Virus record (IMG/VR): IMGVR_UViG_3300030099_004448
Coordinates: 174,938-238,937 of that record
Length of the DNA stretch: 64,000 nucleotides
Reading direction: 5' to 3' (one strand)
In this document: positions 1-64,000 of the stretch, piece by piece
Layout of the letters: every line of letters begins with the position of its first letter
How positions within the stretch are numbered: the stretch's first letter is position 1
The notes under the pieces: model-generated
Seen by the model: only the letters and a program-made list of their open reading frames with translations
Told to the model about the DNA's origin: nothing
Databases searched by the model: none
Translations under genes and position numbers: made by a program

Positions 1-423
1 TCAATCGCTCTTGTACGTGCAGTTGAGTGTACTAATGGTATTGTGCAGTATTCTTATAGAGACGGTGATCCCTGGGCCCTGGATACTGAACAGACTCGAC
101 TTTGCATGAAGACTTCTATGTCTTTTATAAAGTCTAAGGAGTTACCTCTACCCGATGGTACAGTTGTTAAATGTGACCCATCTGTTATCGATGCTTTGAA
201 CAAAGTAAGAGATATTTACATTAAAGGATTCAAAATGGGTGACGAAGATTGTATGATGGAATTCTATGCACAATCTATCGCACAGTTTTATGTGATTGGT
301 AGAGAAAAATTGAATGAAAAGTGCGACTTCGTTGCAGAACACTTCAAACATGTTTTTGGAGAGTTTATGCTAAAAGAAGGAAGAGCTTACATAATGTCCT
401 ATCTAAATGCTATGGGTAAATGA
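1..423 (+). CDS. hypothetical protein, 5'-truncated by window edge
   Basis: Frame is open from base 1 (SIALVRAVECTNGIVQ...) to TGA at 421-423; no recognised motif. Confidence 0.7.
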   Translation, partial: SIALVRAVECTNGIVQYSYRDGDPWALDTEQTRLCMKTSMSFIKSKELPLPDGTVVKCDPSVIDALNKVRDIYIKGFKMGDEDCMMEFYAQSIAQFYVIGREKLNEKCDFVAEHFKHVFGEFMLKEGRAYIMSYLNAMGK

Positions 424-839
424 CCGAAGCTTATGTTCAGAGAGTATGGTTCTCTGTTATCTACAAATCTACTGGAAAGAAAAAATGTGATTGTGGATTG
501 GAAACTACTGCAATGGAAATAGTTGCAAAAAATCCACATGAATTGACCTATGTAAGGAGTGACGCCCATCTTATGGGTCAAGTTATTGATGTCACTCCTC
601 CCCCTGCACTCCCTACTAATGAAATTGTTATGGCTGACGGTTACAGTACAAGTGAAGATGATATCGTTGTAAATATGGATGGTGGAGTTGGTGGATCTTG
701 GAAACAGATCAAACCAGAAGATGAAGAGTACGAACATATCAATGACGATCCCCATGATGGATGGTGGTTGAGACCTGAACATAGAGATGATGTCCTACCG
801 CAACTCCAAGAGAGTAACTTAGAACCCTTCAATCCATGA
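420..839 (+). CDS. hypothetical protein
   Basis: 139-aa ORF with ATGA coupling to neighbours. Confidence 0.7.
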   Translation: MTEAYVQRVWFSVIYKSTGKKKCDCGLETTAMEIVAKNPHELTYVRSDAHLMGQVIDVTPPPALPTNEIVMADGYSTSEDDIVVNMDGGVGGSWKQIKPEDEEYEHINDDPHDGWWLRPEHRDDVLPQLQESNLEPFNP

Positions 840-976
840 CCAAAAATTGGAAAGAAATTGCTATCGAATCCGAGTCTGATGAAAGAATTTTAAAAGTTCT
901 CAAAGAAGGACCTAAAAGTCTTGCTCAGTCTTGGATGTTGCAAGCAATGAAATATAAGTACGATAGAAAAAAATGA
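836..976 (+). CDS. small hypothetical protein (46 aa, MTKNWKEIAIES...), not in ORF track
   Basis: Read manually; ATGA overlaps at both ends. Confidence 0.7.
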   Translation: MTKNWKEIAIESESDERILKVLKEGPKSLAQSWMLQAMKYKYDRKK

Positions 977-1287
977 CACACCCACATCACGAACATAATA
1001 CACTTTCTGCAATTCGTGGATTTCTTGAGAATATTGCTAACGAAGAGTTGACAGATGTTCCAGAAAAGATTAGAATGAGTGCAAGATATTTTTTGAAAAC
1101 CTATCCATCTCAGGAAAGGTTGAACGAACTATATCAGGGTCAAACTTTTACTGATCTTGCTGCTCCTGCAGAACCAGAGAAGGCGATTCCCAACCCAAAT
1201 AGGATTGTGAATGATAACCAAACTTGGGAAACACCAGGATTCAAGTGGAAGAGTGAAGTAGAGTTTAAACCCTCTCAGGGGAATTAG
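973..1287 (+). CDS. hypothetical protein
   Basis: 104-aa ORF; stop codon lies inside tRNA-Ala. Confidence 0.7.
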   Translation: MTHPHHEHNTLSAIRGFLENIANEELTDVPEKIRMSARYFLKTYPSQERLNELYQGQTFTDLAAPAEPEKAIPNPNRIVNDNQTWETPGFKWKSEVEFKPSQGN

Positions 1288-1350
1288 CTCAGCTGGTAGA
1301 GCGCCTGCTTTGCAAGCAGGATGTCAGCGGTTCGAGTCCGCTATTCTCCA
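1278..1350 (+). tRNA. tRNA-Ala (TGC)
   Basis: Cloverleaf GGGGAAT/ATTCTCC acceptor, GCTC/GAGC D stem, CCTGC-TTTGCAA-GCAGG anticodon arm, AGCGG-TTCGAGT-CCGCT T arm. Confidence 0.97.
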
Positions 1351-1385
1351 TACATTACTAAATGTTGACTTTCTGTTAGGGTTAG

Positions 1386-1413
1386 TTGACAAATCCTATA
1401 GATAGACTAGAAT
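1386..1413 (+). promoter_or_regulatory. sigma70-type promoter
   Basis: TTGACA-16 nt-TAGAAT upstream of ATG 1436. Confidence 0.6.
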
Positions 1414-1435
1414 TGTCCTGTGACGAACATTCATT

Positions 1436-1606
1436 ATGGAAAGACACCGATCCGCTTTGGGTAGAGTCTTGTATTTTACAATGCCAGAGCAGGAAATCAT
1501 CTACAGAGCAGTAGATGAGTACGTGCAACGGAACCCTGGAGTTGCATCCACTTCAGAGGACATTCTAAAAGACTTTTATCGACGACACTTTGACGGAGGA
1601 AAATGA
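1436..1606 (+). CDS. small hypothetical protein (56 aa, MERHRSALGR...), not in ORF track
   Basis: Read manually; follows promoter; ATGA overlap with next ORF. Confidence 0.65.
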   Translation: MERHRSALGRVLYFTMPEQEIIYRAVDEYVQRNPGVASTSEDILKDFYRRHFDGGK

Positions 1607-1800
1607 GAGATCAAAATTCTATTGACGACAATGAATCGAAACAAGACAAGTGGAATCGAGGTCTTGACATTTTTATTGAGTCTGTGAATAAACCAGACTC
1701 TGCACTTAGGGGATGTGCTCACAATCAACGGTGCTACCATGAACTTATGGATATTCGGAATGATGTCCTGGAGTATCTAAAATCTAAGAGATGGAACTAA
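1603..1800 (+). CDS. cyanophage hypothetical protein
   Basis: GGAGG RBS; 65 aa. Confidence 0.75.
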   Translation: MRDQNSIDDNESKQDKWNRGLDIFIESVNKPDSALRGCAHNQRCYHELMDIRNDVLEYLKSKRWN

Positions 1801-2081
1801 ACATAATTTTACTGTTCTCGTTTTGTGTAGTCGCCTGGTTCATTGCCTCGGATGAGTCGGTTGCCGAATTCGTGGTATTAGTGGGAGAATACATAAAGAC
1901 AAAGACACGGATTTCTTGGTGGTGGATAACCAATAATCCAAGAAATCCCATTGTAAAATTCTTAATTAACAGAAGGTCTCACCGAGAGGCTGAGAAATTG
2001 CTCAAGATTATTAATGAAGAACGCAATAGTAATCCCAGTTCGATTGAACAGTCAGAGACTTCCCAAGAAAGCTCTGATTGA
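1791..2081 (+). CDS. hypothetical membrane protein
   Basis: Hydrophobic N-terminus, WWW..NPRNP motif. Confidence 0.65.
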   Translation: MELNIILLFSFCVVAWFIASDESVAEFVVLVGEYIKTKTRISWWWITNNPRNPIVKFLINRRSHREAEKLLKIINEERNSNPSSIEQSETSQESSD

Positions 2082-2724
2082 TATCGAAGGTAAAACCTTA
2101 ATTCAAAGAGTAGTCGGGCAGTGTCTTAAAACAGATCTGCCTGTGTATCTTATTACAGACAGTCAAGAAATTGCTGATTCCGTGTGTCCCCGTAGGACCA
2201 CGGTTCTTTTTTTAAGAGAAGAAGCATGCTCGGGAACAGAAAGAATTGCAAATGCAATTGATATGATTCCTGCGGATGGTGTTATTAATGTTCAAGGTGA
2301 TCAACCGTTCGTCGATCCTCAAGAGATCTTGGTCATGAATGAACATATGATTGCAAACAATTCAACGTATCCCGTGATCACACCATCTAAGATCTACGAG
2401 AGGGATCATCCATATGCTAAGGACCCGAACAAAGTTAAAGTTGTTTCTTCTAAGTATGGTCGTGCTCTTTACTTTAGCCGCCATGCCATCGGCGATGAGA
2501 GAGTTAGAATCCACATGGGAATTTATGGATACCGAAGATCTGCATTAGAAAGGTATCAATACATGAAACCAACTCCTTTAGAACAAAGAGAGAGGTTGGA
2601 ACAGTTGAGATTCCTTGAAAATGATATTTCTATCTACACTTATGAAACAGAAAGAGATCTGTTTTCTGTAGACACGCCACAAGACCTAGAACACGCTAGA
2701 GAGATAGCTTGGGAATACGACTAA
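2014..2724 (+). CDS. kdsB: 3-deoxy-manno-octulosonate cytidylyltransferase (CMP-Kdo synthetase)
   Basis: IP.RL.SQRLPKK.L, SGTERI, NVQGDQP, DPNKVKVV, ALYFSR, H.GIYGYR, E.LEQLR.LEN, VDTP.DL motifs. Confidence 0.93.
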   Translation: MKNAIVIPVRLNSQRLPKKALIDIEGKTLIQRVVGQCLKTDLPVYLITDSQEIADSVCPRRTTVLFLREEACSGTERIANAIDMIPADGVINVQGDQPFVDPQEILVMNEHMIANNSTYPVITPSKIYERDHPYAKDPNKVKVVSSKYGRALYFSRHAIGDERVRIHMGIYGYRRSALERYQYMKPTPLEQRERLEQLRFLENDISIYTYETERDLFSVDTPQDLEHAREIAWEYD

Positions 2725-3420
2725 GGGTATTTGGGAGTGTCGGTCTGAGAGTGCCCTAGAGGGATCTGGATGCACCTCAGCGAAGAATGCTTCTGCACCC
2801 CAGATTTTTGCACTCTGTGCAAGAGGTTGTGCATAGAACCAGTTACCACCAGTTGTAGATTCTCCACCTTCCTGGGTAGAGTGAGTTGAATCAAAACAAA
2901 CTTTGAATCCAGCACTCTTCAGTTTATGAATAGTTCGGAAGTCAACCACCAGGTTGTCATAACCGAAAGATGTACCACGTTCGCAGATATAAAAGTCTTC
3001 GCAACCATATGCTTCCATGTTCTCACCTAGGAGAATTGCCTGACGAGGGGACATAAACTGACCCTTCTTGACATTGACTAATTTACCAGACTCTGCAACT
3101 GCTTGAAGCAGGTCGTTTTGACGACACAAAAATGCAGGGACTTGGTATGCGTCTACATAGTTTGATAGGATCGCAACGTCTTGTGGTTCATGGACATCGG
3201 TGATGACTTTGTAACCTGCATCACGCAGTTTTTCAAAGATCTTGATTGCGAATCTAAGTCCATGTCCACGAAAACTCTTATGACTGGATCGGTTTGCCTT
3301 GTCAAAGGATGCCTTGAAGTAATAATCTACATCTTCGGGTAGATTTTCAGTAATAGTTTTCGCCACTAGAAATGCATCTTCTTCAGACTCTAGTAGACAT
3401 GGGCCTGCAAACAGCTTCAT
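2686..3420 (-). CDS. kdsA: Kdo-8-phosphate synthase
   Basis: AGPC..E, FKASFDKANRSS, TDVHE, PAFLCRQ, NVKKGQF, ERG.SFGY.NLVVD, FD.THS, EVHP.P..ALSD motifs. Confidence 0.95.
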   Translation of the reverse strand: MKLFAGPCLLESEEDAFLVAKTITENLPEDVDYYFKASFDKANRSSHKSFRGHGLRFAIKIFEKLRDAGYKVITDVHEPQDVAILSNYVDAYQVPAFLCRQNDLLQAVAESGKLVNVKKGQFMSPRQAILLGENMEAYGCEDFYICERGTSFGYDNLVVDFRTIHKLKSAGFKVCFDSTHSTQEGGESTTGGNWFYAQPLAQSAKIWGAEAFFAEVHPDPSRALSDRHSQIPLVVFPSYLSSVF

Positions 3421-3443
3421 TCTATGTTAAACTACTTGTACTA

Positions 3444-3452
3444 ATTATACCA
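3444..3452 (-). promoter_or_regulatory. extended -10 promoter for kdsA
   Basis: Minus strand TGG-TATAAT about 24 nt upstream of kdsA ATG. Confidence 0.5.
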
Positions 3453-3454
3453 CG

Positions 3455-4354
3455 ATGACACAGTATTTTCCAGAGTATGATCGACTAAAAGAATGTTGGG
3501 TAGGTCGTGCATACGATTCTTCGCTCGTAACTGATACATTTGTTAAAGATATCCTTGACGAAACAGAAGAGGATCTGTCAAACTTTAGTCAAATGTTGAG
3601 AGATCTGGGAGTAGAAGTTAAAAGACCGACTTATAAAAATCCCGATGTAACTCGGAAACCACAACTTCTACATGCACGGGACCATCTCCAGTATCTTAAC
3701 GGCAAACTTTATATTGGTCCAAGGTATGAAGATAATATTGCTGATTGGTTGGAGTTGCTTGATAATCGAACTCCTTTTGTCACTCTGGATAATCTATGCG
3801 CGCCTTCTGTAGTTCGTGCTGACAGAGTTTACTTTGATGCGGTATCATGGACACGCAAACGTTTTGAATATTTTCAACATGGGAATCCTGATCTGCCTTG
3901 TGTTTTTGAACGACTCTCTTCTCGCGATTTTAACATCGAACGTCATACAGATGGTGTATTCTGTGTAGTTAAAGAAGGTGTAATCATCTCCACCCCACAG
4001 GGACGTAACCTAGAGTATCTGTTTCCAGAGTGGGATATCTTATATCTTGATCAAAATACTCAGGATCTTAATGATATGTCGAAGACCAAGGGTAAGTTTA
4101 TTTGGTCTCCAGATCAGATCCCTGATGATTACAGAGATTGGGTAGGATATTCACCCGAAACTTTCTTTGATGTCAATGCACTTGCTGTTGATGAGAAACA
4201 CTTTATGTGTACTCGATACAATAAACAGGTGTTTGATTTCCTGAAGAAACATAAGGTGGAACCTATCATTGTTCCTTTCCGACATAGATATTTGTGGGAC
4301 GGCGGACTTCATTGTATGACGTTTGATTTTATTAGAGATGCATATCAACAGTAG
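3455..4354 (+). CDS. amidinotransferase family protein (glycine/inosamine-phosphate amidinotransferase-like)
   Basis: L.ECWVGR N-terminus, ARD, HTDG, FDVN, C-terminal GGLHCMT catalytic Cys motif. Confidence 0.85.
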   Translation: MTQYFPEYDRLKECWVGRAYDSSLVTDTFVKDILDETEEDLSNFSQMLRDLGVEVKRPTYKNPDVTRKPQLLHARDHLQYLNGKLYIGPRYEDNIADWLELLDNRTPFVTLDNLCAPSVVRADRVYFDAVSWTRKRFEYFQHGNPDLPCVFERLSSRDFNIERHTDGVFCVVKEGVIISTPQGRNLEYLFPEWDILYLDQNTQDLNDMSKTKGKFIWSPDQIPDDYRDWVGYSPETFFDVNALAVDEKHFMCTRYNKQVFDFLKKHKVEPIIVPFRHRYLWDGGLHCMTFDFIRDAYQQ

Positions 4355-5030
4355 TCTTTATAACGCCGAGATCATCTATGAACCTTGGCCCTATACAGTT
4401 ATTGATGATTTTTTCACCAAAGATACTTGGGAAAAGTTAAGTCAAATATCGAAGTATATTTTATCGGATACTCCCAATGAATATTTGAGAAACTCTATTC
4501 AAAAAGCAAAAGAAACTAAAGTTGGTGGAAAGGTATTCAATATCTGGGAACTCATTCAATGTGGAGTTCCCGAAGACATTGTTGAGTGTTATTGGGATGC
4601 ATGTCAAGAGATTTTAGAAAACAAGGAAAGAATTTACGGTCAGTTTCCTTCTCATAAACCTGATGTGAAGTCATTAATGAAACCATGTTTGAATTTAGAC
4701 TTCGAGGGAAACTGGTATGAACCGCATCCAGATTCTGACACAAAGGTTATTAGTCTCATTTGTTACCTTGATCCAGAGGAAAGTGAAGGTACTGCATTGC
4801 ATACTGACGGAACTCATGATAGTATGATACATAGACTGGATTGGAAACCAAACAGATGTACGGTTTTTTGTCCAAGTGATCACACTTGGCATTCTTTTCG
4901 ATGTCAATCCAAACATAGATTAGTTCTTGCTATGTTTGTTGAACGTTATATTATCAATAGAAAGAAAATTAAAGATAGACACACATTTTCTAACGGTAAA
5001 GTCGCTGAGTTCTGGTATGATTATGGCTAA
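4338..5030 (+). CDS. 2OG-Fe(II) oxygenase
   Basis: HPD...H..R facial triad pattern (PHPDS...TWHSF...HRLV); EPWPY.VIDDF N-terminus. Confidence 0.8.
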   Translation: MHINSSLYNAEIIYEPWPYTVIDDFFTKDTWEKLSQISKYILSDTPNEYLRNSIQKAKETKVGGKVFNIWELIQCGVPEDIVECYWDACQEILENKERIYGQFPSHKPDVKSLMKPCLNLDFEGNWYEPHPDSDTKVISLICYLDPEESEGTALHTDGTHDSMIHRLDWKPNRCTVFCPSDHTWHSFRCQSKHRLVLAMFVERYIINRKKIKDRHTFSNGKVAEFWYDYG

Positions 5031-5253
5031 AATTCAAGTCGGAGATTACGTCAAGTACAATGGATGTACAAAAGAACAAATCCGTTGGGGTAATAATGAT
5101 GATCCAAGTGATCAACTTGCGATTAATGGTATATATTATGTGAATAAAGTAGATATTAGGTCATCTCATACTAAAATTTCCCTGCGTGGCATTCAGGGTA
5201 GATTTAATAGTGTATGCTTTGATATCTTGAGTGGGGGATATGATTATAAATGA
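5023..5253 (+). CDS. hypothetical protein
   Basis: 76 aa from ATG 5023. Confidence 0.7.
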   Translation: MAKIQVGDYVKYNGCTKEQIRWGNNDDPSDQLAINGIYYVNKVDIRSSHTKISLRGIQGRFNSVCFDILSGGYDYK

Positions 5254-6215
5254 AAAAGATTCGTAGGGTAATTCAAAAAGACCAGAATCTTATGCACTTG
5301 ACCTGGATGGTCAATAATATTTGTCAGAATAAGTGTGCCTATTGTATTCCTGGATTGAATAGTGGTAAAGGACACCATTATAAGTGGGAAAATGCAAAGA
5401 GATTCATAGATATTCTTTTTGAAAGATATCCTAAGATTCATTGTTCTGTTACTGGTGGAGAACCAAGTATCAGTCCTTTTTTTCCAGAACTAGTTCAACG
5501 ATTTGTTGATGCTGGACACACCATAGGAACAACTACGAATGGATTCAAACCTGTAGAGTATTGGAAAGATATTTCCAAGAATCTTAGTTATGTTTGTTTT
5601 TCATATCATCCAGAACAACCAACAGAAGATTTTCTAGACAAAGTTCTTTACTGTTCACTTAATACAATGGTGACTGTAAGAATCATGATGCACCCTAGAC
5701 ACTGGGATCATTGTGTAGAAGTTTATAATGATATTAAAGATATCCCAACAATTTTTGTAGAACCTGTTCGATGTCTTGATTGGGGTAGCGTTGATAGAAC
5801 GGTTCACTTATACGATGAAAACCAACTTGCATGGTTTAGAGATGCAGAGTCTTCTCTTGGTCATGAAAAATACTTAGAAACTGATGAAAAGTTTAATAGA
5901 ACTCCAGACATTACTGCCGATTTCGAGATGGACGATGAAACTATCGAGAAAGGTACAAATACTCTGGATTACATTAACTCAGGACAAACAAACTTTAAGG
6001 GGTATGTTTGTGAGGTTGGTTTGAAGAGTTTGTTTATTGATCACTCTGGTGAAATCTTCTTGGGTAACTGTTGTATTGGTGGACCACAGGGTCACATGGA
6101 TGAACCAGATGAAATTGCATGGCCTACTAAGAGAGTAATTTGTTCAAAACATATCTGTCACTGTTCTATTGATGTCAATATAAATAAGTGGACTAGGGGA
6201 TATTTTAGAAAATGA
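5250..6215 (+). CDS. radical SAM protein with C-terminal Cys cluster (SPASM/twitch-like)
   Basis: CQNKCAYC, TGGEP, TTNG, SYH; C-terminal C..G..S..I...G....C and C....C.C. Confidence 0.88.
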   Translation: MKKIRRVIQKDQNLMHLTWMVNNICQNKCAYCIPGLNSGKGHHYKWENAKRFIDILFERYPKIHCSVTGGEPSISPFFPELVQRFVDAGHTIGTTTNGFKPVEYWKDISKNLSYVCFSYHPEQPTEDFLDKVLYCSLNTMVTVRIMMHPRHWDHCVEVYNDIKDIPTIFVEPVRCLDWGSVDRTVHLYDENQLAWFRDAESSLGHEKYLETDEKFNRTPDITADFEMDDETIEKGTNTLDYINSGQTNFKGYVCEVGLKSLFIDHSGEIFLGNCCIGGPQGHMDEPDEIAWPTKRVICSKHICHCSIDVNINKWTRGYFRK

Positions 6216-6550
6216 GAGTTGACAAACCCTGGGGATGGTATAAAGATCTTGAGAGAACACCTAATCTTGTTATAAAAAAGATTTACATCAAACCTTTCTC
6301 TAAGTTTTCACTTCAAAAACACTCTGAAAGGGAAGAATTCTGGTACATTATCAATGGGTATGGTAAACTGACCCTTGATGATAAGTTTCATACAGTTGGA
6401 CCTGGAGATTCTTATAAAATTAAAAAAGAACAAATTCATAGAATGGAAGCCTATGCAGATGGTGTAACTTTCGTGGAGGTACAGAGTGGAGAATGCAGAG
6501 AAAACGACATCTACAGAATCGAAGACGACTACGGAAGAGAAAACTCTTGA
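6212..6550 (+). CDS. mannose-6-phosphate isomerase type II-like cupin
   Basis: KPWG, SLQKH..REE.W, HR, EVQ.G...E.DI.RIEDDYGR. Confidence 0.85.
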   Translation: MRVDKPWGWYKDLERTPNLVIKKIYIKPFSKFSLQKHSEREEFWYIINGYGKLTLDDKFHTVGPGDSYKIKKEQIHRMEAYADGVTFVEVQSGECRENDIYRIEDDYGRENS

Positions 6551-6683
6551 ACCACCAATTCCCCAGTTAATTGGATTGGGCTTGTTTTTCTTTGGTACAC
6601 TTGGTATAATCTATGCTGGGTACGTCCACGGAAACATGCATTTGCTGACGACACTGAAAAACGCTAAAGAATTTTATGGCTAA
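6486..6683 (+). CDS. small membrane protein
   Basis: One hydrophobic segment; start uncertain. Confidence 0.6.
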   Translation: MENAEKTTSTESKTTTEEKTLEPPIPQLIGLGLFFFGTLGIIYAGYVHGNMHLLTTLKNAKEFYG

Positions 6684-6831
6684 AAAACAATTCGTAAACA
6701 AATCAGGCGACACTTTTGAGTGGGAAGAAACTGAAGAAATGCGTAAAGCAGTTGCAAGACTGCATCAAAATATTCGAGATCTAGAAAAAGATCATGGTAA
6801 AAAAGGCGGAGACTACGGAGTAGGTAAATGA
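6676..6831 (+). CDS. small hypothetical protein (51 aa, MAKKQFVNKSGDTFEWEE...), not in ORF track
   Basis: Read manually; ATGA coupling to talC. Confidence 0.65.
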   Translation: MAKKQFVNKSGDTFEWEETEEMRKAVARLHQNIRDLEKDHGKKGGDYGVGK

Positions 6832-7475
6832 AAATCTTTCTTGACACTGCAGATTACGATGCAATCTCTATGAGGTATGACACTGGTCTTATCGATGGAG
6901 TTACAACTAATCCTAGTCTGATCAAAAAAAATGGTGAGGATCCTTTTGAGTCAATTAAAGTAATCTCGGAATCGTTTCCTAAGTTACAATCTATCTCTGC
7001 TGAAGTAGTTGCAGATGTGGCATGTGACATGGTTGAACAGGCCAAACCTTTTATGGAACTAGATAATGTAACGATTAAAGTTCCGTGTACTGTTGAAGGT
7101 CTGAGAGCTTGTCGTCAACTTCGTGACCTCGGTGCAACAGTTAATGTTACCCTTATCTTCTCTGCTGCTCAGGCTGTACTTGCAGCTAAAGCTGGTGCAA
7201 CTTACGTCTCTCCTTTCGTTGGTCGTCTTACCGATAATGGTTTTGATGGTCTTGAATTGATTAAGACAATTTATGACATCTATGTTAAAGATGGTTGTCG
7301 AACTGAGATTCTTGCTGCATCTGTTCGTAGTCCAGAAGTTGTCGCACTTTGTTATCGTGAAGGTTCTGATATCGTGACAATGCCACCTGGAGTTTTTGAC
7401 CGTATGTATGAAAGTGTTCTAACTAGAGAAGGTCTTGCTATTTTCCAGAAAGACTGGGATTCTATCAACAAATAA
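6828..7475 (+). CDS. talC: transaldolase (TalC/fructose-6-phosphate aldolase family)
   Basis: MKIFLDTAD, GVTTNPSL, IKVPCT.EGL, NVTLIFS, YVSPFVGR, LAAS.R. Confidence 0.96.
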   Translation: MKIFLDTADYDAISMRYDTGLIDGVTTNPSLIKKNGEDPFESIKVISESFPKLQSISAEVVADVACDMVEQAKPFMELDNVTIKVPCTVEGLRACRQLRDLGATVNVTLIFSAAQAVLAAKAGATYVSPFVGRLTDNGFDGLELIKTIYDIYVKDGCRTEILAASVRSPEVVALCYREGSDIVTMPPGVFDRMYESVLTREGLAIFQKDWDSINK

Positions 7476-7476
7476 C

Positions 7477-7665
7477 ATGTACGAAGAACTAAATTGTTTT
7501 GAGGAAGCACTTAAACACTTTGGCACTCGGGTTGAAATTATCTGTGCTTTAGAACTTGGTGGCAGACTCCCCTCTGAGGCTGCCTATCAGATGATCAAAG
7601 ATGAGATGAAGGAACTCAAAAAGTGCCGTAAACAGTTTAACAAAGCCGGCGAGTGCGATAAATAA
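7477..7665 (+). CDS. cyanophage/cyanobacterial hypothetical protein
   Basis: 62 aa; FG.RV.II.ALE.GG....E.AY..IK pattern. Confidence 0.75.
   Translation: MYEELNCFEEALKHFGTRVEIICALELGGRLPSEAAYQMIKDEMKELKKCRKQFNKAGECDK
7658..7664 (+). promoter_or_regulatory. T4-like late promoter (representative; similar (A/C)TAAATA at 8227, 19743, 22488, 32512, 41761, 47161, 48630, 55362, 57115, 59345 on +, and 30661, 31572 on -)
   Basis: ATAAATA shortly upstream of structural/late ORF starts. Confidence 0.7.
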
Positions 7666-7684
7666 ATTACACAGGTAAAGTATT

Positions 7685-8227
7685 ATGGCTGCGGAAATTA
7701 CTTCCACTGGTATTCAATTCAGTGATTCTACGCAAGTAAACAGTAGGGGTTGGATGACCCCAGATGGAACTTCAATGTTTTTCTATCAGTCATCCGCCCC
7801 TACTCATTGGGTAAAGAGCACCTCTCATGATAATAAGATGCTTAGAGTTGTTAGTGGAAATGGTGGAGGATCTGGAGGTAGTGTTAGTTTTTCTGATTTT
7901 AGTAGTAGAAGTTTTACATTTCCATATTCATCCAATAGTTCAACAAATAATAAAACTCTAAGTTCAAACCAAATTCCTTCCCATACACATAGTAATATGG
8001 GAACTAAACTTACTTTCTTTCCACAAAATCCAAACGGAACTTATAATGGTGGAGACGTAAGAAGAGGTCCTGGTTGGACTAGGAACACTAATAGTACTGG
8101 TGGAGTTTCTGGACCTTCACAACATAGTCATCCGTTCAGTTCATCTGGTACTAGTCCAAGTATTTCCTGTAATATCAATGTTCAGTATATCGATATCATT
8201 CAGTGCAACTTCGATATCGACGCATAA
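7685..8227 (+). CDS. short tail fibre/tail-collar-like protein (paralogue 1)
   Basis: FYQSSAPT.W, L...QIPSHTH, HSH motifs; Ser/Gly rich; late promoter. Confidence 0.7.
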   Translation: MAAEITSTGIQFSDSTQVNSRGWMTPDGTSMFFYQSSAPTHWVKSTSHDNKMLRVVSGNGGGSGGSVSFSDFSSRSFTFPYSSNSSTNNKTLSSNQIPSHTHSNMGTKLTFFPQNPNGTYNGGDVRRGPGWTRNTNSTGGVSGPSQHSHPFSSSGTSPSISCNINVQYIDIIQCNFDIDA

Positions 8228-8267
8228 TAAATAACCATAGCAAACCCTCATCATCCCGTGAAATAAA

Positions 8268-8786
8268 ATGGCAGCAGAAATAGATGGAACTGGTATTGTC
8301 TTTAGTGATTCCACTCGACTAGACTCTAAGTATGATATTTTTGCACAAGGAACTTCTTCCATATTCTTTCAGTCGTCTGCTCCAACGGGGTGGTCAAAAA
8401 GCACTTCCAACAATAATAAAGCGCTTAGAGTTGTAACTGGATCTGGTGGAGGTACTGGTGGATCAAATACTTTTACTAGTGCATTTCCATCTTCAAAACC
8501 AGTTTCTGGTAACTTCCCTATTTCTGGAACGGTTGGTAACCACACTCTAACGTCAAACCAACTTCCGAGTCATACCCATGCTAATGGCGGTGCAGTTACA
8601 TTGAGTCCTGGTGGCGGAGACGTAAGATCTGGTGGTGGGTGGTCAAGAAGCACTCCAGGCACTGGCAACAATACTACTAATGCATCTTCACATAACCATG
8701 GATTTAGTAGTGGTAGTGCAAGTTTTAGTGCAAATATCAATCTTGCCGTGCAATATATTGATGTGATAGTTTGTAGTTTCTCCTGA
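8268..8786 (+). CDS. short tail fibre/tail-collar-like protein (paralogue 2)
   Basis: FFQSSAPTGW, HTLT..QLPSHTH, HNH; clear paralogue of 7685-8227. Confidence 0.7.
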   Translation: MAAEIDGTGIVFSDSTRLDSKYDIFAQGTSSIFFQSSAPTGWSKSTSNNNKALRVVTGSGGGTGGSNTFTSAFPSSKPVSGNFPISGTVGNHTLTSNQLPSHTHANGGAVTLSPGGGDVRSGGGWSRSTPGTGNNTTNASSHNHGFSSGSASFSANINLAVQYIDVIVCSFS

Positions 8787-8802
8787 TACCTGAGTTTTTA
8801 TT

Positions 8803-9162
8803 ATGATGAGATTCAAAAAAGAAGAACCAGGTAATTGGTGTCCTCTGATCAAAAAAGATTGTGTTGAACACAAGTGTGCATGGTATATGCATATTCGTGG
8901 AATGGATCCTAATACAGGACAAGATATCGATCACTGGGGATGTGCAGTAGGTTGGATGCCCACTCTCCTCATTGAAAATTCTCAACAACAAAGACAGACT
9001 GGTGCTGCTGTGGAATCTTTCCGTAATGAGACTGTTAAAGAGTCTCAGAAGAATCGTACTATGTACGAGGATATGATGAAACAACAATCAATTATGCCAG
9101 TTCAAGTTAATCCACTTGAAAACCTTTTGGAGGCCTCTGATGAATCTGACAGTAATAATTGA
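8803..9162 (+). CDS. phage hypothetical protein (Cys-containing N-terminus)
   Basis: CPL.KKDC....CAW...CA..W.P.LLIENSQQQRQT. Confidence 0.75.
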   Translation: MMRFKKEEPGNWCPLIKKDCVEHKCAWYMHIRGMDPNTGQDIDHWGCAVGWMPTLLIENSQQQRQTGAAVESFRNETVKESQKNRTMYEDMMKQQSIMPVQVNPLENLLEASDESDSNN

Positions 9163-9784
9163 AGATAAAGCCATCTACGTTGATGGTTTTGTTGTACAAC
9201 CTGCTGATATGAGTTGGTTTAATCCCGATGATTATGAAAGAGAGGTTAATGCAATTCAGTGGGAAGAAGATTGTGGTGAGATTGAATACGTAGAAGGACC
9301 TCCCACTCCCATCGATAACATCGACTTTTTGAAAGATGTTATCACTGTCCATCAACTTGCAAGAGAAAAATTTGAGCAAGATCAGGAAGCTTATAGAAAA
9401 GAATGTGAACTCAGTTCTCTTGTCGAATACAATGAAGATGATCCCAAACTAGAGTTTGTGGATTATGATGAAACTCGCGATATTGACGAAGATAAACTAA
9501 ATGATATTCTGGACGAAATTGATTTTGATCTAGAAGATGAACCTGATAGAGGATATGCTGAACTAGTCCATGCAGATGATGAAGATGGTCCAGAATCTGC
9601 AGAAGATATACTTGGAATTGGGTCATTAGATCAGGAACCAGTGCCCCAAACCGAGGATAATGATATAATGCATGAAGATCTCCGTGATGCTCTTGATACT
9701 CAAGAGGAAAGTTCATACGAGATGGAAGAGGAAGTAGAAAACCAAATCTACTATGATATTGAAGAATTACTCAAAGAGATATGA
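9140..9784 (+). CDS. hypothetical protein, possible fibre assembly chaperone with acidic tail
   Basis: GGAGG RBS; YVDG...AIQW....GEIEY then D/E-rich C-terminus. Confidence 0.7.
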   Translation: MNLTVIIEDKAIYVDGFVVQPADMSWFNPDDYEREVNAIQWEEDCGEIEYVEGPPTPIDNIDFLKDVITVHQLAREKFEQDQEAYRKECELSSLVEYNEDDPKLEFVDYDETRDIDEDKLNDILDEIDFDLEDEPDRGYAELVHADDEDGPESAEDILGIGSLDQEPVPQTEDNDIMHEDLRDALDTQEESSYEMEEEVENQIYYDIEELLKEI

Positions 9785-10929
9785 TTCCTGAACTCCAAGT
9801 CAATGATTATACTGTAGTCAGAAACTTCATTGATCAGGAAAGGGCAATAAAACTGGGTTATGAGTTCATGAACTTCTGTGAAGAACATGATGCTGCGGGT
9901 GATAATCAGGCAGTAAACTCAAACTCAGTTCATAATTACTTACCTTTTCTTGAGTTACTTTGTGAAAAAACACCTGAGGTGAGTAAGATTGTTGGAGAAA
10001 CAGTCTTGCCCACCTATGTTTATTCTAGGGTGTATAAGAATGGTTCTGACCTAAAACGACATACTGATAAGGATGAGTGTGAGATTTCTCTTACACTCAA
10101 TTTGTGTGCAGATAGACCTTGGAAAATATGGATTGAAACTCCTAGAGGAGAAAGGAGATCTGTGATGCTTGCTCCTGGAGATGCCATGTTCTATCATGGA
10201 TGTAATGCACCACACTGGAGAGATAACTATACAGGAACATACTACACTCAAGCATTTCTACATTATGTGTATAGTAGAGGTGAACGTGTTAACTCTTACT
10301 TCGACAAGAATCGACCAGGTGTAAACAACTTTGAACAGAAATCACCAAAACTTTTAGTAGAACCAGGAAGAGGAGAATCAATGATCAGTGATTATATCAT
10401 GGTAATCAAGGGACTTGTGCCTGAAGATCTGTGCGATGATATTCTAAAAGAATTTCCAGAAGACTCTGTTTATTGGGATCCTTCTACCGTGGGTGCTGGT
10501 GATGTCCGTGAAGATATCAGAAGTTGTAATACGATTGGATTATCTAGACTTCCACATCAAAATTTGGTGTATGAAAATCTAGACTCTAGAATGTTTGAGT
10601 GTGCAGCAGAAGCTATCAGACAATATAGAGAACGTTGGCCAGGTGTAGAAACAGAAATCGATACTGGTTACGATCTACTTAGATATAGAACTGGAGAGTT
10701 CTACACTCAACATACAGACTCATTCAAAGAACAACAAAGATCTGTAACTTGTTCTTTTCATCTCAATGATGACTATGAAGGTGGTGAGTTTGCCTTTTTC
10801 AATAGAGAAAAGGTATATAAATTTGAGAAAGGTGATGCGATTCTTTTCCCATCAAACTTCATGTTCCCGCATGAAATCTTGCCTGTAACTTCTGGAACAC
10901 GCTACTCTATTATTACTTGGTATGTCTGA
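9781..10929 (+). CDS. two-domain 2OG-Fe(II) oxygenase fusion
   Basis: Two HxD...H sets: RHTDK...PHWR and QHTDS...PHEILPVTSGTRYS. Confidence 0.85.
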   Translation: MIPELQVNDYTVVRNFIDQERAIKLGYEFMNFCEEHDAAGDNQAVNSNSVHNYLPFLELLCEKTPEVSKIVGETVLPTYVYSRVYKNGSDLKRHTDKDECEISLTLNLCADRPWKIWIETPRGERRSVMLAPGDAMFYHGCNAPHWRDNYTGTYYTQAFLHYVYSRGERVNSYFDKNRPGVNNFEQKSPKLLVEPGRGESMISDYIMVIKGLVPEDLCDDILKEFPEDSVYWDPSTVGAGDVREDIRSCNTIGLSRLPHQNLVYENLDSRMFECAAEAIRQYRERWPGVETEIDTGYDLLRYRTGEFYTQHTDSFKEQQRSVTCSFHLNDDYEGGEFAFFNREKVYKFEKGDAILFPSNFMFPHEILPVTSGTRYSIITWYV

Positions 10930-11695
10930 TAAACTTAAAGGTCTCCCAATGGTATATTGGTTGAGTTGTGATATTGATAGGATTGCTCGTATGGAATCCC
11001 AGTTTGAAAAGTGGGGTATCCAAAATCAAAAATTTTGGTTCGGTAATCTAAAACCAGATCATTATGAAGTATGGAAAGATAAAGTATTCAAACCAGAATT
11101 AATTCACCCAAAAGATTATCTATCCACATGTATTACGATCTCTACACTTGAGATGATTCGTTATTGGTTGGAGAATACCAATGACAAATATCTGATTCTA
11201 ATGGAAGATGATTATGATTTAGATCTGATCGAGTATTGGCATTTCGATTGGAAAACTCTGATGAAGAATCTTCCTTATGATTGGGATTGTATTCAGTTGG
11301 GATTTGAATCGCAGGAATATGTTTCTTTCTTCCTTCATCCAAAGACAAGACATAGTGCCTTTGGACCTGTAATGATCAATAGGTGGTTTGCGGAAAAACT
11401 ACTTCGTATTCATACAGTTCAGGGAAAATACTTTTTCCTCCGAAGATTTGCGGGATATCCTGGAATTCGTTCACTTGATGTTGATCACTTTTTTGGATTT
11501 GTTGGTAGAACATACCAGTTACCACTTATCACTCAAGATCCTTACCTAGATAAAGTGCCAAAGAAACATCACTTTGTCTGCAGAGATCTTTACTATGATT
11601 GGTGGGAAAACGAGAGAGATAAGTTTACTCTTAAAGAATTCTTCACTTATGGTAAACCCAACGACGGTGACATGACCAAAATTGTTGATCTATGA
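10922..11695 (+). CDS. glycosyltransferase family 25-like
   Basis: R...M..QF, LILMEDD, WDCIQLG. Confidence 0.78.
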   Translation: MSDKLKGLPMVYWLSCDIDRIARMESQFEKWGIQNQKFWFGNLKPDHYEVWKDKVFKPELIHPKDYLSTCITISTLEMIRYWLENTNDKYLILMEDDYDLDLIEYWHFDWKTLMKNLPYDWDCIQLGFESQEYVSFFLHPKTRHSAFGPVMINRWFAEKLLRIHTVQGKYFFLRRFAGYPGIRSLDVDHFFGFVGRTYQLPLITQDPYLDKVPKKHHFVCRDLYYDWWENERDKFTLKEFFTYGKPNDGDMTKIVDL

Positions 11696-12459
11696 AGTTA
11701 TCCAATCTACCTCCCATCTATTATCTCAACCTTCAGGAGAGGGAGGAGAGACGAGAATACATGGAGAAACAATTTAAGAAATATGAGATCCGCAAGTGGA
11801 GGCGCTGCAACGGATCCATTTTTGGGGAGGAAAATTTTCCTGAGTGGAAAAAGTTAGTTCTGGATTCTCAATTTAAGACTCAAAAGAGATTTTATAGTGT
11901 ATTATTGAATCGATCTGAGATGATCGCCAACTTTCTTTTTGACCTAGATTCTGATGTTGTTCTTCTATTAGAGGACGACTTGTCTTTTCATACGGAGAGA
12001 TATTTAAACTTTGAGTGGGAAGAGTTTATCGAACGTCTACCCCATAATTGGGACTGTGTTCAACTTCATATCATCGGTGAGAAGTTCATGCCCTTGACAC
12101 TTTCTCCTTGGTCTGTGAACAATCATAGTGCTGCAGCAATCCTAATCAATAAAAGATATGCAGATAAGTATGTGAATATGTTCATGGAAAATGGTAAGTG
12201 GAGATTTTTGAATAACTACGGGTATAGTAATGATCTTCCCGAGTATCATTATCACTCTGCAGACTTCATCCCATATCAAGTGGGTACGACTTATTCTTTC
12301 CCTATGTTTGTGACCAACTCTAAGTTTGAGAGTGATGGCTCTGGAATCAATGCTTTGGCTAAACGATCTGACGCAACTGTGTTAGAATGGTGGAAGAATA
12401 ATGAAAAGAGTTTGGAAGAAATGATGTATCTTGATCGTCCTATGTTTGCCCAACTATGA
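11692..12459 (+). CDS. glycosyltransferase family 25-like
   Basis: IYYLNL..R.ERR.YM..QF, LLLEDD, WDCVQL. Confidence 0.8.
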   Translation: MKLSNLPPIYYLNLQEREERREYMEKQFKKYEIRKWRRCNGSIFGEENFPEWKKLVLDSQFKTQKRFYSVLLNRSEMIANFLFDLDSDVVLLLEDDLSFHTERYLNFEWEEFIERLPHNWDCVQLHIIGEKFMPLTLSPWSVNNHSAAAILINKRYADKYVNMFMENGKWRFLNNYGYSNDLPEYHYHSADFIPYQVGTTYSFPMFVTNSKFESDGSGINALAKRSDATVLEWWKNNEKSLEEMMYLDRPMFAQL

Positions 12460-13298
12460 AACTGAAAGGTCTTCCGACTTTATATTATCTGAATCTAGAC
12501 GAACGACCAGATCGTAGGGAATACACAGAACTACAATACGATGAGTTGGGGATCACTAACTTCAAGAGATTTTCTGGTTCTGAGTATAAATTTGATAATT
12601 TTTTAGATTGGAAAGAACGGGTAATATTGAATGATATGTCTGATTGTGTCAGATGGAGACAACATATCATTGAAATTGCAATAGCAATCTCTACTCTCGA
12701 TATGATTAAACATTGGTTGACTACGACCAATGAGAAACATCTTCTACTAATGGAAGATGACTACGATTATCGATTCGTCAAATATTGGCATTTTGATTGG
12801 GAATATTTGATGAATCATATTCCTTTTGATTGGGACTGTATCCAACTTGGGTTTGAAAACGAACATGAGATTCCATGTTTTCTTCATCCAATCAGATCAC
12901 ATCATGATTATGGTCCTATTCTAATTAATAGACCATATGCAGAGAAGTTGATGAGACTTTTTACTGTTGGTGATCAATACGATCTTTCCCAGAGGATTCA
13001 AAACTATAAGTGGGGAAAGATGTTAGATATGCCCAATAGGACTATTGATTATTTCATGTGTCACTCAGGTAATACATACTGTATGCCTTTGATTAGTGTT
13101 AATCCTCATATCGGGAGTTATGAACAAAACTTTGTAAGAACTGATCGACCAGATCTTGATCTTGCCAGAAAGGCATATAATAAGTGGTGGACCGTCATGC
13201 GTGATGAGTATACTCTAGAAGAGTTTTTCATGTACGGTAAACCAAATGATTATGTGATCACTCCAGAAGAACCTGACATCGACGATTATTATGTTTGA
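12456..13298 (+). CDS. glycosyltransferase family 25-like
   Basis: YYLNLDERPDRR, LLMEDD, WDCIQLG. Confidence 0.8.
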   Translation: MKLKGLPTLYYLNLDERPDRREYTELQYDELGITNFKRFSGSEYKFDNFLDWKERVILNDMSDCVRWRQHIIEIAIAISTLDMIKHWLTTTNEKHLLLMEDDYDYRFVKYWHFDWEYLMNHIPFDWDCIQLGFENEHEIPCFLHPIRSHHDYGPILINRPYAEKLMRLFTVGDQYDLSQRIQNYKWGKMLDMPNRTIDYFMCHSGNTYCMPLISVNPHIGSYEQNFVRTDRPDLDLARKAYNKWWTVMRDEYTLEEFFMYGKPNDYVITPEEPDIDDYYV

Positions 13299-13881
13299 AC
13301 ATGTGAGACAGTTTGAAGAACAAGTTGCAGACTTCTATGGTGCTCCATATGCAGTCGCAACAGATTCTTGTACTCATGCAATCGAACTCTGTCTTAGGTT
13401 GCACTATCCATTGGTAGTTCCGCAGATACCTAAACATACATACCTTTCTGTTCCAATGACTTTCATGAAGTTGGATATTCCTTTTCTTTTGACGGATCGT
13501 AAGTGGTGTGGTTGGTATCCCATCGCTAATACTAATATTATCGATGCTGCGGTTTATTGGGAAGAAGGTGGTTATATACCAGACAAGAATATGTGTTTAA
13601 GTTTTCAGTTTAAGAAACATCTGAGTTTGGGTCGAGGTGGGATGATTCTTACCGATAATGAAAGAGACTATCATCAACTACAGAGAATGGTGTATGATGG
13701 TAGAGATATGACTAAACCTTGGGCAGAACAAGATATTACTACGGTTGGATATCATTACTACATGACACCAGAGACTGCTATCGAGGGTATTCGTAAGTTC
13801 CCCATGGCAAAAGACATGCAACCTAAATCCTGGTCTTGGGAGGATTATCCAAATCTATCAAAACTCACTGTATTTCAATGA
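13291..13881 (+). CDS. DegT/DnrJ/EryC1/StrS PLP sugar aminotransferase, short form
   Basis: FE..VA.F.GAPYAVATDSCT.A, IIDAA, SFQFKKHL..G.GG. Confidence 0.85.
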   Translation: MFEHVRQFEEQVADFYGAPYAVATDSCTHAIELCLRLHYPLVVPQIPKHTYLSVPMTFMKLDIPFLLTDRKWCGWYPIANTNIIDAAVYWEEGGYIPDKNMCLSFQFKKHLSLGRGGMILTDNERDYHQLQRMVYDGRDMTKPWAEQDITTVGYHYYMTPETAIEGIRKFPMAKDMQPKSWSWEDYPNLSKLTVFQ

Positions 13882-14384
13882 AACACATAGAACCAGATTG
13901 GAATATCGATCAGTTCAAACAACTGAACTATACCTTAGCGAGTCACAACGATCCGTTAGTTGTCAATGAATACTTGTGGGCTGGACATAATAAGTCCAAG
14001 ATGACTATCTACAAGTATCATGAACCGAATCCCATGCCAGAAAGTATGGAATATATTCGAGATCAGTTCTCATTTTGGTCTGATGTTTGTGTTGCAGTAA
14101 ATCACTTCAAACCTGGTCAATACCTACCTATGCACAAAGACTTGTATGGGAGATATGCTAGAATGACTGGTGCATATCCAGCATTTATCATGAGATGTAT
14201 GGTTATGCTTGAAGATAGTTTTCCTGGTCAAATTTTGCAGATCAGTGATGAGTGTTATGGTAAATGGTCTGCGGGCGATTGTTTCTATTGGGATTATGAT
14301 ACCCCACATGCGTTTTATAATATGAGTATGATTGATAGATACGCAGTTCAAGTTACAGGTGTTTGCAATGCATACCCCATGTGA
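13878..14384 (+). CDS. cupin/2OG-Fe(II) oxygenase (AspH-like)
   Basis: PGQYLPMHKD...TPHAFYN...R; start reassigned to ATG overlapping the DegT stop. Confidence 0.7.
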   Translation: MKHIEPDWNIDQFKQLNYTLASHNDPLVVNEYLWAGHNKSKMTIYKYHEPNPMPESMEYIRDQFSFWSDVCVAVNHFKPGQYLPMHKDLYGRYARMTGAYPAFIMRCMVMLEDSFPGQILQISDECYGKWSAGDCFYWDYDTPHAFYNMSMIDRYAVQVTGVCNAYPM

Positions 14385-15144
14385 TATTCCTAATTTAGAT
14401 ATTCATATTACTCATAGGTGTAATTTTTCTTGTGATAGTTGTTCTCACTTTTCTAATCACAAGTTTACCGATGAGGTAAAATTTGATGATTTCAAAGACT
14501 GGGTAGATCTTTGGAAAAATAGACTCAATCCTGCCAAGATTGGTATATTAGGTGGAGAAACATTCTTAAATCCCAGAGTTGCTGAGTATTGTGAATATAC
14601 AAGAAAGTGTTTTCCAAATTCTAGGATAGAACTAGTAACAAATGCATTTATCTTGAAGGATATATCTGAAACTTTGATTAAAAATGATATAGTTCTTGCA
14701 GTATCTGTTCACCACAACAGCCCAGAATATAAGAAAACTCTCGCAAAGAACAAAAAAATTATTGAGAGTTGGGGTGTTAAGGTAGAATATTGGAATAGTT
14801 TCTTGAAATGGCAAAAAGTTTATAAAGGATATGGAGAAAATATTGAACCCTATGAAGACAATGATCCAGAAAGTAGTTGGAATAACTGCCCTACTGGACA
14901 GAACTGTTTCCAACTTCATGAAGGTAAGATGTGGAAGTGTGCGCCACTCGCGTTCTTGCCAATGATGAATAAAAAATATAAGCTGTCTGAAAAGTGGGAT
15001 AGATACTTAGAGTACGTTCCTCTGTCATCAGATTGTACGACTGAAGAACTACAAAAGTTTATTAATCGTGGTGCAGAATCTTATTGTTCTATGTGTCCAT
15101 CTAAACCACATTATTTTATGAAAGATATGCCTTATGGGAAGTAA
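14368..15144 (+). CDS. radical SAM protein
   Basis: CNFSCDSC, LGGE, TN; C-terminal C...C..C Cys cluster. Confidence 0.87.
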   Translation: MHTPCDIPNLDIHITHRCNFSCDSCSHFSNHKFTDEVKFDDFKDWVDLWKNRLNPAKIGILGGETFLNPRVAEYCEYTRKCFPNSRIELVTNAFILKDISETLIKNDIVLAVSVHHNSPEYKKTLAKNKKIIESWGVKVEYWNSFLKWQKVYKGYGENIEPYEDNDPESSWNNCPTGQNCFQLHEGKMWKCAPLAFLPMMNKKYKLSEKWDRYLEYVPLSSDCTTEELQKFINRGAESYCSMCPSKPHYFMKDMPYGK

Positions 15145-16096
15145 AAATGAGTGGGGTCAACTCCGAAAAGTAATTGTAGGTCACGCTGAGGGTGCGAGAG
15201 TTCCTGAAATGGACAGGAGTTTGCGTCTAATCAACTATGCGGATCGTGATGATGTTTCGGATGTTCCGTGTGGATTGTATCCACAACAGGTTATTGATGA
15301 AGCAAATCAAGATCTAGAATTACTGGTAGATCTATTTGTTCAACTCGGAATTGCAGTCGGTAGACCTCACTATGAACCCACACCATACTATAATTACTGC
15401 CCTAGGGATCTTGTATTTGTCCATGGTGATAAGACTTACGCAACTCCCTCCCCACTGAAGGCAAGACGATTCAATTTTGGATCTATTTCCCATCATTTTA
15501 ATCAGTTAATTCCTATCACACCTTCATACTCTATGAGTTTGTATGATGATCACTGTGTGGGGAACAAAGACATTCTTGCATTGACTGAACATCATCCTGC
15601 ATTTGATGCCGCAAATATCATTAGAGCGAACGATGACATCCTCTATTTGGTGTCTAACAGTGGAAACAAGGCGGGTGCTCAGAAGTTACAATCACTCCTC
15701 CCTGACGCGAAGGTACACCTATTAGAGGGTGTTTACAGTTATATGCACATTGATACTACAGTTGCATTTTTGAGGGAGGGATTGCTTCTTGCAAATCCAG
15801 AAAGAATCACAGATAGAGACCTTCTACCTGGACCATTCAGGGACTGGGACATCATATGGTGTCCAAAGCCTGTTGACATTGGTTATTACCCTGGTTATAA
15901 TCATGCTTCAGAGTGGATAAATATGAATTTATTCAGTATTAACCCAAATCTGGTTGTACTGGAAGAACATCAAGAACCAACCCGAAAAGTTCTGGAGAAA
16001 CATGGAATTGAATGTGCTATGTTGCCCATGAGACAGTCCAGAACCTTAAGTGGTTGTTTCCACTGTGTTACCTTAGATCTAGAAAGAGATGACTGA
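15134..16096 (+). CDS. amidinotransferase (scyllo-inosamine-4-phosphate amidinotransferase StrB1-like)
   Basis: S.NEWG.L..VIVG, NYCPRD, FDAAN, SGN..G, HIDTT, W..MN, GCFHCVTLD. Confidence 0.88.
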   Translation: MGSKNEWGQLRKVIVGHAEGARVPEMDRSLRLINYADRDDVSDVPCGLYPQQVIDEANQDLELLVDLFVQLGIAVGRPHYEPTPYYNYCPRDLVFVHGDKTYATPSPLKARRFNFGSISHHFNQLIPITPSYSMSLYDDHCVGNKDILALTEHHPAFDAANIIRANDDILYLVSNSGNKAGAQKLQSLLPDAKVHLLEGVYSYMHIDTTVAFLREGLLLANPERITDRDLLPGPFRDWDIIWCPKPVDIGYYPGYNHASEWINMNLFSINPNLVVLEEHQEPTRKVLEKHGIECAMLPMRQSRTLSGCFHCVTLDLERDD

Positions 16097-16316
16097 ACCA
16101 ACTAAAATTCATCCATCGGGACTTAACATCATAGAGAACTCCAATGGATCCTATTCTTTCGAGTGGGATTCTAAAGACGAACGTTGGAGTTGGATGAATG
16201 ATTTGACGGACGAAGAGATTAAGGTTATTATTGAGGCTGCAATCGAGTACGAAGCTACTCGTCCAGTTGACGTTGAAACTATTGAAGAGGTCTACGATGA
16301 ATCAGAAGACGTATGA
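16089..16316 (+). CDS. hypothetical protein
   Basis: 75 aa, acidic. Confidence 0.7.
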   Translation: MTEPTKIHPSGLNIIENSNGSYSFEWDSKDERWSWMNDLTDEEIKVIIEAAIEYEATRPVDVETIEEVYDESEDV

Positions 16317-16704
16317 AGAACAACGCAAACAACGTCTAGACGAAGCGGTGTTTGATTACATTCAAGACGAAAAAGTAACTCCTAAGCAATTTTATGAGGA
16401 ATTGCAAGAGGTGCTTTTAAATAACAGTAAGTATTTTCAAGAACAGGCGATGCGAGTTGATCGTATGCGCCAACTAGTAACAGAAGGTTTTGACTCTCCT
16501 GACATGTCTCGATACAGTCAGTACACTGAAGCTGAAATTGATGCCATGTGTCATGAAGCTGATCGTAAAAGTAAAGAAGAGATCAATCTGGAAATCCAAG
16601 CCAACTCCCCTTTCAATGATGGTTGGACTCAGGAGTTTTATAAGGAACAACTGAAAGACCTTAAACACTCTAAGTATTATTACGATACTGATCGAAATCG
16701 TTGA
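16297..16704 (+). CDS. hypothetical protein
   Basis: ATG 16297 with GAGG RBS. Confidence 0.7.
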   Translation: MNQKTYEEQRKQRLDEAVFDYIQDEKVTPKQFYEELQEVLLNNSKYFQEQAMRVDRMRQLVTEGFDSPDMSRYSQYTEAEIDAMCHEADRKSKEEINLEIQANSPFNDGWTQEFYKEQLKDLKHSKYYYDTDRNR

Positions 16705-16749
16705 AACCCTAACAATACTAGATAAAATACTACTAGATACTTACGCACT

Positions 16750-16896
16750 ATGACTTTTAAGAGAGAAAAAAAAGAACTCTGCTCCGAAGAAATTGAATCA
16801 ATGGAGAAAGCCATAGAAGAGTCGGGGATCGTAGCTATTCATCCCGATAAAATGGAAGAATGGGCCGAACACCTTGTCAGAAAATTGAAGTCATAG
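16750..16896 (+). CDS. small hypothetical protein (48 aa), not in ORF track
   Basis: Read manually: MTFKREKKEL...AIHPDKMEEWAEHL. Confidence 0.6.
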   Translation: MTFKREKKELCSEEIESMEKAIEESGIVAIHPDKMEEWAEHLVRKLKS

Positions 16897-16923
16897 TACA
16901 ATTATCCCACGTATGTATTTTCT

Positions 16924-17160
16924 ATGAAATTTATCGTCTATAGTAAAGATGGATGCCCCCACTGTTATAAAGTAAAAACCGTTCTTGAACTTTGCGGTAT
17001 GGACTGCACCGTCTACGAATTAGGGGAAGACTACACAAAACAAGAATTCATTGATAAATTTGGTGAAGGATCTACTTTCCCCAGAGTTATCTGTGATGAT
17101 GAACTTCTCGGTGGTGCCCGAGAAACCATTTCATACCTCAGAGAAAAGTCACTAGTATGA
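16924..17160 (+). CDS. nrdC: glutaredoxin
   Basis: YSKDGCPHC, TFP, GG motifs. Confidence 0.9.
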   Translation: MKFIVYSKDGCPHCYKVKTVLELCGMDCTVYELGEDYTKQEFIDKFGEGSTFPRVICDDELLGGARETISYLREKSLV

Positions 17161-17336
17161 ATACCAAGGATCAGGAATTGCACATAAATAGAGGTGTGGA
17201 GCTACTATTAAGGAGAAAGAAAACCCCTGAAAAATCGAAAACATTCCATGTAAAATTCGGTAAAATGCTTTCTCTCCTTAAACGAGAGATTCATATTTAC
17301 TTTGAATTTTCGACAGATATTAAAAAAATTAAGTAG
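17157..17336 (+). CDS. small basic hypothetical protein (59 aa), not in ORF track
   Basis: Read manually: ...INRGVELLLRRK...; ATGA overlap. Confidence 0.65.
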   Translation: MNTKDQELHINRGVELLLRRKKTPEKSKTFHVKFGKMLSLLKREIHIYFEFSTDIKKIK

Positions 17337-17357
17337 AGTCTCTCGGAGGATAGAGCT

Positions 17358-17585
17358 ATGACAGGTCCCGTAATTGCACTTTTCAGCATGATGACCTTTA
17401 TGTTCCTATTGATTGGTGGCATAATTGGTTGGCTTTGGAAAGAACACGTAATTTACTCCTCCGCAGGTTTAGGATCAGTTCATCCTGAAATGTTTGATGA
17501 AAATGGGAATGTAATTCCTGATGAAATTTTAGCAGTACGATTTGAAAACGATTATGACTACGACGAAGAGGACGACGACAACTAA
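17358..17585 (+). CDS. membrane protein typical of T4-like cyanophages
   Basis: TM segment plus HPEMFDENGN motif; GGAGG RBS. Confidence 0.75.
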   Translation: MTGPVIALFSMMTFMFLLIGGIIGWLWKEHVIYSSAGLGSVHPEMFDENGNVIPDEILAVRFENDYDYDEEDDDN

Positions 17586-18087
17586 ACGTAAGTCTACCAC
17601 CACTACCCGTAAACCTGCAGCTAAGAAATCATCGACTCCGAAGGTAGTTCTCACTCCTTCATCAAGAGTCGATGAAATTCTTTCCGCAGTTGTTGCAGAG
17701 AGAACTAAAGCAAAGAAGATCGAAATTCTTCAACAATATAACGAAAACTTTATCAAATCAGTCTTCATCTGGAACTTTGATGAAACTGTAAAATCCGATC
17801 TTCCACCTGGAGAAGTGCCTCTTACTGCACAGGAAGATCGTGAACTCACCGCTTCTAGTATTCGTAAAGAGTGGGATAAACTTTATAACTTTGTGAAAGG
17901 CGGAAACGATTCTATGAATCGCCTTCGTAAAGAAACGATGTTTATCAATATCTGCGAACAACTTAATCCAAAAGAAGCTGAGATTCTTATCCTTGTTAAG
18001 GATAAACAACTCCAAACAAAGTACAAGATCACCCGAGAACTAGTCGAGGAAGCATATCCCGACATTCAATGGGGTGGTCGTTCTTGA
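17554..18087 (+). CDS. T4-like phage hypothetical protein
   Basis: LP.GEVP, RE.MFI...E.L.P.EAE.L..VKDK pattern. Confidence 0.75.
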   Translation: MTTTKRTTTTKRKSTTTTRKPAAKKSSTPKVVLTPSSRVDEILSAVVAERTKAKKIEILQQYNENFIKSVFIWNFDETVKSDLPPGEVPLTAQEDRELTASSIRKEWDKLYNFVKGGNDSMNRLRKETMFINICEQLNPKEAEILILVKDKQLQTKYKITRELVEEAYPDIQWGGRS

Positions 18088-18094
18088 GGTAACC

Positions 18095-18358
18095 ATGGGT
18101 AGCGTGAAAGTATTAATTGAAAACTGCGATGCAACCGCAGCTGAAGATAGGGGGTTGCCGAGTAACTCATACTTGGTAACATACCTAGATGAAGAACAAA
18201 ACAAAAAACAAGATATTACTCAGGGTGGACAAGTAGACATCTTTGATTATTATTACGACAAGTATAAGAATCTCCAAGCCTTGGATTGGACAAATGGTAC
18301 AGTGAATCCTAAACTGTACGGATACAAACCAGCCGAAGAAAAAAAGAAAAAAAGATGA
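18095..18358 (+). CDS. hypothetical protein
   Basis: GAGG RBS; IFDYYYDKY motif. Confidence 0.72.
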   Translation: MGSVKVLIENCDATAAEDRGLPSNSYLVTYLDEEQNKKQDITQGGQVDIFDYYYDKYKNLQALDWTNGTVNPKLYGYKPAEEKKKKR

Positions 18359-18573
18359 GTGAAGGATTTAAGGGTTTTACTGATAAGGAGGATCAAGAGT
18401 TAAAACTCAATATCCGTACTAGTGAAATCGACAAAATTATCAAACAGTATAAAAAACTGAAGAAGTATCAAAAGTCTTCCATACACGAAATCGCCAAACT
18501 CAGTAATAAACAAACTCAAATTGAAAAACTGGTGAACGAATACGGTATTGATCCAGAGGCGTTACAAGACTAA
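18355..18573 (+). CDS. hypothetical protein
   Basis: 72 aa; ATGA coupling. Confidence 0.7.
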   Translation: MSEGFKGFTDKEDQELKLNIRTSEIDKIIKQYKKLKKYQKSSIHEIAKLSNKQTQIEKLVNEYGIDPEALQD

Positions 18574-18578
18574 AAACT

Positions 18579-18592
18579 GTATCGTCTTATAC
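18579..18592. promoter_or_regulatory. NtcA-like binding site
   Basis: (T)GTA-TCGTCTTA-TAC matches GTA-N8-TAC, 8 nt upstream of the -35 box. Confidence 0.5.
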
Positions 18593-18600
18593 CAAATGGG

Positions 18601-18629
18601 TTGACTATATAGAATATAGGAGTTATAAT
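18601..18629 (+). promoter_or_regulatory. near-consensus sigma70-type promoter
   Basis: TTGACT-17 nt-TATAAT. Confidence 0.8.
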
Positions 18630-18638
18630 ACTCCAGTA

Positions 18639-18870
18639 CGTTCATCCCACTTTCGGGTGGGACGCAAGTAAGTCGCGGAACGGAGCGTTCATCCCATGTT
18701 AGAACTACTTTTTTATTCTAGTATGACCTGCACTGATGCTGATGCATTAATGCTCAAAATCAAGGCACAACAACATCTTGAACCTAGAATTCAGATCGAA
18801 CTGGTCGAGACCATAAAGGAATCTGTACCACAGTGTGATTTCTACTGGGACGCAAACGACTAAAGGAACG
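18639..18870 (+). ncRNA. tandem glutamine riboswitch-like RNA (glnA/Downstream-peptide family)
   Basis: Two copies of CGTTCATCCCA...TGGGACGCAA...GGAACGG; begins about 10 nt after -10 box; precedes YRG-motif peptide. Confidence 0.75.
18696..18863 (+). CDS. 55-aa ORF nested in riboswitch P2 (MLELLFYSSMTC...CDFYWDAND), not in ORF track
   Basis: GGAG upstream; open frame ATG 18696 to TAA 18861-18863. Confidence 0.65.
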   Translation: MLELLFYSSMTCTDADALMLKIKAQQHLEPRIQIELVETIKESVPQCDFYWDAND

Positions 18871-18903
18871 GGCCTTAAAATCCAATTACTTTAGGAAACG
18901 ACA

Positions 18904-19071
18904 ATGAACACACTAAATCTCATCAAAAAGCAAATCGAGAAAGCAGCTGCTCTCCATAATGCACAGATTACTCATACCTCATATCGTGGTGTTGAGTATG
19001 ATACACGTTGTGTAGAGTCCAAGGAGTCTCACGGCACCTTCTGTTATCGTGGTCACACTTATAAGAAGTGA
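18904..19071 (+). CDS. DUF4278-like YRG-repeat peptide (55 aa), not in ORF track
   Basis: SYRGVEY and CYRGHTY motifs; AGGA RBS. Confidence 0.75.
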   Translation: MNTLNLIKKQIEKAAALHNAQITHTSYRGVEYDTRCVESKESHGTFCYRGHTYKK

Positions 19072-19078
19072 GGCAATT

Positions 19079-19174
19079 ATGCAAGCAATTCAAGTAGCAT
19101 CATTAGGCTCTATTTTAAGCATTGCATTTCTTGGTTTACTTTATGGGGAACTCACACTTTTATATAAGAGGTGA
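19079..19174 (+). CDS. 31-aa hydrophobic peptide, not in ORF track
   Basis: GAGG RBS; MQAIQVASLGSILSIAFLGLLYGELTLLYKR. Confidence 0.6.
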   Translation: MQAIQVASLGSILSIAFLGLLYGELTLLYKR

Positions 19175-19177
19175 GAT

Positions 19178-19342
19178 ATGTTGAAGATCAGTTTACATTA
19201 TGATCTTCCAACATATGACCCCCAAAAACACGATCCAGATGAAACATTCGCGTTTTTGACGTATCGTGGAGTACATTATGCTAAGAGGGTTAATTTAAAA
19301 TCCCTTAGCATTCCAAGTTGGAAAGTATTCAAGAGAGGGTAA
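19178..19342 (+). CDS. second YRG-motif peptide (54 aa), not in ORF track
   Basis: GAGGTG RBS; LTYRGVHY motif. Confidence 0.65.
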   Translation: MLKISLHYDLPTYDPQKHDPDETFAFLTYRGVHYAKRVNLKSLSIPSWKVFKRG

Positions 19343-19360
19343 AGAACCCTCTCTTTTTTT
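19331..19360 (+). terminator. intrinsic terminator
   Basis: AAGAGAGGGT-AAAGA-ACCCTCTCTT followed by T tract. Confidence 0.85.
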
Positions 19361-19506
19361 GTATTTTTGTATCAAAGACAACAAACTTAGTAAATTTGTG
19401 TGTAAACCGTAACATTTTTGCTATATAATGATAGAATTAAGGATGGAGAGATGAACTGAAATTTATTCTTTTCGCTATGGTATAAAAACTAAATTGGAGG
19501 TGGAAA

Positions 19507-19683
19507 ATGCACAATTTATTATCCCGTGCTCAACTTGATGAGTGGAGACATTTAGAACGCACCATCGATGATTTAGAATATGAAGAACAAAGAATCAGTG
19601 ACTACTACGAGTGTTTGATCGAGTGCGATGTACTAAACCAAACGGAGTGTAAACGAGTATGCAGAAAAATCCTTGATCCATGA
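19507..19683 (+). CDS. small Cys-containing protein (58 aa), not in ORF track
   Basis: GGAGGT RBS; DYYECLIEC...CKRVCR. Confidence 0.72.
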   Translation: MHNLLSRAQLDEWRHLERTIDDLEYEEQRISDYYECLIECDVLNQTECKRVCRKILDP

Positions 19684-19706
19684 GTTTTGTCCAAGAGATC
19701 GTCCTC

Positions 19707-19734
19707 AGGAGGTTGGTGACAACCTCCTTTTTTT
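19707..19734 (+). terminator. intrinsic terminator
   Basis: AGGAGGTTG-GTGA-CAACCTCCT plus T tract. Confidence 0.85.
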
Positions 19735-19764
19735 GTGTTAAAATAAATAGGAACAAGGTTTTTT

Positions 19765-19923
19765 ATGCAAAAAGAAAAACTAAAATTAATCGTCCGAAAT
19801 CTTAAGTCACTGGTTGACCTCTTGGAGTCTGAAGTCTATTCCGATCCAGACGCTTATGTGGTAAAATCAAAGACAAACACCTATACAACTAGTGACAACG
19901 ATGACGACGGATACCCAGACTAA
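19765..19923 (+). CDS. small hypothetical protein (52 aa), not in ORF track
   Basis: MQKEKLKLIVRNLKSLVDLLESEVYSD...DDDGYPD; late promoter at 19743. Confidence 0.7.
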   Translation: MQKEKLKLIVRNLKSLVDLLESEVYSDPDAYVVKSKTNTYTTSDNDDDGYPD

Positions 19924-19930
19924 AGATTCT

Positions 19931-20593
19931 ATGACAAACCAAATCAAACTTATCGCCCTAACTCAAGGTGCAGGTGAACTTCTTGAGAAAACGGCGCAGG
20001 AAGTTATTTCGTATGTCGCTCGTGTGAGCAATCCAAACAATCAATTAAACTTTGATACTTCTGCAGGTCTCCTCAAGTATTGTATCAAACACGAACACTG
20101 GTCGATCTTTGAACAGGCCTATATGACTCTGGAGATCAATACGACCAGAGCTATCGCGGCTCAAATTTTGCGCCATCGCTCATTTACATATCAAGAGTTT
20201 TCCCAGCGTTATGCTGCGTCTACTTCTCTTGACCCAATCAAGATGCCCGAGTTCCGTCGTCAAGATACTAAGAATCGTCAGAACAGTATTGATGATATGG
20301 ACGAATTTGAGATTCAAAGACTGCAACTGCAGACACAAACTCTATTCGACTCCGCAACTGCACTGTATCAACAGATGTTAGATCGTGGCGTTGCAAAGGA
20401 GTGTGCTCGAAATATTTTGCCCTTGGCCACGCCAACAAGAATTTACATGACGGGATCATGCCGTTCATGGATTCATTATATCAATCTGAGATCTGCTAAC
20501 GGTACGCAGAAAGAACACATGCAGATTGCAGAGGGATGTCGTGAGATTTTTGTCGAACAATTCCCAGAGATTGCAGCTGCTTTAGAGTGGTAA
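19931..20593 (+). CDS. thyX: FAD-dependent thymidylate synthase
   Basis: H.SIFE, RAIAAQILRHRSFTYQEFSQRY (RHRx7S), KECAR..LP, Q.EH. Confidence 0.95.
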   Translation: MTNQIKLIALTQGAGELLEKTAQEVISYVARVSNPNNQLNFDTSAGLLKYCIKHEHWSIFEQAYMTLEINTTRAIAAQILRHRSFTYQEFSQRYAASTSLDPIKMPEFRRQDTKNRQNSIDDMDEFEIQRLQLQTQTLFDSATALYQQMLDRGVAKECARNILPLATPTRIYMTGSCRSWIHYINLRSANGTQKEHMQIAEGCREIFVEQFPEIAAALEW

Positions 20594-20618
20594 TATATAA
20601 GATAGTCTAGGAGATTCC

Positions 20619-20789
20619 ATGGCTTATTACCACGTTGCCGAGTACAATGCAGCATGTCAATTAATTGAATTCAAAGAAGGTAAATGGGTAGTTGAGTTCA
20701 CCAAACCAAGTGGAGAAGTCGTAGTAGAAATGATCGATGACGATAAAATTAGTTCTTTGAATTGTTACGGACAGGAGAGTAGTTATTAA
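20619..20789 (+). CDS. small hypothetical protein (56 aa), not in ORF track
   Basis: AGGAG RBS; read manually. Confidence 0.6.
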   Translation: MAYYHVAEYNAACQLIEFKEGKWVVEFTKPSGEVVVEMIDDDKISSLNCYGQESSY

Positions 20790-20791
20790 CA

Positions 20792-21691
20792 ATGTCAGTT
20801 TCTGTTATTTGTGCGTGTAGGGATAGAATCAAACCTTTGACGATATCCCTTTCTTCTTGGTTATTGTTTGATCAGATTAAAGAGATAATCATCGTTGACT
20901 GGTCTTCTAAAGAGGAGATCGGTCACTTGACAAAACTAGATGACAGGATCAAGGTGATTCGGGTCAATGATGAAGAGTTCTTCAATCAACCCCAACCCTT
21001 GAATCTTGCTGCGTCTATGGCTACAGGAGAGTTTATCCTGAAGTTTGATGCTGACCATATTCTGAACCCTTACTACAATTTCTTTCATGTCAACGGTATC
21101 TTTGACGAGGAATCGTTTGTAAGTGGTGTGAACGACAAGGTGGGGGATGAGTGTCTCCATCCTATCTGGGGACTCTTGTACGTCCGCCGAGAGCACTTTG
21201 AGAAGGTCGGTGGCTACAATGAGAAGATGGGTAAGTACTATGCGGTAGAAGATGATGAAATCTCCATCAGACTCCAGGCCGCGGGTTATACGTGTTGCCC
21301 TATCGATATGCGTGTTCTGAGTGCAATCCACATCCCACATAATGATGAGGTCAGAATCTCTAACTTTGAGGGATATGCAAAGGATCGTGAGTTCCTGGAT
21401 GTCTTTGAGAAACAGACTGGACAGTGGTACAAAGATCGCATTGATGAAGTGATCGCCCCTGGTATTATGGGTATCCTCAACAGCAAAGAACTGAAGAAGA
21501 CCAAGTTCAAGTATCTGACTGAACAACACAAAGAGAAGAACATGGAAATCTTCGGTCTCAAAGAATATATCGACAAGTCTCGATATGACTATGGTGGTAT
21601 TGACTTTGACCAACCAAACTTCAGGTTGTATGACTGGAAGACTAAAGAAGTAGAACCTAATTACTTTATTGCTACGAAGAAAAAGAAATGA
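20792..21691 (+). CDS. glycosyltransferase GT2/GT7C-like (paralogue 1)
   Basis: VSVI, IIVDWSS, DAD, GGYNE...Y..EDD..RL. Confidence 0.83.
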   Translation: MSVSVICACRDRIKPLTISLSSWLLFDQIKEIIIVDWSSKEEIGHLTKLDDRIKVIRVNDEEFFNQPQPLNLAASMATGEFILKFDADHILNPYYNFFHVNGIFDEESFVSGVNDKVGDECLHPIWGLLYVRREHFEKVGGYNEKMGKYYAVEDDEISIRLQAAGYTCCPIDMRVLSAIHIPHNDEVRISNFEGYAKDREFLDVFEKQTGQWYKDRIDEVIAPGIMGILNSKELKKTKFKYLTEQHKEKNMEIFGLKEYIDKSRYDYGGIDFDQPNFRLYDWKTKEVEPNYFIATKKKK

Positions 21692-22491
21692 GTGTATCGG
21701 TGATATCTGCCTGTATGAACAGGGTGGATCCGTTATCCATTTCTATTCAATCGTGGGCAATGAATGACCAGATTGATGAAATTGTTTTTGTTGACTGGTC
21801 ATCAGAAAAATCCTCGGAACATCTCACTAAGATCAGTCCAAAGATCAAACGTGTATATGTTCCTGATCAAAAATACTTTAATCAACCTCAACCACTGAAT
21901 CTTGCATTTAAGATTTCAAGTGGCGATCAAATCTTGAAACTGGATTCGGATACAATCCTCAATCCATACTTCAATTTCTTTGATGAATTTAGTGTTGATG
22001 AGTTTAGTTTCGCCTCTGGTTTGTATTCCCCAGGACACAAGTGTTTGCGTCCAATCTGGGGAACTATTTTTGTCAATAGAGAAAACTATGCAAAAGTCGG
22101 TGGATATAATGAAGCAATGGGAGAGTTTGTTGCTTGGGAAGATGATGAGATTGTAAATCGTTTCTTGCTCTCAGGACTAGAACATCGTAGAATCCAAGCG
22201 TCGAAGAATACTATCTTCGCCATGCCCCATGACAATAAGAAGAGAATCGAGAACTTCAAAGCTTATAATGAAAACAAAGAAATTGAAAAGAAGGTAAGAA
22301 CTCTTATGGAAAAGAAGGGGTATGATATTGAAGATAATATCGACTATGCAATTCTTTCTCACCACACAATTCTGAATAACAAGAAATATAAACGATATAA
22401 AGGTGACAGTTATTATGCGGAACCAGTTGTAGACTGGGACGTAACACAAGTTGATGAACAGAACTATGTTTGTCAAAAAATCATCCACTAA
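21688..22491 (+). CDS. glycosyltransferase GT2/GT7C-like (paralogue 2)
   Basis: VFVDWSS, FNQPQPLNLA, DSD, GGYNE...WEDD. Confidence 0.83.
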   Translation: MSVSVISACMNRVDPLSISIQSWAMNDQIDEIVFVDWSSEKSSEHLTKISPKIKRVYVPDQKYFNQPQPLNLAFKISSGDQILKLDSDTILNPYFNFFDEFSVDEFSFASGLYSPGHKCLRPIWGTIFVNRENYAKVGGYNEAMGEFVAWEDDEIVNRFLLSGLEHRRIQASKNTIFAMPHDNKKRIENFKAYNENKEIEKKVRTLMEKKGYDIEDNIDYAILSHHTILNNKKYKRYKGDSYYAEPVVDWDVTQVDEQNYVCQKIIH

Positions 22492-22516
22492 ATAATTTTG
22501 TAGTCTGACATTTATC

Positions 22517-22759
22517 ATGCCCACATATCCTGTAAAGAATTTGAAAACTGGTGAAGAACAAGAATTGAATATGTCCATCGCGGACTACGATCAATGGAGA
22601 AAAGACAACCCCGACTGGGATAAAGACTGGTCGAAAGGTTGTGCTGCCGCCCAAGAAGTTGGGGATTGGCAGAATAAACTGATCTCCAGAAACCCAGGGT
22701 GGAACGATGTCTTGAAAAAGGCAGGTAAAGCCCCTGGATCTCGTGTAAAACCCTTCTAA
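22517..22759 (+). CDS. T4-like cyanophage hypothetical protein (FmdB-like N-terminus)
   Basis: MPTYPV.N..TGE; typical position upstream of phoH. Confidence 0.75.
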   Translation: MPTYPVKNLKTGEEQELNMSIADYDQWRKDNPDWDKDWSKGCAAAQEVGDWQNKLISRNPGWNDVLKKAGKAPGSRVKPF

Positions 22760-22769
22760 CCAACAACGT

Positions 22770-23528
22770 ATGCCCAGATCAAAGAAGTCCAACGGCGGAA
22801 ACATTGGTGTTGGCATGAGTGCCAAACAAATGAGACGTAAGAAACCCATCAATACCGATTTGATGGTTGATATTAATCCTCTAACAGACAATCAGAAAAA
22901 ATTCTTTGATGAGTATAAGAGTGGTAAGAACATGTTCGCTTACGGTGCTGCAGGTACTGGTAAGACTTTTATTGCCCTGTATCACGCACTGAGAGATGTT
23001 CTTGATTCTGAGACTCCATATGACAAAGTTTACATTGTAAGATCTCTGGTATCCACGCGAGAGATTGGTTTCCTTCCTGGAGACCACGAAGACAAAGCCG
23101 CACTTTACCAAATTCCATATAAGAATATGGTGAAGTATATGTTTGAACTTGCTTCAGACTCAGACTTTGAGATGCTCTATGGTAACCTCAAAGCACAAGA
23201 AACTATTTCATTCTGGTCCACAAGTTTCATCCGTGGTACTACTCTAGACAGAGCAGTAGTTGTTGTTGATGAAATGCAAAACTTGAACTTCCATGAATTA
23301 GATAGTATAATTACAAGGATTGGTGAAGATAGTAAGATTGTATTCTGTGGTGATGCTACCCAGACCGACCTTACTCGATCCAATGAAAAAAATGGTATCC
23401 TTGATTTCATGAAAATTATTCGTGCAATGGAATACGATTTTTCAACTGTAGAATTCGGAACCGAGGACATTGTACGTTCTGGTCTTGTTAAAAACTACAT
23501 TGTCACTAAACTAGCAATGGGTATGTAA
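22770..23528 (+). CDS. phoH: PhoH-like ATPase
   Basis: GAAGTGKT, IGFLPG, FIRGTT, DEMQN, CGD..QTDL, DIVRSGLV. Confidence 0.95.
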   Translation: MPRSKKSNGGNIGVGMSAKQMRRKKPINTDLMVDINPLTDNQKKFFDEYKSGKNMFAYGAAGTGKTFIALYHALRDVLDSETPYDKVYIVRSLVSTREIGFLPGDHEDKAALYQIPYKNMVKYMFELASDSDFEMLYGNLKAQETISFWSTSFIRGTTLDRAVVVVDEMQNLNFHELDSIITRIGEDSKIVFCGDATQTDLTRSNEKNGILDFMKIIRAMEYDFSTVEFGTEDIVRSGLVKNYIVTKLAMGM

Positions 23529-24211
23529 TGTTTGAACATCTTGATTATTTGAAAGATGAAGTTGATTTAGAAGCACAGAATATCGAAGGGACTCGTTTTT
23601 ATCGGGTCCCTTCTGGTAAGTTGTATCCTTCAATCACCTCTATTACCAGTTTCTATGGACGCCAGAAGTTTATCGACTGGCGTAAGAAAGTTGGTAATGA
23701 AGAGGCAGACAGAATTACTCGGATTTCTACTGCTCGTGGAACTAAGTTTCATGATCTGGTAGAACAGTATATGTTGAACAATAACGTAGACGATTTCAAA
23801 CCTCTACCAACTACAAAGTTTCTTTTTCTCAAGGCTAAACCTTTTCTAGACCGTATAAATAATATACACGCTTTAGAAAAATCACTGTACAGTGATTACC
23901 TTGGACTTGCGGGTCGCGTTGATTGCATCGCGGAGTACGAAGGAGAACTCGCAGTCATTGACTTTAAGACATCTAAGAAGATCAAACCAGAAGAATGGAT
24001 TGAGAACTACTTTGTTCAAGAAGTAGCCTACGCTTGCATGTATTATGAAATGACTGGAATTGCAGTTGAAAAATTGATTACCATTATGGTAGCTGATAAT
24101 GGAGAATGTCACGTCTATGAAAAACGCAACAAAAGTCACTATATTAAACTTCTTACCAAGTACATCAGAGAGTTCGTCGAACACCACACCGAATCTTATG
24201 CCAAACACTGA
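23528..24211 (+). CDS. PD-(D/E)XK exonuclease (Cas4-like phage exonuclease)
   Basis: YPSITS, RGT..H, AGRVDC, IDFKTS, YF.Q..AY. Confidence 0.88.
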   Translation: MFEHLDYLKDEVDLEAQNIEGTRFYRVPSGKLYPSITSITSFYGRQKFIDWRKKVGNEEADRITRISTARGTKFHDLVEQYMLNNNVDDFKPLPTTKFLFLKAKPFLDRINNIHALEKSLYSDYLGLAGRVDCIAEYEGELAVIDFKTSKKIKPEEWIENYFVQEVAYACMYYEMTGIAVEKLITIMVADNGECHVYEKRNKSHYIKLLTKYIREFVEHHTESYAKH

Positions 24212-24458
24212 AAAGGTAGACTCACTAATAAAAGAAAAGTTTCTTTGTCAGTCAAAGTTTGCACAAGACATCGAGTATCTCGTCGCGACCTCTAAGATTA
24301 ACTATATCGAAGCAATCGTAACTTATTGCGAAGAAAACGGTATTGAGTTTGAATCTGTGTCTAAATTAATTTCTAAACCTCTAAAGGAAAAACTTAAGTG
24401 TGAAGCGACTCAACTTAACTTCCTCAAAAAAACCAGTCGTGCTAAATTGATGTTTTAA
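24198..24458 (+). CDS. gp33: late-promoter transcription coactivator gp33
   Basis: YIEAI..YCEEN.IE.ESV.KLISKPLKEKL..EA..LNF; synteny. Confidence 0.88.
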   Translation: MPNTEKVDSLIKEKFLCQSKFAQDIEYLVATSKINYIEAIVTYCEENGIEFESVSKLISKPLKEKLKCEATQLNFLKKTSRAKLMF

Positions 24459-25051
24459 TGATGACACCGCTAGATGTTTACAAGACATACCTAGCATTCA
24501 AAAATCATTTCACCAAGAAAAACTACGACTACTTTCAATATTGTGGGAAGTCTCGCGCATCGAAGGAGGCTTTCCACAAGAGAAAGGATCGGTATTTCTT
24601 TGAACGTATGTCACGAAAGAAGAGTGACGACGAAATCAAACAGTATTTTCTCGCCAACTTTGTTGAATGTAGTGATCCCAGTAAACTGTGGATCGGTGAA
24701 ATTATTGAATCGGGTGAGTCTAATTACCAGAATTGGTTAAAGAGATCTCAGAGTCTCACATATCTGTTTAAGACTGAAGTAGAAGTCTTTATCAACAAAA
24801 AGAATTTTGAACAACTATTCAAAGTAGAAGGAACAAATCATCCAGACATCCTAAAGAAGCATTTGCAAGGTGCAATCTCTATAGAGACAATGGTAATCCT
24901 CAATTTGATATTAGGATTTGTGCCTAACTTTGACAAAAAACTAATCGATCCTGTTTGGGAAACCACCAGTCTACGACTCAAAAAATATCAGGCTTTCCTA
25001 AATAATGACAGCAGCAAATACAAAAAAATCTTAAAAGAAATAGTACTATGA
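24458..25051 (+). CDS. gp59: helicase loader gp59
   Basis: Y..YLA.K.HF....YDYF.Y.GK, KRKDRYFFE; between gp33 and gp32. Confidence 0.9.
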   Translation: MMTPLDVYKTYLAFKNHFTKKNYDYFQYCGKSRASKEAFHKRKDRYFFERMSRKKSDDEIKQYFLANFVECSDPSKLWIGEIIESGESNYQNWLKRSQSLTYLFKTEVEVFINKKNFEQLFKVEGTNHPDILKKHLQGAISIETMVILNLILGFVPNFDKKLIDPVWETTSLRLKKYQAFLNNDSSKYKKILKEIVL

Positions 25052-25380
25052 GTGGATTCTTCGATTCAGAAATCGTAAAAGAACAAATCAAAGAAATGGA
25101 AGATCTCCAACAGGAGATCATTGAAAGAACAATGTCTGCTCCATTTATGGATGGACCTGAAAAGAAGGAACATGTTGACCTGATGAGACAGTTCCTAGAT
25201 AAACAAAAGAACCTGTGTTTCAGAATTCAACTCTCCCAAGATCCACAAGCATTGGAAATGAAAGAAAGGATCAAAGAAGCTGCTGTCATGTTGGGAATGA
25301 ATCCCGAAAGTGGTATCAATGAATTCTTTGAGAAAATGGACGAGACACTAGATTACTTAGAAGAAATTACAGACGAGTAA
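25048..25380 (+). CDS. DUF1825-like protein
   Basis: FFDSEIV, KQ....R..LS.DP.A..MK. Confidence 0.7.
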   Translation: MSGFFDSEIVKEQIKEMEDLQQEIIERTMSAPFMDGPEKKEHVDLMRQFLDKQKNLCFRIQLSQDPQALEMKERIKEAAVMLGMNPESGINEFFEKMDETLDYLEEITDE

Positions 25381-25381
25381 A

Positions 25382-25651
25382 ATGAGTTACCAATACACAA
25401 TCGATTCTAGATATTGTTATCACAACGGTGAGATTGTGGATATGTTTTTTATAAACGGTATACCATTTACATTCGATGATCTTCCTAAAATCATGCAGGA
25501 TGATCCATACATTCAAATAGAAGCAAAGGACCATCAAACATATACAATAGAAGATATGTATCGGTGGTCTTCCTACCTGATCATGGAGGAGTGCCATCCA
25601 CTCCTGTTTGAGTTAGACTTGAAGAATCCTGAGGAACTTCCCAGGAATTAA
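25382..25651 (+). CDS. hypothetical protein
   Basis: 89 aa; FING.PFTFD motif. Confidence 0.72.
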   Translation: MSYQYTIDSRYCYHNGEIVDMFFINGIPFTFDDLPKIMQDDPYIQIEAKDHQTYTIEDMYRWSSYLIMEECHPLLFELDLKNPEELPRN

Positions 25652-25661
25652 AAACCAGGGC

Positions 25662-25690
25662 TTGACATCCCTTCTTGCGACCTGTAAGAT
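25662..25690 (+). promoter_or_regulatory. sigma70-type promoter for gp32
   Basis: TTGACA-17 nt-TAAGAT; leader has AATAC repeats then GGAG RBS. Confidence 0.7.
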
Positions 25691-25734
25691 AAAGTCGTCC
25701 CAAAAGCCAAATACACACAATACGGAGCTACAAC

Positions 25735-26685
25735 ATGTCTTTTGCTGATCTCAAGAAACAGTCCCGCGCTGGTTCGCTGACTGATAAACTGATCAAGAAA
25801 GTCGAAAAACTTAATAGTGGAGAGTCCAACGGTGACGACCGTCTCTGGAAACCTGAAGTCGATAAGGCAGGTAACGGTTACGCCGTGATCCGATTCCTTC
25901 CCGCACCTGAAGGGTGCGAACTTCCCTGGGCCCAAGTTTGGAGTCATGCCTTCCAAGGTCCTGGTGGTTGGTACATCGAGAACTCTCTGACTACTCTGGG
26001 ACAGAAAGACCCTGTGTCTGAACACAATCGTACCCTGTGGAACAGTGGTCGCGATTCTGATAAAGAGATTGCACGTAAACAGAAACGTAAACTGTCTCAC
26101 TACGCAAACATCTATGTGGTGAAGGATCCCACCAACCCTCACAACGAAGGTAAGGTGTTCCTCTATAAGTTCGGTAAGAAGATCTTTGATAAGATCACCG
26201 AAGCAATGCAACCTCAGTTTGCTGATGAGGAAGCAATCAATCCCTTTGACTTCTGGAGTGGTGCAAACTTCAAACTGAAGATCCGCAAGGTCGAAGGTTA
26301 CTGGAATTATGATAAGTCTGAGTTTGATAGTCCTAGTGTTCTTCTGGATGATGATGACAAACTGGAGTCCATCTACAAGAACCTGAATGATCTGAATGAG
26401 TTCACCGATCTCAAGAACTTCAAGTCCTATGAAGATCTGAAGAAGCGTCTTGACTATGTTCTTGGTCACAAAGGTACTCCTAAGTTCCAAGATCAGGAGA
26501 CCGTTGAAGAAGATGCACAGTGGGAACGTGAACGTAAGGGTGACTTCTCTGAGTCCAAGTCCTACAATGCACCCGCTGCAAGTGGTGGTTTCAATGACTC
26601 GGATATCACGCCACAAGCGTCTACAGAGACAACTGAAGAAGAAGACGATGCACTGAGTTACTTCCAGAAACTCGCAGAGTCCTGA
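25735..26685 (+). CDS. gp32: single-stranded DNA-binding protein gp32
   Basis: DDRLWKP..DK.GNGYAVIRFLP, H.FQGPGGWYIENS, GKKIFDKI, acidic tail YF.KLAE. Confidence 0.97.
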   Translation: MSFADLKKQSRAGSLTDKLIKKVEKLNSGESNGDDRLWKPEVDKAGNGYAVIRFLPAPEGCELPWAQVWSHAFQGPGGWYIENSLTTLGQKDPVSEHNRTLWNSGRDSDKEIARKQKRKLSHYANIYVVKDPTNPHNEGKVFLYKFGKKIFDKITEAMQPQFADEEAINPFDFWSGANFKLKIRKVEGYWNYDKSEFDSPSVLLDDDDKLESIYKNLNDLNEFTDLKNFKSYEDLKKRLDYVLGHKGTPKFQDQETVEEDAQWERERKGDFSESKSYNAPAASGGFNDSDITPQASTETTEEEDDALSYFQKLAES

Positions 26686-26691
26686 TACTAG

Positions 26692-26719
26692 AAAGGAGGG
26701 TTAATACCCTCCTTTTTTT
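26692..26719. terminator. terminator between convergent gp32 and gp53
   Basis: AAAGGAGGGT-TAAT-ACCCTCCTTT plus T tract. Confidence 0.85.
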
Positions 26720-29063
26720 ATATTCCAGATAGTTTAGGATTATATGTTTGAGTAAGATTGGAATTAACTGAAGTTTTTAAAGTAGTATCATAAAGCATAG
26801 ACCGTTTTAGGTCATCTTTAATCACAGCAATATACTCTGGTTTTGGTAATCTGATAATTCTCTTAGCCTCATTACGAGAAACTTCATACTCATAATTGGT
26901 AATTGGTTTTGCAATCTTATTGCCTTTCAGTTCTTGGATAACTCCCTGACTATCCATATATTCAAATGCCTTGGTTAGTTGAAGTTCCCACTGCGTTCCA
27001 CTCCATCTATACACTTTATTATTTGCAGAATATATATCACCAACTTCTGTTACAATCGTTTCTTCTGGTTCAATATCAAATGTAACTACAGGAGGATCAT
27101 AATAATTTTCACCAGGATCTGTAATTGTTACGGATACTAACTCACGACCAATTACTGAAGTAATCCCAGCCGCAGATCTGAATGTTGGAGGTAATCCGAG
27201 TGTTACTTGAGGAGTAACTGTATATCCAAATCCTGCCTGAGTAATATCAAAAGAGGTTACATGGAATCCATTATCACCCTGTGTGAGTATTGCAGTAGCT
27301 GCTGCAGAAACCGCAGTGAAAGGTGTTCCAATAGCTACTGAAGGATTTTCAGTATAACCAAATCCAGTTTGAGTAATACTAAATCCATTAACTCTACCCA
27401 AAGAATCTACAGTACAGATTGCTTTTCCTTTTGATCTATTCTCAAACTGAGCAACCTTATCATCACCCTCACCAACAACCCATAGTGTTTCTTTGTTGTC
27501 TTCTCTCACAAATGCATCCGTAGGTTGATCTGCTCTGTTAGCAACGAAGAAAGTTTCAGAGTTTGTAATGTTACTTAGATCGTATGCAACATCTAAATCA
27601 AATCCATGAATGGATCCAGAGTCTTGACCTACAACATAAAGTTTTTTACCATCATCTCCGAAAGTAAATCCAACCAGATCAAAGTCCTGTACAAGACTGC
27701 CTATATTTGTGGTAGAACCCAATGTTGGACTGGAAAGATTATATGCAGCTGTTAGATTATATGTTTTGATACTATCTGGATTATTACCATCCAGAATAAA
27801 CATTTTTAGTCCATCTCCACTAAATCTAACTCCACCAGGGGCATCTAATGTGAATGATGTTGAATAAATTGCAGTTGATAGATCCCAGGGAACAACTAAC
27901 TGATAATATGCAACCTTCTGAGTTCCACTAAGACCACCAGTTACAAACAAAGCAGCTCCATTATTTGTAACGTCAACACCAGTACAATAAGAGAATTGAC
28001 TACTAGCATCTAAAGTTGGTCCTGCTGCAATAGTCTCAATATCCCATGGGGTGGAGAGATAAAACTCCTTGATTTGGTTTGGACCAGTCATACTGGCCGT
28101 GTAAATCTTGTAACCATCGGGTTTGATTGCCATACCCTCAACGTCACTTCCAACCCCGATTGGAGATTTCTTTCTATATCTTGCACCAACAACATAGTTT
28201 GGTGGTAAACTAATCGTTACTGCAGGTGCAGTCAAACCGTATCCAATACCTGGATCAACTACGGAAACTAAATTAAGTCTACCCGTGGCATTTAGAGTCG
28301 CGATTCCAGTTGCATTTCTAGATGGATATGGTTGAGAAATTGTTACCACGGGAGGAACTCTATATCCTGCACCAGTATTAAATCCAACTGTTGTACTAAA
28401 GCCACTAAGATGGAAATTTTCTATTTCTGCGGTTGCAGTTGCTGCTATAGTCTCTGGTGGTGCTGAAAAACCAATCTTAGGATTTCTGGGATAACCTCTA
28501 CCCCCACTAGAAATTGATGCAGCATTTACAACAAAATCTTCGACAGATGTCAAGATAGTTGCACCTATACCAGGTAAAGTGATTACTGGAAAGGTTACTC
28601 CTGGTGGATTTGTAGTAATTCCTTCATACTGAGGTGCATCATAATAAGACTTATCTACTTCTAAACCACCAGGAACTAATAATCTACCAAAAGCATCGGC
28701 AGTTTGTACAGTTTCGTAGTGATGAATCTCTGTAAGTTTATCTTCATCACCATATTTTTCTATCAAATAATTGTGAAGTTCTGAATTATTCAGAGGCCAA
28801 TCACTATAATAATCTTGAATATTGTTTACGAGTCTTACAACCCAGTCCAATCCAGAATCACCATACACTTTTTGAGCAATTTGTTCTGGTCTTTCATTTT
28901 CTTCTACTTGATAAAAATCAAAAGTGGTGAAGATTGATTCTAAATCATTTCTGAGTTTACTTCTTCTGAATAAATTTTTCGCTACGGTAACTTCATCATT
29001 GGTTTTAGATCCCTTGAATCTGTTAACATATTCTATATTTGGTAGATTTTTGAAATATGCCAT
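26718..29063 (-). CDS. gp53: baseplate wedge gp53 with large internal insertion
   Basis: N-terminal YF..LP.I.Y, ERPE.IA..VYG...LDW, WPL, HHYET; C-terminal TNYEYE...NE.KR.I.L. Confidence 0.82.
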   Translation of the reverse strand: MAYFKNLPNIEYVNRFKGSKTNDEVTVAKNLFRRSKLRNDLESIFTTFDFYQVEENERPEQIAQKVYGDSGLDWVVRLVNNIQDYYSDWPLNNSELHNYLIEKYGDEDKLTEIHHYETVQTADAFGRLLVPGGLEVDKSYYDAPQYEGITTNPPGVTFPVITLPGIGATILTSVEDFVVNAASISSGGRGYPRNPKIGFSAPPETIAATATAEIENFHLSGFSTTVGFNTGAGYRVPPVVTISQPYPSRNATGIATLNATGRLNLVSVVDPGIGYGLTAPAVTISLPPNYVVGARYRKKSPIGVGSDVEGMAIKPDGYKIYTASMTGPNQIKEFYLSTPWDIETIAAGPTLDASSQFSYCTGVDVTNNGAALFVTGGLSGTQKVAYYQLVVPWDLSTAIYSTSFTLDAPGGVRFSGDGLKMFILDGNNPDSIKTYNLTAAYNLSSPTLGSTTNIGSLVQDFDLVGFTFGDDGKKLYVVGQDSGSIHGFDLDVAYDLSNITNSETFFVANRADQPTDAFVREDNKETLWVVGEGDDKVAQFENRSKGKAICTVDSLGRVNGFSITQTGFGYTENPSVAIGTPFTAVSAAATAILTQGDNGFHVTSFDITQAGFGYTVTPQVTLGLPPTFRSAAGITSVIGRELVSVTITDPGENYYDPPVVTFDIEPEETIVTEVGDIYSANNKVYRWSGTQWELQLTKAFEYMDSQGVIQELKGNKIAKPITNYEYEVSRNEAKRIIRLPKPEYIAVIKDDLKRSMLYDTTLKTSVNSNLTQTYNPKLSGI

Positions 29064-29068
29064 GAGTT

Positions 29069-30631
29069 TTAGTAACCGATGTCGTCTAGGTCTTTGTAGT
29101 CATTAAAGTCACCACTATATATCGGAGTTAGTTCACCAAACTCCATGACAATTGTCACAGAAACTGGTTGACCATCATCATATGCTGACCACATTCTATC
29201 TGGAGAATAGTCTGTTGTAAATTTTCTCAATGCACAAGTTTTAAATTTAGGCATTCCTTTATTTTCTTCTTTTCTAGTTGTTCTGAACGATACTCCAAAA
29301 ACATTTGGTGTCTTTAAAAAGAAATTTTGCCCATCGTTGATTTGATTTCTAGGAGACATTCCTTGTTTAAAGAATCGAATAATTCTTCTAATTTCTGCAG
29401 CCTCAGCTTGACTTCTTGCAGTCATTCTGTATGCAAGTCCAAAGTTTCTAAGTAGTGGTGATCTGAATAATAGTTCCATGTTAGGGTTTGGAACAATACC
29501 AGCACCCCTAGCGAGAATAGTTTCTGCTGAAACGTTTATTCCTGCTGCTTTTAATATATTACTTGATACCACAGTACTTAAAAGTTGTTTACCAGATTCG
29601 CTGCTTGTTACTCCTTGAGCAGCGTCAAAAATAGCTTTTGCTGCAATACCTGTTCTTGCACCGCCACCTATTCCCCCTAATCCAAAGGTAGTACCCTGAC
29701 CACCGCCAGTGGCGATATTGACGCCGGCCTGACCCAGCGCCGTGAGGGCGCCCGCGGCCAGATAACCTGTTGTATTACTAAGAACTGATTGTGTTACTCC
29801 AGCAGCAAGAGTGTTCATGGTATCTTCACCATATTTAACTCCTCTCTCTTCTTGGAAACTTTGAGGCATTGGTAATATTACCATACCTTTAGGGTCCTTA
29901 TATCTACCTTCAGCAGCTCCTTGAAGAAGTCCGTCTTTAAAAATGTTTTGAGCGCTTTTACCTTCAATAAATTCTAGTTCATTTGGAGCTTGATAATTAA
30001 ATTGTGTAATTACACATGTATCCATTTTATGTTCTAAATTGCCTTTTAGGGCAATGGGATACACTAATACAGTCTTCTCATCAAATGAAGACCCTGGAGC
30101 GTATTTGTCATTTTGACCTAATTTGTCTAATGCATTTGGAGTATTAACGATTGTTTCTATAGTGCTTCCTAAGTTGAAGCCGGGTAAGAGATTATCAAGT
30201 AAATCAGCAAAATTTCCTATAGAACTACCAGTTGTCTGTGCTGGAGTTTGTGGATTACTACTATTACTGCTTGGGCTGGTTAGTGGATTTTTATTATTTG
30301 AATTAAATGCCTTAGCCCATGGGGGAGCTATATATCCAGCTGGATATACCATTCCCTGTAACAATGCTAGACTCAAAAGTTTCTGTTCTACAGATTTTAA
30401 TTGATCATCTTCTAAACCATAAGAACTAAGCACACTTTGACTAACAAAGTTATTTTTTTGAAAAATATCTGGCGAATTAATGGTTTTCGCATTACCATCT
30501 TTATCCGTATATTCGATAATAGTCGCTTTCCACTCGAAACTTTTATCGTCTAAGGTAATATTATACTTAATTGTTTCACCCTTACTATTCGTAATTTCTT
30601 CTGGAGTGGGCGTTAGATTTTGTATTGCCAC
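29069..30631 (-). CDS. gp48: baseplate tail-tube cap gp48
   Basis: LPMP, NPNMELLF..P.LR.F, I..II.FFK..M.P, P.FKTCAL, G.PV...M.F.EL.PIY. Confidence 0.85.
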   Translation of the reverse strand: MAIQNLTPTPEEITNSKGETIKYNITLDDKSFEWKATIIEYTDKDGNAKTINSPDIFQKNNFVSQSVLSSYGLEDDQLKSVEQKLLSLALLQGMVYPAGYIAPPWAKAFNSNNKNPLTSPSSNSSNPQTPAQTTGSSIGNFADLLDNLLPGFNLGSTIETIVNTPNALDKLGQNDKYAPGSSFDEKTVLVYPIALKGNLEHKMDTCVITQFNYQAPNELEFIEGKSAQNIFKDGLLQGAAEGRYKDPKGMVILPMPQSFQEERGVKYGEDTMNTLAAGVTQSVLSNTTGYLAAGALTALGQAGVNIATGGGQGTTFGLGGIGGGARTGIAAKAIFDAAQGVTSSESGKQLLSTVVSSNILKAAGINVSAETILARGAGIVPNPNMELLFRSPLLRNFGLAYRMTARSQAEAAEIRRIIRFFKQGMSPRNQINDGQNFFLKTPNVFGVSFRTTRKEENKGMPKFKTCALRKFTTDYSPDRMWSAYDDGQPVSVTIVMEFGELTPIYSGDFNDYKDLDDIGY

Positions 30632-30668
30632 GTATATCGATTAATAAGGTCCTTGTTTATTATTTAGA

Positions 30669-31106
30669 CTACTTTGGAGAACGTATAAATTTTGCATAAG
30701 ATATAGAAGTCAATACGGGCAATTCAGTTGAAGTGACTTCATATAAATTACTCTGCATTTCTGCCCAGGTGTAGTTTCTAGGATCTTTGAAGTGTATATT
30801 GTATCCTCGGAATCCCCATCGAAATACTTCTAGACATTCGATCAATGGGTGTTGATCGTACTTAAGATCTCTTGTCTTTGCCTTATATAAAAACGTATAA
30901 TATTTTCCCTGATCGGGCACAGGTGTTACTGTATATTGCAACGCATCCATGATCAACATCATGCGATCTTCTACGTCTTGTTCTGCATTGATTTTATCTT
31001 TAATCGGACTAATCCTATCATCACTCAGAATAGGATCATCACCTTTTCCAATTAGATCTGCAAGGTCTTGTTCTGTTTTTCTTTGTTTTAGAGTCTTTCT
31101 TGGCAT
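30669..31106 (-). CDS. gp2: DNA end protector gp2-like protein
   Basis: G.YY.F.Y.AKT...YD.HPL...GF.G.N.H; adjacent to gp4. Confidence 0.65.
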   Translation of the reverse strand: MPRKTLKQRKTEQDLADLIGKGDDPILSDDRISPIKDKINAEQDVEDRMMLIMDALQYTVTPVPDQGKYYTFLYKAKTRDLKYDQHPLIECLEVFRWGFRGYNIHFKDPRNYTWAEMQSNLYEVTSTELPVLTSISYAKFIRSPK

Positions 31107-31546
31107 TACTTGATACCTAGATCTTTTTCTGTCATGATCTTGAATTCATAGTTTCTATCATCACAGAATTCCTGAGCTGCTTTCCACTTTGCTTGATTAA
31201 CTGCCCAGGTCTTGACTTTATATGCCCACTGTTTCGTCCTTCTTTTAGGATTTTGTTCGGGCATTTCTACTTCTCTTTGTGGTTTTATTTCAATCACCAT
31301 TGATCTTTTTTTACCAAACTTATCAGTATATCGAACAAGGAAGTCTGGATAGTATCGGTGGACTTTATTATCAATAGGAGAGATGTATGGAATACAGAAC
31401 TCTTCGGACTGCCACTGGTTTACATTTTCATTGAGATCACAATATCTCATAAACTTTCGTTCCCAGAGTGAACGATAAACTATATTTGCTGGGTCACCTT
31501 TATACTTTCGGGGATTCTCTGGTCGATATTTTCCCTTATAACTCAT
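31106..31546 (-). CDS. gp4: head completion nuclease gp4
   Basis: KG.Y.P.NP.KYKGD..NI.YRS.WE, HRYYPDF, EIKP, VNQAKW.AA; start reassigned to MSYKG. Confidence 0.92.
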   Translation of the reverse strand: MSYKGKYRPENPRKYKGDPANIVYRSLWERKFMRYCDLNENVNQWQSEEFCIPYISPIDNKVHRYYPDFLVRYTDKFGKKRSMVIEIKPQREVEMPEQNPKRRTKQWAYKVKTWAVNQAKWKAAQEFCDDRNYEFKIMTEKDLGIK

Positions 31547-31579
31547 ATACATAGTATAGATCCTTAAAAAATATTTATA

Positions 31580-32515
31580 GTGGCGGAAAATCTGTACAGA
31601 TATAGAGTTGACCCCCTTAACATTAAGATGACGGACGGCAAATCGTCTGCAGCTCAGGGTAACATCGGCGGTGTTATGGATTACCTGGGCGAGATTGCCA
31701 TGTCCAGTCAATTCAAACTAAATTTATTTTTGAGTGGTACTGGAACGAGTGAAAATGATGATTTGAACTCTTGGTTAAGACAGTGTGGAATATTTGGAGA
31801 TAATGCTAACGATCAACAACTGAAGTATGATCTACTGTGTCATCAAGCTCAGTTGCCAGGAACTCAGTTTGATCTAGCAACAGAAAAAGGTGGATTTCAG
31901 GGAGTTACTGAGACATTCGCAAGAGCCAGACAGTTCACCCAATTTGCAGTTTCATTTTATGTTGATAGTCAGTATAATGTTATTAGATTATTTGAAGAGT
32001 GGATGAATTTTATCAATCCACTTCACGTAACTGGTGGACCAGGTGTGAAGCCTGATTCGGGAAAAATTATTGAGGGTAGTCCTGCAGGAAGTTTGTTTAG
32101 ACAAGAAGCTCAAGAAGGGACAGCCTTTTTTAGGATGAGATATCCAGAAGCTTATAAGAAAAATATCACTATTACTAAGTTTGAAAGAAATGCTGGATTT
32201 CATTTGGGTAAGAATAGTATATACCCATATGAACAACAAAGTAGACAACTGACTTATCAATTTATTAATGCATTCCCCATTCAAATTGCTGCAGTTAATT
32301 TAAACTATGGTGGAAGTGAAATTGCAAAAGTCGATGTTGTCTTTAATTATGATCGATATACTACTATGAAACATGATCCTGGTAGACAAGTTTCAGTACC
32401 ACAGAATTTGACTATAGAAAGTTTAACACAACTACAGGGACTACCAGGATTCGCTATTGGAGATTTCTTAGACCAAGATGGTAACCCTCTGGGCGGATCC
32501 CAAAATATTGGATAA
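31580..32515 (+). CDS. gp54: baseplate tail-tube initiator gp54-like
   Basis: C..A.LPG, F.VD..Y.V.R.FE.W, F.NAFP, V.F.Y tail-tube fold motifs; position. Confidence 0.7.
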   Translation: MAENLYRYRVDPLNIKMTDGKSSAAQGNIGGVMDYLGEIAMSSQFKLNLFLSGTGTSENDDLNSWLRQCGIFGDNANDQQLKYDLLCHQAQLPGTQFDLATEKGGFQGVTETFARARQFTQFAVSFYVDSQYNVIRLFEEWMNFINPLHVTGGPGVKPDSGKIIEGSPAGSLFRQEAQEGTAFFRMRYPEAYKKNITITKFERNAGFHLGKNSIYPYEQQSRQLTYQFINAFPIQIAAVNLNYGGSEIAKVDVVFNYDRYTTMKHDPGRQVSVPQNLTIESLTQLQGLPGFAIGDFLDQDGNPLGGSQNIG

Positions 32516-32539
32516 ATAAAATTACTGAGTTGAAATTCT

Positions 32540-33268
32540 ATGCCATTACCTAAGATTGCTGCGCCAACTTATGAGTTGACCCTACCCTCTACAGGAAAAA
32601 AAGTTAAGTATAGACCTTTTCTGGTCAAAGAAGAAAAAGTCTTGATTCTCGCTCTAGAAAGTCAAGACGTGAAACAAATTACCATGGCAATCAAACAAGT
32701 ATTGTCTGAGTGTATTCAAACTAGAGGTATCAAAGTAGAAGAACTTCCTTCATTTGATATTGAATATCTATTCTTGAATGTTCGTGGTAAATCAGTCGGA
32801 GAAGCAATCGAATTGATTGTTACCTGTCAAGATGATGGTGAGACCGAAGTACCTGTCAAAATTTATGTTGACCAAGTAGATATTCAGTTTGAAGAAGATC
32901 ATTCACCAGAAATTAAGTTGGATGATTCTGTTGTATTGAAAATGAAATATCCATCATTGGACCAATTCATTAAAAACAATTTTGACTTTAATGAACAAGA
33001 ATCGGTCAGTACTATTGAAAAATCATTTGAAATTATTGCTGAGTGCATCGATACTATCTTCACTGAAGAAGATGCTTGGTCCGCTAAAGACTGCACCAAG
33101 AAAGAACTATTAGAGTTTATTGAAGGAATGAATTCTTCACAGTTTAAGATGGTTGAAAAGTTTTTTGAAACCATGCCAAAATTGAGTCACACATTTACAG
33201 TGAAGAATCCTAAGACCAAGAAAGAAAATACTGTAACGCTGGAGGGGTTGACGAGTTTTTTCGGTTGA
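32540..33268 (+). CDS. gp26: baseplate hub assembly protein gp26-like (putative tail assembly chaperone)
   Basis: MPLPKI..PTYEL.LPS, YRPFLVKEEK, FDIEYLFL..R.KSVGE, FFETMPKL, LEGL.SFF. Confidence 0.9.
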   Translation: MPLPKIAAPTYELTLPSTGKKVKYRPFLVKEEKVLILALESQDVKQITMAIKQVLSECIQTRGIKVEELPSFDIEYLFLNVRGKSVGEAIELIVTCQDDGETEVPVKIYVDQVDIQFEEDHSPEIKLDDSVVLKMKYPSLDQFIKNNFDFNEQESVSTIEKSFEIIAECIDTIFTEEDAWSAKDCTKKELLEFIEGMNSSQFKMVEKFFETMPKLSHTFTVKNPKTKKENTVTLEGLTSFFG

Positions 33269-33306
33269 TAATGTCTCATATCAATCTTGAGGCATACTTT
33301 AAGATT
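33241..33306 (+). promoter_or_regulatory. putative -1 programmed ribosomal frameshift cassette
   Basis: GGAGG 33241-45; T_TTT_TTC 33256-62; 8-bp stem 33271-78/33288-95; loop AATCT pairs with AGATT 33302-06. Confidence 0.55.
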
Positions 33307-33450
33307 AACTTCGCTTTGATGCAGTTCCATAAATACAGCTTGACTGAGATCGAAAATATGATGCCTTGGGAAAGAGACATTTATCTTGCCCTATTGAGAG
33401 CTCACATTGAAGAAGAAAACCTAAAGGCACAACAAGCTAATGGCGGTTAG
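33271..33450 (+). CDS. gp51: gp51-like baseplate hub assembly protein (possible -1 frameshift extension of gp26)
   Basis: NFALMQ.HKYSLTEIENMMPWERDIY. Confidence 0.85.
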   Translation: MSHINLEAYFKINFALMQFHKYSLTEIENMMPWERDIYLALLRAHIEEENLKAQQANGG

Positions 33451-35209
33451 TAACTTACCAAATCTAAGTGTAGCAGCTCCTAGTTCTACTGGGAAAATAT
33501 CTCCACAGAGTATATCTGGAGGTCAGACCTTAGGTTCTGGTGTAGTTGAAAGTGCCGCTAACAATATTACAGGATTTAAGAGAGCAGGAACATCTGCCGT
33601 ATCACCAAAAGTTCCCAATATTGCAGCTCTTCTTCAAAGTATTTCTTCTAGTATTATCAGTAACGTAGAGAATATAACGAGTGGTGTTAAGAATGTAATT
33701 CAAGGCGGAATTACTAACGTAACAAATGTATTTGGTAGAAAAGAATCTGAGGAAGATCCGAATAAAATAATGTCGGAGTTCTTAGGACTCTACCAAAAGG
33801 CATTAGATTATATTAAATTCTTTGCAGATCCTAAACAGATACAAGGATTTGATAAAGCGATTAAATTATACCAAGATAGTTTAAAATCTACAGGAGATAC
33901 TGTAGTTACTATCAGGAAGTTCATCAAAAAGATGATCAAAGACTTCCTAAAATTAAAGAATGAACTTGCCAATATGGGAGGTGGTGGTGGTTTTAGATTA
34001 CCACGATTGCCCTTACCAGGAAGACAACCACGTCAACCCAGAGGACCCGCACGCCGACCTAGAACTAGGATGCCTAGAGGTAGAGGTGGTAAATTAGGCC
34101 TGGGATTATTGGGTCTAGGATTACTTGGTAGTGGCGCAATGGCTGCTAATAAGTTTATTGGTGGAAATGAGGAAAAACAACAAACGTCAGAAGGAATAAG
34201 TGGAGAACTCATTACAAAATTTGATGGTGTATTAGAAAAATTTGATCAAGCTATTGCTACTTTGGAGAATTTAACCGCATCAGCTGCAGGTGGTGGTGAT
34301 GGTAAACCCAAAAAAGTTAAAGATGGTGGTCCTAGAGGTGATGATCTTCTTCCTATGACTTCCGACTTTGATGCATCAAAAATAAAAGATGCATTTAACA
34401 CAGGATTGGTAACAGGTCCTAAAGGTCGGATAGGTCGTGGTACTGAATATCATATTGACTCTCAGTTTAGTAGTGATCTTCCTATGGAGGATATAGTTAA
34501 AATGGTGGATCAAATGGCACTAGCATATGATGCAATGGGTCGTGAAATGGAATTCTCTAACGCCGCGGTGGCAGATAAGATTTATAATCCTAACGCTAGT
34601 TTAGAAGAAAAAAGTGCGCTTTTAATGGACGTATTTAAAGCACATAATCTTCCCAGAGGACGAAAACTTGATGGAAAACATGGATTCTATCAAATGGATT
34701 ATTTTGTTCCTTTCAAAGGCAAAGGAAGAGGACATGAGAGTGCGGAAAGTGCTCCATTACTTTTGCCATTTCTACAAGACGGTAGTGTACGATATGAGAA
34801 GTCTGGTAGTTATGGTGCATCTGCTGATTTGATTGATTCCGAAGGAAAAGTTCGAGCGAGGGTTGGACATGGTGATGTTCGAGGTGCTAAATCTGGAACT
34901 ATTGACCTTTCTACAGTAAGACCATTCAGTCAACAAGTTCAACCAGTTGAAGAAGTAAAACCAGATCCCAAAGCACAAGAAGTAAGTCGTGCTGATCCAC
35001 AATCAACAAGTTTTATCCAACAAGTACCTGGATCAAATAGTGTTGCGGTCATACCCGCTTCTGATAGTTCTCAACCACAAACGCAGACACAACCACCACC
35101 TGCACTTGTAGCATCATCAGTAGAAAATATTAATTTTAATTTGACAGTTGAAAATCCTGATAATTTCTTTCCACTTTCGGCTAAACAAATGCTTAATATC
35201 GTAGGATAA
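33440..35209 (+). CDS. tape-measure-like virion protein with possible M23-like peptidase domain
   Basis: Helical N-part, RG-rich/Gly-zipper segment, YHID...SYG...VGH; position after gp26/51. Confidence 0.55.
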   Translation: MAVSNLPNLSVAAPSSTGKISPQSISGGQTLGSGVVESAANNITGFKRAGTSAVSPKVPNIAALLQSISSSIISNVENITSGVKNVIQGGITNVTNVFGRKESEEDPNKIMSEFLGLYQKALDYIKFFADPKQIQGFDKAIKLYQDSLKSTGDTVVTIRKFIKKMIKDFLKLKNELANMGGGGGFRLPRLPLPGRQPRQPRGPARRPRTRMPRGRGGKLGLGLLGLGLLGSGAMAANKFIGGNEEKQQTSEGISGELITKFDGVLEKFDQAIATLENLTASAAGGGDGKPKKVKDGGPRGDDLLPMTSDFDASKIKDAFNTGLVTGPKGRIGRGTEYHIDSQFSSDLPMEDIVKMVDQMALAYDAMGREMEFSNAAVADKIYNPNASLEEKSALLMDVFKAHNLPRGRKLDGKHGFYQMDYFVPFKGKGRGHESAESAPLLLPFLQDGSVRYEKSGSYGASADLIDSEGKVRARVGHGDVRGAKSGTIDLSTVRPFSQQVQPVEEVKPDPKAQEVSRADPQSTSFIQQVPGSNSVAVIPASDSSQPQTQTQPPPALVASSVENINFNLTVENPDNFFPLSAKQMLNIVG

Positions 35210-37389
35210 TGTCAGTAAATAATCTAACTCCAAAGGTAAGAACTAAAGCTAAAAAGGTATTGAATCTTGCGGTCAAATCCAAGAGATCGATGAAACTTAA
35301 TGAGTTGAACTTTGTTCGCACTTCAAGGTTTATTGAAAAAGAATCTAAGAGAATAAGCCAACCCAAAATTGATAAAAAAAAATTAAAGAAACTTTTAAAC
35401 ACCGACTTTGCTTCTATAGCGAGTGCAAGCCTCCCTGGTAAAGGTGGTGGAGGTCTTTTAGGATTATTAGGGGATGTTCTTGGTGGTTTTGGAGGTGGTG
35501 GGGGTAGAAGAGGTGGCCGTCGTGGTGGACCACCATCCAGAAGAGCACAACAAAGATATAGAAGAAGATTTGGAAATAGAGCTGGAAATAGAAGATTTGG
35601 TAGAATGCCTCAATTTGGTAGAGGTGGAGGTGTTCGTGTTCCCAGAGCGGGTGGATTGCTTGGTGTTGCAATGGCAGGACTTGAGTATGGAGGAAGAGTA
35701 TCTGAAGGACAAACACAGACACAGGCAATAACAGGAACTGCTGCATCCACTGCTGGTGGTATTGCTGGTGCATATGCAGGCGCAAAAGGTGGTGCTCTAT
35801 TAGGTGCTGGAATTGGTGCCTTGTTTGGTGGTGTGGGTGCTGTTCCTGGTGCTGCTATTGGTGGATTTCTTGGTGGAATTGCTGGTGGATTCGGTGGATC
35901 CATGATAGGTGGTGATATTTCGGATAGACTTACTGGTGTTGTTGGTAAGGATAAGGATAGCGAAGAAGCGGAAAAAGAACTAGAGAAGAAATCTAAGATC
36001 AATCCACTTGGAATGACTTTAGATAAGTTTGATCAAGTAGTTGACAGATTTGCTAAAGCTATAGTAAATCTAGATCTTGGTGGAAGAATTGAAGAGAGTG
36101 AAGATGAACCACCTAAAAGAGAAGACTTCCCAAATACAAGATCTGGAGCAAAGGCATATAATGAAGCGAGGCAGAGATATAGAGAAAGACAGGAAGAACG
36201 AAAAGCAAAAATACAAGAAGCACTAGACTTTGAACAGAATCAGTTTAAAAAGGGACAACAAGAGCGTGCAAGAGTAAAAACCAGAGAACAGGCAGACAAA
36301 GCGGGATTTGGAATACTTGAGGGAATCCTAGGTGAAGGGATATATGATTCCTTGATGAAGCAAGTATTTTTTGATATTCAACCTGAATCAAAAGAACCAG
36401 ATGCTACTACAAAATTTCTTACCAATTTAGGTATTTCCCCAGAAGCACAGGGTATATCGGCAATGTTAATCGAAACCGTACTGAGTGCGGCTTTGATGGC
36501 TAGGGGCAGAGGAGTTATGAAACCTCCTGCAGTTAAAACACGCCCTTTAACAAAACCAACAGCACTACAAGGTCCAGAACTTCCTCCAGTACAAAGACAA
36601 CCCGTCTCAAAACCTAGAGTAGTACGAAGTGCGGATACACTTCCAAGGCCAGAGGTTAAACCAACAGAACCTATGGTGCGACAACCAGCTCAGTCAGTGC
36701 AAGATGTATTGAATAAAAATAGAAGAGGTCGTTTAAAGAGAACCGTCAATCAAGTTGAAAAAAGTCAAAGGAGATCTGAAGCAGAACTAGATGCTGCAAG
36801 AGATATGGCAGAGGGAGGTTTTAGAAGAAGTCAATCCACAGTAAAACCTCAACAAAATCTGATTGAAGGTCAAACTACACTTCCTGATGGTTCTACTGTC
36901 TATTACCGTAGACCCATGGGTCGATCAGCCGCATCTAGACGAAATCAATTAAAATCATCAAAAACATCGTCAGAGACGCAGACAGATAGTGCAACTAAAA
37001 TTATGGAGAGAGAACAACTTCAGGTTGACGCTGATAAACTTAGTGATAAGGTAAGATTAAACCAGACTATTCAGGATGCTATAGATCAGGCTGCTCGGGA
37101 TGCCGAACGAGTAATAAAAATAAAAAAGAAAAAGAAATTCTCTCCCAGTAGTACCAATCCCTTGGAAGGTAAGGAACTTTCTAGTATAAATCAATATACA
37201 ACTTACAATGCACCAAATAATACCACTATTATTATGCAGCAGGGTGGAAATCAAATGCCGCCGCAGAGTCCACCACCACAGATGATGGCATCTGCTCCAC
37301 CTCCAACGATGCCACCAGGTCCGTCAGCGATTGATGTTGTATCACATTTGAATACGGTTATCTTCTTAAACAACTTACAAACTACTTAA
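35209..37389 (+). CDS. tape-measure-like virion protein
   Basis: RG-rich stretch, long GxxxG hydrophobic zipper, charged helical regions. Confidence 0.55.
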   Translation: MSVNNLTPKVRTKAKKVLNLAVKSKRSMKLNELNFVRTSRFIEKESKRISQPKIDKKKLKKLLNTDFASIASASLPGKGGGGLLGLLGDVLGGFGGGGGRRGGRRGGPPSRRAQQRYRRRFGNRAGNRRFGRMPQFGRGGGVRVPRAGGLLGVAMAGLEYGGRVSEGQTQTQAITGTAASTAGGIAGAYAGAKGGALLGAGIGALFGGVGAVPGAAIGGFLGGIAGGFGGSMIGGDISDRLTGVVGKDKDSEEAEKELEKKSKINPLGMTLDKFDQVVDRFAKAIVNLDLGGRIEESEDEPPKREDFPNTRSGAKAYNEARQRYRERQEERKAKIQEALDFEQNQFKKGQQERARVKTREQADKAGFGILEGILGEGIYDSLMKQVFFDIQPESKEPDATTKFLTNLGISPEAQGISAMLIETVLSAALMARGRGVMKPPAVKTRPLTKPTALQGPELPPVQRQPVSKPRVVRSADTLPRPEVKPTEPMVRQPAQSVQDVLNKNRRGRLKRTVNQVEKSQRRSEAELDAARDMAEGGFRRSQSTVKPQQNLIEGQTTLPDGSTVYYRRPMGRSAASRRNQLKSSKTSSETQTDSATKIMEREQLQVDADKLSDKVRLNQTIQDAIDQAARDAERVIKIKKKKKFSPSSTNPLEGKELSSINQYTTYNAPNNTTIIMQQGGNQMPPQSPPPQMMASAPPPTMPPGPSAIDVVSHLNTVIFLNNLQTT

Positions 37390-37390
37390 G

Positions 37391-38665
37391 ATGTCAGTAG
37401 CACTAACAGGATTAGATGTAATAGGCGCAGAAATTATCTCTGCGAATGGAAAACGTGTAGATTTTACTAATGGTATCAGGGATATTAATTACTTTGAAGA
37501 CATTTTATCTCCATGTTGCACGATGTCCATCACTGTCGATCTTGGAAGTAGAATAGTTAATTCTTTACCAATTCGTGGTGGAGAAAAAGTAGTTATAAAA
37601 TTAAGAACAGCTACTGGTGATTTTGATAGAGATGGGAATAAGGCTTTTTACGTTAAAAAAGTACAAAATTATGCTTCTGATGGACAGAAAGAAACATTTA
37701 CGTTGCAACTTGTAAGTAGAGAAGGTCTCACCAATGAGACGGCTAGATGTGAAAGAAAATATCAAAAACTTACTATTGATCAACACGTAAAAGCTATCCT
37801 AGATGATGTCCTCAAAACAAGTAACTATGAATCTAAAAATATAGAAAAAACAGCAAACACATATAGTTTTATTGGAAATCAGAAGAAACCTTTTTATATT
37901 TTGAATTGGTTGTTACCTAAAGGTATTCCAGTTTCTGGACAATCTGGAACAAATGGATCGCGAGCTGTAGGTGTTTCGGGATTTTTCTTTTATGAAAATT
38001 CTGAGGGTTTTAATTTTAAGAGTATTGAAAAACTTGTTGGAGGTGTAGATAAAACAAATCAACCAGTTGCTGAATACACATATTCCAATGTAATTGAACA
38101 CAATAAACTATCAGTTGAATTTAAAATTCTAGATTATAAAGTGTCTAGAAACATTGATCTCATAAGTTCATTGAGAACAGGAATGTATTCAAATATTACA
38201 TTTTTCTTCGATCTTTACGAAAACCGAACAGATTTCTATCAATATGACCTAAAAGACGAAATCCTTGATAAACTAGGGGAGCAGGATGACATAGATGTTC
38301 CTGGAGGATTTGAAAGTGCTCCATCAAGAATTCTAGTCAGAACAGCAGACAGAGGTATCCTAGATCCCAATGATATTGCTGCCGACTCTGGTAGAGATAC
38401 TGCTGATATGGCAAAATCTTTCGCTAGATATAACTTGCTCTTCACTCAGTCACTAAATATGGTAGTACCATGTAACATAGGATTGAAGGTGGGTGATGTA
38501 ATTTCCGCTACTTTTCCAAAAGTTAGTTCTTCTGAAAAAGCGGAAAAAGACAATCAACAAAGTGGCAACTACTTAATAAAAAGTCTAAGACATCACTTTG
38601 AAGCAAACTCGAATGTAACTTACTTAAGTTTAATTCGTGACTCATACGGTCTCACAGATAATTAA
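37391..38665 (+). CDS. baseplate hub protein (gp27-like)
   Basis: YFEDI.SP, LPI.GGE, FFYE...GF.FKSIE, SG.YLI..L.H, L.RDS. Confidence 0.65.
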   Translation: MSVALTGLDVIGAEIISANGKRVDFTNGIRDINYFEDILSPCCTMSITVDLGSRIVNSLPIRGGEKVVIKLRTATGDFDRDGNKAFYVKKVQNYASDGQKETFTLQLVSREGLTNETARCERKYQKLTIDQHVKAILDDVLKTSNYESKNIEKTANTYSFIGNQKKPFYILNWLLPKGIPVSGQSGTNGSRAVGVSGFFFYENSEGFNFKSIEKLVGGVDKTNQPVAEYTYSNVIEHNKLSVEFKILDYKVSRNIDLISSLRTGMYSNITFFFDLYENRTDFYQYDLKDEILDKLGEQDDIDVPGGFESAPSRILVRTADRGILDPNDIAADSGRDTADMAKSFARYNLLFTQSLNMVVPCNIGLKVGDVISATFPKVSSSEKAEKDNQQSGNYLIKSLRHHFEANSNVTYLSLIRDSYGLTDN

Positions 38666-38676
38666 CAAAAAAACCC

Positions 38677-38904
38677 ATGGAAAACATCGAAGCGCATATC
38701 GAAAAGGATAAGCAAATCCTTCAAGATCCAACAACCTCGCCTCAACAACGTCGTCACATCGAAGGTGAACTTCACGAACTAGAAGTTTACGCAGAGAATC
38801 ACAAAAAAGAAATTGCTGCAGGAGATCATCACGATCCATCTCCACTAGAACTATTCTGCGAAATGGAACCAGAAGCAGATGAATGTAGAATTTACGAAGA
38901 CTAA
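38677..38904 (+). CDS. cp12: Calvin cycle inhibitor CP12
   Basis: DPSPLELFCEMEPEADECRIYED C-terminal CP12 motif. Confidence 0.92.
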   Translation: MENIEAHIEKDKQILQDPTTSPQQRRHIEGELHELEVYAENHKKEIAAGDHHDPSPLELFCEMEPEADECRIYED

Positions 38905-38908
38905 TTAA

Positions 38909-41764
38909 ATGATTGACGAGTCCATACTAAAATCTAATTTTATAGGCAAAGACGGATTCATCTGGTGGATTGGTCAAGTCGCTCCTGCAGAAACATGGAG
39001 AACTGAAAAGTCCCGAGTCGATACTGAAGTTGGTGAAGGCTGGGCTTATAGATGTAAAGTTAGAATCATTGGGTATCATAGTTTTGATGATCAAAAATTA
39101 CCCAATGAAGACTTACCATGGGCACATATCCTAACTAGTGCTGATTCAGGAGCTCCTGGCCAGGGTAGTTTTGGTAAGACACATGGACTCGTCGGTGGAG
39201 AATCTGTTTTAGGATTCTTCTTGGATGGAGAAGAGGGTCAACAACCAGTTGTTGTCTCTTGTTTCTATAGAACGAAAGCGGTACAGAACTTAAAACAAAA
39301 ATCACCCTTCAAACCTTTCACGGGTATGGAGGGTACTCTTTCACAAACTTCTACGAGAAAGAAACGCCCTAGTGCTACGACAAAAGAAATTCCTACAAAG
39401 ACTGTAGAAACAGGTCCTGCATTTAACTTTGAAGGAGGCACTGCAATTGATCTACAGGGTAATGTAGATTCTCCTTTTAATGTTTCACTGGCATTTGATA
39501 GTTCTAAAATTGGTGGTGCATCATATCTTGTAGCAGATGATTTGCAGGATGAATTATTTGGCGAAAACAAGGCAGATCTTGGACTTAACAAAGCATTTTA
39601 TGATGCAGGTCCAGTTACTAAACCTAATGGATGTTTAACTGACATTCTTGCACAAATACAAGCAGGACTCAATAGTTTTCTAGGATTTATTAATGGTCTA
39701 GAGAAGACTGCACTGGGTTATATTGATCCAGTAAGAAACTTAATTGTAGATGTTAGTTCGTCTGTAGCATCAGTTGCTAGATTAACAATGGGTCTCGTTA
39801 GATTCGTTGTTAATGGTATTAGAGAAAATATTGTTAAATTAGTTGGATGTTTATTTGAAGTATTTGCAATCACCATACCTCTACCTCAGTGGTTGCAAAT
39901 ATCTGAAGCGGCAAAACAGATTCTAGACCTAATCTTCTGTTTGTTTGAAAAACTCTTTGGTCCAATGGAAGAATTTCTCCAAGGACTCATCAATGAGATG
40001 ATTGGAGATTCTTTCAACGCTGCTGCTTGTGCAGTCGAAGAGTTTCTTGCTGCAACTATCGGTAAACTTGAAGAGATGATGCAAGATGTTCTTGGGGACA
40101 TTATGAGTGGTCTTGATTGGTTAGCTGGAGGAATCGGTGAAATTAGTGGATACATCCGTCAGGGTGTTGGTATGATTCAACAGTTGCTAAGTTTCCTGAA
40201 TTGTGATGGTCTGTTATGCAACAAACCTGGAACATGGGATCCATTCGGTAAAATAGAATTCCCATCTACAGATGATTGGGCACAGTCTCTTGCAAATATC
40301 GATATTCTTGGGGGATATGGTAGTGAGATAAATGAAGTCGCTGGATTATTGTCCTTATATGGTGGAGATACACCATTTACTGACTGTAGAGATAAAAATA
40401 TTAATCCAAAAAATCAAGGAGATGCGCCCAGAGTACCACCTGGTCACAAGTTTTATAAGTGTATTCCACCAGAAATTATCATTTATGGTGAAGGTTCAGG
40501 TGCTTCAGCAGTACCAGTCATTGATCCAAACACAGGAAAAGTTCTTACAGTCGTTGTAACTAGCCCTGGATCTGGATATACCAAAAAACCTAAAGTTAAG
40601 ATTGTAGATAATACAAATTACGGAAAAGGTGCAACTGCAAAAGCAAGAATTACAAATGGAACTGTAAGTGACATTTATGTCACAAATCCTGGTTCTGGAT
40701 ATTGCCCAACAGATCTATCAATAACACTACCTCAACCACCCAAAGATCCAGATCTACCTCCAACATGTAAAAATAGTACAGATTGTCCACCAGGATTTGT
40801 CTGTGTTGATGGATATTGTGTTCCTGGATGTGAAGATACTAAAGATTGCCCTCCTGGATATACTTGTGTTGATGGTTCATGTATTCAAACATGTTCTACT
40901 GATAAGGATTGTCCAAAAGGATATGTTTGTATTGATGGTCAATGCGTAAGAGATCCAATATTTACTATTCAGCCTATCCCTGGGGATTCGGATCCAGGCA
41001 TCAGTACTATTCCAGTTGGTATTGTTACTGACATTGTTATTGAAAATCCTGGTATTGGATACACTGGTGGTGATTATATTCAAATAGGAGACGATTGTTA
41101 CTACGAACCAATTTTAACTGCAAATGGTTCAATCATTGGTATTAAAGATATATCACCATGTAATATTCAATTTACAACCACCCCCGAAGTTCAAATCATT
41201 ACAGATACAGGAAGTGGTGCTAGTGCATTCCCTGTTACAGAATATCAACCTCAATATATCTTTGATAACCAAGATACTGTTGGTATCGGAAGTATCAAAA
41301 CTATTATCGATTGTGTTGGTATAAGAGATCTAGTCTTTGTTGGTTGGGTCAATGGATTCCCATACTATGGACCATATCATGAACATGAAGGCAAGAGAAT
41401 GGTAGGTCCAGTACATCCCAATAGACCACATGCAACAATCTATGACACCAGAGAACAGAGTCTGTTTGCTATGAATATAACACCAAAGCAATCTACAAGT
41501 GGTGATGCTACAACTCTGACGCCATTGTCAGGATATACAACTATACCAACTGCACAGAGTTCTGTGCCCACTACAAGTCCCGCTCCATCACCAACACCCG
41601 CACCCGCTCCTGCACCCGCTCCTGCACCTACTCCCACACCAGACCCAACTCCACCGCCATCCAGTCCTCCTCCATCTAGTCCGCCGCCATCTAGTCCTCC
41701 TCCATCTAGTCCTCCTCCATCACCCCCACCTTCAGGAGGCGGAGGCGGTGGATATGGCTACTAA
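38909..41764 (+). CDS. gp5: baseplate hub/spike gp5-like protein with Cys-rich and Pro-rich extensions
   Basis: N-terminal F.WW.GQV, R.KVRI.GYH, LPWA, V.GFFLDG...QQP OB-fold; no lysozyme motif seen. Confidence 0.82.
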   Translation: MIDESILKSNFIGKDGFIWWIGQVAPAETWRTEKSRVDTEVGEGWAYRCKVRIIGYHSFDDQKLPNEDLPWAHILTSADSGAPGQGSFGKTHGLVGGESVLGFFLDGEEGQQPVVVSCFYRTKAVQNLKQKSPFKPFTGMEGTLSQTSTRKKRPSATTKEIPTKTVETGPAFNFEGGTAIDLQGNVDSPFNVSLAFDSSKIGGASYLVADDLQDELFGENKADLGLNKAFYDAGPVTKPNGCLTDILAQIQAGLNSFLGFINGLEKTALGYIDPVRNLIVDVSSSVASVARLTMGLVRFVVNGIRENIVKLVGCLFEVFAITIPLPQWLQISEAAKQILDLIFCLFEKLFGPMEEFLQGLINEMIGDSFNAAACAVEEFLAATIGKLEEMMQDVLGDIMSGLDWLAGGIGEISGYIRQGVGMIQQLLSFLNCDGLLCNKPGTWDPFGKIEFPSTDDWAQSLANIDILGGYGSEINEVAGLLSLYGGDTPFTDCRDKNINPKNQGDAPRVPPGHKFYKCIPPEIIIYGEGSGASAVPVIDPNTGKVLTVVVTSPGSGYTKKPKVKIVDNTNYGKGATAKARITNGTVSDIYVTNPGSGYCPTDLSITLPQPPKDPDLPPTCKNSTDCPPGFVCVDGYCVPGCEDTKDCPPGYTCVDGSCIQTCSTDKDCPKGYVCIDGQCVRDPIFTIQPIPGDSDPGISTIPVGIVTDIVIENPGIGYTGGDYIQIGDDCYYEPILTANGSIIGIKDISPCNIQFTTTPEVQIITDTGSGASAFPVTEYQPQYIFDNQDTVGIGSIKTIIDCVGIRDLVFVGWVNGFPYYGPYHEHEGKRMVGPVHPNRPHATIYDTREQSLFAMNITPKQSTSGDATTLTPLSGYTTIPTAQSSVPTTSPAPSPTPAPAPAPAPAPTPTPDPTPPPSSPPPSSPPPSSPPPSSPPPSPPPSGGGGGGYGY
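40766..40945 (+). repeat. three tandem ~21-aa Cys-rich repeats in gp5
   Basis: C..T.DCP.G..C.DG.C x3. Confidence 0.9.
41575..41730 (+). repeat. Pro-rich PA/PT and SSPPP repeats at gp5 C-terminus
   Basis: Imperfect 15-nt repeats (ccatctagtcctcct) encoding SSPPP x4. Confidence 0.85.
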
Positions 41765-41789
41765 ATAATAAAAAGTTGACTGACGTTTA

Positions 41790-42347
41790 GTGGCCCAACA
41801 ACCCAAAGAATTTTACTGTAAATATCAAGGATTTGAATTCAAATCTGGCGTAGACGATGGTGCTGGTCGTATTATCGATTGGCAAGTAGTTACTGATAAT
41901 ATTCAAGGTATCAAATTTTGTACTGATGGTACTCACTTTCAACTATGTTATGGAACTAGTTACGATCTCTCTGGTAAAGATGTAGGAAAAGACGAACCCG
42001 CAAAGATTATTCGTGCAATAAATGGAGATATTCATATTGATGCAATGGCTGGAGATATTATTCTGAAAGGAATGAATATCAGACTTCAAGCTCAAGATCC
42101 ATCAGGAGAAATAACTCTAACTGCTGGTAAACAGATTGCTACAAAAGCTGCAATTACATCTGTTTCTGGAACCAAGGTAAATATAAATGGAACTCAAGAC
42201 GTTGGTATTAGTGGATCTACAGTTAATGGTCACGCAAAACTTCAGAATACCCAGTCTCAAGCAACTGACGAAAAGCAAGCATCTTTCTTAGGTCAGATCA
42301 TGCAAGCAATTAAAAAATTCAAACAACTCTTGGAGTGTGCGTCTTAA
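41790..42347 (+). CDS. virion structural protein (gp5 C-terminal beta-helix-like)
   Basis: I.A.NGDI.I.A..GDI.L beta-strand repeats; late promoter 41761. Confidence 0.6.
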   Translation: MAQQPKEFYCKYQGFEFKSGVDDGAGRIIDWQVVTDNIQGIKFCTDGTHFQLCYGTSYDLSGKDVGKDEPAKIIRAINGDIHIDAMAGDIILKGMNIRLQAQDPSGEITLTAGKQIATKAAITSVSGTKVNINGTQDVGISGSTVNGHAKLQNTQSQATDEKQASFLGQIMQAIKKFKQLLECAS

Positions 42348-42350
42348 ATT

Positions 42351-43235
42351 ATGGCTACCCCTATTCAACACGTTGGTGATAAGTTTATCGTAGGTGCTAT
42401 TGACACCTCTTTTTTAGATGCATCATCTAGACTCTTACCAGGAACTAGTGTTCTGAATGGACCAGTTTATATTGGTATGCCATTTTCTGTTGGTGTTGCT
42501 CGTGCAAACTGTATGATTGGACCACCATTGTTATCATTAGGTAGTCCTGCATCTTTAGAAGTCCTTGGTATTGCCAATATCTTTGGTCTCTTGAATGTAT
42601 ATGCAATTAGTACTTTTACTGGATTATGTACAAAATTTGGAACTACAATTAAGAACGCACTGAGTCTTAAGAATGGTATTGATATTGGTAATGCTTTAAG
42701 GATCGGTAATACAATTAAGGTACAGAATGGTACAGATAATGTTAACGGTATCCTGAACGTTGCTGGTGTTATTAACTGTGCATGGTTAGATGGTAAAATT
42801 GCTGCTGCAATGGCATCTCCACCAAAAGGGTTTGATATGCATCATCCAACCAAGAAAGGTTGGAGACTAACACATATTTGTATAGAAGGACCAGAGGCTG
42901 CGGTATATTATCGTGGTAAACTTAATGGTGGTAACTATATCGAACTACCTGAATATTGGAAAGGTTTGGTTGATTCTGAAAGTGTTACAGTTCAACTAAC
43001 TCCAATCGGAGTATATCAAGAACTATATTATGAGATTACTGACTGGGGGACTAGAATCAAGGTTCTAAATAATCAAGGTGGAGCAGTAAACTGTAGTTAT
43101 GTGGTCTTTGGTGAAAGAAAAGATGTTGATAAGATCGTGGTTGAGTATGAGGGAAAGATTGAAGACTATCCTGGGCGGGATCAACGTTCTATCGTTGGTT
43201 ATCATTACGATTATAGACAAGGAGTGAACGGATAA
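42351..43235 (+). CDS. virion structural protein
   Basis: Beta-repeat N-part; C-terminal FD..HP..G..L.H.C.EGPE..VY.RG..LP.YW domain typical of fibre/spike ends. Confidence 0.65.
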   Translation: MATPIQHVGDKFIVGAIDTSFLDASSRLLPGTSVLNGPVYIGMPFSVGVARANCMIGPPLLSLGSPASLEVLGIANIFGLLNVYAISTFTGLCTKFGTTIKNALSLKNGIDIGNALRIGNTIKVQNGTDNVNGILNVAGVINCAWLDGKIAAAMASPPKGFDMHHPTKKGWRLTHICIEGPEAAVYYRGKLNGGNYIELPEYWKGLVDSESVTVQLTPIGVYQELYYEITDWGTRIKVLNNQGGAVNCSYVVFGERKDVDKIVVEYEGKIEDYPGRDQRSIVGYHYDYRQGVNG

Positions 43236-44854
43236 TGGCTGCAGATCCTAAAGATATTGAAAAAAGACTTCGTGATCAATCTACTCAGATTAAAGGTCAG
43301 GTAGATCAACTAAAAGAACTGCTTGCAATTAAGGATGCAATCCTTGATGAGTATGATGAACTTATCGAAAAACTTGATAAGAAAAATTATCCCTTAATCC
43401 AAGATATTAATACAAAAATCAAAGCAACTGCAGATGCATATAAAGCAAGAATTAGTGCAGGTTGTCTAAGTGACCTCGCCTGGGTAAAACAAGAGACTAA
43501 AACTGTAGATCATGACGCTTTCGATGATGACATTGAAATTGAAACTTGGAAGGTAGAAAAGGATCCCGAACAGAGAGTTCAACTCAATAGATATGGACTT
43601 AAGTATTACAGATACCCCAAAGATAGAGACTATGGTTCTAATGTTACTGCAGAAATAGAAACTGCAAACATCGATCAATTTACTACAGTTCTTGTAATAT
43701 TTGATTCGGATACTCAGTATGAACAAGATGGAACTTCAACTCTACTCAAGGGTGTTAAAAATGGGGACTTTGTAACTGATAACTTAGATGAACCCCAAAT
43801 CTTTATAACAGGAAACTTACCTACTGTTGTTGGTCTGGGAACCACTTCATATCCTGGAATTAGATCAGATTTTACTGGATTCTGCACTGCAGTTGATAAT
43901 AAAATCTATTCTGATGCGGTTCAGGGAACTGTTCTTGATTATGCTCAAGTAGGAGATTTCATCTATGACTTTTCTGGTAATGGATTGTTGCCTGCTAACG
44001 GAGTTGAGATCACTGCTATTGATAATGTTAAAGTCCCACTCGCTATTGATGGCGGTAATACTGGTAATGGAGGCGAGGTAACATCAAAAGTTGCAACGAT
44101 CGATGGAACTGTTAATGGTAGTGCTAGTAATGTAACTTTTACTGTAGGTATCGTTTCTACATATCAAGCCGCATTCCTTAGTACGAGTCCACAAATAGCA
44201 GGTGTTCAAAGTTCTTTCACTTTTGTTAGAAACGAAGGGGCAGATATTGACTTTGACGCTGCTGCAAACCCGATTGATCCAGTGAAAATTGGTACTATCC
44301 AAGGTAAGAAGGATTATGGTAAAGGACATAAACTAGAAAGACAAAATAATGGTGATCCTGAAAAAACTAAGACGTGGAGAGAAGTTCAACAGGAACCAGA
44401 ACCTGATGTAGGATCTAGTTTTGAAGAGTATTGGGAAGGTGCCCCATCATGGCCCCAGTGGGCTGAAAGTGACGGAGAAGAACTATCTAGTCCTGTATAT
44501 GTTAATGAAGGATTCACTGTAACTATTAGTGTTGGTGGAACCATGTTATCAGGACAAAGATCAATGACATCAACACCTCCGCCATCACCAAATCCAAGTA
44601 GTAGTGAGTGTAATAACTTGCTCTCAGCAATTACTGCTGCAGAGAGTGATATGAATTCAACAATCAGTACAAATACCCCGAAGATCGACTATCTGTTGAA
44701 AGGATCTAAGACTTTAAGGAATCTCAGAGCCGAGGATCAAACTGAGGCATGGTCCTACCTACAGGGAATCGGTTATCAAAACCAAAAATCTAAAGACAAT
44801 AACTCGAATGCCGACGAAATAGGGGACTTCAACTGGTCAGAGCTTGACGACTGA
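43235..44854 (+). CDS. virion structural protein
   Basis: Coiled-coil ends, beta-rich middle; in late module. Confidence 0.6.
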   Translation: MAADPKDIEKRLRDQSTQIKGQVDQLKELLAIKDAILDEYDELIEKLDKKNYPLIQDINTKIKATADAYKARISAGCLSDLAWVKQETKTVDHDAFDDDIEIETWKVEKDPEQRVQLNRYGLKYYRYPKDRDYGSNVTAEIETANIDQFTTVLVIFDSDTQYEQDGTSTLLKGVKNGDFVTDNLDEPQIFITGNLPTVVGLGTTSYPGIRSDFTGFCTAVDNKIYSDAVQGTVLDYAQVGDFIYDFSGNGLLPANGVEITAIDNVKVPLAIDGGNTGNGGEVTSKVATIDGTVNGSASNVTFTVGIVSTYQAAFLSTSPQIAGVQSSFTFVRNEGADIDFDAAANPIDPVKIGTIQGKKDYGKGHKLERQNNGDPEKTKTWREVQQEPEPDVGSSFEEYWEGAPSWPQWAESDGEELSSPVYVNEGFTVTISVGGTMLSGQRSMTSTPPPSPNPSSSECNNLLSAITAAESDMNSTISTNTPKIDYLLKGSKTLRNLRAEDQTEAWSYLQGIGYQNQKSKDNNSNADEIGDFNWSELDD

Positions 44855-44872
44855 CCTGGATGGGGTTATAGT
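44844..44872 (+). promoter_or_regulatory. sigma70-type promoter
   Basis: TTGACG-17 nt-TATAGT; GGTCAG/CTGACC inverted repeat flanks the -35 box. Confidence 0.65.
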
Positions 44873-44895
44873 ACGTGGGTAACGCAATCAAACCT

Positions 44896-45069
44896 ATGTA
44901 CGTCGAACGCGACACCCTCTCACAATTCCAAGGTCTTCTGGAAGACACCGCAGAGTATTTCTGCGATGAAAACGTAATGAGTGGTGAACTATTCTGGACA
45001 ATGGTCGAATGTTTCGCCTCTGCAAAACTTGCAGAACTTGAAGGCGAGGTTCAACCTGACATCGCATGA
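44896..45069 (+). CDS. small hypothetical protein
   Basis: EDT.EY.C.E...SGE..WT pattern. Confidence 0.7.
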   Translation: MYVERDTLSQFQGLLEDTAEYFCDENVMSGELFWTMVECFASAKLAELEGEVQPDIA

Positions 45070-45227
45070 AGTACATCGTTCAGTACGACAAACCCAAAAA
45101 GAAAGGTACAGCAACTCAACGTGCAACCTTTTTTGATATTCGTGATGCGATGATGTGGGAAAGACACATCAGAAACGAAACCAACTGTAAAAACGTAGAA
45201 CTGGTCCCCATTTTCACAGATGTTTGA
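45066..45227 (+). CDS. small hypothetical protein (53 aa, MKYIVQYDKPKKKG...), not in ORF track
   Basis: Read manually; ATGA coupling. Confidence 0.7.
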   Translation: MKYIVQYDKPKKKGTATQRATFFDIRDAMMWERHIRNETNCKNVELVPIFTDV

Positions 45228-46143
45228 AAGAGTTCCCTGGTACATCCACAAAGACAAAAACACCAAGATCAATCTATCAAACAACATTTGTTACGATCAG
45301 ATTCACTCCCTTAAGGTAAGTGAGTTGATCCGAGAGAATGGTAATGGTCTCAGTCAATACGCCAACGAAGCAAAGATCTATGAAGATCTGAGTCAATTCT
45401 ATGGTGTTCCTAAAACAAACATTGCCATTGGTATGGGTCTGGGGGAACTTATTCCTCGGATCTTTAACATTTTTAGGGACAAAACTTTCTCTATTGTCAC
45501 ACCCACATGGATGATGGCAACAGGATTTTGTGAAGTCAACTGCATCAAATACCATGAAGGTCTTGATCTTCGTGCAGATGTCCTTTATATTGCAAATCCT
45601 AACGGGCAAGATGGAAAAGTAATAGAACGAGATATACTAGAGTCACTATGTGATGCTTTTGAGTATGTCATCATCGATGAAGCCTACGCAGACTTTTGCG
45701 TTCCCGCCTGTTCAGCTCTCGACCTGGCTGCTACCAGAAACAACGTTCTCGTATGCAAAACTTTTAGCAAGTCTCTTGCTTTACCTGGTCTTCGTTTCGG
45801 TTATTGTTTTGGTAATCATCATGTTATTTGGCGACTTCAACAACTACGTCCTTCGGGGGTAGTAAATACTATTGTGGAAAAGATTGGTCCTGAACTTCTC
45901 TCCCTCATTGATGAACATGTAGTGCGTATGGTTGATACCAGGGACTACATTGAATCTAAATACGAGTGTTCTCCTTCAAATGCAAACTTTGTATTGTTGA
46001 AGAACAAAGAATCTTTCTTGGATAGATTTCAATATCGAACAATCAATGGACTCCATCGTATGTCTTTGATGGATCTAGACACATTCAAATCTTATGAATC
46101 GTTATCAGACATTCAACAAAGTCGAGAACGCCAACCTAGTTAA
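45220..46143 (+). CDS. class I/II PLP enzyme (HisC/CobD-like aminotransferase or decarboxylase)
   Basis: ANPNG..G, IIDEAYADF, KTFSKSLALPGLRFGY, PS.ANFVL. Confidence 0.85.
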   Translation: MFERVPWYIHKDKNTKINLSNNICYDQIHSLKVSELIRENGNGLSQYANEAKIYEDLSQFYGVPKTNIAIGMGLGELIPRIFNIFRDKTFSIVTPTWMMATGFCEVNCIKYHEGLDLRADVLYIANPNGQDGKVIERDILESLCDAFEYVIIDEAYADFCVPACSALDLAATRNNVLVCKTFSKSLALPGLRFGYCFGNHHVIWRLQQLRPSGVVNTIVEKIGPELLSLIDEHVVRMVDTRDYIESKYECSPSNANFVLLKNKESFLDRFQYRTINGLHRMSLMDLDTFKSYESLSDIQQSRERQPS

Positions 46144-46834
46144 CTCAACATTACGAAGCATCGAGTTGTGTATCACAACTGCATGTAATCGTTCCTGTTC
46201 GTTTTGCCCTCACGATTGGGGATTCAAAACTGAAGACACTAGAGAAAAGTTTGTAAGTCTAGAGACTGTAGATAAATTCATAGAATTTCTATCAGAATAC
46301 AATAATCAGATTACTCTCTGTGGTATGGGTGAACCCACAATGCACCCACATATCAAAGAGATTCTGGATAAATTCCAAAAACTTAATAACAAAATAATTC
46401 TAGTCACTAATGGATACAAACTTCATAATGTGGTAAATCATCTAGGACATATTCGCCCTAGAGTAAGTCTATATGAACCTATGGATCTTCCAAATATTGA
46501 TATGGATGTTATCAATTACCATGAAGAAGGTGAGAATGTAAACTTCAACCAAAGAAGTTACTCTAAAGGTATCAAGAAACCATGTTATCTACCATCATAT
46601 AAAATGGTTGTCGATACTAGTGGTGGTATTTTACCTTGTGACAATAACTGGCAAGAGGTTGAGTACCTTGGTAATATTTTCGATTATAACCTAGAAACTG
46701 TATGGTTGGATAAGTTCAACACATTCAGAACCAACTGCTCTAAAGACCGATCTCTTAACAACTATTGCCGCAACTGCAATGCAGGTGGTATATTATATGG
46801 GTCGGAAGAGATGCAACTCCTTACTAATCAATGA
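46094..46834 (+). CDS. radical SAM/SPASM protein
   Basis: CNRSCSFC, G.GEP..HP, TNG; C..P...G..LPC..GNI..C..C. Confidence 0.88.
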   Translation: MNRYQTFNKVENANLVNSTLRSIELCITTACNRSCSFCPHDWGFKTEDTREKFVSLETVDKFIEFLSEYNNQITLCGMGEPTMHPHIKEILDKFQKLNNKIILVTNGYKLHNVVNHLGHIRPRVSLYEPMDLPNIDMDVINYHEEGENVNFNQRSYSKGIKKPCYLPSYKMVVDTSGGILPCDNNWQEVEYLGNIFDYNLETVWLDKFNTFRTNCSKDRSLNNYCRNCNAGGILYGSEEMQLLTNQ

Positions 46835-47016
46835 GACCAGAAACACGAAAGTCAATGGAAATGCTTTGGTCTGCAAAGTGGAATCTTCCCACAGCAGCAA
46901 AACATGCAAATCTGACCAACAAAGAGATGAAAATTACTTTCAATGAGTATTGTTCATTTCATCCTCCGACCTGGAATATTAAATTAGATGACGAGGGACT
47001 GTCGCCTATTGGTTAA
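46831..47016 (+). CDS. cyanophage hypothetical protein
   Basis: MRPETR.SME.L..AKWNLP.AA; stop lies inside tRNA-Ile. Confidence 0.72.
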   Translation: MRPETRKSMEMLWSAKWNLPTAAKHANLTNKEMKITFNEYCSFHPPTWNIKLDDEGLSPIG

Positions 47017-47066
47017 GGCCTGCTCCTTATAAGGGCATGAATCGGGTTCAATTCCCGACAGACCCA
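46995..47066 (+). tRNA. tRNA-Ile (TAT)
   Basis: GGGACTG/CAGACCC acceptor (one A-A mismatch), TGCTC-CTTATAA-GGGCA anticodon arm, TCGGG-TTCAATT-CCCGA T arm. Confidence 0.82.
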
Positions 47067-47070
47067 CCTT

Positions 47071-47155
47071 GCGAGTATGGCGGAATCGGTAGACGCACCA
47101 GACTTAAAATCTGTTGACCACTAAGGTCGTGGGAGTTCAAGTCTCCCTACTCGCA
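47071..47155 (+). tRNA. tRNA-Leu (TAA)
   Basis: GCGAGTA/TACTCGC acceptor, CTTAAAA loop, long variable arm, GGGAG-TTCAAGT-CTCCC. Confidence 0.95.
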
Positions 47156-47183
47156 TCCTAATAAATAAAAGAAAATTTTGATC

Positions 47184-47651
47184 ATGTTTGAAGAATTTTG
47201 CAATTATTTTGAAGGATACTTCAATAATCAAGCACAAGCTTTTAACTATCCTAGAGAGTTTGCGATGATTGAACTTAATCATCGTCGCATTGAAGGAACT
47301 AACAAATTCACTGTCACTCAAGGATATGTGATGGATGGTGAACCTTATCGATCTGTAGTGATTGAAGTTGTCGATGATTCAGATAACGACCAAGTAATTC
47401 TAAAAACTTATAAGGATGATGAACACATCCCTGGATGTGATTGTGTATTTCAAAAAGTCGATAATGAATTTCATGGTGACATCACGGGCAAAGAATGTTT
47501 TGTTCAACGTGGAATCAAGAACACATACATGCAATCTTCTGCCAAATTAGGTGATGGATATTATCATGTAATTGATCAGGGATTTGATCCTGAAAATGAT
47601 GAACAACTTTGGGGATCTCGTCATGGTCATTTTGAATTTGATAGAAAATAA
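47184..47651 (+). CDS. cpeT: CpcT/CpeT-family phycobilin lyase
   Basis: G.F.N..QA...P..FA, PYR, GCD, D.GFD.....WGS..G.F.F. Confidence 0.85.
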   Translation: MFEEFCNYFEGYFNNQAQAFNYPREFAMIELNHRRIEGTNKFTVTQGYVMDGEPYRSVVIEVVDDSDNDQVILKTYKDDEHIPGCDCVFQKVDNEFHGDITGKECFVQRGIKNTYMQSSAKLGDGYYHVIDQGFDPENDEQLWGSRHGHFEFDRK

Positions 47652-47652
47652 T

Positions 47653-47725
47653 GCCCTTGTAGCTCAGCTGGTAGAGCACCGCTTTTGTAAAGCGGTTGTC
47701 GCAAGTTCAAGTCTTGTCGGGGGCT
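47653..47725 (+). tRNA. tRNA-Thr (TGT)
   Basis: GCCCTTG/CGGGGGC acceptor, CCGCT-TTTGTAA-AGCGG anticodon arm. Confidence 0.95.
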
Positions 47726-47726
47726 T

Positions 47727-48344
47727 ATGAGAGTAAAATATGCAACTGAACCCTTCCCATATGTTCTTATAGATGAACTCTATAATGAATGGGAGTTGGA
47801 AGAATTGTGGGAAGAGATGGACTATCTTTGTAGTCCAAGAAGATTGATGGTTGCTGATACAAATAATGGCTCTGCAACTGATCCTAATGGGGAACTTTTA
47901 AAGTTTACTCGTTGTCAATATCTTGAAGATGTATATCAAAATAGAAATCACTCCGCTATTTTACAGATAACTGAAAAAGTTTTTATGGAAGATAAAACTT
48001 TTTTCATGAGTCATCCCCATTGGTATTTTCCTGGAACAGCTTCTAATACTAATCAACACTATACACAACTTGTTTACTATGAAAACAGTGATGAATATAA
48101 GAGTCATAGAGATTGTGCTCAGTTTACTGTACTAAATTGGTTCTACAGAAAACCAAAGAAATTTTCGGGTGGTAATCTATACTTTGAAGATTTTAATCTA
48201 GAAATAGAATGCTTAAATAATAGGACATTAATTTTTCCTTCAGTCATCAATCATGCGGCTAAACCCGTTATAATGGAAGAGAAATACATAGGACAAAAAT
48301 ATGGAAGATTCTGCATCTCACAATTTGTGTCCCGTCAATTCTAA
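47727..48344 (+). CDS. 2OG-Fe(II) oxygenase
   Basis: Y.SHRD, GG.L.F, IFPS..NH...V...GRF. Confidence 0.85.
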   Translation: MRVKYATEPFPYVLIDELYNEWELEELWEEMDYLCSPRRLMVADTNNGSATDPNGELLKFTRCQYLEDVYQNRNHSAILQITEKVFMEDKTFFMSHPHWYFPGTASNTNQHYTQLVYYENSDEYKSHRDCAQFTVLNWFYRKPKKFSGGNLYFEDFNLEIECLNNRTLIFPSVINHAAKPVIMEEKYIGQKYGRFCISQFVSRQF

Positions 48345-48363
48345 GGAGTACGGAAAGTCCAAG

Positions 48364-48576
48364 ATGAATATAAAACTCTGGTACAATAGTGCAATGGGAC
48401 AATGGCGTTGGACTTTGACAGATAAAGACTTAAATATGGAAGCGGGGCAACAACCTATGCTTCGTGATGCTATGAATGATGTAGCAAATACCGTGGAACA
48501 TATGTTAGATAAATCTGGATACTTGCCAGAAAAGATAGACTTAGATAAGATAGATTATGGTGATACTCACCAGTAA
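48364..48576 (+). CDS. hypothetical protein
   Basis: MNIKLWY...M.QWRWTL. Confidence 0.7.
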   Translation: MNIKLWYNSAMGQWRWTLTDKDLNMEAGQQPMLRDAMNDVANTVEHMLDKSGYLPEKIDLDKIDYGDTHQ

Positions 48577-48596
48577 TCCCTTCCGTGTGACTAAAC

Positions 48597-48624
48597 AAAC
48601 CTCCCCTGAACAGGGAGGTTTTTT
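48597..48624 (+). terminator. intrinsic terminator
   Basis: AAACCTCCC-CTGAACA-GGGAGGTTT plus T tract. Confidence 0.8.
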
Positions 48625-48672
48625 AGTGTCTAAATATAAAAAGAATAGATTTGTCACTGTAGGAATCCCGAG

Positions 48673-51600
48673 ATGCCCCTAAGTAGATTAGAGAATTTCC
48701 TAAAGAATGCTGAAGGTAATATCCTGTATGTAAACCCTTCTGACTTTGACGCAACCGATAGTTATGAAAATAGAGGTAATTCTCTAACAAGACCTTTCAG
48801 AACTATACAGAGAGCTCTGATTGAATCTGCTAGATTTTCATATAGAGCAGGAAGAAATAATGATAAGATTGATAGTACAACGATCCTAGTATATCCAGGC
48901 ACACACTACATTGACAACAGACCTGGACACTCTATTGAATCCAATGGAAGCACTGCAACTTTCAAAAGATTCACTAATGGTTCATGGCAAGAAGCTGGGG
49001 CAGAACTAACTGAGTTTAACGAGAATACTAACTTCGATATTTTTGACGAAGAGAACGAATTACACAAATATAACAGTGTTAATGGTGGTGTTATCCTACC
49101 TAGAGGTACATCTATTGTAGGTCTTGACCTCAGAAAAACCAAGATTAGACCACTATATGTACCAGATCCTCTAAATGATGCAGTACCAAGCACTTCAATC
49201 TTCCGTGTTACTGGTACTTGTTACTTCACTGCATTTTCATTCTTTGATGCAGATCCAGCGAGACAGGCATATAGAGATTCTACTGCAAGAAAGGTAAATC
49301 CTAGATTCTCTCACCATAAACTCACCTGTTTTGAGTATGCTGATGGTGTCAATAACGTTGTATTAGGTAACGATGTAACAGATCTAACCGATCTGGAGAT
49401 GTTCTACTTCAAGGTCACTTATGCTTACGGTGACTCTGGTGGTAGAGGACTTGCTGATTATCCTTCATCAACTTCTCTCGACTTTGAACCATCTGTCGAT
49501 GAATTTAGAATTGTTGGTGATTTAACAGCGAACCCACTAGGTATTACCAGTTTGAGATCTGGTGATGGTGTAATCCCAACTCAAGAAATTACTGTAATTA
49601 CCAGTAATAAGCATGGTCTATTCAAGGATACTCCAGTTCTAATTTCTGGTATTAGTACAAACGTAAGTGCTTATAATGGTTCTTTCGTTGTCAAAGATGT
49701 TCTGAGTGACACGAAATTCACCTATGAGACCACATCAACCCCAACAGATGTCTTACCTACTCAAGACAAATTCAATAACTCACAGATCATTGTAGAGTCC
49801 GATAGTACGTCATCTGCATCTCCATATGTATTCTCTTGTTCACTAAGATCTGTTTTTGGTGTTAATGGTCTACATGCTGATGGTAGCAAAGCAACTGGAT
49901 TCAAATCCATGCTTACTGCACAGTTCACTGGTATCTCCCTTCAGAAGGACGACAATGCGTTCATTCTGTTTGACGAAGAAACTAATATCTACAATGATAA
50001 TAATACTGTAAGCGACGATCAGAAACCTCTACACACTAATTCTAGAGCAATCTACAGACCAGATTTTGAGAACTTCCACATGAAGTGCTCAAATGATTCT
50101 ATCATTCAGTGTGTATCGATCTTTGCTATTGGTTTCGCAAAACACTTCGTTGCTGAGTCTGGTGGTGACCAATCTATTACCAACTCTAACTCCAACTTTG
50201 GTGCGATCTCTCTGGAATCTGCTGGTTTCCAAGCAAACTCCTTTGATAGAGATGACGTAGGTTATATTACACACATTATCCCACCAAGAGAACCCGAGAG
50301 AAGAATCTCTAACATCACTTGGTTGCCACTTGATGCAACTAAGATTGTTTCTGCTGCTACAACCAACAAACTGTGGTTAGCAAACTTTAAGTCCGCTGAC
50401 GTTCCACCCCCAAGTGAACTAGACGCATATAGAATTGGTGGTAAGAGACAAGATAAACTATTCCTACAAACAATTACTGGTACTGCGGTAAGCACCTTCA
50501 GTTCTCCAATTCTGATGGATGTTCCTGCGGGAACTGGTCTCAGTACAGAGGCATTTAAGACAAATGTTGTGGGTAGAGCTGCTGGTATTAACAGTATTTC
50601 TACTAACATTCTTACCTTTACCCAGAATCACCAACTATTCAATGGTGAGAAAATCAGAATTTATGCTGATACTGGTGAGATGCCTGCGAACCTTGAGGCA
50701 AATAAGATTTACTATGCACTAACAACTGGTCTGAATCCTAATCAGATTAAAGTTTCTACTAGTGTCAATGATGCTGAAGCAGGTAATAATATCACAGGTA
50801 TTACTAATGGTGGTGGTGAAGTCACTGTTCTCAGTACAGTTGCTGATAAAGTAACTGGTGAACCAGGTCACCCAATTCAATTTGATGATACAGAAGGTCA
50901 GTGGTATGTAAACTCTTCACCATCAACTTTCTTTAACGAGATTTATACTGGTATTACTGGTATTGGAACTGATACTGTTGGTGAAGTAACTGGTGGTACA
51001 TTCATCCAAAGACAAATTGATGCTAGAGGTATTGAAGAAAGAATCTATAAGATTCGTTATGTTGTTCCTAAAGAGTTTAGTAATGGTCGTCAACCATCTG
51101 AAGGTTTCATTCTCCAAGAATCCAAGAGTGTTGGTGTTGGATCTGCATCCTTCTTAGATGTTAGTGTTAGTGATCCAACTCAACTTAGAAACCCACGTAT
51201 CATCACACTTGCATCTTACAATAGTGTAACCGAACGTGCTACAATCAAGACTGAAAAAGAACACAACTTTGTTGCTGGTGACCAAGTTATTATCAAAGGT
51301 GTAAGTAGTGCAAACAATACTGTTGCTACTGCAACTTCTGCATATAACGGAACTTTTGAAGTCTTCCAAGTAGACAACCCAAGAACATTCCAAGTCAGTG
51401 TAACTACTGGAGATCCTGGAGTATTCCTTAACCAAGTCAACCAAAGAAGTACACAACAACAGGTTGAAGCTTTACCAACTGTACAAAGAAGTAGATACAA
51501 GGATTCACTCTATATCTACAATTCTAGACAAATTAGAGAACATATTCCTGGTGCTGATGGTCAGGATGGTGTATATGCAGTTACTCTTCTTTGTGGTTCT

Positions 51601-54600
51601 GTTCAACCCGACCAAAATATTGGTTTCGGTGTAAGTGAGAAGAAGTTCTCTCAAAATGTGGTCGATCTATATCCACAGGGCGATAGAGACAACTATAATT
51701 CTGACCCACAACCTGCTATTTCACACGCTCGTAAATCTCCACTGGGTAAAGTTCTCACCAATGACAAGAGAAACTCTGTTACTAGAGAAGGTGAAGAAAT
51801 CTTCCTGGAAAACAACAACGTTGCATTTGTAGTAGACAGTGCTGCTATTACTGGTACAGGTAACACTACTGTTACTCTTAATTTAACCAGAAATCATGGA
51901 TTCAATAAGATCAAGTCCTTGTCCATCACAAATGGTGGTGCTGGATATAACAATGCTGCTGGTGTTACTACAACAATCTATGCTGCAGATCTTGTTACTT
52001 CCTCTGGAGGAACTGGTGAAGGTGGTGTAATCAGAGCGAATGTTTCAACTGGAAATACTATCGCTTCGTTTAGAATTGTTGAACCAGGTGGTGCATATGG
52101 TATTGGTGATACGATGACAGTATCTGCTGATCCTGCTGGCGCTCCATCAGCATTTGCAGTTCTAACAGTTGATGACATCTACAATAACATCGGTGACTCA
52201 CTAGAACTCTCTGGTTTCCCCACTCCTAAATTGAATGGTGTCTTCAAGATTATTGACGTTCCTGATGCGAACACTGTTGTTGTAGAGAATGACCTCAATC
52301 TTGAAAGTAATGTTTATAAAACTAGAAATGATGATAGAAAACCAGTTGTTACTTATGCTGGTAAAGGTCTAATCTTTGACAGTTTAGATTACAATCCAGA
52401 AGCCGGTATTGCTACAGTAACAGTCGAAAGTGCTCACAACTTCTTACCTGGTAACACTTTCAGAATTGTTGGTAGTGGTAACACTTTCTTTGGACTTGAA
52501 AAGTATCAAGTTCTTGAGAATGTAGGAATTAACACCTTCGCATTTACTGCGGGAGTCTCTACTGTTGCACAAACAATGGCAACAGGAACTACAATTCAGA
52601 GATATGGTCTTTCTTCACAGGGTAAACCAGTTGGTGCTGGTGAAGAGAACTTGGGTGGCAGATCCACTCCAATGTATGTTGGTATTCAAACTACTCTAGC
52701 AAGTCCTGCTGCTAAGACTGACATTAGTATAACTGTAACTAATGCGGATGGTTTTAATCTGGGTGATTACATCACTTTAGGTGAAGAAGTCCTGAGAATT
52801 AAAGCAAACCCAACCAGCAATACTTTACAGGTAGCTAGAGGTCAATTTGCTACTCCTGCAAACACTGGTGAAGTTGGTCAGGTTATCCAGAAGATTAAGA
52901 TCCTACCAATGGAGTTACGCAGACACTCCATTCTTCGTGCATCTGCACATACATTTGAATATCTAGGTTTCGGTCCTGGTAACTATTCAACTGGTATGCC
53001 TCAGGTTCAAGATAGAATCCTAACCGATGATGAGGTTCTACTTGCACAGTCAAGAGAACAAGACGGTGGTGCAGTTGTTTATACTGGTATGAATGACCGT
53101 GGTGAATTCTTCACTGGTGCAACTAAGGTCAACGGAACTACTGGCGAAGAAACTACAATCGGTGCTCCTCAGATCACTTACTTCGGTGATGAAAGTAAGA
53201 GTGAGGTTGTTAGTGCAAACAACGGTATCTTTGACGATCTAATTGTTAAGAACGCAATTACTGTTGAAGGTGGTGTAAACCAGAATAGAACGTCTCAGTT
53301 CTACGGTCCTGTATCTTATACCAACAAGGTAACTGTTTCTTCTGAAGAAGGGTTAGAAACTAATGTCTTCTTCCTGAAAGGTGAGGCAGCACAGGCTAAA
53401 GAAATGACCGTGGGTATTCAAACACCCATCATTGGAAAGAGACCTGGTGACATCTCATTCAAGGCAATACCTGACCCTGGTGGATACATTGGACATGTAT
53501 TTGCTGACAATGATTGGAGAAGATGGGGTGTAATTTCCATCGAGAAAGATGAAACTTTCCTCACCTTAGATAGAGTTGCTATTGGTGAGACTGGCGGTAG
53601 TTCGGGATTTGTTCATGACTCGACCGCAGATGCTTTCCAAGTAAATGGTGTTACTAGAATTGATCACCTATTTGTTGGTGGTGCAGTTACCTTCTCACAA
53701 AACCAGACATTCTCTGGTGTTACTTATGAAACTGTCACAGTTAAGGATGAAATTGTCTTAACTGGTACTGCTGGAACAGATAACTACGTCTTCAAAGTTA
53801 CTGATGCAGATAAGATCGCACAGTTCTCTAACGTAGAAATCACTGGTGCAGCATTCACCTTCGGTAATAATACTCAAGTAACTGTAGAAAACTCTTTCGA
53901 GTCCAATTTCACTGGAGTCTCTACATTTAAGGGAACAGTTGCAATGGGTCAACTAGAAGTCGTAGGACTTGCTAGTGCTGCGATTGGAATCTTTACTTCT
54001 GTAGAATGTGAATTCCTACAGGTTGGTACTGCTGCAAGTATCAAGTTAGGATTTGCAACTGACTTCTATGTTTATGATGACTTAGTTGTTCAATCAAATG
54101 CATATGTAAACACTGGTGTTGTTACTACAATCGAAGGTAGTGATCTAACATATGATGAGATTACTGGTACAACAGTTCAAGCGGTTGGATTACGTGCTAC
54201 CAACTTTGCAACACCAAACGCAAAAATCAATGTTGGTATCATAACCACTCTGATTGTTCCACCTTATAATGTAAATACGGGCGACTCCTGGGCAGGTATT
54301 AGTACCGCATATATTGGTGCAGGTATTGTAACCACTCTAATTGTTCCTGCTGGTGGTTGGATAGGTGCTCCACAAGCGTATATCAACTCTGGTATTGTCA
54401 CCACAATATCTGGTACTGATGCAACTTATACCAATGTAAATGCAAATAACGTTTACTCACCATATATTGCTGGTCAAACAGGTGGAAATCCTGCTGGTGC
54501 TGGTGTTCTTTATGTTCAAAATGCACAAGTTGGTTCTAAACTCTGGTTGAGTGGAACTGCTGCAGGTGAAGGTCTGAGGGCGAATGTTGGTATCATCACT

Positions 54601-55359
54601 TACTTCGGGCATAATGCCAAGTCTCTACTGGGTAACCTGGACAGTAGTGGCAACAACATGCACATCAATGCAGGTTCTGATGGTATTGTTCAGGCATCTC
54701 AACTTAGATCAACAATCGCTCAAGGTGCTGCACCATTTACAGTTGTATCTACAACTAAGGTTACTAACCTGAACGTTGATTTACTTGATGGTAAGAGTGC
54801 AACATCATCTGCAACTGCCAATACGATTATGTCTCGTAATGGTAGTGCGAATAGCGCACTCAATAAGTTGACATCTACAACGATTGATAACTCTGGAAAT
54901 ATTGATACTAACACACTTGATGCTAGTACCGCAGATATTACTACTCTGAATGTCACTGGTAGTATCAATGGTAATTCAAATTATCCATTGATCGACCAAT
55001 TCAGAATGGGTAAGTACCTAGAAACTTTCAACGATCTAGGTAATAAGAGTGGAACTGTTAATCTCGATACTTCTACAGGTAACAACTTCAGAATCAGAAT
55101 CACAGGTAACACCAGCATCAACTTTACCAATATTCCTGTTGACTCTAACAATTCTAGTGCTGACATCTATTCAACACAAATTATTGTCAAGAACGGAACT
55201 GGTGGTGCTAGTTTGACATGGAACGGTAACATAAAGTGGCCAGGTGGATCTACACCTTCTAGAACTACTAATAATGGTGCTGAAGATATTTGGGTCTTTA
55301 TTTCATATGATAGTGGTTCTACCTGGTACGGAAACCTTGCTCTACCCGACATGAAGTAG
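48673..55359 (+). CDS. very large virion structural/tail fibre protein (2228 aa)
   Basis: MPLSRLENFL, G.SLTRPF.TIQRA, PRG.SIVG.DLRKT.IRP.YVP; G.(V/I)TT repeats; C-terminal W....KWPGG..P domain. Confidence 0.8.
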   Translation: MPLSRLENFLKNAEGNILYVNPSDFDATDSYENRGNSLTRPFRTIQRALIESARFSYRAGRNNDKIDSTTILVYPGTHYIDNRPGHSIESNGSTATFKRFTNGSWQEAGAELTEFNENTNFDIFDEENELHKYNSVNGGVILPRGTSIVGLDLRKTKIRPLYVPDPLNDAVPSTSIFRVTGTCYFTAFSFFDADPARQAYRDSTARKVNPRFSHHKLTCFEYADGVNNVVLGNDVTDLTDLEMFYFKVTYAYGDSGGRGLADYPSSTSLDFEPSVDEFRIVGDLTANPLGITSLRSGDGVIPTQEITVITSNKHGLFKDTPVLISGISTNVSAYNGSFVVKDVLSDTKFTYETTSTPTDVLPTQDKFNNSQIIVESDSTSSASPYVFSCSLRSVFGVNGLHADGSKATGFKSMLTAQFTGISLQKDDNAFILFDEETNIYNDNNTVSDDQKPLHTNSRAIYRPDFENFHMKCSNDSIIQCVSIFAIGFAKHFVAESGGDQSITNSNSNFGAISLESAGFQANSFDRDDVGYITHIIPPREPERRISNITWLPLDATKIVSAATTNKLWLANFKSADVPPPSELDAYRIGGKRQDKLFLQTITGTAVSTFSSPILMDVPAGTGLSTEAFKTNVVGRAAGINSISTNILTFTQNHQLFNGEKIRIYADTGEMPANLEANKIYYALTTGLNPNQIKVSTSVNDAEAGNNITGITNGGGEVTVLSTVADKVTGEPGHPIQFDDTEGQWYVNSSPSTFFNEIYTGITGIGTDTVGEVTGGTFIQRQIDARGIEERIYKIRYVVPKEFSNGRQPSEGFILQESKSVGVGSASFLDVSVSDPTQLRNPRIITLASYNSVTERATIKTEKEHNFVAGDQVIIKGVSSANNTVATATSAYNGTFEVFQVDNPRTFQVSVTTGDPGVFLNQVNQRSTQQQVEALPTVQRSRYKDSLYIYNSRQIREHIPGADGQDGVYAVTLLCGSVQPDQNIGFGVSEKKFSQNVVDLYPQGDRDNYNSDPQPAISHARKSPLGKVLTNDKRNSVTREGEEIFLENNNVAFVVDSAAITGTGNTTVTLNLTRNHGFNKIKSLSITNGGAGYNNAAGVTTTIYAADLVTSSGGTGEGGVIRANVSTGNTIASFRIVEPGGAYGIGDTMTVSADPAGAPSAFAVLTVDDIYNNIGDSLELSGFPTPKLNGVFKIIDVPDANTVVVENDLNLESNVYKTRNDDRKPVVTYAGKGLIFDSLDYNPEAGIATVTVESAHNFLPGNTFRIVGSGNTFFGLEKYQVLENVGINTFAFTAGVSTVAQTMATGTTIQRYGLSSQGKPVGAGEENLGGRSTPMYVGIQTTLASPAAKTDISITVTNADGFNLGDYITLGEEVLRIKANPTSNTLQVARGQFATPANTGEVGQVIQKIKILPMELRRHSILRASAHTFEYLGFGPGNYSTGMPQVQDRILTDDEVLLAQSREQDGGAVVYTGMNDRGEFFTGATKVNGTTGEETTIGAPQITYFGDESKSEVVSANNGIFDDLIVKNAITVEGGVNQNRTSQFYGPVSYTNKVTVSSEEGLETNVFFLKGEAAQAKEMTVGIQTPIIGKRPGDISFKAIPDPGGYIGHVFADNDWRRWGVISIEKDETFLTLDRVAIGETGGSSGFVHDSTADAFQVNGVTRIDHLFVGGAVTFSQNQTFSGVTYETVTVKDEIVLTGTAGTDNYVFKVTDADKIAQFSNVEITGAAFTFGNNTQVTVENSFESNFTGVSTFKGTVAMGQLEVVGLASAAIGIFTSVECEFLQVGTAASIKLGFATDFYVYDDLVVQSNAYVNTGVVTTIEGSDLTYDEITGTTVQAVGLRATNFATPNAKINVGIITTLIVPPYNVNTGDSWAGISTAYIGAGIVTTLIVPAGGWIGAPQAYINSGIVTTISGTDATYTNVNANNVYSPYIAGQTGGNPAGAGVLYVQNAQVGSKLWLSGTAAGEGLRANVGIITYFGHNAKSLLGNLDSSGNNMHINAGSDGIVQASQLRSTIAQGAAPFTVVSTTKVTNLNVDLLDGKSATSSATANTIMSRNGSANSALNKLTSTTIDNSGNIDTNTLDASTADITTLNVTGSINGNSNYPLIDQFRMGKYLETFNDLGNKSGTVNLDTSTGNNFRIRITGNTSINFTNIPVDSNNSSADIYSTQIIVKNGTGGASLTWNGNIKWPGGSTPSRTTNNGAEDIWVFISYDSGSTWYGNLALPDMK

Positions 55360-55389
55360 TAATAAATAAATTATCTCGTGATTTAATAT

Positions 55390-56004
55390 ATGACTAGAAC
55401 AGAAGTGTCATGTGAGTATCAAGATTTCATCGGGACTTACAGAAATGTATATCCCGATGATTTTTGTGAGCACTTGATCAATTTTTTTGAAGAAATAGAA
55501 AGCGGTACTAATTGTATTATCCAAAATAGACAAGAAGAAGATTCCAGAATGCCTAAGTGCGATAAGGATGATAAATTCATGTTTTTGGACTTAGCTGCTC
55601 TCCAAGTTCCTCGGTGGAGAGATAAAGCTACGATTAACATGATATGGAAGGGACTTCAAGTTTGTTTCGATCAATATGTTAAAGAGTACGACCATCTTAA
55701 AGATAATAATATATCAGGACATGCATTAAAAATGCAAAGAACTGATCCTGGTCAAGGTTATCATATTTGGCATTATGAAAATAATGGATACGAAGATAGA
55801 CATAGGTGTCTAGCATTCTCAATTTATCTCAATGATATTGAAGATGCAGGTGAAACCGAATTTCTCTATTTGAAAAGAAGAATTAAACCAGAGAGGAATA
55901 TGTGTACTATTTGGCCTGCTGGTTTTACCCATGTTCATCGAGGTAATGTTGTTCATGGAACTAAATCTAAATATATTATAACTGGTTGGTTTTATTACAT
56001 CTAA
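55390..56004 (+). CDS. 2OG-Fe(II) oxygenase (prolyl-hydroxylase-like)
   Basis: GYHIWHYE, YLND...GETEF, WPA.FTH.HRG, KYI.TGW. Confidence 0.87.
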   Translation: MTRTEVSCEYQDFIGTYRNVYPDDFCEHLINFFEEIESGTNCIIQNRQEEDSRMPKCDKDDKFMFLDLAALQVPRWRDKATINMIWKGLQVCFDQYVKEYDHLKDNNISGHALKMQRTDPGQGYHIWHYENNGYEDRHRCLAFSIYLNDIEDAGETEFLYLKRRIKPERNMCTIWPAGFTHVHRGNVVHGTKSKYIITGWFYYI

Positions 56005-56005
56005 G

Positions 56006-57118
56006 ATGACCCATTACACCCGTAGAATTATACAATCAGGATCCTTATTAGCGGGATCAGTTACTTTTAATTCCCCTGGCACTTTTACTGCTCCCCCAAG
56101 ATTACAGGTTGCTAGTTTATCTGGAAAGGGCGCTGCGGGAAATCCAGGCAATCCTGGTAATGCTGGTAATAAGGGTAATGGCGGATCAGGAAATCCTGGA
56201 AACCACGGTGGTGGTGGAGGAGGCGGAGGCGGTGGTGGTTCCGCTGCTGAAGGCGAAAAATCAAGCACTAATAGTGCCCAGGGTGGCCAAAAAGGCGGAA
56301 GCACAAACAACCCTGGCGGTGGCGGTGGTAATGGTGGTAGTAAAGGAAACCCCATCAACTTTGGTAGGGACGAAGAATATAATAACAAATACACTAAAAA
56401 AGCAAACGCTGGCAATCCTGGTAGTCAAGGGCAGTCAGGTAATCAAGGCAATAAAAATAGTGGCAATAGTGGTGGATCAGGAAATCCTGGTAATTCAGGA
56501 CAAGCTGGTGCAAAAACTAAATTTGGTAATTATCAATTCCCTGGTGGAAATGGCGGAAATGCTGGTTCGGGAAATCCAGGCAATCCTGGAAATCCTGGTA
56601 ATAAGGGAAATGCTGGTGGTGGCGGTAATGGCGGAGGAGGAGGTGGCGGCGCACTTGTCGCCTACAACAACTTCGGTAATGATGACTACAAAATGGATGC
56701 CATAACTAAAGGAAATGCTGGTAGTGGCGGCAATCCTGGCGGTCAAAGTGGTAATACTGGGCAAAGATTTTGGAACGATCGCGGCAACTGTGCTGGTGGT
56801 AATGGTGGCGGCGGTGGTCCTGGTCCTGGTCCCGCTGGTGCTGGTGGTGAAGGTGGCAACGGAGGCGGTGCCAATGGCAATGATGACTCTGGTGACGGTA
56901 AAGCAGGAGGCGGTGGCGGCGGAGGCGGCGGTGGTGGCGCCCAACGCAACACTGGTAACCCTGGAAATCCTGGAAACCCTGGATCTAGCAACCCTGGAAA
57001 CCCAGGAAATGCTGCTAATACCAATAGTTTCACAGATATTTCTATAACCCCATTGAATAATTATTCAGTCACAGTTCCGAGTGGTGGTACGGTAACTATC
57101 TCCTGGGATGCTCAATAA
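56006..57118 (+). CDS. glycine-rich G-X-Y/polyglycine virion protein
   Basis: GNPGNPGN triplets and G8-G10 runs; TFNSPGTFT N-terminus and YSVTV..GG.VTISW C-terminus. Confidence 0.75.
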   Translation: MTHYTRRIIQSGSLLAGSVTFNSPGTFTAPPRLQVASLSGKGAAGNPGNPGNAGNKGNGGSGNPGNHGGGGGGGGGGGSAAEGEKSSTNSAQGGQKGGSTNNPGGGGGNGGSKGNPINFGRDEEYNNKYTKKANAGNPGSQGQSGNQGNKNSGNSGGSGNPGNSGQAGAKTKFGNYQFPGGNGGNAGSGNPGNPGNPGNKGNAGGGGNGGGGGGGALVAYNNFGNDDYKMDAITKGNAGSGGNPGGQSGNTGQRFWNDRGNCAGGNGGGGGPGPGPAGAGGEGGNGGGANGNDDSGDGKAGGGGGGGGGGGAQRNTGNPGNPGNPGSSNPGNPGNAANTNSFTDISITPLNNYSVTVPSGGTVTISWDAQ

Positions 57119-57143
57119 ATAATCAAAACTTGTTTATTTTACT

Positions 57144-57623
57144 ATGGAAGAAATGAACAAATCTGCAGACCTTGAAGCGGTAGAAAAACAAAAAGAATTG
57201 TTAAACGCACAGATTGAACTTGAGAAACTTAAGTTCGAGATGTATGACATCAGAGCTGCTAAAAATAGAGCACGTAGTATTTCCGTTGGTTCTGCAAACG
57301 GTGGAACTATAGAAATTTCAATGCGTGGAGATACAAATGATCTGTATATGCAACTCAATCCAACTGAAGCGGTTGAATTGTTAAACTCTCTTGCTGCTCA
57401 ATGTGGTTTAGACATTGCTACTAGACCCAAGGACGATTATGCCACTTGGAGATCTTGGGATCCTAGAACTCTTCCTGACACAACACACCTTGGTCTTGGT
57501 TCATGGCAACTCAGTGATAACTCAAGAGAAAAACTTATTGCTAAAAAAGAATTAGAACTACAACAAGTTCGAGTAGAAGAACCACCCAAACCACTATTGC
57601 CTAATCAAAATGAATCTGAGTGA
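57144..57623 (+). CDS. hypothetical protein
   Basis: RARSI.VG...GGT.EI.MRG; late promoter 57115. Confidence 0.7.
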   Translation: MEEMNKSADLEAVEKQKELLNAQIELEKLKFEMYDIRAAKNRARSISVGSANGGTIEISMRGDTNDLYMQLNPTEAVELLNSLAAQCGLDIATRPKDDYATWRSWDPRTLPDTTHLGLGSWQLSDNSREKLIAKKELELQQVRVEEPPKPLLPNQNESE

Positions 57624-58143
57624 ACTTTACATTATTGTTGATAATCACCAAAAGGAAATAAGAGGAGTATTTCAAAAAGAACCACAAGATTGGAAAAATA
57701 TCTGCACATTTCCTGGACTAAGTGATGAAGAAAAATCTGATTTATCTTGGGCAGGTCATGATGGAGTGGGTTTTGTTCGTGGTGAATCTCTAAAAAATTA
57801 TTCTTGTAATGATGGTCACTTAGAAGAAATAAAACTGAATATAAAAAGAATGTCAGGAGAAATCATAAAAGATCTTCGTGCTGAAGGTGTGATTTTTGAA
57901 GGATATAGATTTCCTGTTGATTTGGAATCAATTATGTTTGCTAACTTCCAAAACAATAGACATTCTAATATCATCAAGAGTCAAAATAATTATCACAAAT
58001 TCAGTAGAGATCAAATGTTCTCTCTTGTAGAGAAACTAAATCATAAATTTGATGAACTATTAGATCAAGAAGTAGAATTTTTTAGACAAATTGATGAGTG
58101 TTCCTCAGTATATGAATTGAGTCAATTAAATTATGGTATCTGA
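57610..58143 (+). CDS. hypothetical protein, possible fibre assembly chaperone (DUF4376-like)
   Basis: P..W.NI....LSDEE..DLSWAG; C-terminal ID.C.SV.EL. Confidence 0.6.
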   Translation: MNLSELYIIVDNHQKEIRGVFQKEPQDWKNICTFPGLSDEEKSDLSWAGHDGVGFVRGESLKNYSCNDGHLEEIKLNIKRMSGEIIKDLRAEGVIFEGYRFPVDLESIMFANFQNNRHSNIIKSQNNYHKFSRDQMFSLVEKLNHKFDELLDQEVEFFRQIDECSSVYELSQLNYGI

Positions 58144-58798
58144 CTATTTTAATTACGATGTAGACAGTCTGGATTATATTATTCCAGATTTAGAATTAGA
58201 TGATTCCCTATCAGATGAATGGCCTTTGATGTCATTTAATAACCCATCACATGTAACAGTTTCTGATATTTTTTCTGAGGAAGAAATTGGTAAGATTATA
58301 TTTACAGGTAAACAATCTGGTTCACATTTAGGAACTGTTGCTTCAAATAGTGAGTTTGTAGTTGACTCTGAAGTGAGAAGATCTAAGGTCTCTTGGTTAA
58401 AACCAAACTCATTTAATAGTTGGTTGTATGAAAGATTGACTCGTATTATTTGCGAAATCAATGATTCTAATTGGGAATACGATTTACGTTCTATACAAAC
58501 ATTACAGTTTGGTGAATATCATTCAGAATACCAGGGGCATTATGTACAACATTTGGATGCTAATCTGGGAAATAATGTAAATACGACTCAAAGAAAATTA
58601 AGTTTTTCAGTTCAACTATCACATCCCAATATTTACCAAGGTGGTGATTTGGTATTGAATAATGGTATAGAGATAATATCAAAAAACAAAGGATCTATGA
58701 CTATATTTCCTTCACATACCTTACATGAAGTAACACCAGTAACCAAAGGTGTTCGTTATTCTTTAGTTGGTTGGGTTATTGGAGATAAGTTAAAATGA
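58133..58798 (+). CDS. 2OG-Fe(II) oxygenase (PKHD-type)
   Basis: HY.QHLD, RKLS..VQLS...Y.GG, FPS..LHEVTPVTKG.RYSLVGW. Confidence 0.88.
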   Translation: MVSDYFNYDVDSLDYIIPDLELDDSLSDEWPLMSFNNPSHVTVSDIFSEEEIGKIIFTGKQSGSHLGTVASNSEFVVDSEVRRSKVSWLKPNSFNSWLYERLTRIICEINDSNWEYDLRSIQTLQFGEYHSEYQGHYVQHLDANLGNNVNTTQRKLSFSVQLSHPNIYQGGDLVLNNGIEIISKNKGSMTIFPSHTLHEVTPVTKGVRYSLVGWVIGDKLK

Positions 58799-59352
58799 AT
58801 AAAGTAATTAGAGGATTTTTAGGATTAGAATTTTGTAAATTTACTGAACAATATTTTATCACCAGACTATCTTCTGGTAAAGATATTCAATTTGGTTCTG
58901 ACTCAAACACAAATAATGGAGGTATGAATATCTACGGTGATCCTTTCACTGATACAATTCTAAAACTATCCACAGATCATATCTCATGTGTGTTAGGCAA
59001 ACATTTACTGCCAACTTACTCCTATGTAAGATTTTATCAAAGAGGTGATGAGTTAAATATACACACAGATAGACCAGAATGTGAATACTCCGCAACTCTT
59101 ACTCTAGCACATCCTTCAGATCAACCACTATCCCCAATTTATTTTAACAAAAGTCCTTCAAAGAATGGTGCTGAAAGTGTTACTCTAGAAAGAGGAGATT
59201 TGTGCATTTATGAAGGTTGTAAATACTATCATTGGAGAGAACCAATAGAATCTGATTGGTTACTTCAATGTTTTATACACTGGGTTGATGCAAATGGACC
59301 CCATAAAGACTTATTATTCGATGGAAGACCTTTTCTGGGAGTACCTAAATAA
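58795..59352 (+). CDS. 2OG-Fe(II) oxygenase-like protein
   Basis: PTYSY.R.Y..G..L..HTDR..CE.S.TL, GD...Y.G....HWR. Confidence 0.8.
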   Translation: MNKVIRGFLGLEFCKFTEQYFITRLSSGKDIQFGSDSNTNNGGMNIYGDPFTDTILKLSTDHISCVLGKHLLPTYSYVRFYQRGDELNIHTDRPECEYSATLTLAHPSDQPLSPIYFNKSPSKNGAESVTLERGDLCIYEGCKYYHWREPIESDWLLQCFIHWVDANGPHKDLLFDGRPFLGVPK

Positions 59353-59382
59353 AAATGTCTGAGTTACTTATTATTCTCTATC

Positions 59383-59562
59383 ATGGCGAAACCAACAGAA
59401 ACTACTGGTGCTGATGTCGAAAGTATGATCACTGATCTGACATCAAGACTTGAAACACTTCGTGAAGAACTGCTCGAAACTGAGAGAGCATTTAACACTA
59501 AAAAAGAAGAATTTATTAAACTGTCTGGTGCTCTAGAAGCATTACATACAGTCAAAGGATAA
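59383..59562 (+). CDS. small coiled-coil protein (59 aa), not in ORF track
   Basis: MAKPTETTG...KLSGALEAL; late promoter 59345. Confidence 0.65.
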   Translation: MAKPTETTGADVESMITDLTSRLETLREELLETERAFNTKKEEFIKLSGALEALHTVKG

Positions 59563-59600
59563 TCTTTGAAACTCCACAGAGTTATTATATACATTATTAC

Positions 59601-59635
59601 GGGGGTATGTCAATATTGACTATCCCTCTTTTTTT
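59601..59635 (+). terminator. terminator-like hairpin overlapping next promoter
   Basis: GGGGGTATGTCAA-TA-TTGACTATCCCTC plus T tract. Confidence 0.55.
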
Positions 59636-59644
59636 CTCTATACT
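59616..59644 (+). promoter_or_regulatory. sigma70-type promoter
   Basis: TTGACT-17 nt-TATACT. Confidence 0.65.
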
Positions 59645-59652
59645 GTATTACT

Positions 59653-59964
59653 ATGCGTTTTGTCCGTAACTTGTTTAGAAATAAGAAAAGAGACAAAGAG
59701 TTACCGCAACTCCTTGACGGAAATGATTATCCAGACTTCTGGACACAGATAGAGGGTTTCAAAAAGTTTGCTGAAACAGTTAATCAAGGTTCTAAAGATG
59801 GCACCCCATTATTAGTATCTGAAGAAGTGAGCAAACTTAGAATTGAAGAGTGCGAACGTTGCGATTATTTCGATAAACAACAAACTAGGTGTAGAAAGTG
59901 TGGATGTTATATGAAAGTTAAGGTAAAATTTACTAATACAGCGTGTCCCGTAGGTAAGTGGTAG
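59653..59964 (+). CDS. Cys-rich putative metal-binding protein
   Basis: R...C..C.......C..CGC...K.....CP.GKW. Confidence 0.75.
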   Translation: MRFVRNLFRNKKRDKELPQLLDGNDYPDFWTQIEGFKKFAETVNQGSKDGTPLLVSEEVSKLRIEECERCDYFDKQQTRCRKCGCYMKVKVKFTNTACPVGKW

Positions 59965-59965
59965 T

Positions 59966-61609
59966 ATGTGTGGACTTGGATTAGTTTTCTCAAAAAAAGA
60001 TAAAATTCCTCACAATCTCATCAAGATCGCTGAAAATGACTTAGGACTTCGTGGTCCCTCCCATGCAACACATTATCTGGGAGATGATATTTACATGTAT
60101 CAATCTGTCTTGGCGATTCAAACAGAACCAGATCGTGATGATGGATTTGCTAGTCTACCTCAGAACTTTGATGTAACTCTCTATAACGGAGAGATATATG
60201 ATGATCATGAGCATGATAGTGACATCGAAATGTTGCAGAAGTCCAGTGCTAAACAACTGGTTCTGGGTCGATGTGATGGAATGTTTGCCGTTATTCAGGC
60301 ACAGAGACATGGACAATGGTTGGATATTACTGCCCTGAGAGATATTCACGGGGAGAAAAGAATCTTCTATTATGATAGTCCTAGAGTCCTGATTCTTGCT
60401 TCTACGCCATCATTCATCCTTAAAGTTATGGAGGAGTTTGATGAACCAGTGACTTTGAATGAGGTAGCACTGAAAGATTATTTTGTAACGAGACATTATA
60501 TCTCAAACTCCACTGCAATCAGTGGGATCTATCAAGTGCCCCCAGGTAGTAAGTTTCACTTCAATAAGTATTCCTCAGTCACTCAAGTATGGACGCCTAG
60601 AAAATATCTGAACTCAGAACTTACAAGAGAACTAAACAACACCACTCCTGGACAATATACACACTATCTTGAAGAGTTGATAATAAGAACTCTCAAGAAG
60701 ATGCAGTCAAGTGTTCGTCCACATGTGAACGTCTATTCAACAGTATCTGGTGGTACAGATTCGTCGATAGTCACTAAACTATTAGAGAACATTGGCACTC
60801 AGTTGATACGAGGGATCACACTTACGTTTGATGAGAAAGATTCTGTTGCTCTGTTTGCTGATAAATTGTTCGATAAACTCTACACGGGGCAGGTAGTTAG
60901 GAACATAGATCGTGAGAGTTATCATGAGTCTTACCTACAGACTCTTAAGTTATGTTGTTCTCCCATACCATCGCATGATTTTGCCTCTGCAAATCTGTTG
61001 TATGAGATGTTAGAACCTGGATCAATACTATATGGTGGTGAAGGCGCAGATGAATTATTTCTAGGATACAAATACTATCAGAATTGTGTACGTTCAGAGT
61101 ACAGTATGGCAGTAAGAAATAACTTCAAACTATCATTCTCAGAGAACATACAAGAAGACTATGAGTATGCCTTCCAGTTCTTTATTGACAACCTGTACTC
61201 TACAAAAGATGCACACATTAAAGCATGTTCTTTTGTAGATTTCTTCCATCAGATGCCTAATGCCACTCTAATGTCTGGAGATCTGATTGGTTCTAGTCAT
61301 GGAATTGAGACTAGGACGCCATTCACACGCAAAGATATTGTGACCTATGCAATCAACTCTCCGCCATATTTGTTGGACAATAAGAGACCACTTAGTAAAA
61401 TCTTCGAGAATCATTATCAACGTAGACCTTATGCTAAGATTGGATTCAGTGGGCACCCCAATGAAATGTATCGTTACCTAGAGAATGGCATCGATAAAAG
61501 TTATGAAATCTACGGAAGTTATGTCCAATCACCATACAACGACAGAGATACTGAGTGGAAGTATATAAACACTGAGTTTTTCCTTGACACATTCTGCTTT
61601 ACTCCCTAA
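59966..61609 (+). CDS. asnB: asparagine synthase (glutamine-hydrolysing)-like amidotransferase
   Basis: MCG N-terminal nucleophile, RGP, YNGEIY, DGMFA, RD..G.K, SGGTDSS, GEGADELF.GY, E.R.PF. Confidence 0.85.
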   Translation: MCGLGLVFSKKDKIPHNLIKIAENDLGLRGPSHATHYLGDDIYMYQSVLAIQTEPDRDDGFASLPQNFDVTLYNGEIYDDHEHDSDIEMLQKSSAKQLVLGRCDGMFAVIQAQRHGQWLDITALRDIHGEKRIFYYDSPRVLILASTPSFILKVMEEFDEPVTLNEVALKDYFVTRHYISNSTAISGIYQVPPGSKFHFNKYSSVTQVWTPRKYLNSELTRELNNTTPGQYTHYLEELIIRTLKKMQSSVRPHVNVYSTVSGGTDSSIVTKLLENIGTQLIRGITLTFDEKDSVALFADKLFDKLYTGQVVRNIDRESYHESYLQTLKLCCSPIPSHDFASANLLYEMLEPGSILYGGEGADELFLGYKYYQNCVRSEYSMAVRNNFKLSFSENIQEDYEYAFQFFIDNLYSTKDAHIKACSFVDFFHQMPNATLMSGDLIGSSHGIETRTPFTRKDIVTYAINSPPYLLDNKRPLSKIFENHYQRRPYAKIGFSGHPNEMYRYLENGIDKSYEIYGSYVQSPYNDRDTEWKYINTEFFLDTFCFTP

Positions 61610-61612
61610 TAT
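61584..61612 (+). promoter_or_regulatory. sigma70-type promoter
   Basis: TTGACA-17 nt-TAATAT. Confidence 0.55.
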
Positions 61613-61635
61613 GGTGAGGTAATTGATATAAAACA

Positions 61636-61830
61636 ATGACTCCCGAAAAGTTCCAACTGCTCCGCGATTGGGTCCGAGCAGAGATTAAGTCAGTAATCAC
61701 TGAAGAGAGTAATAAAGATACTACTAATTATTGGAAAGGAAAAAACACAAATCCCGATGCACTTAAGGAATCAGAAGTAGCATTCCTTCGAGTGATGCAG
61801 GCATTTTGTGGTGGACAGGTGCTCCTGTGA
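61636..61830 (+). CDS. hypothetical protein
   Basis: 64 aa after promoter. Confidence 0.65.
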   Translation: MTPEKFQLLRDWVRAEIKSVITEESNKDTTNYWKGKNTNPDALKESEVAFLRVMQAFCGGQVLL

Positions 61831-61997
61831 GACCTAAGTTTTCCAATGAGTATTACAAGGTAGGTTATTACCTTGGAGATGAACATAGGTGGGCAGTATA
61901 TTTTACGATGGAATCTGCCCAGGAAGCGATGATGAAAATGATCAAGAGAGGGCAAGAGGTAACAGGGATGGAGTCCGCGACCCTGTGTGACAGTTGA
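61827..61997 (+). CDS. small hypothetical protein
   Basis: GTGA coupling; 56 aa. Confidence 0.55.
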   Translation: MRPKFSNEYYKVGYYLGDEHRWAVYFTMESAQEAMMKMIKRGQEVTGMESATLCDS

Positions 61998-62143
61998 TCA
62001 AAGTGTCCACTACTCTCGCCGCGGTGGTCCGACCCGTGTATATTAAATGAGTCGAGGGGAGACCTGAGACGCACACCGAGAGGCAAAACCGTAAGAGGGA
62101 ACGACAAACAGTTCTCCGCCTCTCACACTCATTCCTAAGTATC

Positions 62144-62563
62144 ATGGGCACTCGTTCACGCATCGGTAAGCAACTCGCAGACGGTTCTATTCTGTCTGTC
62201 TATTGTCACTACGATGGTTATCCTGAGTTCAATGGTCGCGTTCTCCGTGACTATTTCTCCACCGATGAGAAAGTTTCTGAACTGATTGACGGTGGTGATA
62301 TGTCTGCTACCTGGACTAATGCAGGTTGGAGAAACGAAACACTTCCCAAAACTGGTCCTCTCCACTATACTCAACGTGGTGAATCTATTGAAGACAATGC
62401 ACCGATGATTCACGATTCTCTGAATGATTTCATTGAGAATGGTGAAGAGTTCGGTTATGTGTTTACAAGTGCAGGTTGGACCTGTTATGATACTAAGACC
62501 TGGAGCGATACATACAAGCAACAGGTTGCAATCCCCGCAGGAGGTATTACCGATGGAAACTAA
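62144..62563 (+). CDS. phage hypothetical protein (MGTRSRIG...YCHYDGYP family)
   Basis: Recognisable N-terminal motif. Confidence 0.8.
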   Translation: MGTRSRIGKQLADGSILSVYCHYDGYPEFNGRVLRDYFSTDEKVSELIDGGDMSATWTNAGWRNETLPKTGPLHYTQRGESIEDNAPMIHDSLNDFIENGEEFGYVFTSAGWTCYDTKTWSDTYKQQVAIPAGGITDGN

Positions 62564-62684
62564 AATGATCCAAGTAAAGTATTACTTTAAGGAACATCCC
62601 AAGACTTCGCTATCAGTATTCCTCAAAACTGAAGAACAAGTTAAAGCTTTCAAAGAAAAACACCCCGATTACATCTATGTCTGA
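62553..62684 (+). CDS. small hypothetical protein
   Basis: AGGAGG RBS; 43 aa. Confidence 0.65.
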   Translation: METKMIQVKYYFKEHPKTSLSVFLKTEEQVKAFKEKHPDYIYV

Positions 62685-62820
62685 TTCTACTAAGTACAAC
62701 GATTTCGATGAACTCTATGAAGATTTCATGGAGTCAGGTAGCGATGAGTGGTTGCTTCCTGAGTGTGGAGTGAAGGAAGAACTGGACAGGGAAACGCTTG
62801 CACTCCTCCGTTCCTTCTGA
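62677..62820 (+). CDS. small acidic hypothetical protein (47 aa), not in ORF track
   Basis: Read manually. Confidence 0.55.
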   Translation: MSDSTKYNDFDELYEDFMESGSDEWLLPECGVKEELDRETLALLRSF

Positions 62821-62826
62821 TAAACT
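62798..62826 (+). promoter_or_regulatory. sigma70-type promoter
   Basis: TTGCAC-17 nt-TAAACT. Confidence 0.5.
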
Positions 62827-62931
62827 GAATAGTATGGGAACGGAGATGCCCTTAAAGACCTCCACTTCCAGATATGCTTTTAGCAGTTAAAGTCTGGACA
62901 AAAAACACTTTGCTTCTAGCACTTTTTTATC

Positions 62932-63954
62932 ATGTCCAAGAACAATTATTTTGTGCAAGTTCCCGACACTTGCGACGATCCCATTTGGGATGAAATTATT
63001 TCTAGAATTCCTGAACCTGAAGTAGTTGATGGTATGGAATTTATCGAAAGAAAAGTTTTGAAAACTACTGTCCCGAATAAGAAGAACAAACGGGGAGAAA
63101 CGCAAAACCTTGCTCGCCAATCAGGTACTGGTAAGCGAGATGAAACTCTTCTTGGTAGTTTTGAGAAGGGTATTGATACCCGTGAAATGCCACCAAAACT
63201 TATCAATGAAGATGGTCATCTTTCTTTGTATGGTGGTTATGGTCGTGCAGCAATTTTTGAAGAACTTGGTTATAGTGCATGGGTATATGACAACTATAAG
63301 TTTAACCGATCTAAACGCAATTCCCTCCAGTCAACTAATGTGGAGGTTCTAGAAGATGCTGCAATTAGTGATAATGGATCTGCAAAATCTAAACCCGCAC
63401 AAAAATCTGATTATGTTAGTATTCTTATCCGTCGTATCAAAGATCATGGATGGAATCGAGATCAAATGGAGGCGTGGTTTGCTAGCATTGAACATTGTCT
63501 AACTAAACGACAAGTCACAGAATATATCACTTCTGCTATCCGTACTGAAACAGCACAAGGTCGCATTGAGTGGTATAACGAAAAAGAAATCAACAAAAAA
63601 GTCTTTAATGAAGACCCTAGTTTGATCATCCTGAATACTACTGACGCGGAGAAAGGTAACAATCAACGTTTTATTCGCACATTATGGAGTATGATGGACT
63701 CTTACGTCCAAAGTAAGGGTAAGACACAATCTTATTGTTTCTGGAATAGTCAAGCGTGCAGTCATGAAGATATTGATGATGCACACCTTGCCGCAGAAAA
63801 CCTTATGAATGAGTATGTTTCTGATATTCTTAAGTTTGCTGCTGCAGTCAACTATCATCGGACCAAACCATGTCAACCCACAAAGGTTGTATTCCAGAAA
63901 CATGGATGCGATAAATTGGTGGGACATGTTGTAGACTATCCTGCAATCGACTGA
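62932..63954 (+). CDS. hypothetical protein, possible ParB/Srx-like N-terminal domain
   Basis: SF..GI.....PP......L.GG.GR..I pattern resembles the ParB G.HR region; family assignment weak. Confidence 0.6.
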   Translation: MSKNNYFVQVPDTCDDPIWDEIISRIPEPEVVDGMEFIERKVLKTTVPNKKNKRGETQNLARQSGTGKRDETLLGSFEKGIDTREMPPKLINEDGHLSLYGGYGRAAIFEELGYSAWVYDNYKFNRSKRNSLQSTNVEVLEDAAISDNGSAKSKPAQKSDYVSILIRRIKDHGWNRDQMEAWFASIEHCLTKRQVTEYITSAIRTETAQGRIEWYNEKEINKKVFNEDPSLIILNTTDAEKGNNQRFIRTLWSMMDSYVQSKGKTQSYCFWNSQACSHEDIDDAHLAAENLMNEYVSDILKFAAAVNYHRTKPCQPTKVVFQKHGCDKLVGHVVDYPAID

Positions 63955-63975
63955 TAAGGGACTCTTATCGATCAA

Positions 63976-64000
63976 CCCCTTGCCGCACTGCGGTGAGGGG
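63976..64000. other. GC-rich hairpin at window edge
   Basis: CCCCTTGCCGC-ACT-GCGGTGAGGGG; downstream context missing. Confidence 0.4.

Follow-up and report, generated by a model that had tools for sequence, protein, structure and literature searches.

In the streptidine branch of streptomycin synthesis three enzymes work one after another: a dehydrogenase oxidises an alcohol, StsC performs a DegT-family transamination, and StrB1 amidinates the product from arginine. The GDP-perosamine and Ara4N pathways of O-antigen and LPS (GMD with Per; Ugd with ArnA and ArnB) offer a second comparison, and a third is the virion glycosylation of the mimivirus fibril, the chlorovirus capsid and the mycobacteriophage capsid and tail, in which glycosyltransferases and sugar-tailoring enzymes are encoded by the virus. 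We know of no amidinotransferase in these viral systems and of no guanidino sugar in any glycoconjugate. The “LPS genes” of large T4-like cyanophages are classically read as tools for remodelling the host envelope; such islands, as yet uncharacterised, in P-SSM2, S-SCSM1 and S-SCSM2R lie in the same genomic neighbourhood as the locus described below and hold the same gene families. For S-SCSM2R, three of the homologous genes were entered under “antibiotic synthesis genes”, with their role unclear (PMC12801897), and a module of amidinotransferase and radical SAM genes had been recorded in Campylobacter phages (PMC2853527).

The locus lies in a window of 64,000 nucleotides (the whole stretch of DNA analysed) from the complete 238,937-bp (239-kb) genome of a marine T4-like cyanomyovirus. 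It comprises seven enzyme genes on the + strand, with an overlap of 4-17 nt between each neighbouring pair: three GT25-like glycosyltransferases with an EDD motif, namely GTa (10922..11695, 257 residues), GTb (11692..12459, 255 residues) and GTc (12456..13298, 280 residues); a minimal DegT-type PLP enzyme, the mini-DegT (13291..13881, 196 residues); a minimal Fe(II)/2OG oxygenase (13878..14384, 168 residues from ATG, with a longer frame from a TTG at 13836); a radical SAM enzyme (14368..15144, 258 residues from ATG, with an alternative TTG at 14332); and a StrB1-like L-arginine amidinotransferase (15134..16096, 320 residues). The overlapping arrangement and, for the most part, the enzyme families agree with the sequence-only reading of this DNA. 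The seven genes belong to a block of 12, also on the + strand and with no gap larger than 16 nt, which is opened by fib2 (8268..8786, 172 residues), encoding a small fibre-like protein, and closed by a 75-residue ORF (16089..16316) that overlaps the amidinotransferase gene by 8 nt. Between fib2 and the glycosyltransferases stand two small ORFs (8803..9784), one for a Cys-containing protein of 119 residues and one for a very acidic protein of 222 residues, and a double-domain Fe(II)/2OG oxygenase (9781..10929, 382 residues), which precedes GTa without a gap, as had been described. The paralogue of fib2, fib1 (7685..8227, 180 residues, + strand), encodes a small fibre-like protein rich in Ser, Gly, Thr and Asn. 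The block synteny of the 119- and 222-residue ORFs is kept in most cyanophage-like loci, the 75-residue ORF trails the cluster in 56 related loci, and ORF301-310 of S-SCSM2R are orthologues with 41-76% amino-acid identity. An assembly artefact is ruled out, since 14 runs of marine DNA, drawn from several studies, contain 85-100% of the words sampled from the cluster region.

The amidinotransferase matches StrB1 (PDB 1bwd) over its full length (residues 4-318; E 1.6e-62) and the other solved relatives HsvA, AGAT and SxtG at E 1e-27 to 1e-32, whereas a Pfam search gave no match at E 0.01. Its catalytic residues (C-terminal Cys, His, Asp) line up with the StrB1 motifs, and Asp92, Asp158, His205, Asp207 and Cys311 are invariant across 19 diverse homologues, including that of Campylobacter phage CP220. 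The StrB1 match and the retained Cys, His and Asp thus uphold the StrB1-type assignment, and the sequence points to arginine-dependent amidino transfer onto an amine.

The mini-DegT matches Pfam PF01041 with 56.8 bits (cut-off 19.8) in two stretches, profile positions 24-58 and about 166-245. The PLP residues T28, Y51, D85, S104 and K109, placed by alignment to 4zwv and 7b0m (the SFxxxK lysine, the Asp of the pyridine nitrogen and other contacts), are kept and are invariant in 19 sequences. The predicted structure (pLDDT 95) is most similar to GDP-perosamine synthase, BtrR, ArnB and AHBA synthase, but each solved target is matched over only about 40% of its extent (TM by target 0.32-0.42). The family named by the sequence-only reading therefore stands with all of its PLP residues, but in a truncated form; the protein is devoid of the N-terminal residues (about 30), of about 50 internal residues and of the entire C-terminal domain. 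It does not have the two-domain layout of fold-type I enzymes, which takes about 360-400 residues. Short proteins prevail in this family, most of the best 150 representatives having 196-220 residues. Family, PLP residues and gene context suggest that the enzyme turns a keto group into an amine.

In the small oxygenase, H86-x-D88...H144 is invariant and R154 nearly so. Its DSBH fold aligns with PiuC-type enzymes (Z 14.2) and with the sugar epimerase SnoN (Z 12.8), the scores against SnoN, P4H, PHD2 and AspH lying at Z 11-13, and the match to Pfam Asp_Arg_Hydrox reaches 17.5, under the 22.6 cut-off. The enzyme probably introduces a keto group by oxidising a sugar carbon. It could also act after the mini-DegT and the amidinotransferase instead of before them, or on arginine.

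These three genes form the conserved unit of the locus. In 63 of the 72 viral loci with enough flank, the mini-DegT and the small oxygenase lie no more than 6 kb away from the amidinotransferase; the association extends over at least 10 of the 14 divergent virus lineages (clusters at 85% identity), and the order of the genes differs among loci. A natural fusion of mini-DegT and oxygenase, P0128, occurs on two contigs, the next gene being of the GDP-mannose-dehydratase family. This joint travel and the fusion bear out the proposed core logic of keto formation, DegT-type amination and StrB1-type amidination. GDP-mannose 4,6-dehydratase (GMD) and UDP-glucose/GDP-mannose dehydrogenase (UGDH) recur as neighbours; where GMD is adjacent, the small oxygenase is absent. 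In bacteria, the mini-DegT adjoins GMD in O-antigen-like loci with GT11, GT4 (WecA-type) and Wzy_C and without an amidinotransferase, and a homologue is also present in a cellular Prochlorococcus island. Earlier accounts of the “LPS gene” islands in large T4-like cyanophages describe neither the trio nor the fusion nor the bacterial setting.

The gene linkage also bears on the suggestion that the amidinotransferase acts on a small amine (glycine, lysine or a polyamine) apart from the glycosyltransferases, the locus being a mixture of auxiliary metabolic genes. Behind StrB1, the polyamine amidinotransferase HsvA and glycine amidinotransferase rank second and third among the solved relatives. 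In relatives, a gene for AdoMet decarboxylase follows a few kb further downstream, and the mini-DegT is missing from some loci. However, StrB1 outscores HsvA or AGAT by about 100 bits, the trio stays together although its order is shuffled, and in the exceptions GMD is found beside the amidinotransferase. A small-amine substrate is accordingly considered unlikely.

Regarding the substrate, the order of steps is that of the streptidine branch, and the amidinotransferase is a full-length homologue of StrB1. There are, however, major differences between the two. The phage encodes neither a cyclitol synthase nor an inosamine kinase, its oxidant is a small 2OG oxygenase, its aminotransferase is minimal, GDP-/UDP-sugar enzymes and GT25 glycosyltransferases are encoded alongside, and the genes are viral. 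Searches of the complete genome for 2-deoxy-scyllo-inosose synthase (PF01761) and inositol-1-phosphate synthase (PF01658) returned zero matches, while the controls were detected. The absence of a cyclitol synthase together with the recurring GMD and UGDH neighbours makes a nucleotide sugar likelier than a cyclitol, and the cyclitol alternative of the sequence-only reading is not sustained. The most probable substrate is a hexose derivative activated with GDP or UDP, or else a sugar that already sits on its acceptor, and probably not a cyclitol.

The same observations weigh against a free aminoglycoside-like secondary metabolite, the “antibiotic” proposed for the S-SCSM2R homologues. The names StrB1, DegT/AHBA synthase and SPASM-type radical SAM do belong to antibiotic pathways (PMC12801897), and the top solved relative of the amidinotransferase is a streptomycin enzyme. 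Nevertheless, besides the missing cyclitol synthase, the glycosyltransferases are of the LOS/collagen type rather than the kinds generally known from aminoglycoside pathways, genes for export or self-resistance were not seen, and the bacterial homologues stand in surface-polysaccharide loci, which makes a free antibiotic highly improbable.

The likeness to the GDP-perosamine and Ara4N pathways is seen in the structures closest to the mini-DegT, among them GDP-perosamine synthase and ArnB, in the nearby GMD or UGDH, and in the bacterial O-antigen-like loci. In contrast to those pathways, the phage amine is probably amidinated and not acylated, the mini-DegT has no C-terminal domain, and, unless GMD is adjacent, the 2OG oxygenase seems to be the source of the keto group. 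The trio most likely converts a sugar hydroxyl to a guanidinium group. The small oxygenase would make a keto group on a sugar carbon, the mini-DegT would aminate it, and the amidinotransferase would pass the amidino group of L-arginine to the amine, giving a guanidino sugar. The three GT25 enzymes would then move sugars to an acceptor, whose hydroxyls may be created by the double P4H-type oxygenase encoded upstream of them. The acceptor, the least certain step, would most likely be a virion protein, either the fibre-like proteins of the block or a collagen-like protein encoded in the window. The variant loci L006, L056 and L058, which pair the amidinotransferase with GMD but show no recognisable aminotransferase, speak against this scheme. 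The complete explanation, in which a 12-gene block, with the seven genes as its enzymatic part, builds and tailors a guanidino-sugar glycan, with GT25 transfer to virion protein, has in our judgement slightly better than an even chance of being correct. A guanidino-sugar modification is uncharacterised in any virus, and the earlier statement that no phage pathway of this type has been characterised holds.

The three paralogous glycosyltransferases match phrog_2835 (E 1e-28 to 1e-38), whereas Pfam PF01755 matches only GTb, with 16.5 bits and under the cut-off of 24. Their GT25 character, as first named, is confirmed by profile comparison with the Pfam-passing GT25 of the same genome (hhalign probability 100, E 5.7e-40). 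The acidic motif E100-D101-D102 is invariant among 26 sequences, and PF01755 is carried by 11-99% of the members in their Atlas neighbour clusters. The nearest solved structure is mimivirus R655. A further likeness to giant viruses is a P4H-like oxygenase adjoining a collagen-like G-X-Y protein (55390-57118). In the double oxygenase, found in 44 of the 72 related loci, the C-terminal half is of the P4H-type 2OG-FeII_Oxy_3 family and an H-T-D motif is present in both halves.

Among the conceivable acceptors, virion protein is favoured, host LPS comes second and DNA is unlikely. The preference for virion protein follows from late-promoter-like motifs, from the fibre-like genes that belong to the block, and from the lack of genes for glycan export. 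The motif ATAAATA occurs at 7658 (before fib1) and 8227 (before fib2); it stands 25-40 nt 5' of fib1, fib2 and structural genes, with 7 of 12 occurrences in this upstream zone (P 6e-8). Its reading as a late promoter draws on a short sequence and on what is known of T4 and of cultured cyanophages. The short fibre genes of the sequence-only reading are supported by language-model (Atlas) neighbours, named tail fibre family, Gp10_C or Collar, but Pfam and PHROGs find nothing in 7685-8786; their synteny, seen mainly among related cyanophage contigs, is not independent evidence. No Wzx, Wzy or WecA-like membrane protein was found in the complete genome. The virion proteome of S-SCSM2R contains a paralogous amidinotransferase and a 2OG oxygenase, while the homologue of the cluster's own amidinotransferase is missing from its 23 virion proteins (PMC12801897).

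The same chemistry could instead serve the host envelope, LPS/LOS or another surface glycan being remodelled for receptor masking or superinfection exclusion. Bacterial GT25 enzymes work on LOS cores, the mini-DegT has homologues in the O-antigen-like loci and the Prochlorococcus island, and the genome carries more sugar islands, with KdsA/KdsB, GMD-like, UGDH, GT10 and GT11 genes; such genes are read in this way in PMC12801897 as well. On the other hand, the phage lacks a flippase, a polymerase and a polyprenyl-phosphate transferase, the late-type motifs are common to the block and the structural genes, and a late surface change would be of little gain to a strictly lytic phage. Envelope remodelling is therefore regarded as possible but rather doubtful.

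Attachment of the glycan or guanidino sugar to phage DNA as a hypermodification is very unlikely. Positively charged DNA modifications are common among phages, base J is made by the logic of a 2OG oxygenase and a GT-A enzyme, and CP220 and Flavobacterium phage immuto, which have distant homologues, possess fully modified DNA, in their case through unrelated deazaguanine pathways. Against this, the complete genome gave no match to a thymidylate-synthase-type hydroxymethylase (PF00303), a C5-methyltransferase (PF00145) or Tet_JBP (PF12851, searched without a positive control), the double oxygenase is P4H-type, and the block lies behind late-type motifs and not among early DNA-metabolism genes. 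DNA, one of the targets first suggested, is thus disfavoured.

The radical SAM enzyme lies outside the core as an optional accessory tailoring gene, present in only 18 of the 72 related loci. It passes Pfam PF04055 with 44 bits (cut-off 29.5), C18, C22 and C25 of the CX3CX2C motif are invariant, and five invariant Cys at the C-terminus suggest an auxiliary cluster. Its top match is 7wzv (E 1e-10), an entry deposited under an uninformative name, whereas BtrN gives a weak match over the core only (E 0.04). The enzyme is at most weakly BtrN-like, and it is not the conserved keto-forming partner proposed earlier; the keto-forming slot is probably filled by the 2OG oxygenase, or by GDP-mannose dehydratase in variant loci, and the radical SAM enzyme may provide additional tailoring. 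In the exchangeable module of Campylobacter phages CP220 and CPt10, which has no detectable homologue of the mini-DegT or the small oxygenase, a full-length amidinotransferase homologue (25% identity) lies beside GT-A and radical SAM genes; the radical SAM genes of that module number five. Carbamoyltransferase, sulfotransferase and B12/SPASM radical SAM genes are further neighbours in the related loci, and in a second fusion, P0255, the mini-DegT is joined to GNAT.

Among cultured phages, the closest relative of the 238,937-bp virus record is the T4-like Synechococcus phage S-SCSM2R. The record is complete according to CheckV, has the window as its final 64 kb, and carries psbA/psbD, talC, thyX and tRNA genes. 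ORF calling confirmed the seven overlapping genes (10922-16096, plus strand) noticed in the sequence-only reading, neighbours sharing 4-17 nt each. The genes belong to a block without a gap longer than 16 nt, composed successively of the small fibre-like gene fib2 (start at 8268), two small ORFs, a double 2OG oxygenase gene (9781-10929), the seven genes and, as the last gene, a 75-aa ORF ending at 16316. Between 85 and 100% of the words sampled from the region are present in 14 marine DNA runs of several studies, and megablast against 50,697 phage records gave no match, relatives being found at the protein level only. Rfam analysis of the window returned tRNAs only; in S-SCSM2R, the annotated wcaG RNA falls outside the region that corresponds to the window. 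Sigma-70 and terminator scans of the window did not exceed shuffled sequences. A perfect sigma-70 consensus (TTGACA, 17 nt, TATAAT; 12/12) is located at 15873-15901, inside the 3' end of the amidinotransferase gene and about 190 nt upstream of the next small ORFs, whose early transcription it may drive. Contigs from four seawater RNA-seq libraries span most of the operon (10300-16250) at 90-99% identity. They are compatible with transcription of relatives in the sea and do not prove it, since they come from relatives and DNA carry-over is possible.

We read the cluster as a glycan-tailoring island encoded by the virus, with a predicted amidination step that has no precedent and a minimal aminotransferase of unusual form. 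Its constant part was identified by classifying the ORFs of 80 IMG/VR loci, fetched by the amidinotransferase, and five metagenome loci (L003-L007); genes at a distance of up to 6 kb from the amidinotransferase were counted over the 72 loci with enough flank. A mini-DegT gene is present in 67 of the 72 loci, a small oxygenase in 65 and both in 63, followed by a GT25-like gene (57), the double oxygenase (44) and a radical SAM enzyme of the 14368-15144 type (18). The joint conservation across phages, proposed earlier as a check, thus holds for a trio of mini-DegT, small Fe(II)/2OG oxygenase and amidinotransferase, found together in 10 of 14 lineages (amidinotransferase clusters at 85% identity). 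The order of genes varies by lineage, and the association is therefore not mere inherited synteny. Genes for a carbamoyltransferase, UDP-glucose/GDP-mannose dehydrogenase, GDP-mannose 4,6-dehydratase, sulfotransferase, B12- and SPASM-type radical SAM enzymes and additional oxygenases vary between lineages, and the picture is that of a glycan-tailoring island with one constant cassette. The carbamoyltransferase, of NodU/CmcH type (498-548 aa), is encoded downstream of the amidinotransferase in many related contigs (within L003-L005 and L030-L063; e.g. L003:9814-11310), mostly with a GT25-like gene in between, and the pairing also occurs in a Chloroflexota MAG (L118). In bluensomycin and streptomycin, carbamoyl and amidino groups stand in for each other as decorations.

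The amidinotransferase (15134-16096) is a StrB1 homologue over its full length (1bwd, E 1.6e-62), with a StrB1 score about 100 bits above those of HsvA, AGAT and SxtG. Asp92, Asp158, His205, Asp207 and Cys311 are invariant across 19 diverse homologues. More than 3,600 relatives were found in public metagenomes, and IMG/VR has no fewer than 224 contigs with one. Among 201 genomes of the host family, the amidinotransferase is present in five, the mini-DegT in four and both in none, and of five mini-DegT-bearing genomes only Bdellovibrio has the amidinotransferase; the enzyme is therefore largely a viral addition.

The mini-DegT (13291-13881) is only 196 residues long. Its Pfam match falls into two pieces, and it aligns to solved sugar aminotransferases at their residues ~35-110 and 135-255, which means that it lacks ~30 residues at the N-terminus, a stretch in the interior and the entire C-terminal domain. 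A pseudogene is ruled out by the high conservation of the short form (mean column identity 62%) and the invariance of the PLP lysine K109 and of S104, D85, Y51 and T28. The predicted structure (pLDDT 95) superposes on the large domain of GDP-perosamine synthase, BtrR, ArnB and AHBA synthase. The family comprises 216 representatives at E 1e-30 or better, mostly of 196-220 aa. P0128 is a natural fusion of 397 residues, present on two contigs, in which the mini-DegT (24-225) is joined to the small oxygenase (233-396, E 2.6e-53), with a gene of the GDP-mannose-dehydratase family next downstream. Another fusion joins the mini-DegT with a GNAT acetyltransferase; acetylation by such enzymes is what usually happens to a sugar amine once it has formed. 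Some contigs have a mini-DegT frame with an N-terminal HNH/AP2 or endonuclease VII homing-endonuclease domain (P0214, P0251), which suggests homing-endonuclease insertion beside the gene. Cellular mini-DegT proteins occur in Marinimicrobia, Alphaproteobacteria, Bacteroidota, Bdellovibrio and Prochlorococcus single cells. A repeated bacterial module joins the mini-DegT and a GDP-mannose 4,6-dehydratase with two genes for proteins of 139 and 176 aa, and either adjoins GT11, WecA-type GT4 and Wzy_C genes or sits in a cellular Prochlorococcus island. The 139-aa and 176-aa proteins are unrelated to the oxygenase profile, and Pfam gives nothing for them as missing pieces of a split DegT. A 364-aa protein of variant loci, considered as an aminotransferase, is unrelated to the mini-DegT profile, so that no aminotransferase is recognised in those loci.

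The small oxygenase (13878-14384) is a minimal DSBH enzyme (model pLDDT 94) with invariant H86-x-D88...H144 and a nearly invariant R154. Its structural neighbours are PiuC-type 2OG oxygenases (Z 14.2), the sugar epimerase SnoN (Z 12.8), and P4H, PHD2 and AspH (Z 11-13). The radical SAM enzyme (14368-15144) has a CX3CX2C motif and five more invariant cysteines. Its best solved relative is 7wzv (E 1e-10), deposited under an uninformative name, which may be a twitch radical SAM sugar dehydrogenase or epimerase; the match to BtrN is weak (E 0.04). Other radical SAM proteins, of ~400-440 aa, bear an N-terminal SPASM domain (residues ~6-100) followed by the radical SAM core, an arrangement opposite to the usual one. 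These are encoded outside the window at 147585-150327 of the phage record (G000:C1) and at further loci (L071:7073-8275, L046:11784-13028, L082:2791-4119 and L116:6657-7958), and are recurrent neighbours of the trio in viruses and in Bdellovibrio. The three glycosyltransferases are paralogues with an invariant E-D-D motif. They fall under the Pfam GT25 cut-off, and comparison of their profile with a GT25 of this genome that does pass Pfam gave a probability of 100; mimivirus R655 is their only solved relative.

Taken together, the enzyme families suggest a sequence of three reactions, the order of which is also inferred: (i) the 2OG oxygenase would form a keto group; (ii) the mini-DegT would convert it to an amine; (iii) the amidinotransferase would turn the amine into a guanidine with arginine as amidino donor. 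The substrate is probably a GDP- or UDP-sugar, or a sugar already on its acceptor. GDP-mannose 4,6-dehydratase yields a 4-keto sugar. The small oxygenase is absent where this dehydratase is adjacent, and the dehydratase is absent where the small oxygenase is adjacent, which fits a role of the oxygenase in forming the keto group for the phage cassette. Another sugar island of the phage, at 151-161 kb, encodes a GMD-like enzyme and a UDP-glucose dehydrogenase. The streptidine-like logic read from the sequence finds partial support and gains precision. What stands is the enzyme families, their residues, the adjacency and the fusion; the radical SAM enzyme gives up its place as conserved oxidant to the 2OG oxygenase, and a cyclitol becomes unlikely, no cyclitol synthase being present in the complete phage genome. 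As this synthase is lacking and the GT family is of the wrong kind, a free antibiotic is disfavoured as the product.

The acceptor is the weak point of the interpretation, and several features speak for a virion protein. ATAAATA, the core of the T4-type late promoter used by cultured cyanophages too, lies 25-40 nt upstream of fib1 (7685-8227), fib2 (8268-8786) and genes around a collagen-like protein. Seven of its 12 occurrences fall 11-45 nt upstream of starts (3.7% of the window; P 6e-8), unlike TATAAATA as a strict 8-mer, which shows no enrichment. The near-gapless block is headed by fib2, and both fibre-like proteins are rich in Ser/Gly/Thr/Asn, with tail-fibre, Gp10_C and Collar proteins as Atlas neighbours. 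The multi-pass membrane proteins of the genome are an NDH-1 subunit and PsbA/PsbD only, which leaves no phage-encoded route for glycan export and is another point for a virion protein. The surroundings of the mini-DegT gene in bacteria, the part that bacterial GT25 enzymes play in LOS and the KdsA/KdsB genes close by speak for the host envelope as acceptor instead. The complete phage genome yielded no hydroxymethylase, Tet/JBP or C5-methylase, the Tet_JBP search having been run without a positive control, and DNA, also named among the targets, is therefore disfavoured. That virions of marine phages bear a guanidinium-sugar glycan on fibre-like or collagen-like proteins, the trio acting on a nucleotide sugar or an attached one, is a tentative reading to which we give distinctly less than an even chance. 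The virion reading also draws on a P4H-type 2OG oxygenase gene (204 aa) directly upstream of that for a collagen-like protein of 370 aa, which contains the triplets GNP and GNK (55390-57118), both genes downstream of ATAAATA at 55362, and the pair looks like a prolyl/lysyl hydroxylase and its substrate. The GT25 family takes in collagen hydroxylysine galactosyltransferases. In purified S-SCSM2R virions, a paralogous amidinotransferase and a 2OG oxygenase have been detected (PMC12801897).

The S-SCSM2R orthologues have been filed as "antibiotic synthesis genes" of unclear role, first reported in cyanophages in December 2025 (PMC12801897). An exchangeable radical SAM/amidinotransferase module has been described for Campylobacter phages (PMC2853527); what it has in common with the present cluster is limited to the amidinotransferase and to generic genes of the radical SAM and GT-A kinds. 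The small protein gp085 ahead of the amidinotransferase of Campylobacter phage CP220 is unrelated to both the mini-DegT and oxygenase profiles. The earlier statement that no phage pathway of this type has been characterised agrees with the literature, where none was found for any virus, nor any report of the conserved trio, the fusion or a minimal DegT family. If the trio converts a sugar hydroxyl to a guanidinium, this would be a new way of modifying glycans, one that is permanently positively charged and not known from any glycoconjugate. The trio would then be a compact enzyme set for guanidino sugars, chemically near zanamivir-type compounds and aminoglycosides, and the mini-DegT would be the smallest known functional DegT-type aminotransferase. 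Large T4-like cyanophages rank among the most abundant viruses of the sea, and their "LPS gene" islands have, to our knowledge, stood without explanation for twenty years. The trio offers a handle on phage glycosylation targets, a question open to direct testing in the cultured relative S-SCSM2R, which grows on Synechococcus WH7803.

Upstream of the seven-gene block, a further module (2014-6550) is built from these ingredients in diverged form. Besides a KdsB-like cytidylyltransferase and KdsA (2686-3420, minus strand), it encodes a 2OG oxygenase, a mannose-6-P-isomerase-type cupin, a radical SAM enzyme (5250-6215) and an amidinotransferase paralogue of 299 aa with the catalytic Cys kept (3455-4354). 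This paralogue shares 96.6% identity with S-SCSM2R ORF266, a protein detected in the virion proteome of that phage (PMC12801897). KdsA and the paralogue share 97-99% protein identity with S-SCSM2R and the flanking genes 35-70%, which suggests that this segment was recently exchanged between both phage lineages. Two tandem GT2-family genes right after thyX (20792-22491) are homologues of S-SCSM2R ORF310, which lies directly 3' of the amidinotransferase in that phage. Outside the window, at 165664-170162 of the phage record, a GT24-like gene and psbA flank five ORFs of 223-284 aa arranged in tandem, four of which distantly resemble S-SCSM2R ORF270 and one ORF268.

What the first reader, a model, noticed from the sequence alone, without database searches (positions are those of the whole stretch)
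18579..19360. Nitrogen-sensing micro-operon: NtcA-like box, consensus promoter, riboswitch and four peptides closed by a terminator
Seen: perfect GTA-N8-TAC (18579-92) just upstream of TTGACT-17-TATAAT. It is followed by ORFs of 55, 55, 31 and 54 aa, two with YRG motifs, and a strong terminator. All four are missed by the ORF track. The box is centred near -50, not the canonical -41.5 activator position. Established: NtcA reads 2-oxoglutarate status. Host glutamine synthetase inactivators are controlled by both NtcA and a glutamine riboswitch, and DUF4278 peptides have been proposed to play a related role. Inference: the phage senses host N status at two levels and uses peptides to tune glutamine synthetase or other N flux.
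Basis: partly seen in the sequence, partly recalled or inferred. Interest (0 to 1): 0.6.

Follow-up and report, generated by a model that had tools for sequence, protein, structure and literature searches.

The report
Phage glutamine riboswitch enclosing a gene
A marine cyanophage carries its host's style of nitrogen-sensing switch (an NtcA-type DNA site plus a double glutamine-binding RNA) in front of four small protein genes, and one of those genes sits inside the RNA sensor itself.

Summary
That covers the TGTA-N8-TAC box, a near-consensus sigma-70 promoter, a glutamine aptamer, four short ORFs under purifying selection, and a terminator.

The RNA is more elaborate than "a riboswitch". It consists of two glutamine-aptamer units. 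Unit A runs 18639-18683. Unit B has its 5' half at 18686-18696 and its 3' half at 18846-18872. ORF1 (55 aa) fills the hairpin loop of unit B. Its AUG lies in the 5' arm, and its last five codons and stop codon are aptamer sequence.

Covariation across 120-260 distinct loci supports three helices: the helix that closes ORF1, a helix between the two units (AGUCG/CGACU), and a competing helix (CUAAAG/CUUUAG) next to the ribosome site of ORF2. ORF2 is a DUF4278-like peptide.

The most likely mechanism is that glutamine stabilises the aptamer fold, which frees ORF2's ribosome site. The same fold may also bury ORF1's start codon.

The NtcA-like box is conserved at about -50.5, with a fixed 8-bp gap to the -35 hexamer. 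Whether it activates or represses is unknown. A glutamine synthetase target is weakly supported, because DUF4278 is not the GS-binding part of IF17.

The module belongs to a known kind. The gene-in-aptamer architecture appears to be new.

The parts
18578..18593 (+). NtcA-type box, TGTA-N8-TACC (perfect GTA-N8-TAC at 18579-18592). Centre at about -50.5; 8 bp upstream of the -35 hexamer.
   Evidence: A perfect box is present in 189/272 distinct related loci, at the same place in 170, with an 8-bp gap to -35 in 122. Consensus TGTATCA..TACAAA.
18601..18629 (+). Sigma-70-type promoter: TTGACT, 17-bp spacer, TATAAT. Predicted start near 18636.
   Evidence: 11/12 match. TTGAC is present in 145/204 distinct relatives and exact TATAAT in 125/204. 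The start site is inferred, not mapped.
18619..18634 (+). Inverted repeat GGAGT/ACTCC bracketing the -10 hexamer. It covaries in relatives; its function is unexplained.
   Evidence: stem of 6 or more pairs in 164/204 distinct loci against 46/204 shuffled; 82 distinct arm sequences. Also flagged.
18639..18683 (+). Aptamer unit A. CGUUC 18639-43; hairpin 18645-50/18657-62; CGCAAGUA 18663-70; AGUCG 18671-75 (5' strand of the inter-unit helix P3); GGAACGG 18677-83.
   Evidence: Rfam sub-threshold matches. The hairpin covaries. P3 covaries.
18686..18696 (+). Aptamer unit B, 5' half. CGUUC 18686-90; UCCCA 18692-96 (5' arm of the helix that closes ORF1; A18696 is the A of the ORF1 AUG).
18696..18863 (+). 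ORF1, 55 aa (phrog_504, function unknown), nested in the hairpin loop of unit B. Its last five codons (W-D-A-N-D) and stop codon are aptamer sequence.
   Evidence: dN/dS 0.22. Paralogous to the ORF nested in unit A of other phages (hhalign probability 94%).
18846..18872 (+). Aptamer unit B, 3' half. UGGGA 18846-50; CGCAAA 18851-56; CGACU 18857-61 (3' strand of P3); AAAG; GAACG 18866-70.
   Evidence: Invariant at the nucleotide level in about 120 loci, including where ORF1 stops earlier. Compensatory changes shown. RNAalifold pairs the last GAACG with the first CGUUC.
18860..18894 (+). Alternative (anti-SD) hairpin: CUAAAG 18860-65 with CUUUAG 18889-94. The 5' arm holds the ORF1 stop codon and overlaps P3 by two bases. 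The 3' arm runs into the ORF2 ribosome site AGGAA 18893-97.
   Evidence: a 6/6 complement in 116/121 loci against 12/121 in shuffled loops; G-C 60, A-U 34, G.U 26, A.C 0 at the stop-codon base. Present in the unconstrained MFE fold.
18904..19071 (+). ORF2, 55 aa, DUF4278-like (IF17 N-terminal type) with two YRG motifs; phrog_545.
   Evidence: Pfam 24.4 bits against cut-off 25.3. 31/33 diverse homologues hit PF14105 at E<=0.01. dN/dS 0.17. The first ORF after the element has a YRG motif in 249/252 loci.
19079..19174 (+). ORF3, 31 aa, a hydrophobic (single transmembrane-like) peptide. It starts 7 nt after the ORF2 stop and has its own GAGG ribosome site.
   Evidence: dN/dS 0.29. No family match.
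19178..19342 (+). ORF4, 54 aa, one YRG motif, distantly DUF4278-like; phrog_6192. It starts 3 nt after the ORF3 stop.
   Evidence: hhalign to the ORF2 family gives probability 91% over the YRG core. dN/dS 0.11.
19331..19368 (+). Intrinsic terminator: 10-bp stem, 5-nt loop holding the ORF4 stop codon, then a T run.
   Evidence: RNA-library contigs in three of the four runs laid stop at about 19343 (weak evidence).

Best explanation
This is a phage-borne nitrogen-status operon modelled on the host's IF17-like genes. It runs from about 18636 to about 19360 as one short transcript.

Transcription. A strong sigma-70 promoter drives the operon. A conserved NtcA-type site sits immediately upstream of the -35 hexamer. 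I infer that NtcA bound to 2-oxoglutarate modulates this promoter, more likely dampening it under nitrogen stress, as happens at host gifA/gifB and PMM1846.

Leader RNA. The leader is a double glutamine aptamer. In the fold best supported by covariation:
- The first CGUUC (18639) pairs with the last GAACG (18866), closing an outer glnA-type three-way junction.
- The middle GAACG (18678) and CGUUC (18686) form a short hairpin that closes an inner, circularly permuted unit.
- Both units share one helix, AGUCG 18671-75 with CGACU 18857-61.
- ORF1 occupies the hairpin loop of the inner unit. Its AUG is in the 5' arm and its stop codon in the shared helix.

Switch. Without glutamine, the segment CUAAAG (which holds the ORF1 stop) pairs instead with CUUUAG next to ORF2's ribosome site, so ORF2 is poorly translated. 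Glutamine stabilises the aptamer fold, takes CUAAAG away and frees the ribosome site, switching ORF2 on. ORF3 and ORF4 follow by close coupling (7-nt and 3-nt gaps). The same fold would bury ORF1's start codon, and ribosomes on ORF1 would unfold the sensor, so ORF1 and the sensor are mutually exclusive.

Shown here: the features, their conservation and covariation, and coding selection on the four ORFs.

Inferred: ligand binding, the direction of both controls, the single transcript, and any protein target.
For: Features and coordinates.

The cassette is shared by 420 cyanomyovirus records.

Unit B:
- Its 3' half is invariant at synonymous sites, and it persists where ORF1 ends earlier.
- The helix closing ORF1 shows compensatory changes: U-A 116 / C-G 5; C-G 92 / U-A 14 / A-U 2 / U.G 6. 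Paired fraction is 0.82 against 0.26-0.62 when the register is slid.

Inter-unit helix: covaries in 263 distinct loci (pair 1: G-C 221, U-A 32, A-U 8). None of 2000 partner shuffles reached the observed pairing.

Independent predictions of the fold:
- RNAalifold predicts the outer closing helix, the inner hairpin and both covarying stem-loops.
- Rfam RF01739 passes its cut-off (41-46 bits against 35) only when the whole double unit of compact relatives is read as one aptamer with an insertion in P3.

Anti-SD helix: covaries, with the ORF1 stop codon base never opposite a C when it is A. It is in the MFE fold of 18636-18910 (-65.6 kcal/mol). The enforced aptamer fold is 5.4 kcal/mol higher, a gap a ligand could plausibly bridge.

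Natural variants carry a tetraloop in place of ORF1. All four combinations of compact and ORF-holding units occur.

Published work: both glutamine riboswitch types act as ON switches of DUF4278 genes, and an RBS-occluding alternative helix was proposed (PMC6212724, PMC6698751).

Box conservation and fixed phasing. ORFs under purifying selection. ORF2 is DUF4278-like.

RNA-library contigs tile 18657-19323, with none in the flanks in three of four runs.
Against: - No experiment here shows glutamine binding, NtcA binding, the start site or the transcript.
- The window's own aptamer matches are below both Rfam cut-offs.
- The CGUUC/GAACG strands never vary. Covariation therefore cannot decide between the intertwined fold and two separate pseudoknotted units. 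Unit A alone looks like a Glutamine-II aptamer, and single-unit variants exist.
- A terminating ribosome on ORF1 would itself open the anti-SD helix, so ORF2 might be coupled to ORF1 rather than opposed to it.
- The box position (-50.5, beside a full -35) matches no established NtcA geometry. 31% of relatives lack a perfect box.
- The metatranscriptome boundaries coincide with the limits of sequence conservation, so they are weak evidence.
- DUF4278 is not the GS-binding part of IF17 (PMC6316151).
Confidence: 0.6

Rival explanations
1. There are two independent tandem glutamine aptamers of the pseudoknotted (Glutamine-II) kind, acting pseudo-cooperatively as described for glutamine doublets. 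Unit A controls ORF1 and unit B controls ORF2. There is no functional inter-unit fold, and ORF1 merely happens to lie between the halves of unit B.
For: - Unit A alone matches RF01704 end to end (28.7 bits, E 7e-5).
- 157 glutamine doublets are on record as pseudo-cooperative systems (PMC9481103).
- Single-unit variants exist.
- A hairpin with GGAACGG in its loop (CUAAAG/CUUUAG) is the P2 of the Glutamine-II consensus, and it covaries.
Against: - The inter-unit helix AGUCG/CGACU covaries strongly.
- The units are only 1-4 nt apart, which leaves no room for a separate expression platform.
- RNAalifold and RF01739 both prefer the fold that closes the first CGUUC with the last GAACG.
- Neither unit has a P3 of its own.
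Confidence: 0.2
2. NtcA activates this promoter, so the operon is a nitrogen-stress-induced phage function. This follows the proposal that cyanophages exploit the host NtcA response. The riboswitch then restricts translation to the moment glutamine recovers.
For: - Cyanomyovirus genomes carry 1-16 predicted NtcA sites read as promoters (PMC3037559).
- The box lies upstream of the core promoter, about one helical turn beyond the class II position, at a fixed phase.
Against: - The core promoter is already near consensus (11/12) and has a full -35, unlike NtcA-activated promoters (PMC6212724).
- In 24 relatives the box lies over the -10 hexamer or the start site, which is the repressor position.
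- The host counterparts gifA, gifB and PMM1846 are repressed by NtcA (PMC7760959, PMC6212724).
- An activator would work against an ON riboswitch.
Confidence: 0.3
3. The peptides do not act on glutamine synthetase. The DUF4278-like ORF2 and ORF4, the Cys-helix-Cys ORF1 and the membrane peptide ORF3 act on another host target (for example PII-type signalling, transport or translation), or they serve the phage itself.
For: - DUF4278 corresponds to the N-terminal moiety of IF17, which is dispensable for GS inactivation. IF-mediated GS control was judged absent in marine picocyanobacteria (PMC6316151).
- ORF2 is 55 aa, with nothing C-terminal to the DUF4278-like stretch.
- No solved relative and no named cluster were found.
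Against: - The regulatory logic is copied from GS-inactivating-factor genes.
- Co-evolved GS/peptide pairs have not been excluded (PMC6212724, PMC6316151).
Confidence: 0.55
4. The GTA-N8-TAC palindrome is not a protein site. It is either a chance match or an RNA/DNA hairpin belonging to the end of the upstream gene.
For: - Within the window the motif count equals chance (13 against 12.3).
- The motif is palindromic, and a second copy at 19261 is only a by-product of the YRG codons.
Against: - The half-sites are conserved while the N8 varies.
- The extended TGTA..TACA consensus, the fixed 8-bp phasing to the -35 hexamer and the 69% occupancy against 0.05 expected fit a CRP-family site.
- The stem would be only 4 bp and has no T run.
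Confidence: 0.08

Closest known systems
Prochlorococcus MED4 PMM1846 / Yfr6 and other picocyanobacterial IF17-like genes (NtcA site + Glutamine-II riboswitch + DUF4278 peptide)
   Same: - A short DUF4278-type peptide sits behind a glutamine aptamer, with a perfect NtcA consensus at the promoter.
- The riboswitch raises expression under nitrogen excess (PMC6212724, PMC6316151).
   Different: - The host box overlaps the start site. Here it is centred at about -50.5, beside a full -35/-10 promoter.
- The host has one aptamer. Here there are two joined units with a gene inside one of them, followed by three more peptides and carried by a phage.
Synechocystis gifB (IF17) leader: glutamine-I (glnA, RF01739) riboswitch with NtcA repression
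   Same: - The conserved CGUUCA / ACGxAAGUA / GAAGGAACG blocks and the three-way junction are shared.
- It is an ON switch thought to act by releasing an RBS-occluding helix (PMC6212724).
   Different: - IF17 has an IF7-like C-terminal GS-binding part that ORF2 lacks.
- The phage P3 is not a hairpin; it is a helix shared with a second aptamer unit.
- The window scores below the family cut-off.
Tandem glutamine riboswitch doublets (Weinberg 2010, PMC2864571; Sherlock 2022, PMC9481103)
   Same: Two glutamine aptamers lie head to tail in one leader. The compact phage relatives are probably among the 157 doublets counted.
   Different: - Doublets are described as separate riboswitches with separate expression platforms.
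- Here the units are 1-4 nt apart, share a covarying helix and have one platform, and either hairpin loop can hold a 50-70-codon gene.
- In the papers I could read I found no description of that.
Two-piece glutamine-II riboswitch made in vitro (PMC6698751)
   Same: It shows the aptamer tolerates opening of a hairpin loop, and that glutamine drives association of the parts. A 165-nt loop requires exactly this.
   Different: That is an engineered bimolecular construct, not a natural gene-containing loop.
Predicted NtcA sites of T4-like cyanophages (PMC3037559)
   Same: GTA-N8-TAC sites occur in intergenic regions of cyanomyoviruses and are proposed to tie phage genes to host 2-oxoglutarate status.
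   Different: That work read them as promoters and did not link any of them to the glutamine riboswitch cassette. Here the site sits at a fixed, non-canonical position beside a consensus promoter.

Membership tests
Glutamine-I riboswitch (glnA RNA, RF01739) | Score at or above the Rfam gathering cut-off (35 bits) | tested here: not met
   Window 18637-18686 scores 26.3 bits, and the gathering scan finds nothing. Compact relatives pass at 41-46 bits when both units are read as one aptamer. In the window the 190-nt insertion cannot be scored.
Glutamine-I riboswitch (glnA RNA, RF01739) | Conserved blocks CGUUCA, ACG(G/C)AAGUA and GAAGGAACG, arranged as a P1-P2-P3 three-way junction | tested here: met
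   The blocks lie at 18639-44, 18662-70 and 18862-70 (AAAGGAACG in the window). P2 and P3 covary. P1 is predicted by RNAalifold but is invariant.
Glutamine-I / -II riboswitch | Selective binding of L-glutamine with a change in expression | not testable with these tools
   Needs in-line probing or ITC and reporter assays.
Glutamine-II riboswitch (Downstream-peptide, RF01704) | Score at or above the cut-off (33 bits); P1 hairpin, pseudoknot CGUUC/GGAACG, and a P2 hairpin with GGAACGG in its loop next to the start codon | tested here: inconclusive
   Unit A scores 28.7 bits, E 7e-5, full model length. For unit B the P2-like hairpin CUAAAG/CUUUAG covaries. The pseudoknot strands are invariant, so that pairing cannot be told apart from the intertwined fold.
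NtcA binding site | Palindrome GTA-N8-TAC (extended form TGTA-N8-TACA) | tested here: met
   18578-18593. Conserved consensus TGTATCA..TACAAA in 170 loci.
NtcA binding site | Binding by NtcA, enhanced by 2-oxoglutarate | not testable with these tools
   EMSA or footprinting is required.
NtcA-activated (class II) promoter | Box centred at -41.5 replacing the -35 hexamer, with a -10 of the form TAN3T about 22 nt downstream | tested here: not met
   The centre is at about -50.5, with a full TTGACT -35 hexamer 8 bp downstream of the box.
NtcA-repressed promoter (gifA/gifB/PMM1846 type) | Box overlapping the -35/-10 core or the start site | tested here: not met
   In the window the box ends 8 bp upstream of the -35 hexamer. 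In 24 relatives it lies 15-23 nt before the aptamer, over the -10 hexamer or the start site.
DUF4278 (PF14105) / IF17-like peptide | Score at or above the Pfam gathering cut-off (25.3 bits) | tested here: not met
   ORF2 scores 24.4 bits (E 3.9e-5) and ORF4 15.4 bits. 31/33 ORF2 homologues match at E<=0.01, and it is the only family matched. For ORF4, 2/19 homologues match. ORF2 is most likely a divergent relative; ORF4 is more distant.
GS inactivating factor (IF7/IF17) | IF7-like C-terminal region with the arginines that contact GS | tested here: not met
   ORF2 is 55 aa and the DUF4278-like stretch reaches residue 54. In IF17 the GS-binding part lies C-terminal to the 82-residue DUF4278 moiety (PMC6316151).
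Tandem (doublet) glutamine riboswitch | Two glutamine aptamers in one leader | tested here: met
   Units at 18639-18683 and at 18686-18696 plus 18846-18872.
Intrinsic terminator | G+C-rich stem-loop followed by a U run at the end of the last gene | tested here: met
   19331-19355 plus a T run. Termination itself was not measured.

The most novel reading that the evidence does not exclude
The element is a two-output glutamine riboswitch with a protein gene built into the sensor.

- The glutamine-bound, intertwined double aptamer hides the ORF1 start codon inside a helix and releases the ORF2 ribosome site.
- At low glutamine, ribosomes translate ORF1 and in doing so keep the sensor unfolded.
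- A single RNA would then toggle between two different peptides (the Cys-helix-Cys family and the DUF4278 family) according to host nitrogen status.
- The same trick is repeated with a paralogous gene in the other hairpin in many phages.
Probability: 0.3. Interest if true: 0.8.

Novelty: new variant of a known kind. Interest (0 to 1): 0.62.

Why it matters
Glutamine riboswitches and NtcA sites in cyanophages are known separately. Here they are shown to form one conserved cassette in front of IF17-like peptides, so these abundant ocean viruses appear to read both host nitrogen signals (2-oxoglutarate and glutamine).

The structural result goes further. A riboswitch aptamer whose hairpin loop is a translated gene, with the start and stop codons inside aptamer helices, would couple ligand sensing and translation in both directions. 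This is a natural counterpart of the engineered split glutamine-II aptamer.

It also offers a way into the unknown function of DUF4278 peptides, which are present in many copies in Prochlorococcus and Synechococcus. It gives a concrete, small (about 270 nt) RNA for biochemical tests.

Tried and rejected
- Rfam at gathering thresholds over the whole window found only tRNAs. The aptamer appears only in the permissive scan.
- A single-sequence fold of 18630-18700 was no better than shuffles (z = -0.1). Stability of the short piece alone says nothing.
- My first reading of a 3-bp CGC/GCG hairpin in unit A was dropped in favour of the covarying inter-unit helix.
None had the full unit. Nothing can therefore be said about hosts.
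- Late-promoter idea: CTAAATA is not enriched in the window (10 against 11.9 expected), and the window has CTATATA at that place. It is kept only as an idea for the -10 hairpin.
- No solved structure is related to ORF2. The ESM Atlas gave only unnamed clusters for ORF1 and a weak DUF4278 link for ORF2.
- Ames & Breaker 2011 (PMC3127080) is not held. I could not check whether its tandem examples already show the shared helix.
- Complex prediction of ORF2 with GS was not run. DUF4278 is not the GS-binding part of IF17, so the claim is not one I make.
- The metatranscriptome contigs fit the predicted transcript limits, but those limits are also the limits of sequence conservation. I treat them as weak support only.
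Full report
**What the window is.** The window is the last 64 kb of a complete 238,937-bp virus record. It is a T4-like cyanomyovirus. The region 18637-19360 has relatives in 420 Synechococcus and Prochlorococcus phage records, the closest being S-SCSM2R.

**Checking the observation.**
- TGTA-N8-TACC at 18578-93.
- TTGACT, 17-bp spacer, TATAAT at 18601-29, matching 11 of 12 positions.
- An aptamer-like stretch at 18636-89.
- ORFs of 55, 55, 31 and 54 aa.
- A 10-bp terminator stem at 19331-55 with a T run.

Rfam sees the aptamer only in the permissive mode, below both family cut-offs (RF01704 28.7/33 bits, E 7e-5; RF01739 26.3/35 bits). The box is not significant within the window (13 sites against 12.3 expected), so its standing depends on comparison with relatives.

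**The four ORFs are genes.**
- All four are conserved and under purifying selection (dN/dS 0.22, 0.17, 0.29 and 0.11).
- Relatives annotate them as hypothetical proteins. ORF1, ORF2 and ORF4 are phrog_504, phrog_545 and phrog_6192.
- ORF2 is DUF4278-like: 24.4 bits against a cut-off of 25.3, and 31 of 33 diverse homologues match only that family.
- ORF4 shares the YRG core with ORF2 (hhalign probability 91%) but barely touches the Pfam model.
- ORF3 is a hydrophobic 31-mer.
- ORF1 has no family outside phages.
- ORF2, ORF3 and ORF4 are separated by 7 and 3 nt and have their own GAGG sites.

**The box and promoter are conserved as a unit.** I collected distinct loci from GenBank phages and IMG/VR.
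- A perfect GTA-N8-TAC lies within 120 nt upstream of the element in 189 of 272 loci, against 0.05 expected per 150 nt.
- In 170 loci it starts 50-63 nt before the first CGTTCA, and in 122 it ends exactly 8 bp before the -35 hexamer.
- The half-sites and flanks (TGTATCA..TACAAA) are conserved while the centre varies. That is the pattern of a CRP-family site, and the consensus is NtcA's.
- With a start 7 nt after the -10 hexamer, the centre is at -50.5.
- In a minority of 24 loci the box is 15-23 nt before the aptamer, over the -10 hexamer or the start site. That is where NtcA represses host gifB and, by prediction, PMM1846 (PMC6212724).

Neither the activator geometry (-41.5 with no -35 hexamer) nor the usual repressor geometry is met in the window. 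I lean towards dampening under nitrogen stress, by analogy with the host genes and because an ON riboswitch fits that logic. This is inference only.

**The RNA is a double aptamer with a gene inside.**
- The motif CGUUCAUCCCA occurs twice: at 18639 and again at 18686, where it runs into the ORF1 AUG.
- Across about 120 distinct loci, ORF1 begins in that motif and ends in an invariant RNA block, UGGGACGCA(A/C)ACGACU(G/A)AAGGAACGG. This is the 3' half of a glutamine aptamer.
- The block is invariant at synonymous positions, and it stays in place when ORF1 stops earlier. The constraint is therefore on the RNA, not the protein.
- The helix that closes ORF1 (UCCCA 18692-96 with UGGGA 18846-50) shows compensatory changes: U-A/C-G at the first pair and C-G/U-A/A-U at the fourth. 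Paired fraction is 0.82 against 0.26-0.62 for slid registers.
- In other phages a paralogous ORF of about 66 aa (hhalign probability 94% to ORF1) fills the hairpin of the first unit in the same way. Its AUG pairs with the CAU in front of its stop codon.
- Many phages, and one RNA-library contig that maps onto this window, carry a plain tetraloop where ORF1 would be.
- Among 254 distinct loci, 93 are compact/compact, 93 compact/ORF1 (the window's type), 23 ORF0/compact and 39 ORF0/ORF1. The first gene after the element has a YRG motif in 249 of 252.

**How the two units fold.** Three independent lines favour an intertwined fold.
1. RF01739 passes its cut-off on compact relatives only by reading the first CGUUCA, the first hairpin, CGCAAGUA, then a 38-nt insertion in P3, then GAAGGAACG of the second unit.
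2. RNAalifold on 55 compact loci pairs the first CGUUC with the last GAACG, pairs the middle GAACG with the middle CGUUC as a short hairpin, and finds both covarying stem-loops.
3. The P3 candidate, AGUCG of unit A with CGACU of unit B (18671-75/18857-61), covaries in 263 distinct loci. Pair 1 is G-C 221, U-A 32, A-U 8. Pair 5 is A-U 201, C-G 47. None of 2000 partner shuffles reached the observed pairing.

Neither unit has a P3 of its own; each supplies one strand. The inner unit is thus a circular permutation set into P3 of the outer one. Because the CGUUC and GAACG strands never vary, the rival fold of two self-contained pseudoknotted units cannot be excluded. Unit A on its own does resemble a Glutamine-II aptamer.

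**The expression platform.**
- CU(A/G)AAG, which contains the ORF1 stop codon and overlaps P3 by two bases, is perfectly complementary to CUU(U/C)AG immediately before the ORF2 ribosome site in 116 of 121 loci (12 of 121 in shuffled loops).
- The stop-codon base covaries with its partner: G-C 60, A-U 34, G.U 26, A.C 0.
- In the window this is 18860-65 with 18889-94, followed by AGGAA and the AUG at 18904.
- ViennaRNA puts this helix in the unconstrained MFE fold of 18636-18910 (-65.6 kcal/mol). The enforced aptamer fold is 5.4 kcal/mol higher.
- This is the arrangement expected of an ON switch. Both glutamine riboswitch types were shown to raise expression of DUF4278 genes after an ammonium upshift, and an RBS-occluding alternative helix was proposed (PMC6212724, PMC6698751).
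- What ORF1 does to this is open. The aptamer fold would bury its AUG. Ribosomes on ORF1 must unfold the sensor, and on terminating they would also open the anti-SD helix.

**Transcript.** Contigs from four marine RNA libraries tile 18657-19323. In three of the four, none lies on 18320-18639 or beyond 19343. This fits a start near 18636 and the terminator. However, those limits are also the limits of sequence conservation, and contigs cannot show ends, so I count it as weak support.

**What the peptides do.** The GS-tuning idea rests on analogy. DUF4278 is the N-terminal moiety of IF17, dispensable for GS inactivation, and IF-type control has been considered absent from marine picocyanobacteria, although co-evolved pairs are not excluded (PMC6316151). 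ORF2 has nothing C-terminal to that stretch. I put GS as the target at roughly one in four.

**Comparison with what is known.**
- Known: glutamine riboswitches in cyanophage genomes (PMC9964418, PMC9602691), tandem glutamine doublets (PMC2864571, PMC9481103), predicted NtcA sites in cyanomyoviruses (PMC3037559), and the host module of NtcA site, riboswitch and DUF4278 gene (PMC6212724).
- Not found in anything I could read: the shared inter-unit helix, genes occupying the aptamer hairpin loops with start and stop codons inside aptamer helices, and the fixed -50.5 box beside a consensus promoter. The 2011 paper by Ames and Breaker was not available.

**Left unexplained.** A covarying inverted repeat brackets the -10 hexamer (18619-34). 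It has a stem of at least 6 pairs in 164 of 204 loci against 46 of 204 shuffled, with 82 different arms, and it is kept even where TATAAT is lost.

**Verdict.** The element is a new variant of a known kind.

Noticed in passing
window 18619-18634 and the same place in relatives: A covarying inverted repeat brackets the -10 hexamer (window GGAGT/ACTCC). It has 82 different arm sequences in 204 loci and is kept even where TATAAT is lost. It would lie upstream of the predicted start site, so it may belong to a second, longer transcript or act at the DNA level.
   Followed up: partly
L001, L002, L006, L008, L009, L012 and about 60 IMG/VR loci (e.g. L152, L172, L174): A conserved ORF of about 66 aa (the 'gp196-like' ORF, a paralogue of ORF1) is nested in the hairpin of the first aptamer unit. 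Its AUG pairs with the CAU that precedes its stop codon. All four combinations of compact and gene-holding units occur.
   Followed up: yes
window 19261-19274: A second perfect GTA-N8-TAC lies inside ORF4. It is simply the codons for T-Y-R-G-V-H, so it is most likely a by-product of the YRG motif rather than a regulatory site.
   Followed up: partly
relatives such as L001, L004, L021, L144, L156 (loop of the anti-SD hairpin): In one class of loci the loop between GGAACGG and the ORF2 ribosome site is 46-54 nt instead of 21-29 nt and holds an extra conserved hairpin (AACGGAUCC, a stem, then GAGAAGGUU). The window has the short form.
   Followed up: no
L074, L111, L129: Single-unit variants exist: unit A is followed directly by a different short ORF, with no second unit.
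   Followed up: no
35 loci of the CGACN/N'GCCG class (e.g. L253, L261, L302): An A opposite C is kept at the middle position of the inter-unit helix. This may be a specific non-canonical pair.
   Followed up: no
window 1278-1350, 46995-47066, 47071-47155, 47653-47725: Four tRNA genes, as is usual for T4-like cyanophages.
   Followed up: no
window 19892-20593; L134 1021-1116: A ThyX-type thymidylate synthase ORF follows the operon, as it does in several relatives. One related contig carries a PhotoRC-II RNA (57 bits).
   Followed up: no
window 18355-18573: The upstream 72-aa ORF (phrog_21512) ends 5 nt before the box. In relatives the gene in this position varies (glutaredoxin, nrdB-adjacent ORFs, HNH endonuclease), so the cassette moves as a unit that begins at the box and promoter.
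   Followed up: partly

Follow-up and report, generated by a model that had tools for sequence, protein, structure and literature searches.

Two classes of glutamine riboswitch have been described. In the glutamine-I class (glnA RNA motif, Rfam RF01739), a P1 helix of CGUUC and GAACG closes a three-way junction with a P2 hairpin, an ACGCA linking strand, a loop E formed by AAGUA and GAAG, and a short P3, and the element lies 5' of DUF4278/IF17-like genes. The glutamine-II class (Downstream-peptide motif, RF01704) has the same ligand-binding core sequences in an H-type pseudoknot, in which the 5' CGUUC pairs with the GAACG in the loop of the adjacent 3' hairpin, and is found upstream of short DUF4278 peptides in marine picocyanobacteria. 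Both classes are reported to behave as ON switches (PMC6212724, PMC6698751). Hits to glnA in cyanophages are in the literature, and tandem glutamine aptamers have been catalogued there as 157 independent "pseudo-cooperative" doublets (PMC9964418, PMC2864571, PMC9481103). Here we examined a cyanophage mRNA leader in which two such cores are interlocked and one of them carries a complete 55-codon gene in a hairpin loop, a layout that is common in marine cyanophages.

Sequence elements and related loci of the cyanophage leader

The window, the whole 64,000-nucleotide stretch that was analysed (IMG/VR record IMGVR_UViG_3300030099_004448, positions 174,938 to 238,937), comes from a T4-like cyanomyovirus. 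Its region 18350-19350 has relatives in 420 GenBank phage records, almost all from Synechococcus or Prochlorococcus phages. A strong sigma-70-type promoter at 18601-29 (11 of 12 matches) and an intrinsic terminator at 19331-55 bracket a unit of about 730 nt. The features of this unit, all on the plus strand, are as follows.

18601-18629 (+), sigma-70-type promoter, TTGACT-17-TATAAT; the transcript would start at about 18636, 2-3 nt before the aptamer
18639-18643 (+), a1, CGUUC, 5' strand of the outer P1, pairing with 18866-18870
18645-18662 (+), outer P2 hairpin, UCCCACU and GGUGGGA around a UUCG loop
18663-18670 (+), c1, CGCAAGUA, linking strand (the CGC that lines the P1 groove in solved structures; PMC6698751) and 5' half of loop E
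18671-18675 (+), d1, AGUCG, strand of the shared P3, pairing with 18857-18861
18677-18690 (+), inner P1 hairpin, GGAACGG-AG-CGUUC, in which GAACG (e1, 18678-82) pairs with CGUUC (a2, 18686-90)
18692-18696 (+), 5' strand of the inner P2, UCCCA, whose last base is the A of the nested start codon
18696-18863 (+), nested 55-codon gene (phrog_504), filling the inner P2 loop and reading through the 3' strand of P2, c2 and d2
18846-18850 (+), 3' strand of the inner P2, UGGGA (Trp and Asp codons)
18851-18856 (+), c2, CGCAAA, linking strand of the inner core
18857-18861 (+), d2, CGACU, second strand of the shared P3, whose last U begins the stop codon UAA (18861-63)
18862-18871 (+), AAAG (3' half of loop E), then GAACG (e2, 18866-70, 3' strand of the outer P1), then G18871
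18860-18894 (+), platform hairpin, in which CUAAAG (18860-65) pairs with CUUUAG (18889-94) and an inner helix pairs GGG 18870-72 with UCC 18881-83
18893-18906 (+), Shine-Dalgarno AGGA (18893-96, overlapping the hairpin by AG) and AUG (18904) of the downstream gene
18904-19071 (+), DUF4278/IF17-like peptide gene with YRG motifs, phrog_545
19079-19174 (+), 31-codon hydrophobic ORF in the same transcription unit, with no family match
19178-19342 (+), second DUF4278-like peptide gene, phrog_6192
19331-19365 (+), intrinsic terminator that ends the unit

A first-pass annotation, made from the sequence alone, had described 18639-18870 as two tandem glutamine-riboswitch-like units, the second with an intact ORF in its P2 loop, and this observation is confirmed. 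The exact 9-mer CGTTCATCC occurs only twice in the window, at 18639 and 18686, and GACGCAA-N9-GGAACGG occurs only at 18661-83 and 18849-71, against 0.12 occurrences expected by chance. Unit 1 can be folded as a 5-bp P1 plus a 7-bp P2 capped by UUCG, the ORF at 18696-18863 is intact, its ATG starts at the last base of TCCCA, its last codons (W-D-A-N-D-stop) are TGG GAC GCA AAC GAC TAA, and AGTCG (18671-75) is complementary to CGACT (18857-61). By contrast, the extension of P2 that the annotation had proposed (TTAGAA with TTCTA) is not conserved in relatives.

Lack of a covariance-model hit had been set down in advance as evidence against the riboswitch assignment, and the result for the window itself is sub-threshold. 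Rfam searches at gathering and E-value thresholds matched only unit 1, with 28.7 bits for Glutamine-II (cut-off 33, E 7e-5) and 26.3 bits for Glutamine/glnA (cut-off 35; 18637-86 only), whereas no match covered unit 2, even when it was searched alone, or spanned the ORF. A covariance model that we built from eight ORF-less homologues and searched with filters off yielded only two half-matches (32.3 and 12.6 bits), being unable to bridge the 150-nt ORF. The ORF accounts for the shortfall, since natural relatives without it exceed the threshold (see below), and this also explains why covariance-model scans miss most of these riboswitches in phage genomes.

To investigate the conservation of the element, we collected related loci by the nested protein alone (80 IMG/VR loci), by a DNA pattern across the first junction (120 loci) and from four GenBank phages. 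All 80 protein-sampled loci carry the ORF, and every locus that extends far enough carries the aptamer flank, with the 5' half present in 79 and the 3' half in 78, indicating that this protein family is always embedded in the element. c1 is invariant in the 79 protein-sampled loci that extend far enough upstream and matches the Rfam glnA consensus, and c2 is CGCAAA or CGCACA in nearly all loci. A -10 box ends 7-9 nt before the first CGTTC in 121 of the 133 unique relatives that have a -10-like box. A scan of bacterial genome contigs for host copies with a degenerate pattern returned 120 chance matches in unrelated bacteria and none with an aptamer context, so the distribution of the element in cellular genomes was not established. 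The location in the leader of a DUF4278/IF17-like gene is supported by a match of ORF 18904-19071 to PF14105 (E 3.9e-5, 24.4 bits against a cut-off of 25.3) and to phrog_545.

Comparative support for a nested fold

Ten unique relatives present the same order of elements but a 4-16 nt loop where the ORF lies, and eight of these also have a short outer loop, for a total of 84-94 nt. In six of these eight, the Rfam Glutamine model (RF01739) scores above threshold (38.4-43.6 bits) and aligns each as one aptamer, with P1 formed by the first CGUUC and the last GAACG, P3 by AGU/ACU, and the whole second unit as a 38-48 nt insert in P3. RNAalifold predicted the same five helices on the eight sequences unaided. 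The units hence do not fold side by side, but as one glnA-type aptamer with a circularly permuted second core nested in its P3.

To assess this arrangement, we computed pair counts on a 593-column alignment comprising 80 unique haplotypes from 191 loci. The outer P1 (a1:e2) is 100% canonical, with two haplotypes changed from C-G to U-A, and the inner P1 (a2:e1) is 99.75% canonical, with the junction-side pair flipped from C-G to G-C in 17 haplotypes while a1 and e2 stay unchanged; the loop of this hairpin varies between 2 and 4 nt. The pair that flips or changes is the distal one, the flipped pair corresponding to C5:G36, which is distal from the ligand. The flipped bases lie about 12-14 nt apart, and their scatter on the ORF tree (six supported contrasts, P = 0.03) may reflect recombination of one block rather than repeated co-mutation. 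We then tested the prediction that loci with the variant 3' strand GAAACGG should carry CGTTT at the far 5' strand, and a targeted scan found it in all 11 parsable loci, including one with an unflipped inner hairpin.

The absence of compensatory changes in the helix between the units had likewise been named beforehand as a refuting outcome. This helix, P3 (AGUCG/CGACU), is instead 100% canonical over the 80 haplotypes, with G-C to A-U changes at two pairs (5 and 2 haplotypes) and G-U intermediates. The outer P2 shows many compensatory changes. The four closing pairs of the inner P2 are 100% canonical across the ORF in 70 ORF-containing haplotypes, 11 of which change CCC...UGG to CCU...AGG (C-G to U-A), although the helix that closes around the ORF is only 4-7 bp. 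All five helices are thus maintained by compensatory change, with long-range pairs preserved across 150-200 nt of coding sequence.

The interpretation in the first-pass annotation is partly supported by these results: glutamine-riboswitch RNA upstream of DUF4278 peptides, a genuine gene in a P2 loop and the helix between the units are upheld, whereas side-by-side aptamers, each with its own P1 (18639-43 with 18678-82, and 18686-90 with 18866-70) and linked only by an inter-unit P3, are not supported. Several observations agree with that model, since all four P1 strands are identical in the window, the unconstrained minimum free energy (MFE) fold pairs 18639-43 with 18678-82, unit 1 alone gives near-threshold Rfam matches, single units in relatives match Glutamine-II at 34-35.7 bits, and a stand-alone unit with a 1-nt junction scores 35.1 bits in one relative (L152). 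However, both of its P1 helices lose their junction-side pair in 21% of haplotypes, and d2 would have to serve as both strands of the P3 of unit 2. In the remaining 79% of haplotypes all four P1 strands are interchangeable, and a side-by-side conformer is not excluded for them. For 18636-18912, the nested fold has a nearest-neighbour energy of -60.2 kcal/mol, 5 kcal/mol above the MFE (-65.6 kcal/mol), which contains the platform hairpin, while the constrained side-by-side fold is 3 kcal/mol worse (-57.3 kcal/mol). We therefore consider the side-by-side model unlikely.

Both cores retain the equivalents of the residues involved in ligand contact in the glutamine-II structure, where the ligand contacts C1:G40, C39 and G18, G41 pairs with C19, and C5:G36 lies at the far end of the helix (PMC6698751). 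The equivalents of C1, G2 (paired as G2:C39), C39, G40, G18, C19 and G41, and the CGC linking strand, are present in both and invariant or nearly so; glutamine binding was not assayed. The inner core has the connectivity of a circularly permuted glutamine-I aptamer, with P1 closed by a loop and P3 open, and uses the other face of the same P3, so that the two P3 strands swap roles between cores, but it lacks loop E and has only a 1-nt junction before GGAACGG. In the outer core, AAGUA is present (18666-70) and the 3' half of loop E is AAAG in the window and in 44 of 141 unique relatives, and GAAG in the rest, which leaves formation of the non-canonical loop E pairing undecided.

An alternative is that the repeated motifs are recombination scars, or boundaries of mobile gene cassettes in a hyperplastic phage region, rather than a functional RNA. 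The promoter does lie in a stem-loop like the promoter-early stem-loops of T4-type phages, cassette content varies between phages, homing-endonuclease-like insertions disrupt the element in some contigs, and the inner-hairpin variant is scattered over the ORF tree. Nevertheless, the compensatory changes in five helices and in the alternative hairpin, the frozen synonymous sites described below, the Rfam scores of ORF-less relatives and the conservation of ligand-contacting residues make this explanation very unlikely.

The nested gene, the platform hairpin and their possible interplay

Frame conservation of the nested ORF had also been proposed as a test, and the ORF is a real gene by this criterion. 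Interior codon diversity at positions 1, 2 and 3 is 0.40, 0.18 and 0.53, median dN/dS is 0.28 and lengths differ by whole codons; the gene is under protein-level selection. The protein matches phrog_504, a phage family of unknown function, over its full length (E 1e-23, residues 1-55 on profile positions 1-53 of 53), and is annotated in phages S-SM2, S-IOM18 and S-SCSM2R. No Pfam match was found, and its Atlas neighbours are unnamed. An AlphaFold model, obtained from an alignment without the four GenBank-derived rows, is a confident three-helix bundle (pLDDT 82.8) with two conserved Cys and no significant fold match in the PDB.

The last five codons, by contrast, have essentially no third-position diversity (0-0.03), pointing to an RNA-level constraint. 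It could be argued that this conservation reflects a functional WDAND motif at the C-terminus, with the resemblance to an aptamer half being secondary, since W51, D52, A53 and D55 are invariant or nearly so in the protein alignment. We regard this as very unlikely, because third positions of these codons do not vary while interior third positions have a diversity of 0.53, the same nucleotides occur in a non-coding context in ORF-less relatives and in unit 1, and the Trp codon covaries with the bases before the start codon (UGG with CCC, AGG with CCU).

In 40 of 194 loci, including phages S-IOM18 and S-SCSM2R, the outer P2 loop also holds a gene (phrog_6471; mostly 66 aa, up to 75). The first three closing pairs of the outer P2 around the 66-aa gene are 100% canonical, with the motifs UCUC/GAGA, UCUU/AAGA and UCCU/AGGA. 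The stop codon of this gene forms the 3' strand of P2 and hence covaries with the bases before the start codon (UCCU-AUG with UAG-GA, UCUC-AUG with UGA-GA, and UCUU-AUG with UAA-GA). Of the 194 loci, 139 are like the window, 38 have genes in both loops, 9 have none, 2 have a gene in the outer loop only and 6 are unresolved or incomplete.

Downstream of the core, CU(G/A)AAG, which comprises the last two bases of P3, the stop codon and loop E, pairs with CUU(C/U)AG just 5' of the Shine-Dalgarno sequence of the DUF4278 gene. Six of six pairs are canonical in 138 of 141 unique sequences; the A of stop UAA always faces U, and the G of stop UGA faces C or U. An independent-pairs test yielded seven contrasts in the same direction and none in the other, and the inner helix, which uses the last Gs of GGAACGG, also covaries. 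This hairpin cannot coexist with P3, loop E and the outer P1. Its presence in the MFE fold is the expected regime for a ligand-stabilised alternative, and the arrangement fits an ordinary glutamine ON switch.

Taken together, we consider it likely that the first 235 nt of this mRNA form a double glutamine sensor in a nested arrangement. The comparative data establish the architecture, the alternative hairpin, the coding status of the nested ORF and the overlap of its start and stop with the sensor; the regulatory steps that follow are inferences. In this view, glutamine would stabilise the nested fold and free 18889-96, switching the IF17-like peptide genes ON. The same fold would bury positions -10 to +1 of the nested gene, so that this gene would be translated best when glutamine is low. 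A 30S footprint on the start unavoidably covers the P1 and P2 strands, and it is established that 30S binding there and the folded sensor are physically incompatible, but that the folded sensor blocks 30S access, and the direction of any control, are likewise inferred. Ribosomes reaching the stop codon, which lies inside the switch, would unfold both the sensor and the platform hairpin, resetting or overriding the switch; if they open the downstream ribosome site, the downstream genes might be made at both high and low glutamine. The toggle and ribosome-reset mechanisms suggested in the first-pass annotation are likewise inferences.

The ORF might instead be a passenger, parked in a loop that tolerates insertions of a working switch, its overlap having no regulatory meaning. 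P2 loops vary from 4 to about 40 nt in ORF-less forms, several gene families occupy the loops, phage genomes are compact, and ORF-less versions keep the same platform hairpin. On the other hand, the AUG lies exactly 10 nt after the first base of the inner CGUUC in 54 of 58 unique starts, with no room for a ribosome site of its own; the GGAG in the hairpin loop upstream is lost in the flipped variant, so there is no conserved Shine-Dalgarno sequence. Moreover, the ORFs never end before the 3' half of the aptamer, their stop codons lie in the switch itself (inner ORF) or in the 3' strand of P2 (outer ORF), and every sampled family member that could be checked is embedded. Whether the nested gene is truly regulated or merely parked is open; we regard the passenger reading as doubtful, and regulation of the nested gene as possible but short of probable.

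More tentatively, a single double sensor might give two opposite translational outputs, with high glutamine opening the ribosome site of the IF17-like peptide genes and burying the start of the gene, or in some phages two genes, encoded in its own P2 loops, and with translation of an embedded gene feeding back on sensing. This would be a riboswitch whose aptamer is split around the gene it represses, and a widespread design in marine cyanomyoviruses tied to host nitrogen status. Riboswitch aptamers are treated as compact non-coding domains, and this locus provides a natural, abundant system for studying how ribosomes and ligand-dependent RNA folds compete, how dual coding constrains a gene, and how cyanophages read host nitrogen status (glutamine) to balance IF17-like glutamine-synthetase regulators against a family of unknown small proteins.

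Comparison with described systems

Full-text literature searches, which did not extend to Ames & Breaker 2011 and Ren et al. 2015, found no description of the nested, P3-sharing fold or of genes inside aptamer loops. The locus is closest to the glutamine-I riboswitch, with which it shares the P1 helix, the P2 hairpin directly after CGUUCA, the linking strand ACGCA (18663-67), a P3 between AAGUA and GAAG (AAAG in the window) and the position 5' of DUF4278/IF17-like genes, and its ORF-less relatives pass the Rfam threshold in exactly this register. It differs in that P3 encloses 181 nt, themselves a permuted second core with a whole gene in its P2 loop, in that the full element of the window receives no Rfam hit, and in that the first base of the loop E 3' half is A, because the stop codon is UAA. 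The glutamine-II riboswitch shares the core sequences and the genomic context, but its pseudoknot topology is contradicted here by covariation. The platform hairpin resembles the glutamine-II P2 in position, but it also pairs with G40/G41 and hence competes with the core rather than being part of it.

As in catalogued tandem glutamine riboswitches (PMC9481103) and in the tandem glycine riboswitch, two homologous ligand-binding cores sit in one leader in front of one set of genes. Here, however, the cores are not independent neighbours, but are nested, exchange P1 strands relative to a linear reading and share one P3 in a pseudo-twofold arrangement, with a single platform hairpin. Group I introns with homing-endonuclease ORFs in peripheral loops, such as phage T4 td with I-TevI, similarly place a protein-coding ORF in a loop of a functional structured RNA, with long-range helices closing around it and with translation and RNA folding interfering with each other. 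At this locus the host RNA is instead a metabolite sensor, and the ORF encodes a small non-nuclease protein whose start and stop overlap the conserved core. Translation of a short leader ORF also remodels the RNA structure controlling a downstream gene in the M. tuberculosis B12 and Mbox leaders (PMC11260477, PMC12810186). Long-range translational coupling in RNA phage MS2 is a further case of this kind. In those systems the ORF lies in the expression platform, downstream of the aptamer, whereas here the aptamer is split around the ORF.

Promoter context and mobile genes at the element

Examination of the region upstream of the element (window 18619-18634), together with the upstream regions of the related loci L005-L204, revealed that the -10 box of the promoter lies inside an inverted repeat (GGAGT-TATAAT-ACTCC in the window; GGTCTATAATAGACC in most relatives). 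This arrangement holds in 111 of 133 unique upstream regions, and resembles the promoter-early stem-loops that mediate cassette shuffling in T4-type phages.

In some contigs (L339, L345, L377, L382 and L384), the whole 5' part of the element, upstream of the nested ORF, is replaced by a homing-endonuclease-like gene (C-terminus ...SHTSIRRWKKSL). Furthermore, a remnant of about 75 nt with the same end sits in the inner hairpin loop of another contig (L167), between the first GGAACGG and the second CGTTC. Mobile genes seem to target this conserved sequence.

Possible additional pairing and variant arrangements of the glutamine element

The GUUCAU sequence in both CGUUCAU motifs (window 18640-18645 and 18687-18692) is complementary to the AUGAAC at the start of the DUF4278 gene (window 18904-18909), and these segments are paired in the MFE structure. 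Among 124 unique downstream genes, 91 begin with ATGAAC. This complementarity could constitute a further mask of the start codon in the unbound state, or be a coincidence.

Variation in the organization of the element was also observed among related loci. L152 presents a three-unit arrangement, in which a stand-alone glnA-type aptamer with a 2-bp P3 (AG-CCGA-CU), located about 250 nt upstream of the main element of this locus (Rfam hit L152:6502-6553, 35.1 bits), precedes a nested pair whose outer loop holds a gene. In L001, L003, L012, L024 and other relatives, an extra structured insert of 25-35 nt (...ACGGAUCC-hairpin-GAGAAGGUUCA...), the role of which is unknown, is present in the loop of the platform hairpin, between GGAACGG and the Shine-Dalgarno sequence. 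The contig harboring one of the ORF-less glutamine elements (L094) also contains a PhotoRC-II RNA motif (L094:1021-1116; 57.1 bits).

Annotation of the locus and other features of the window

In the GenBank record of Synechococcus phage ACG-2014j (L004, locus 561-722), the nested ORF is not annotated, although it is intact and conserved, and the riboswitch itself is not annotated in any of the four records inspected. Beyond the element, the following features were identified in the window:

19079-19174: 31-codon hydrophobic ORF (MQAIQVASLGSILSIAFLGLLYGELTLLYKR) between the two DUF4278 genes.
19892-20593: ORF that reads like a flavin-dependent thymidylate synthase (ThyX).
1278-1350, 46995-47155 and 47653-47725: four tRNA genes, three of them clustered.

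The 31-codon ORF has no family match and may encode a small membrane peptide. The ThyX assignment is based on reading of the translated sequence, which was not searched against any library; at the corresponding place, S-SM2 has td. The presence of the four tRNA genes is usual for T4-like cyanophages.
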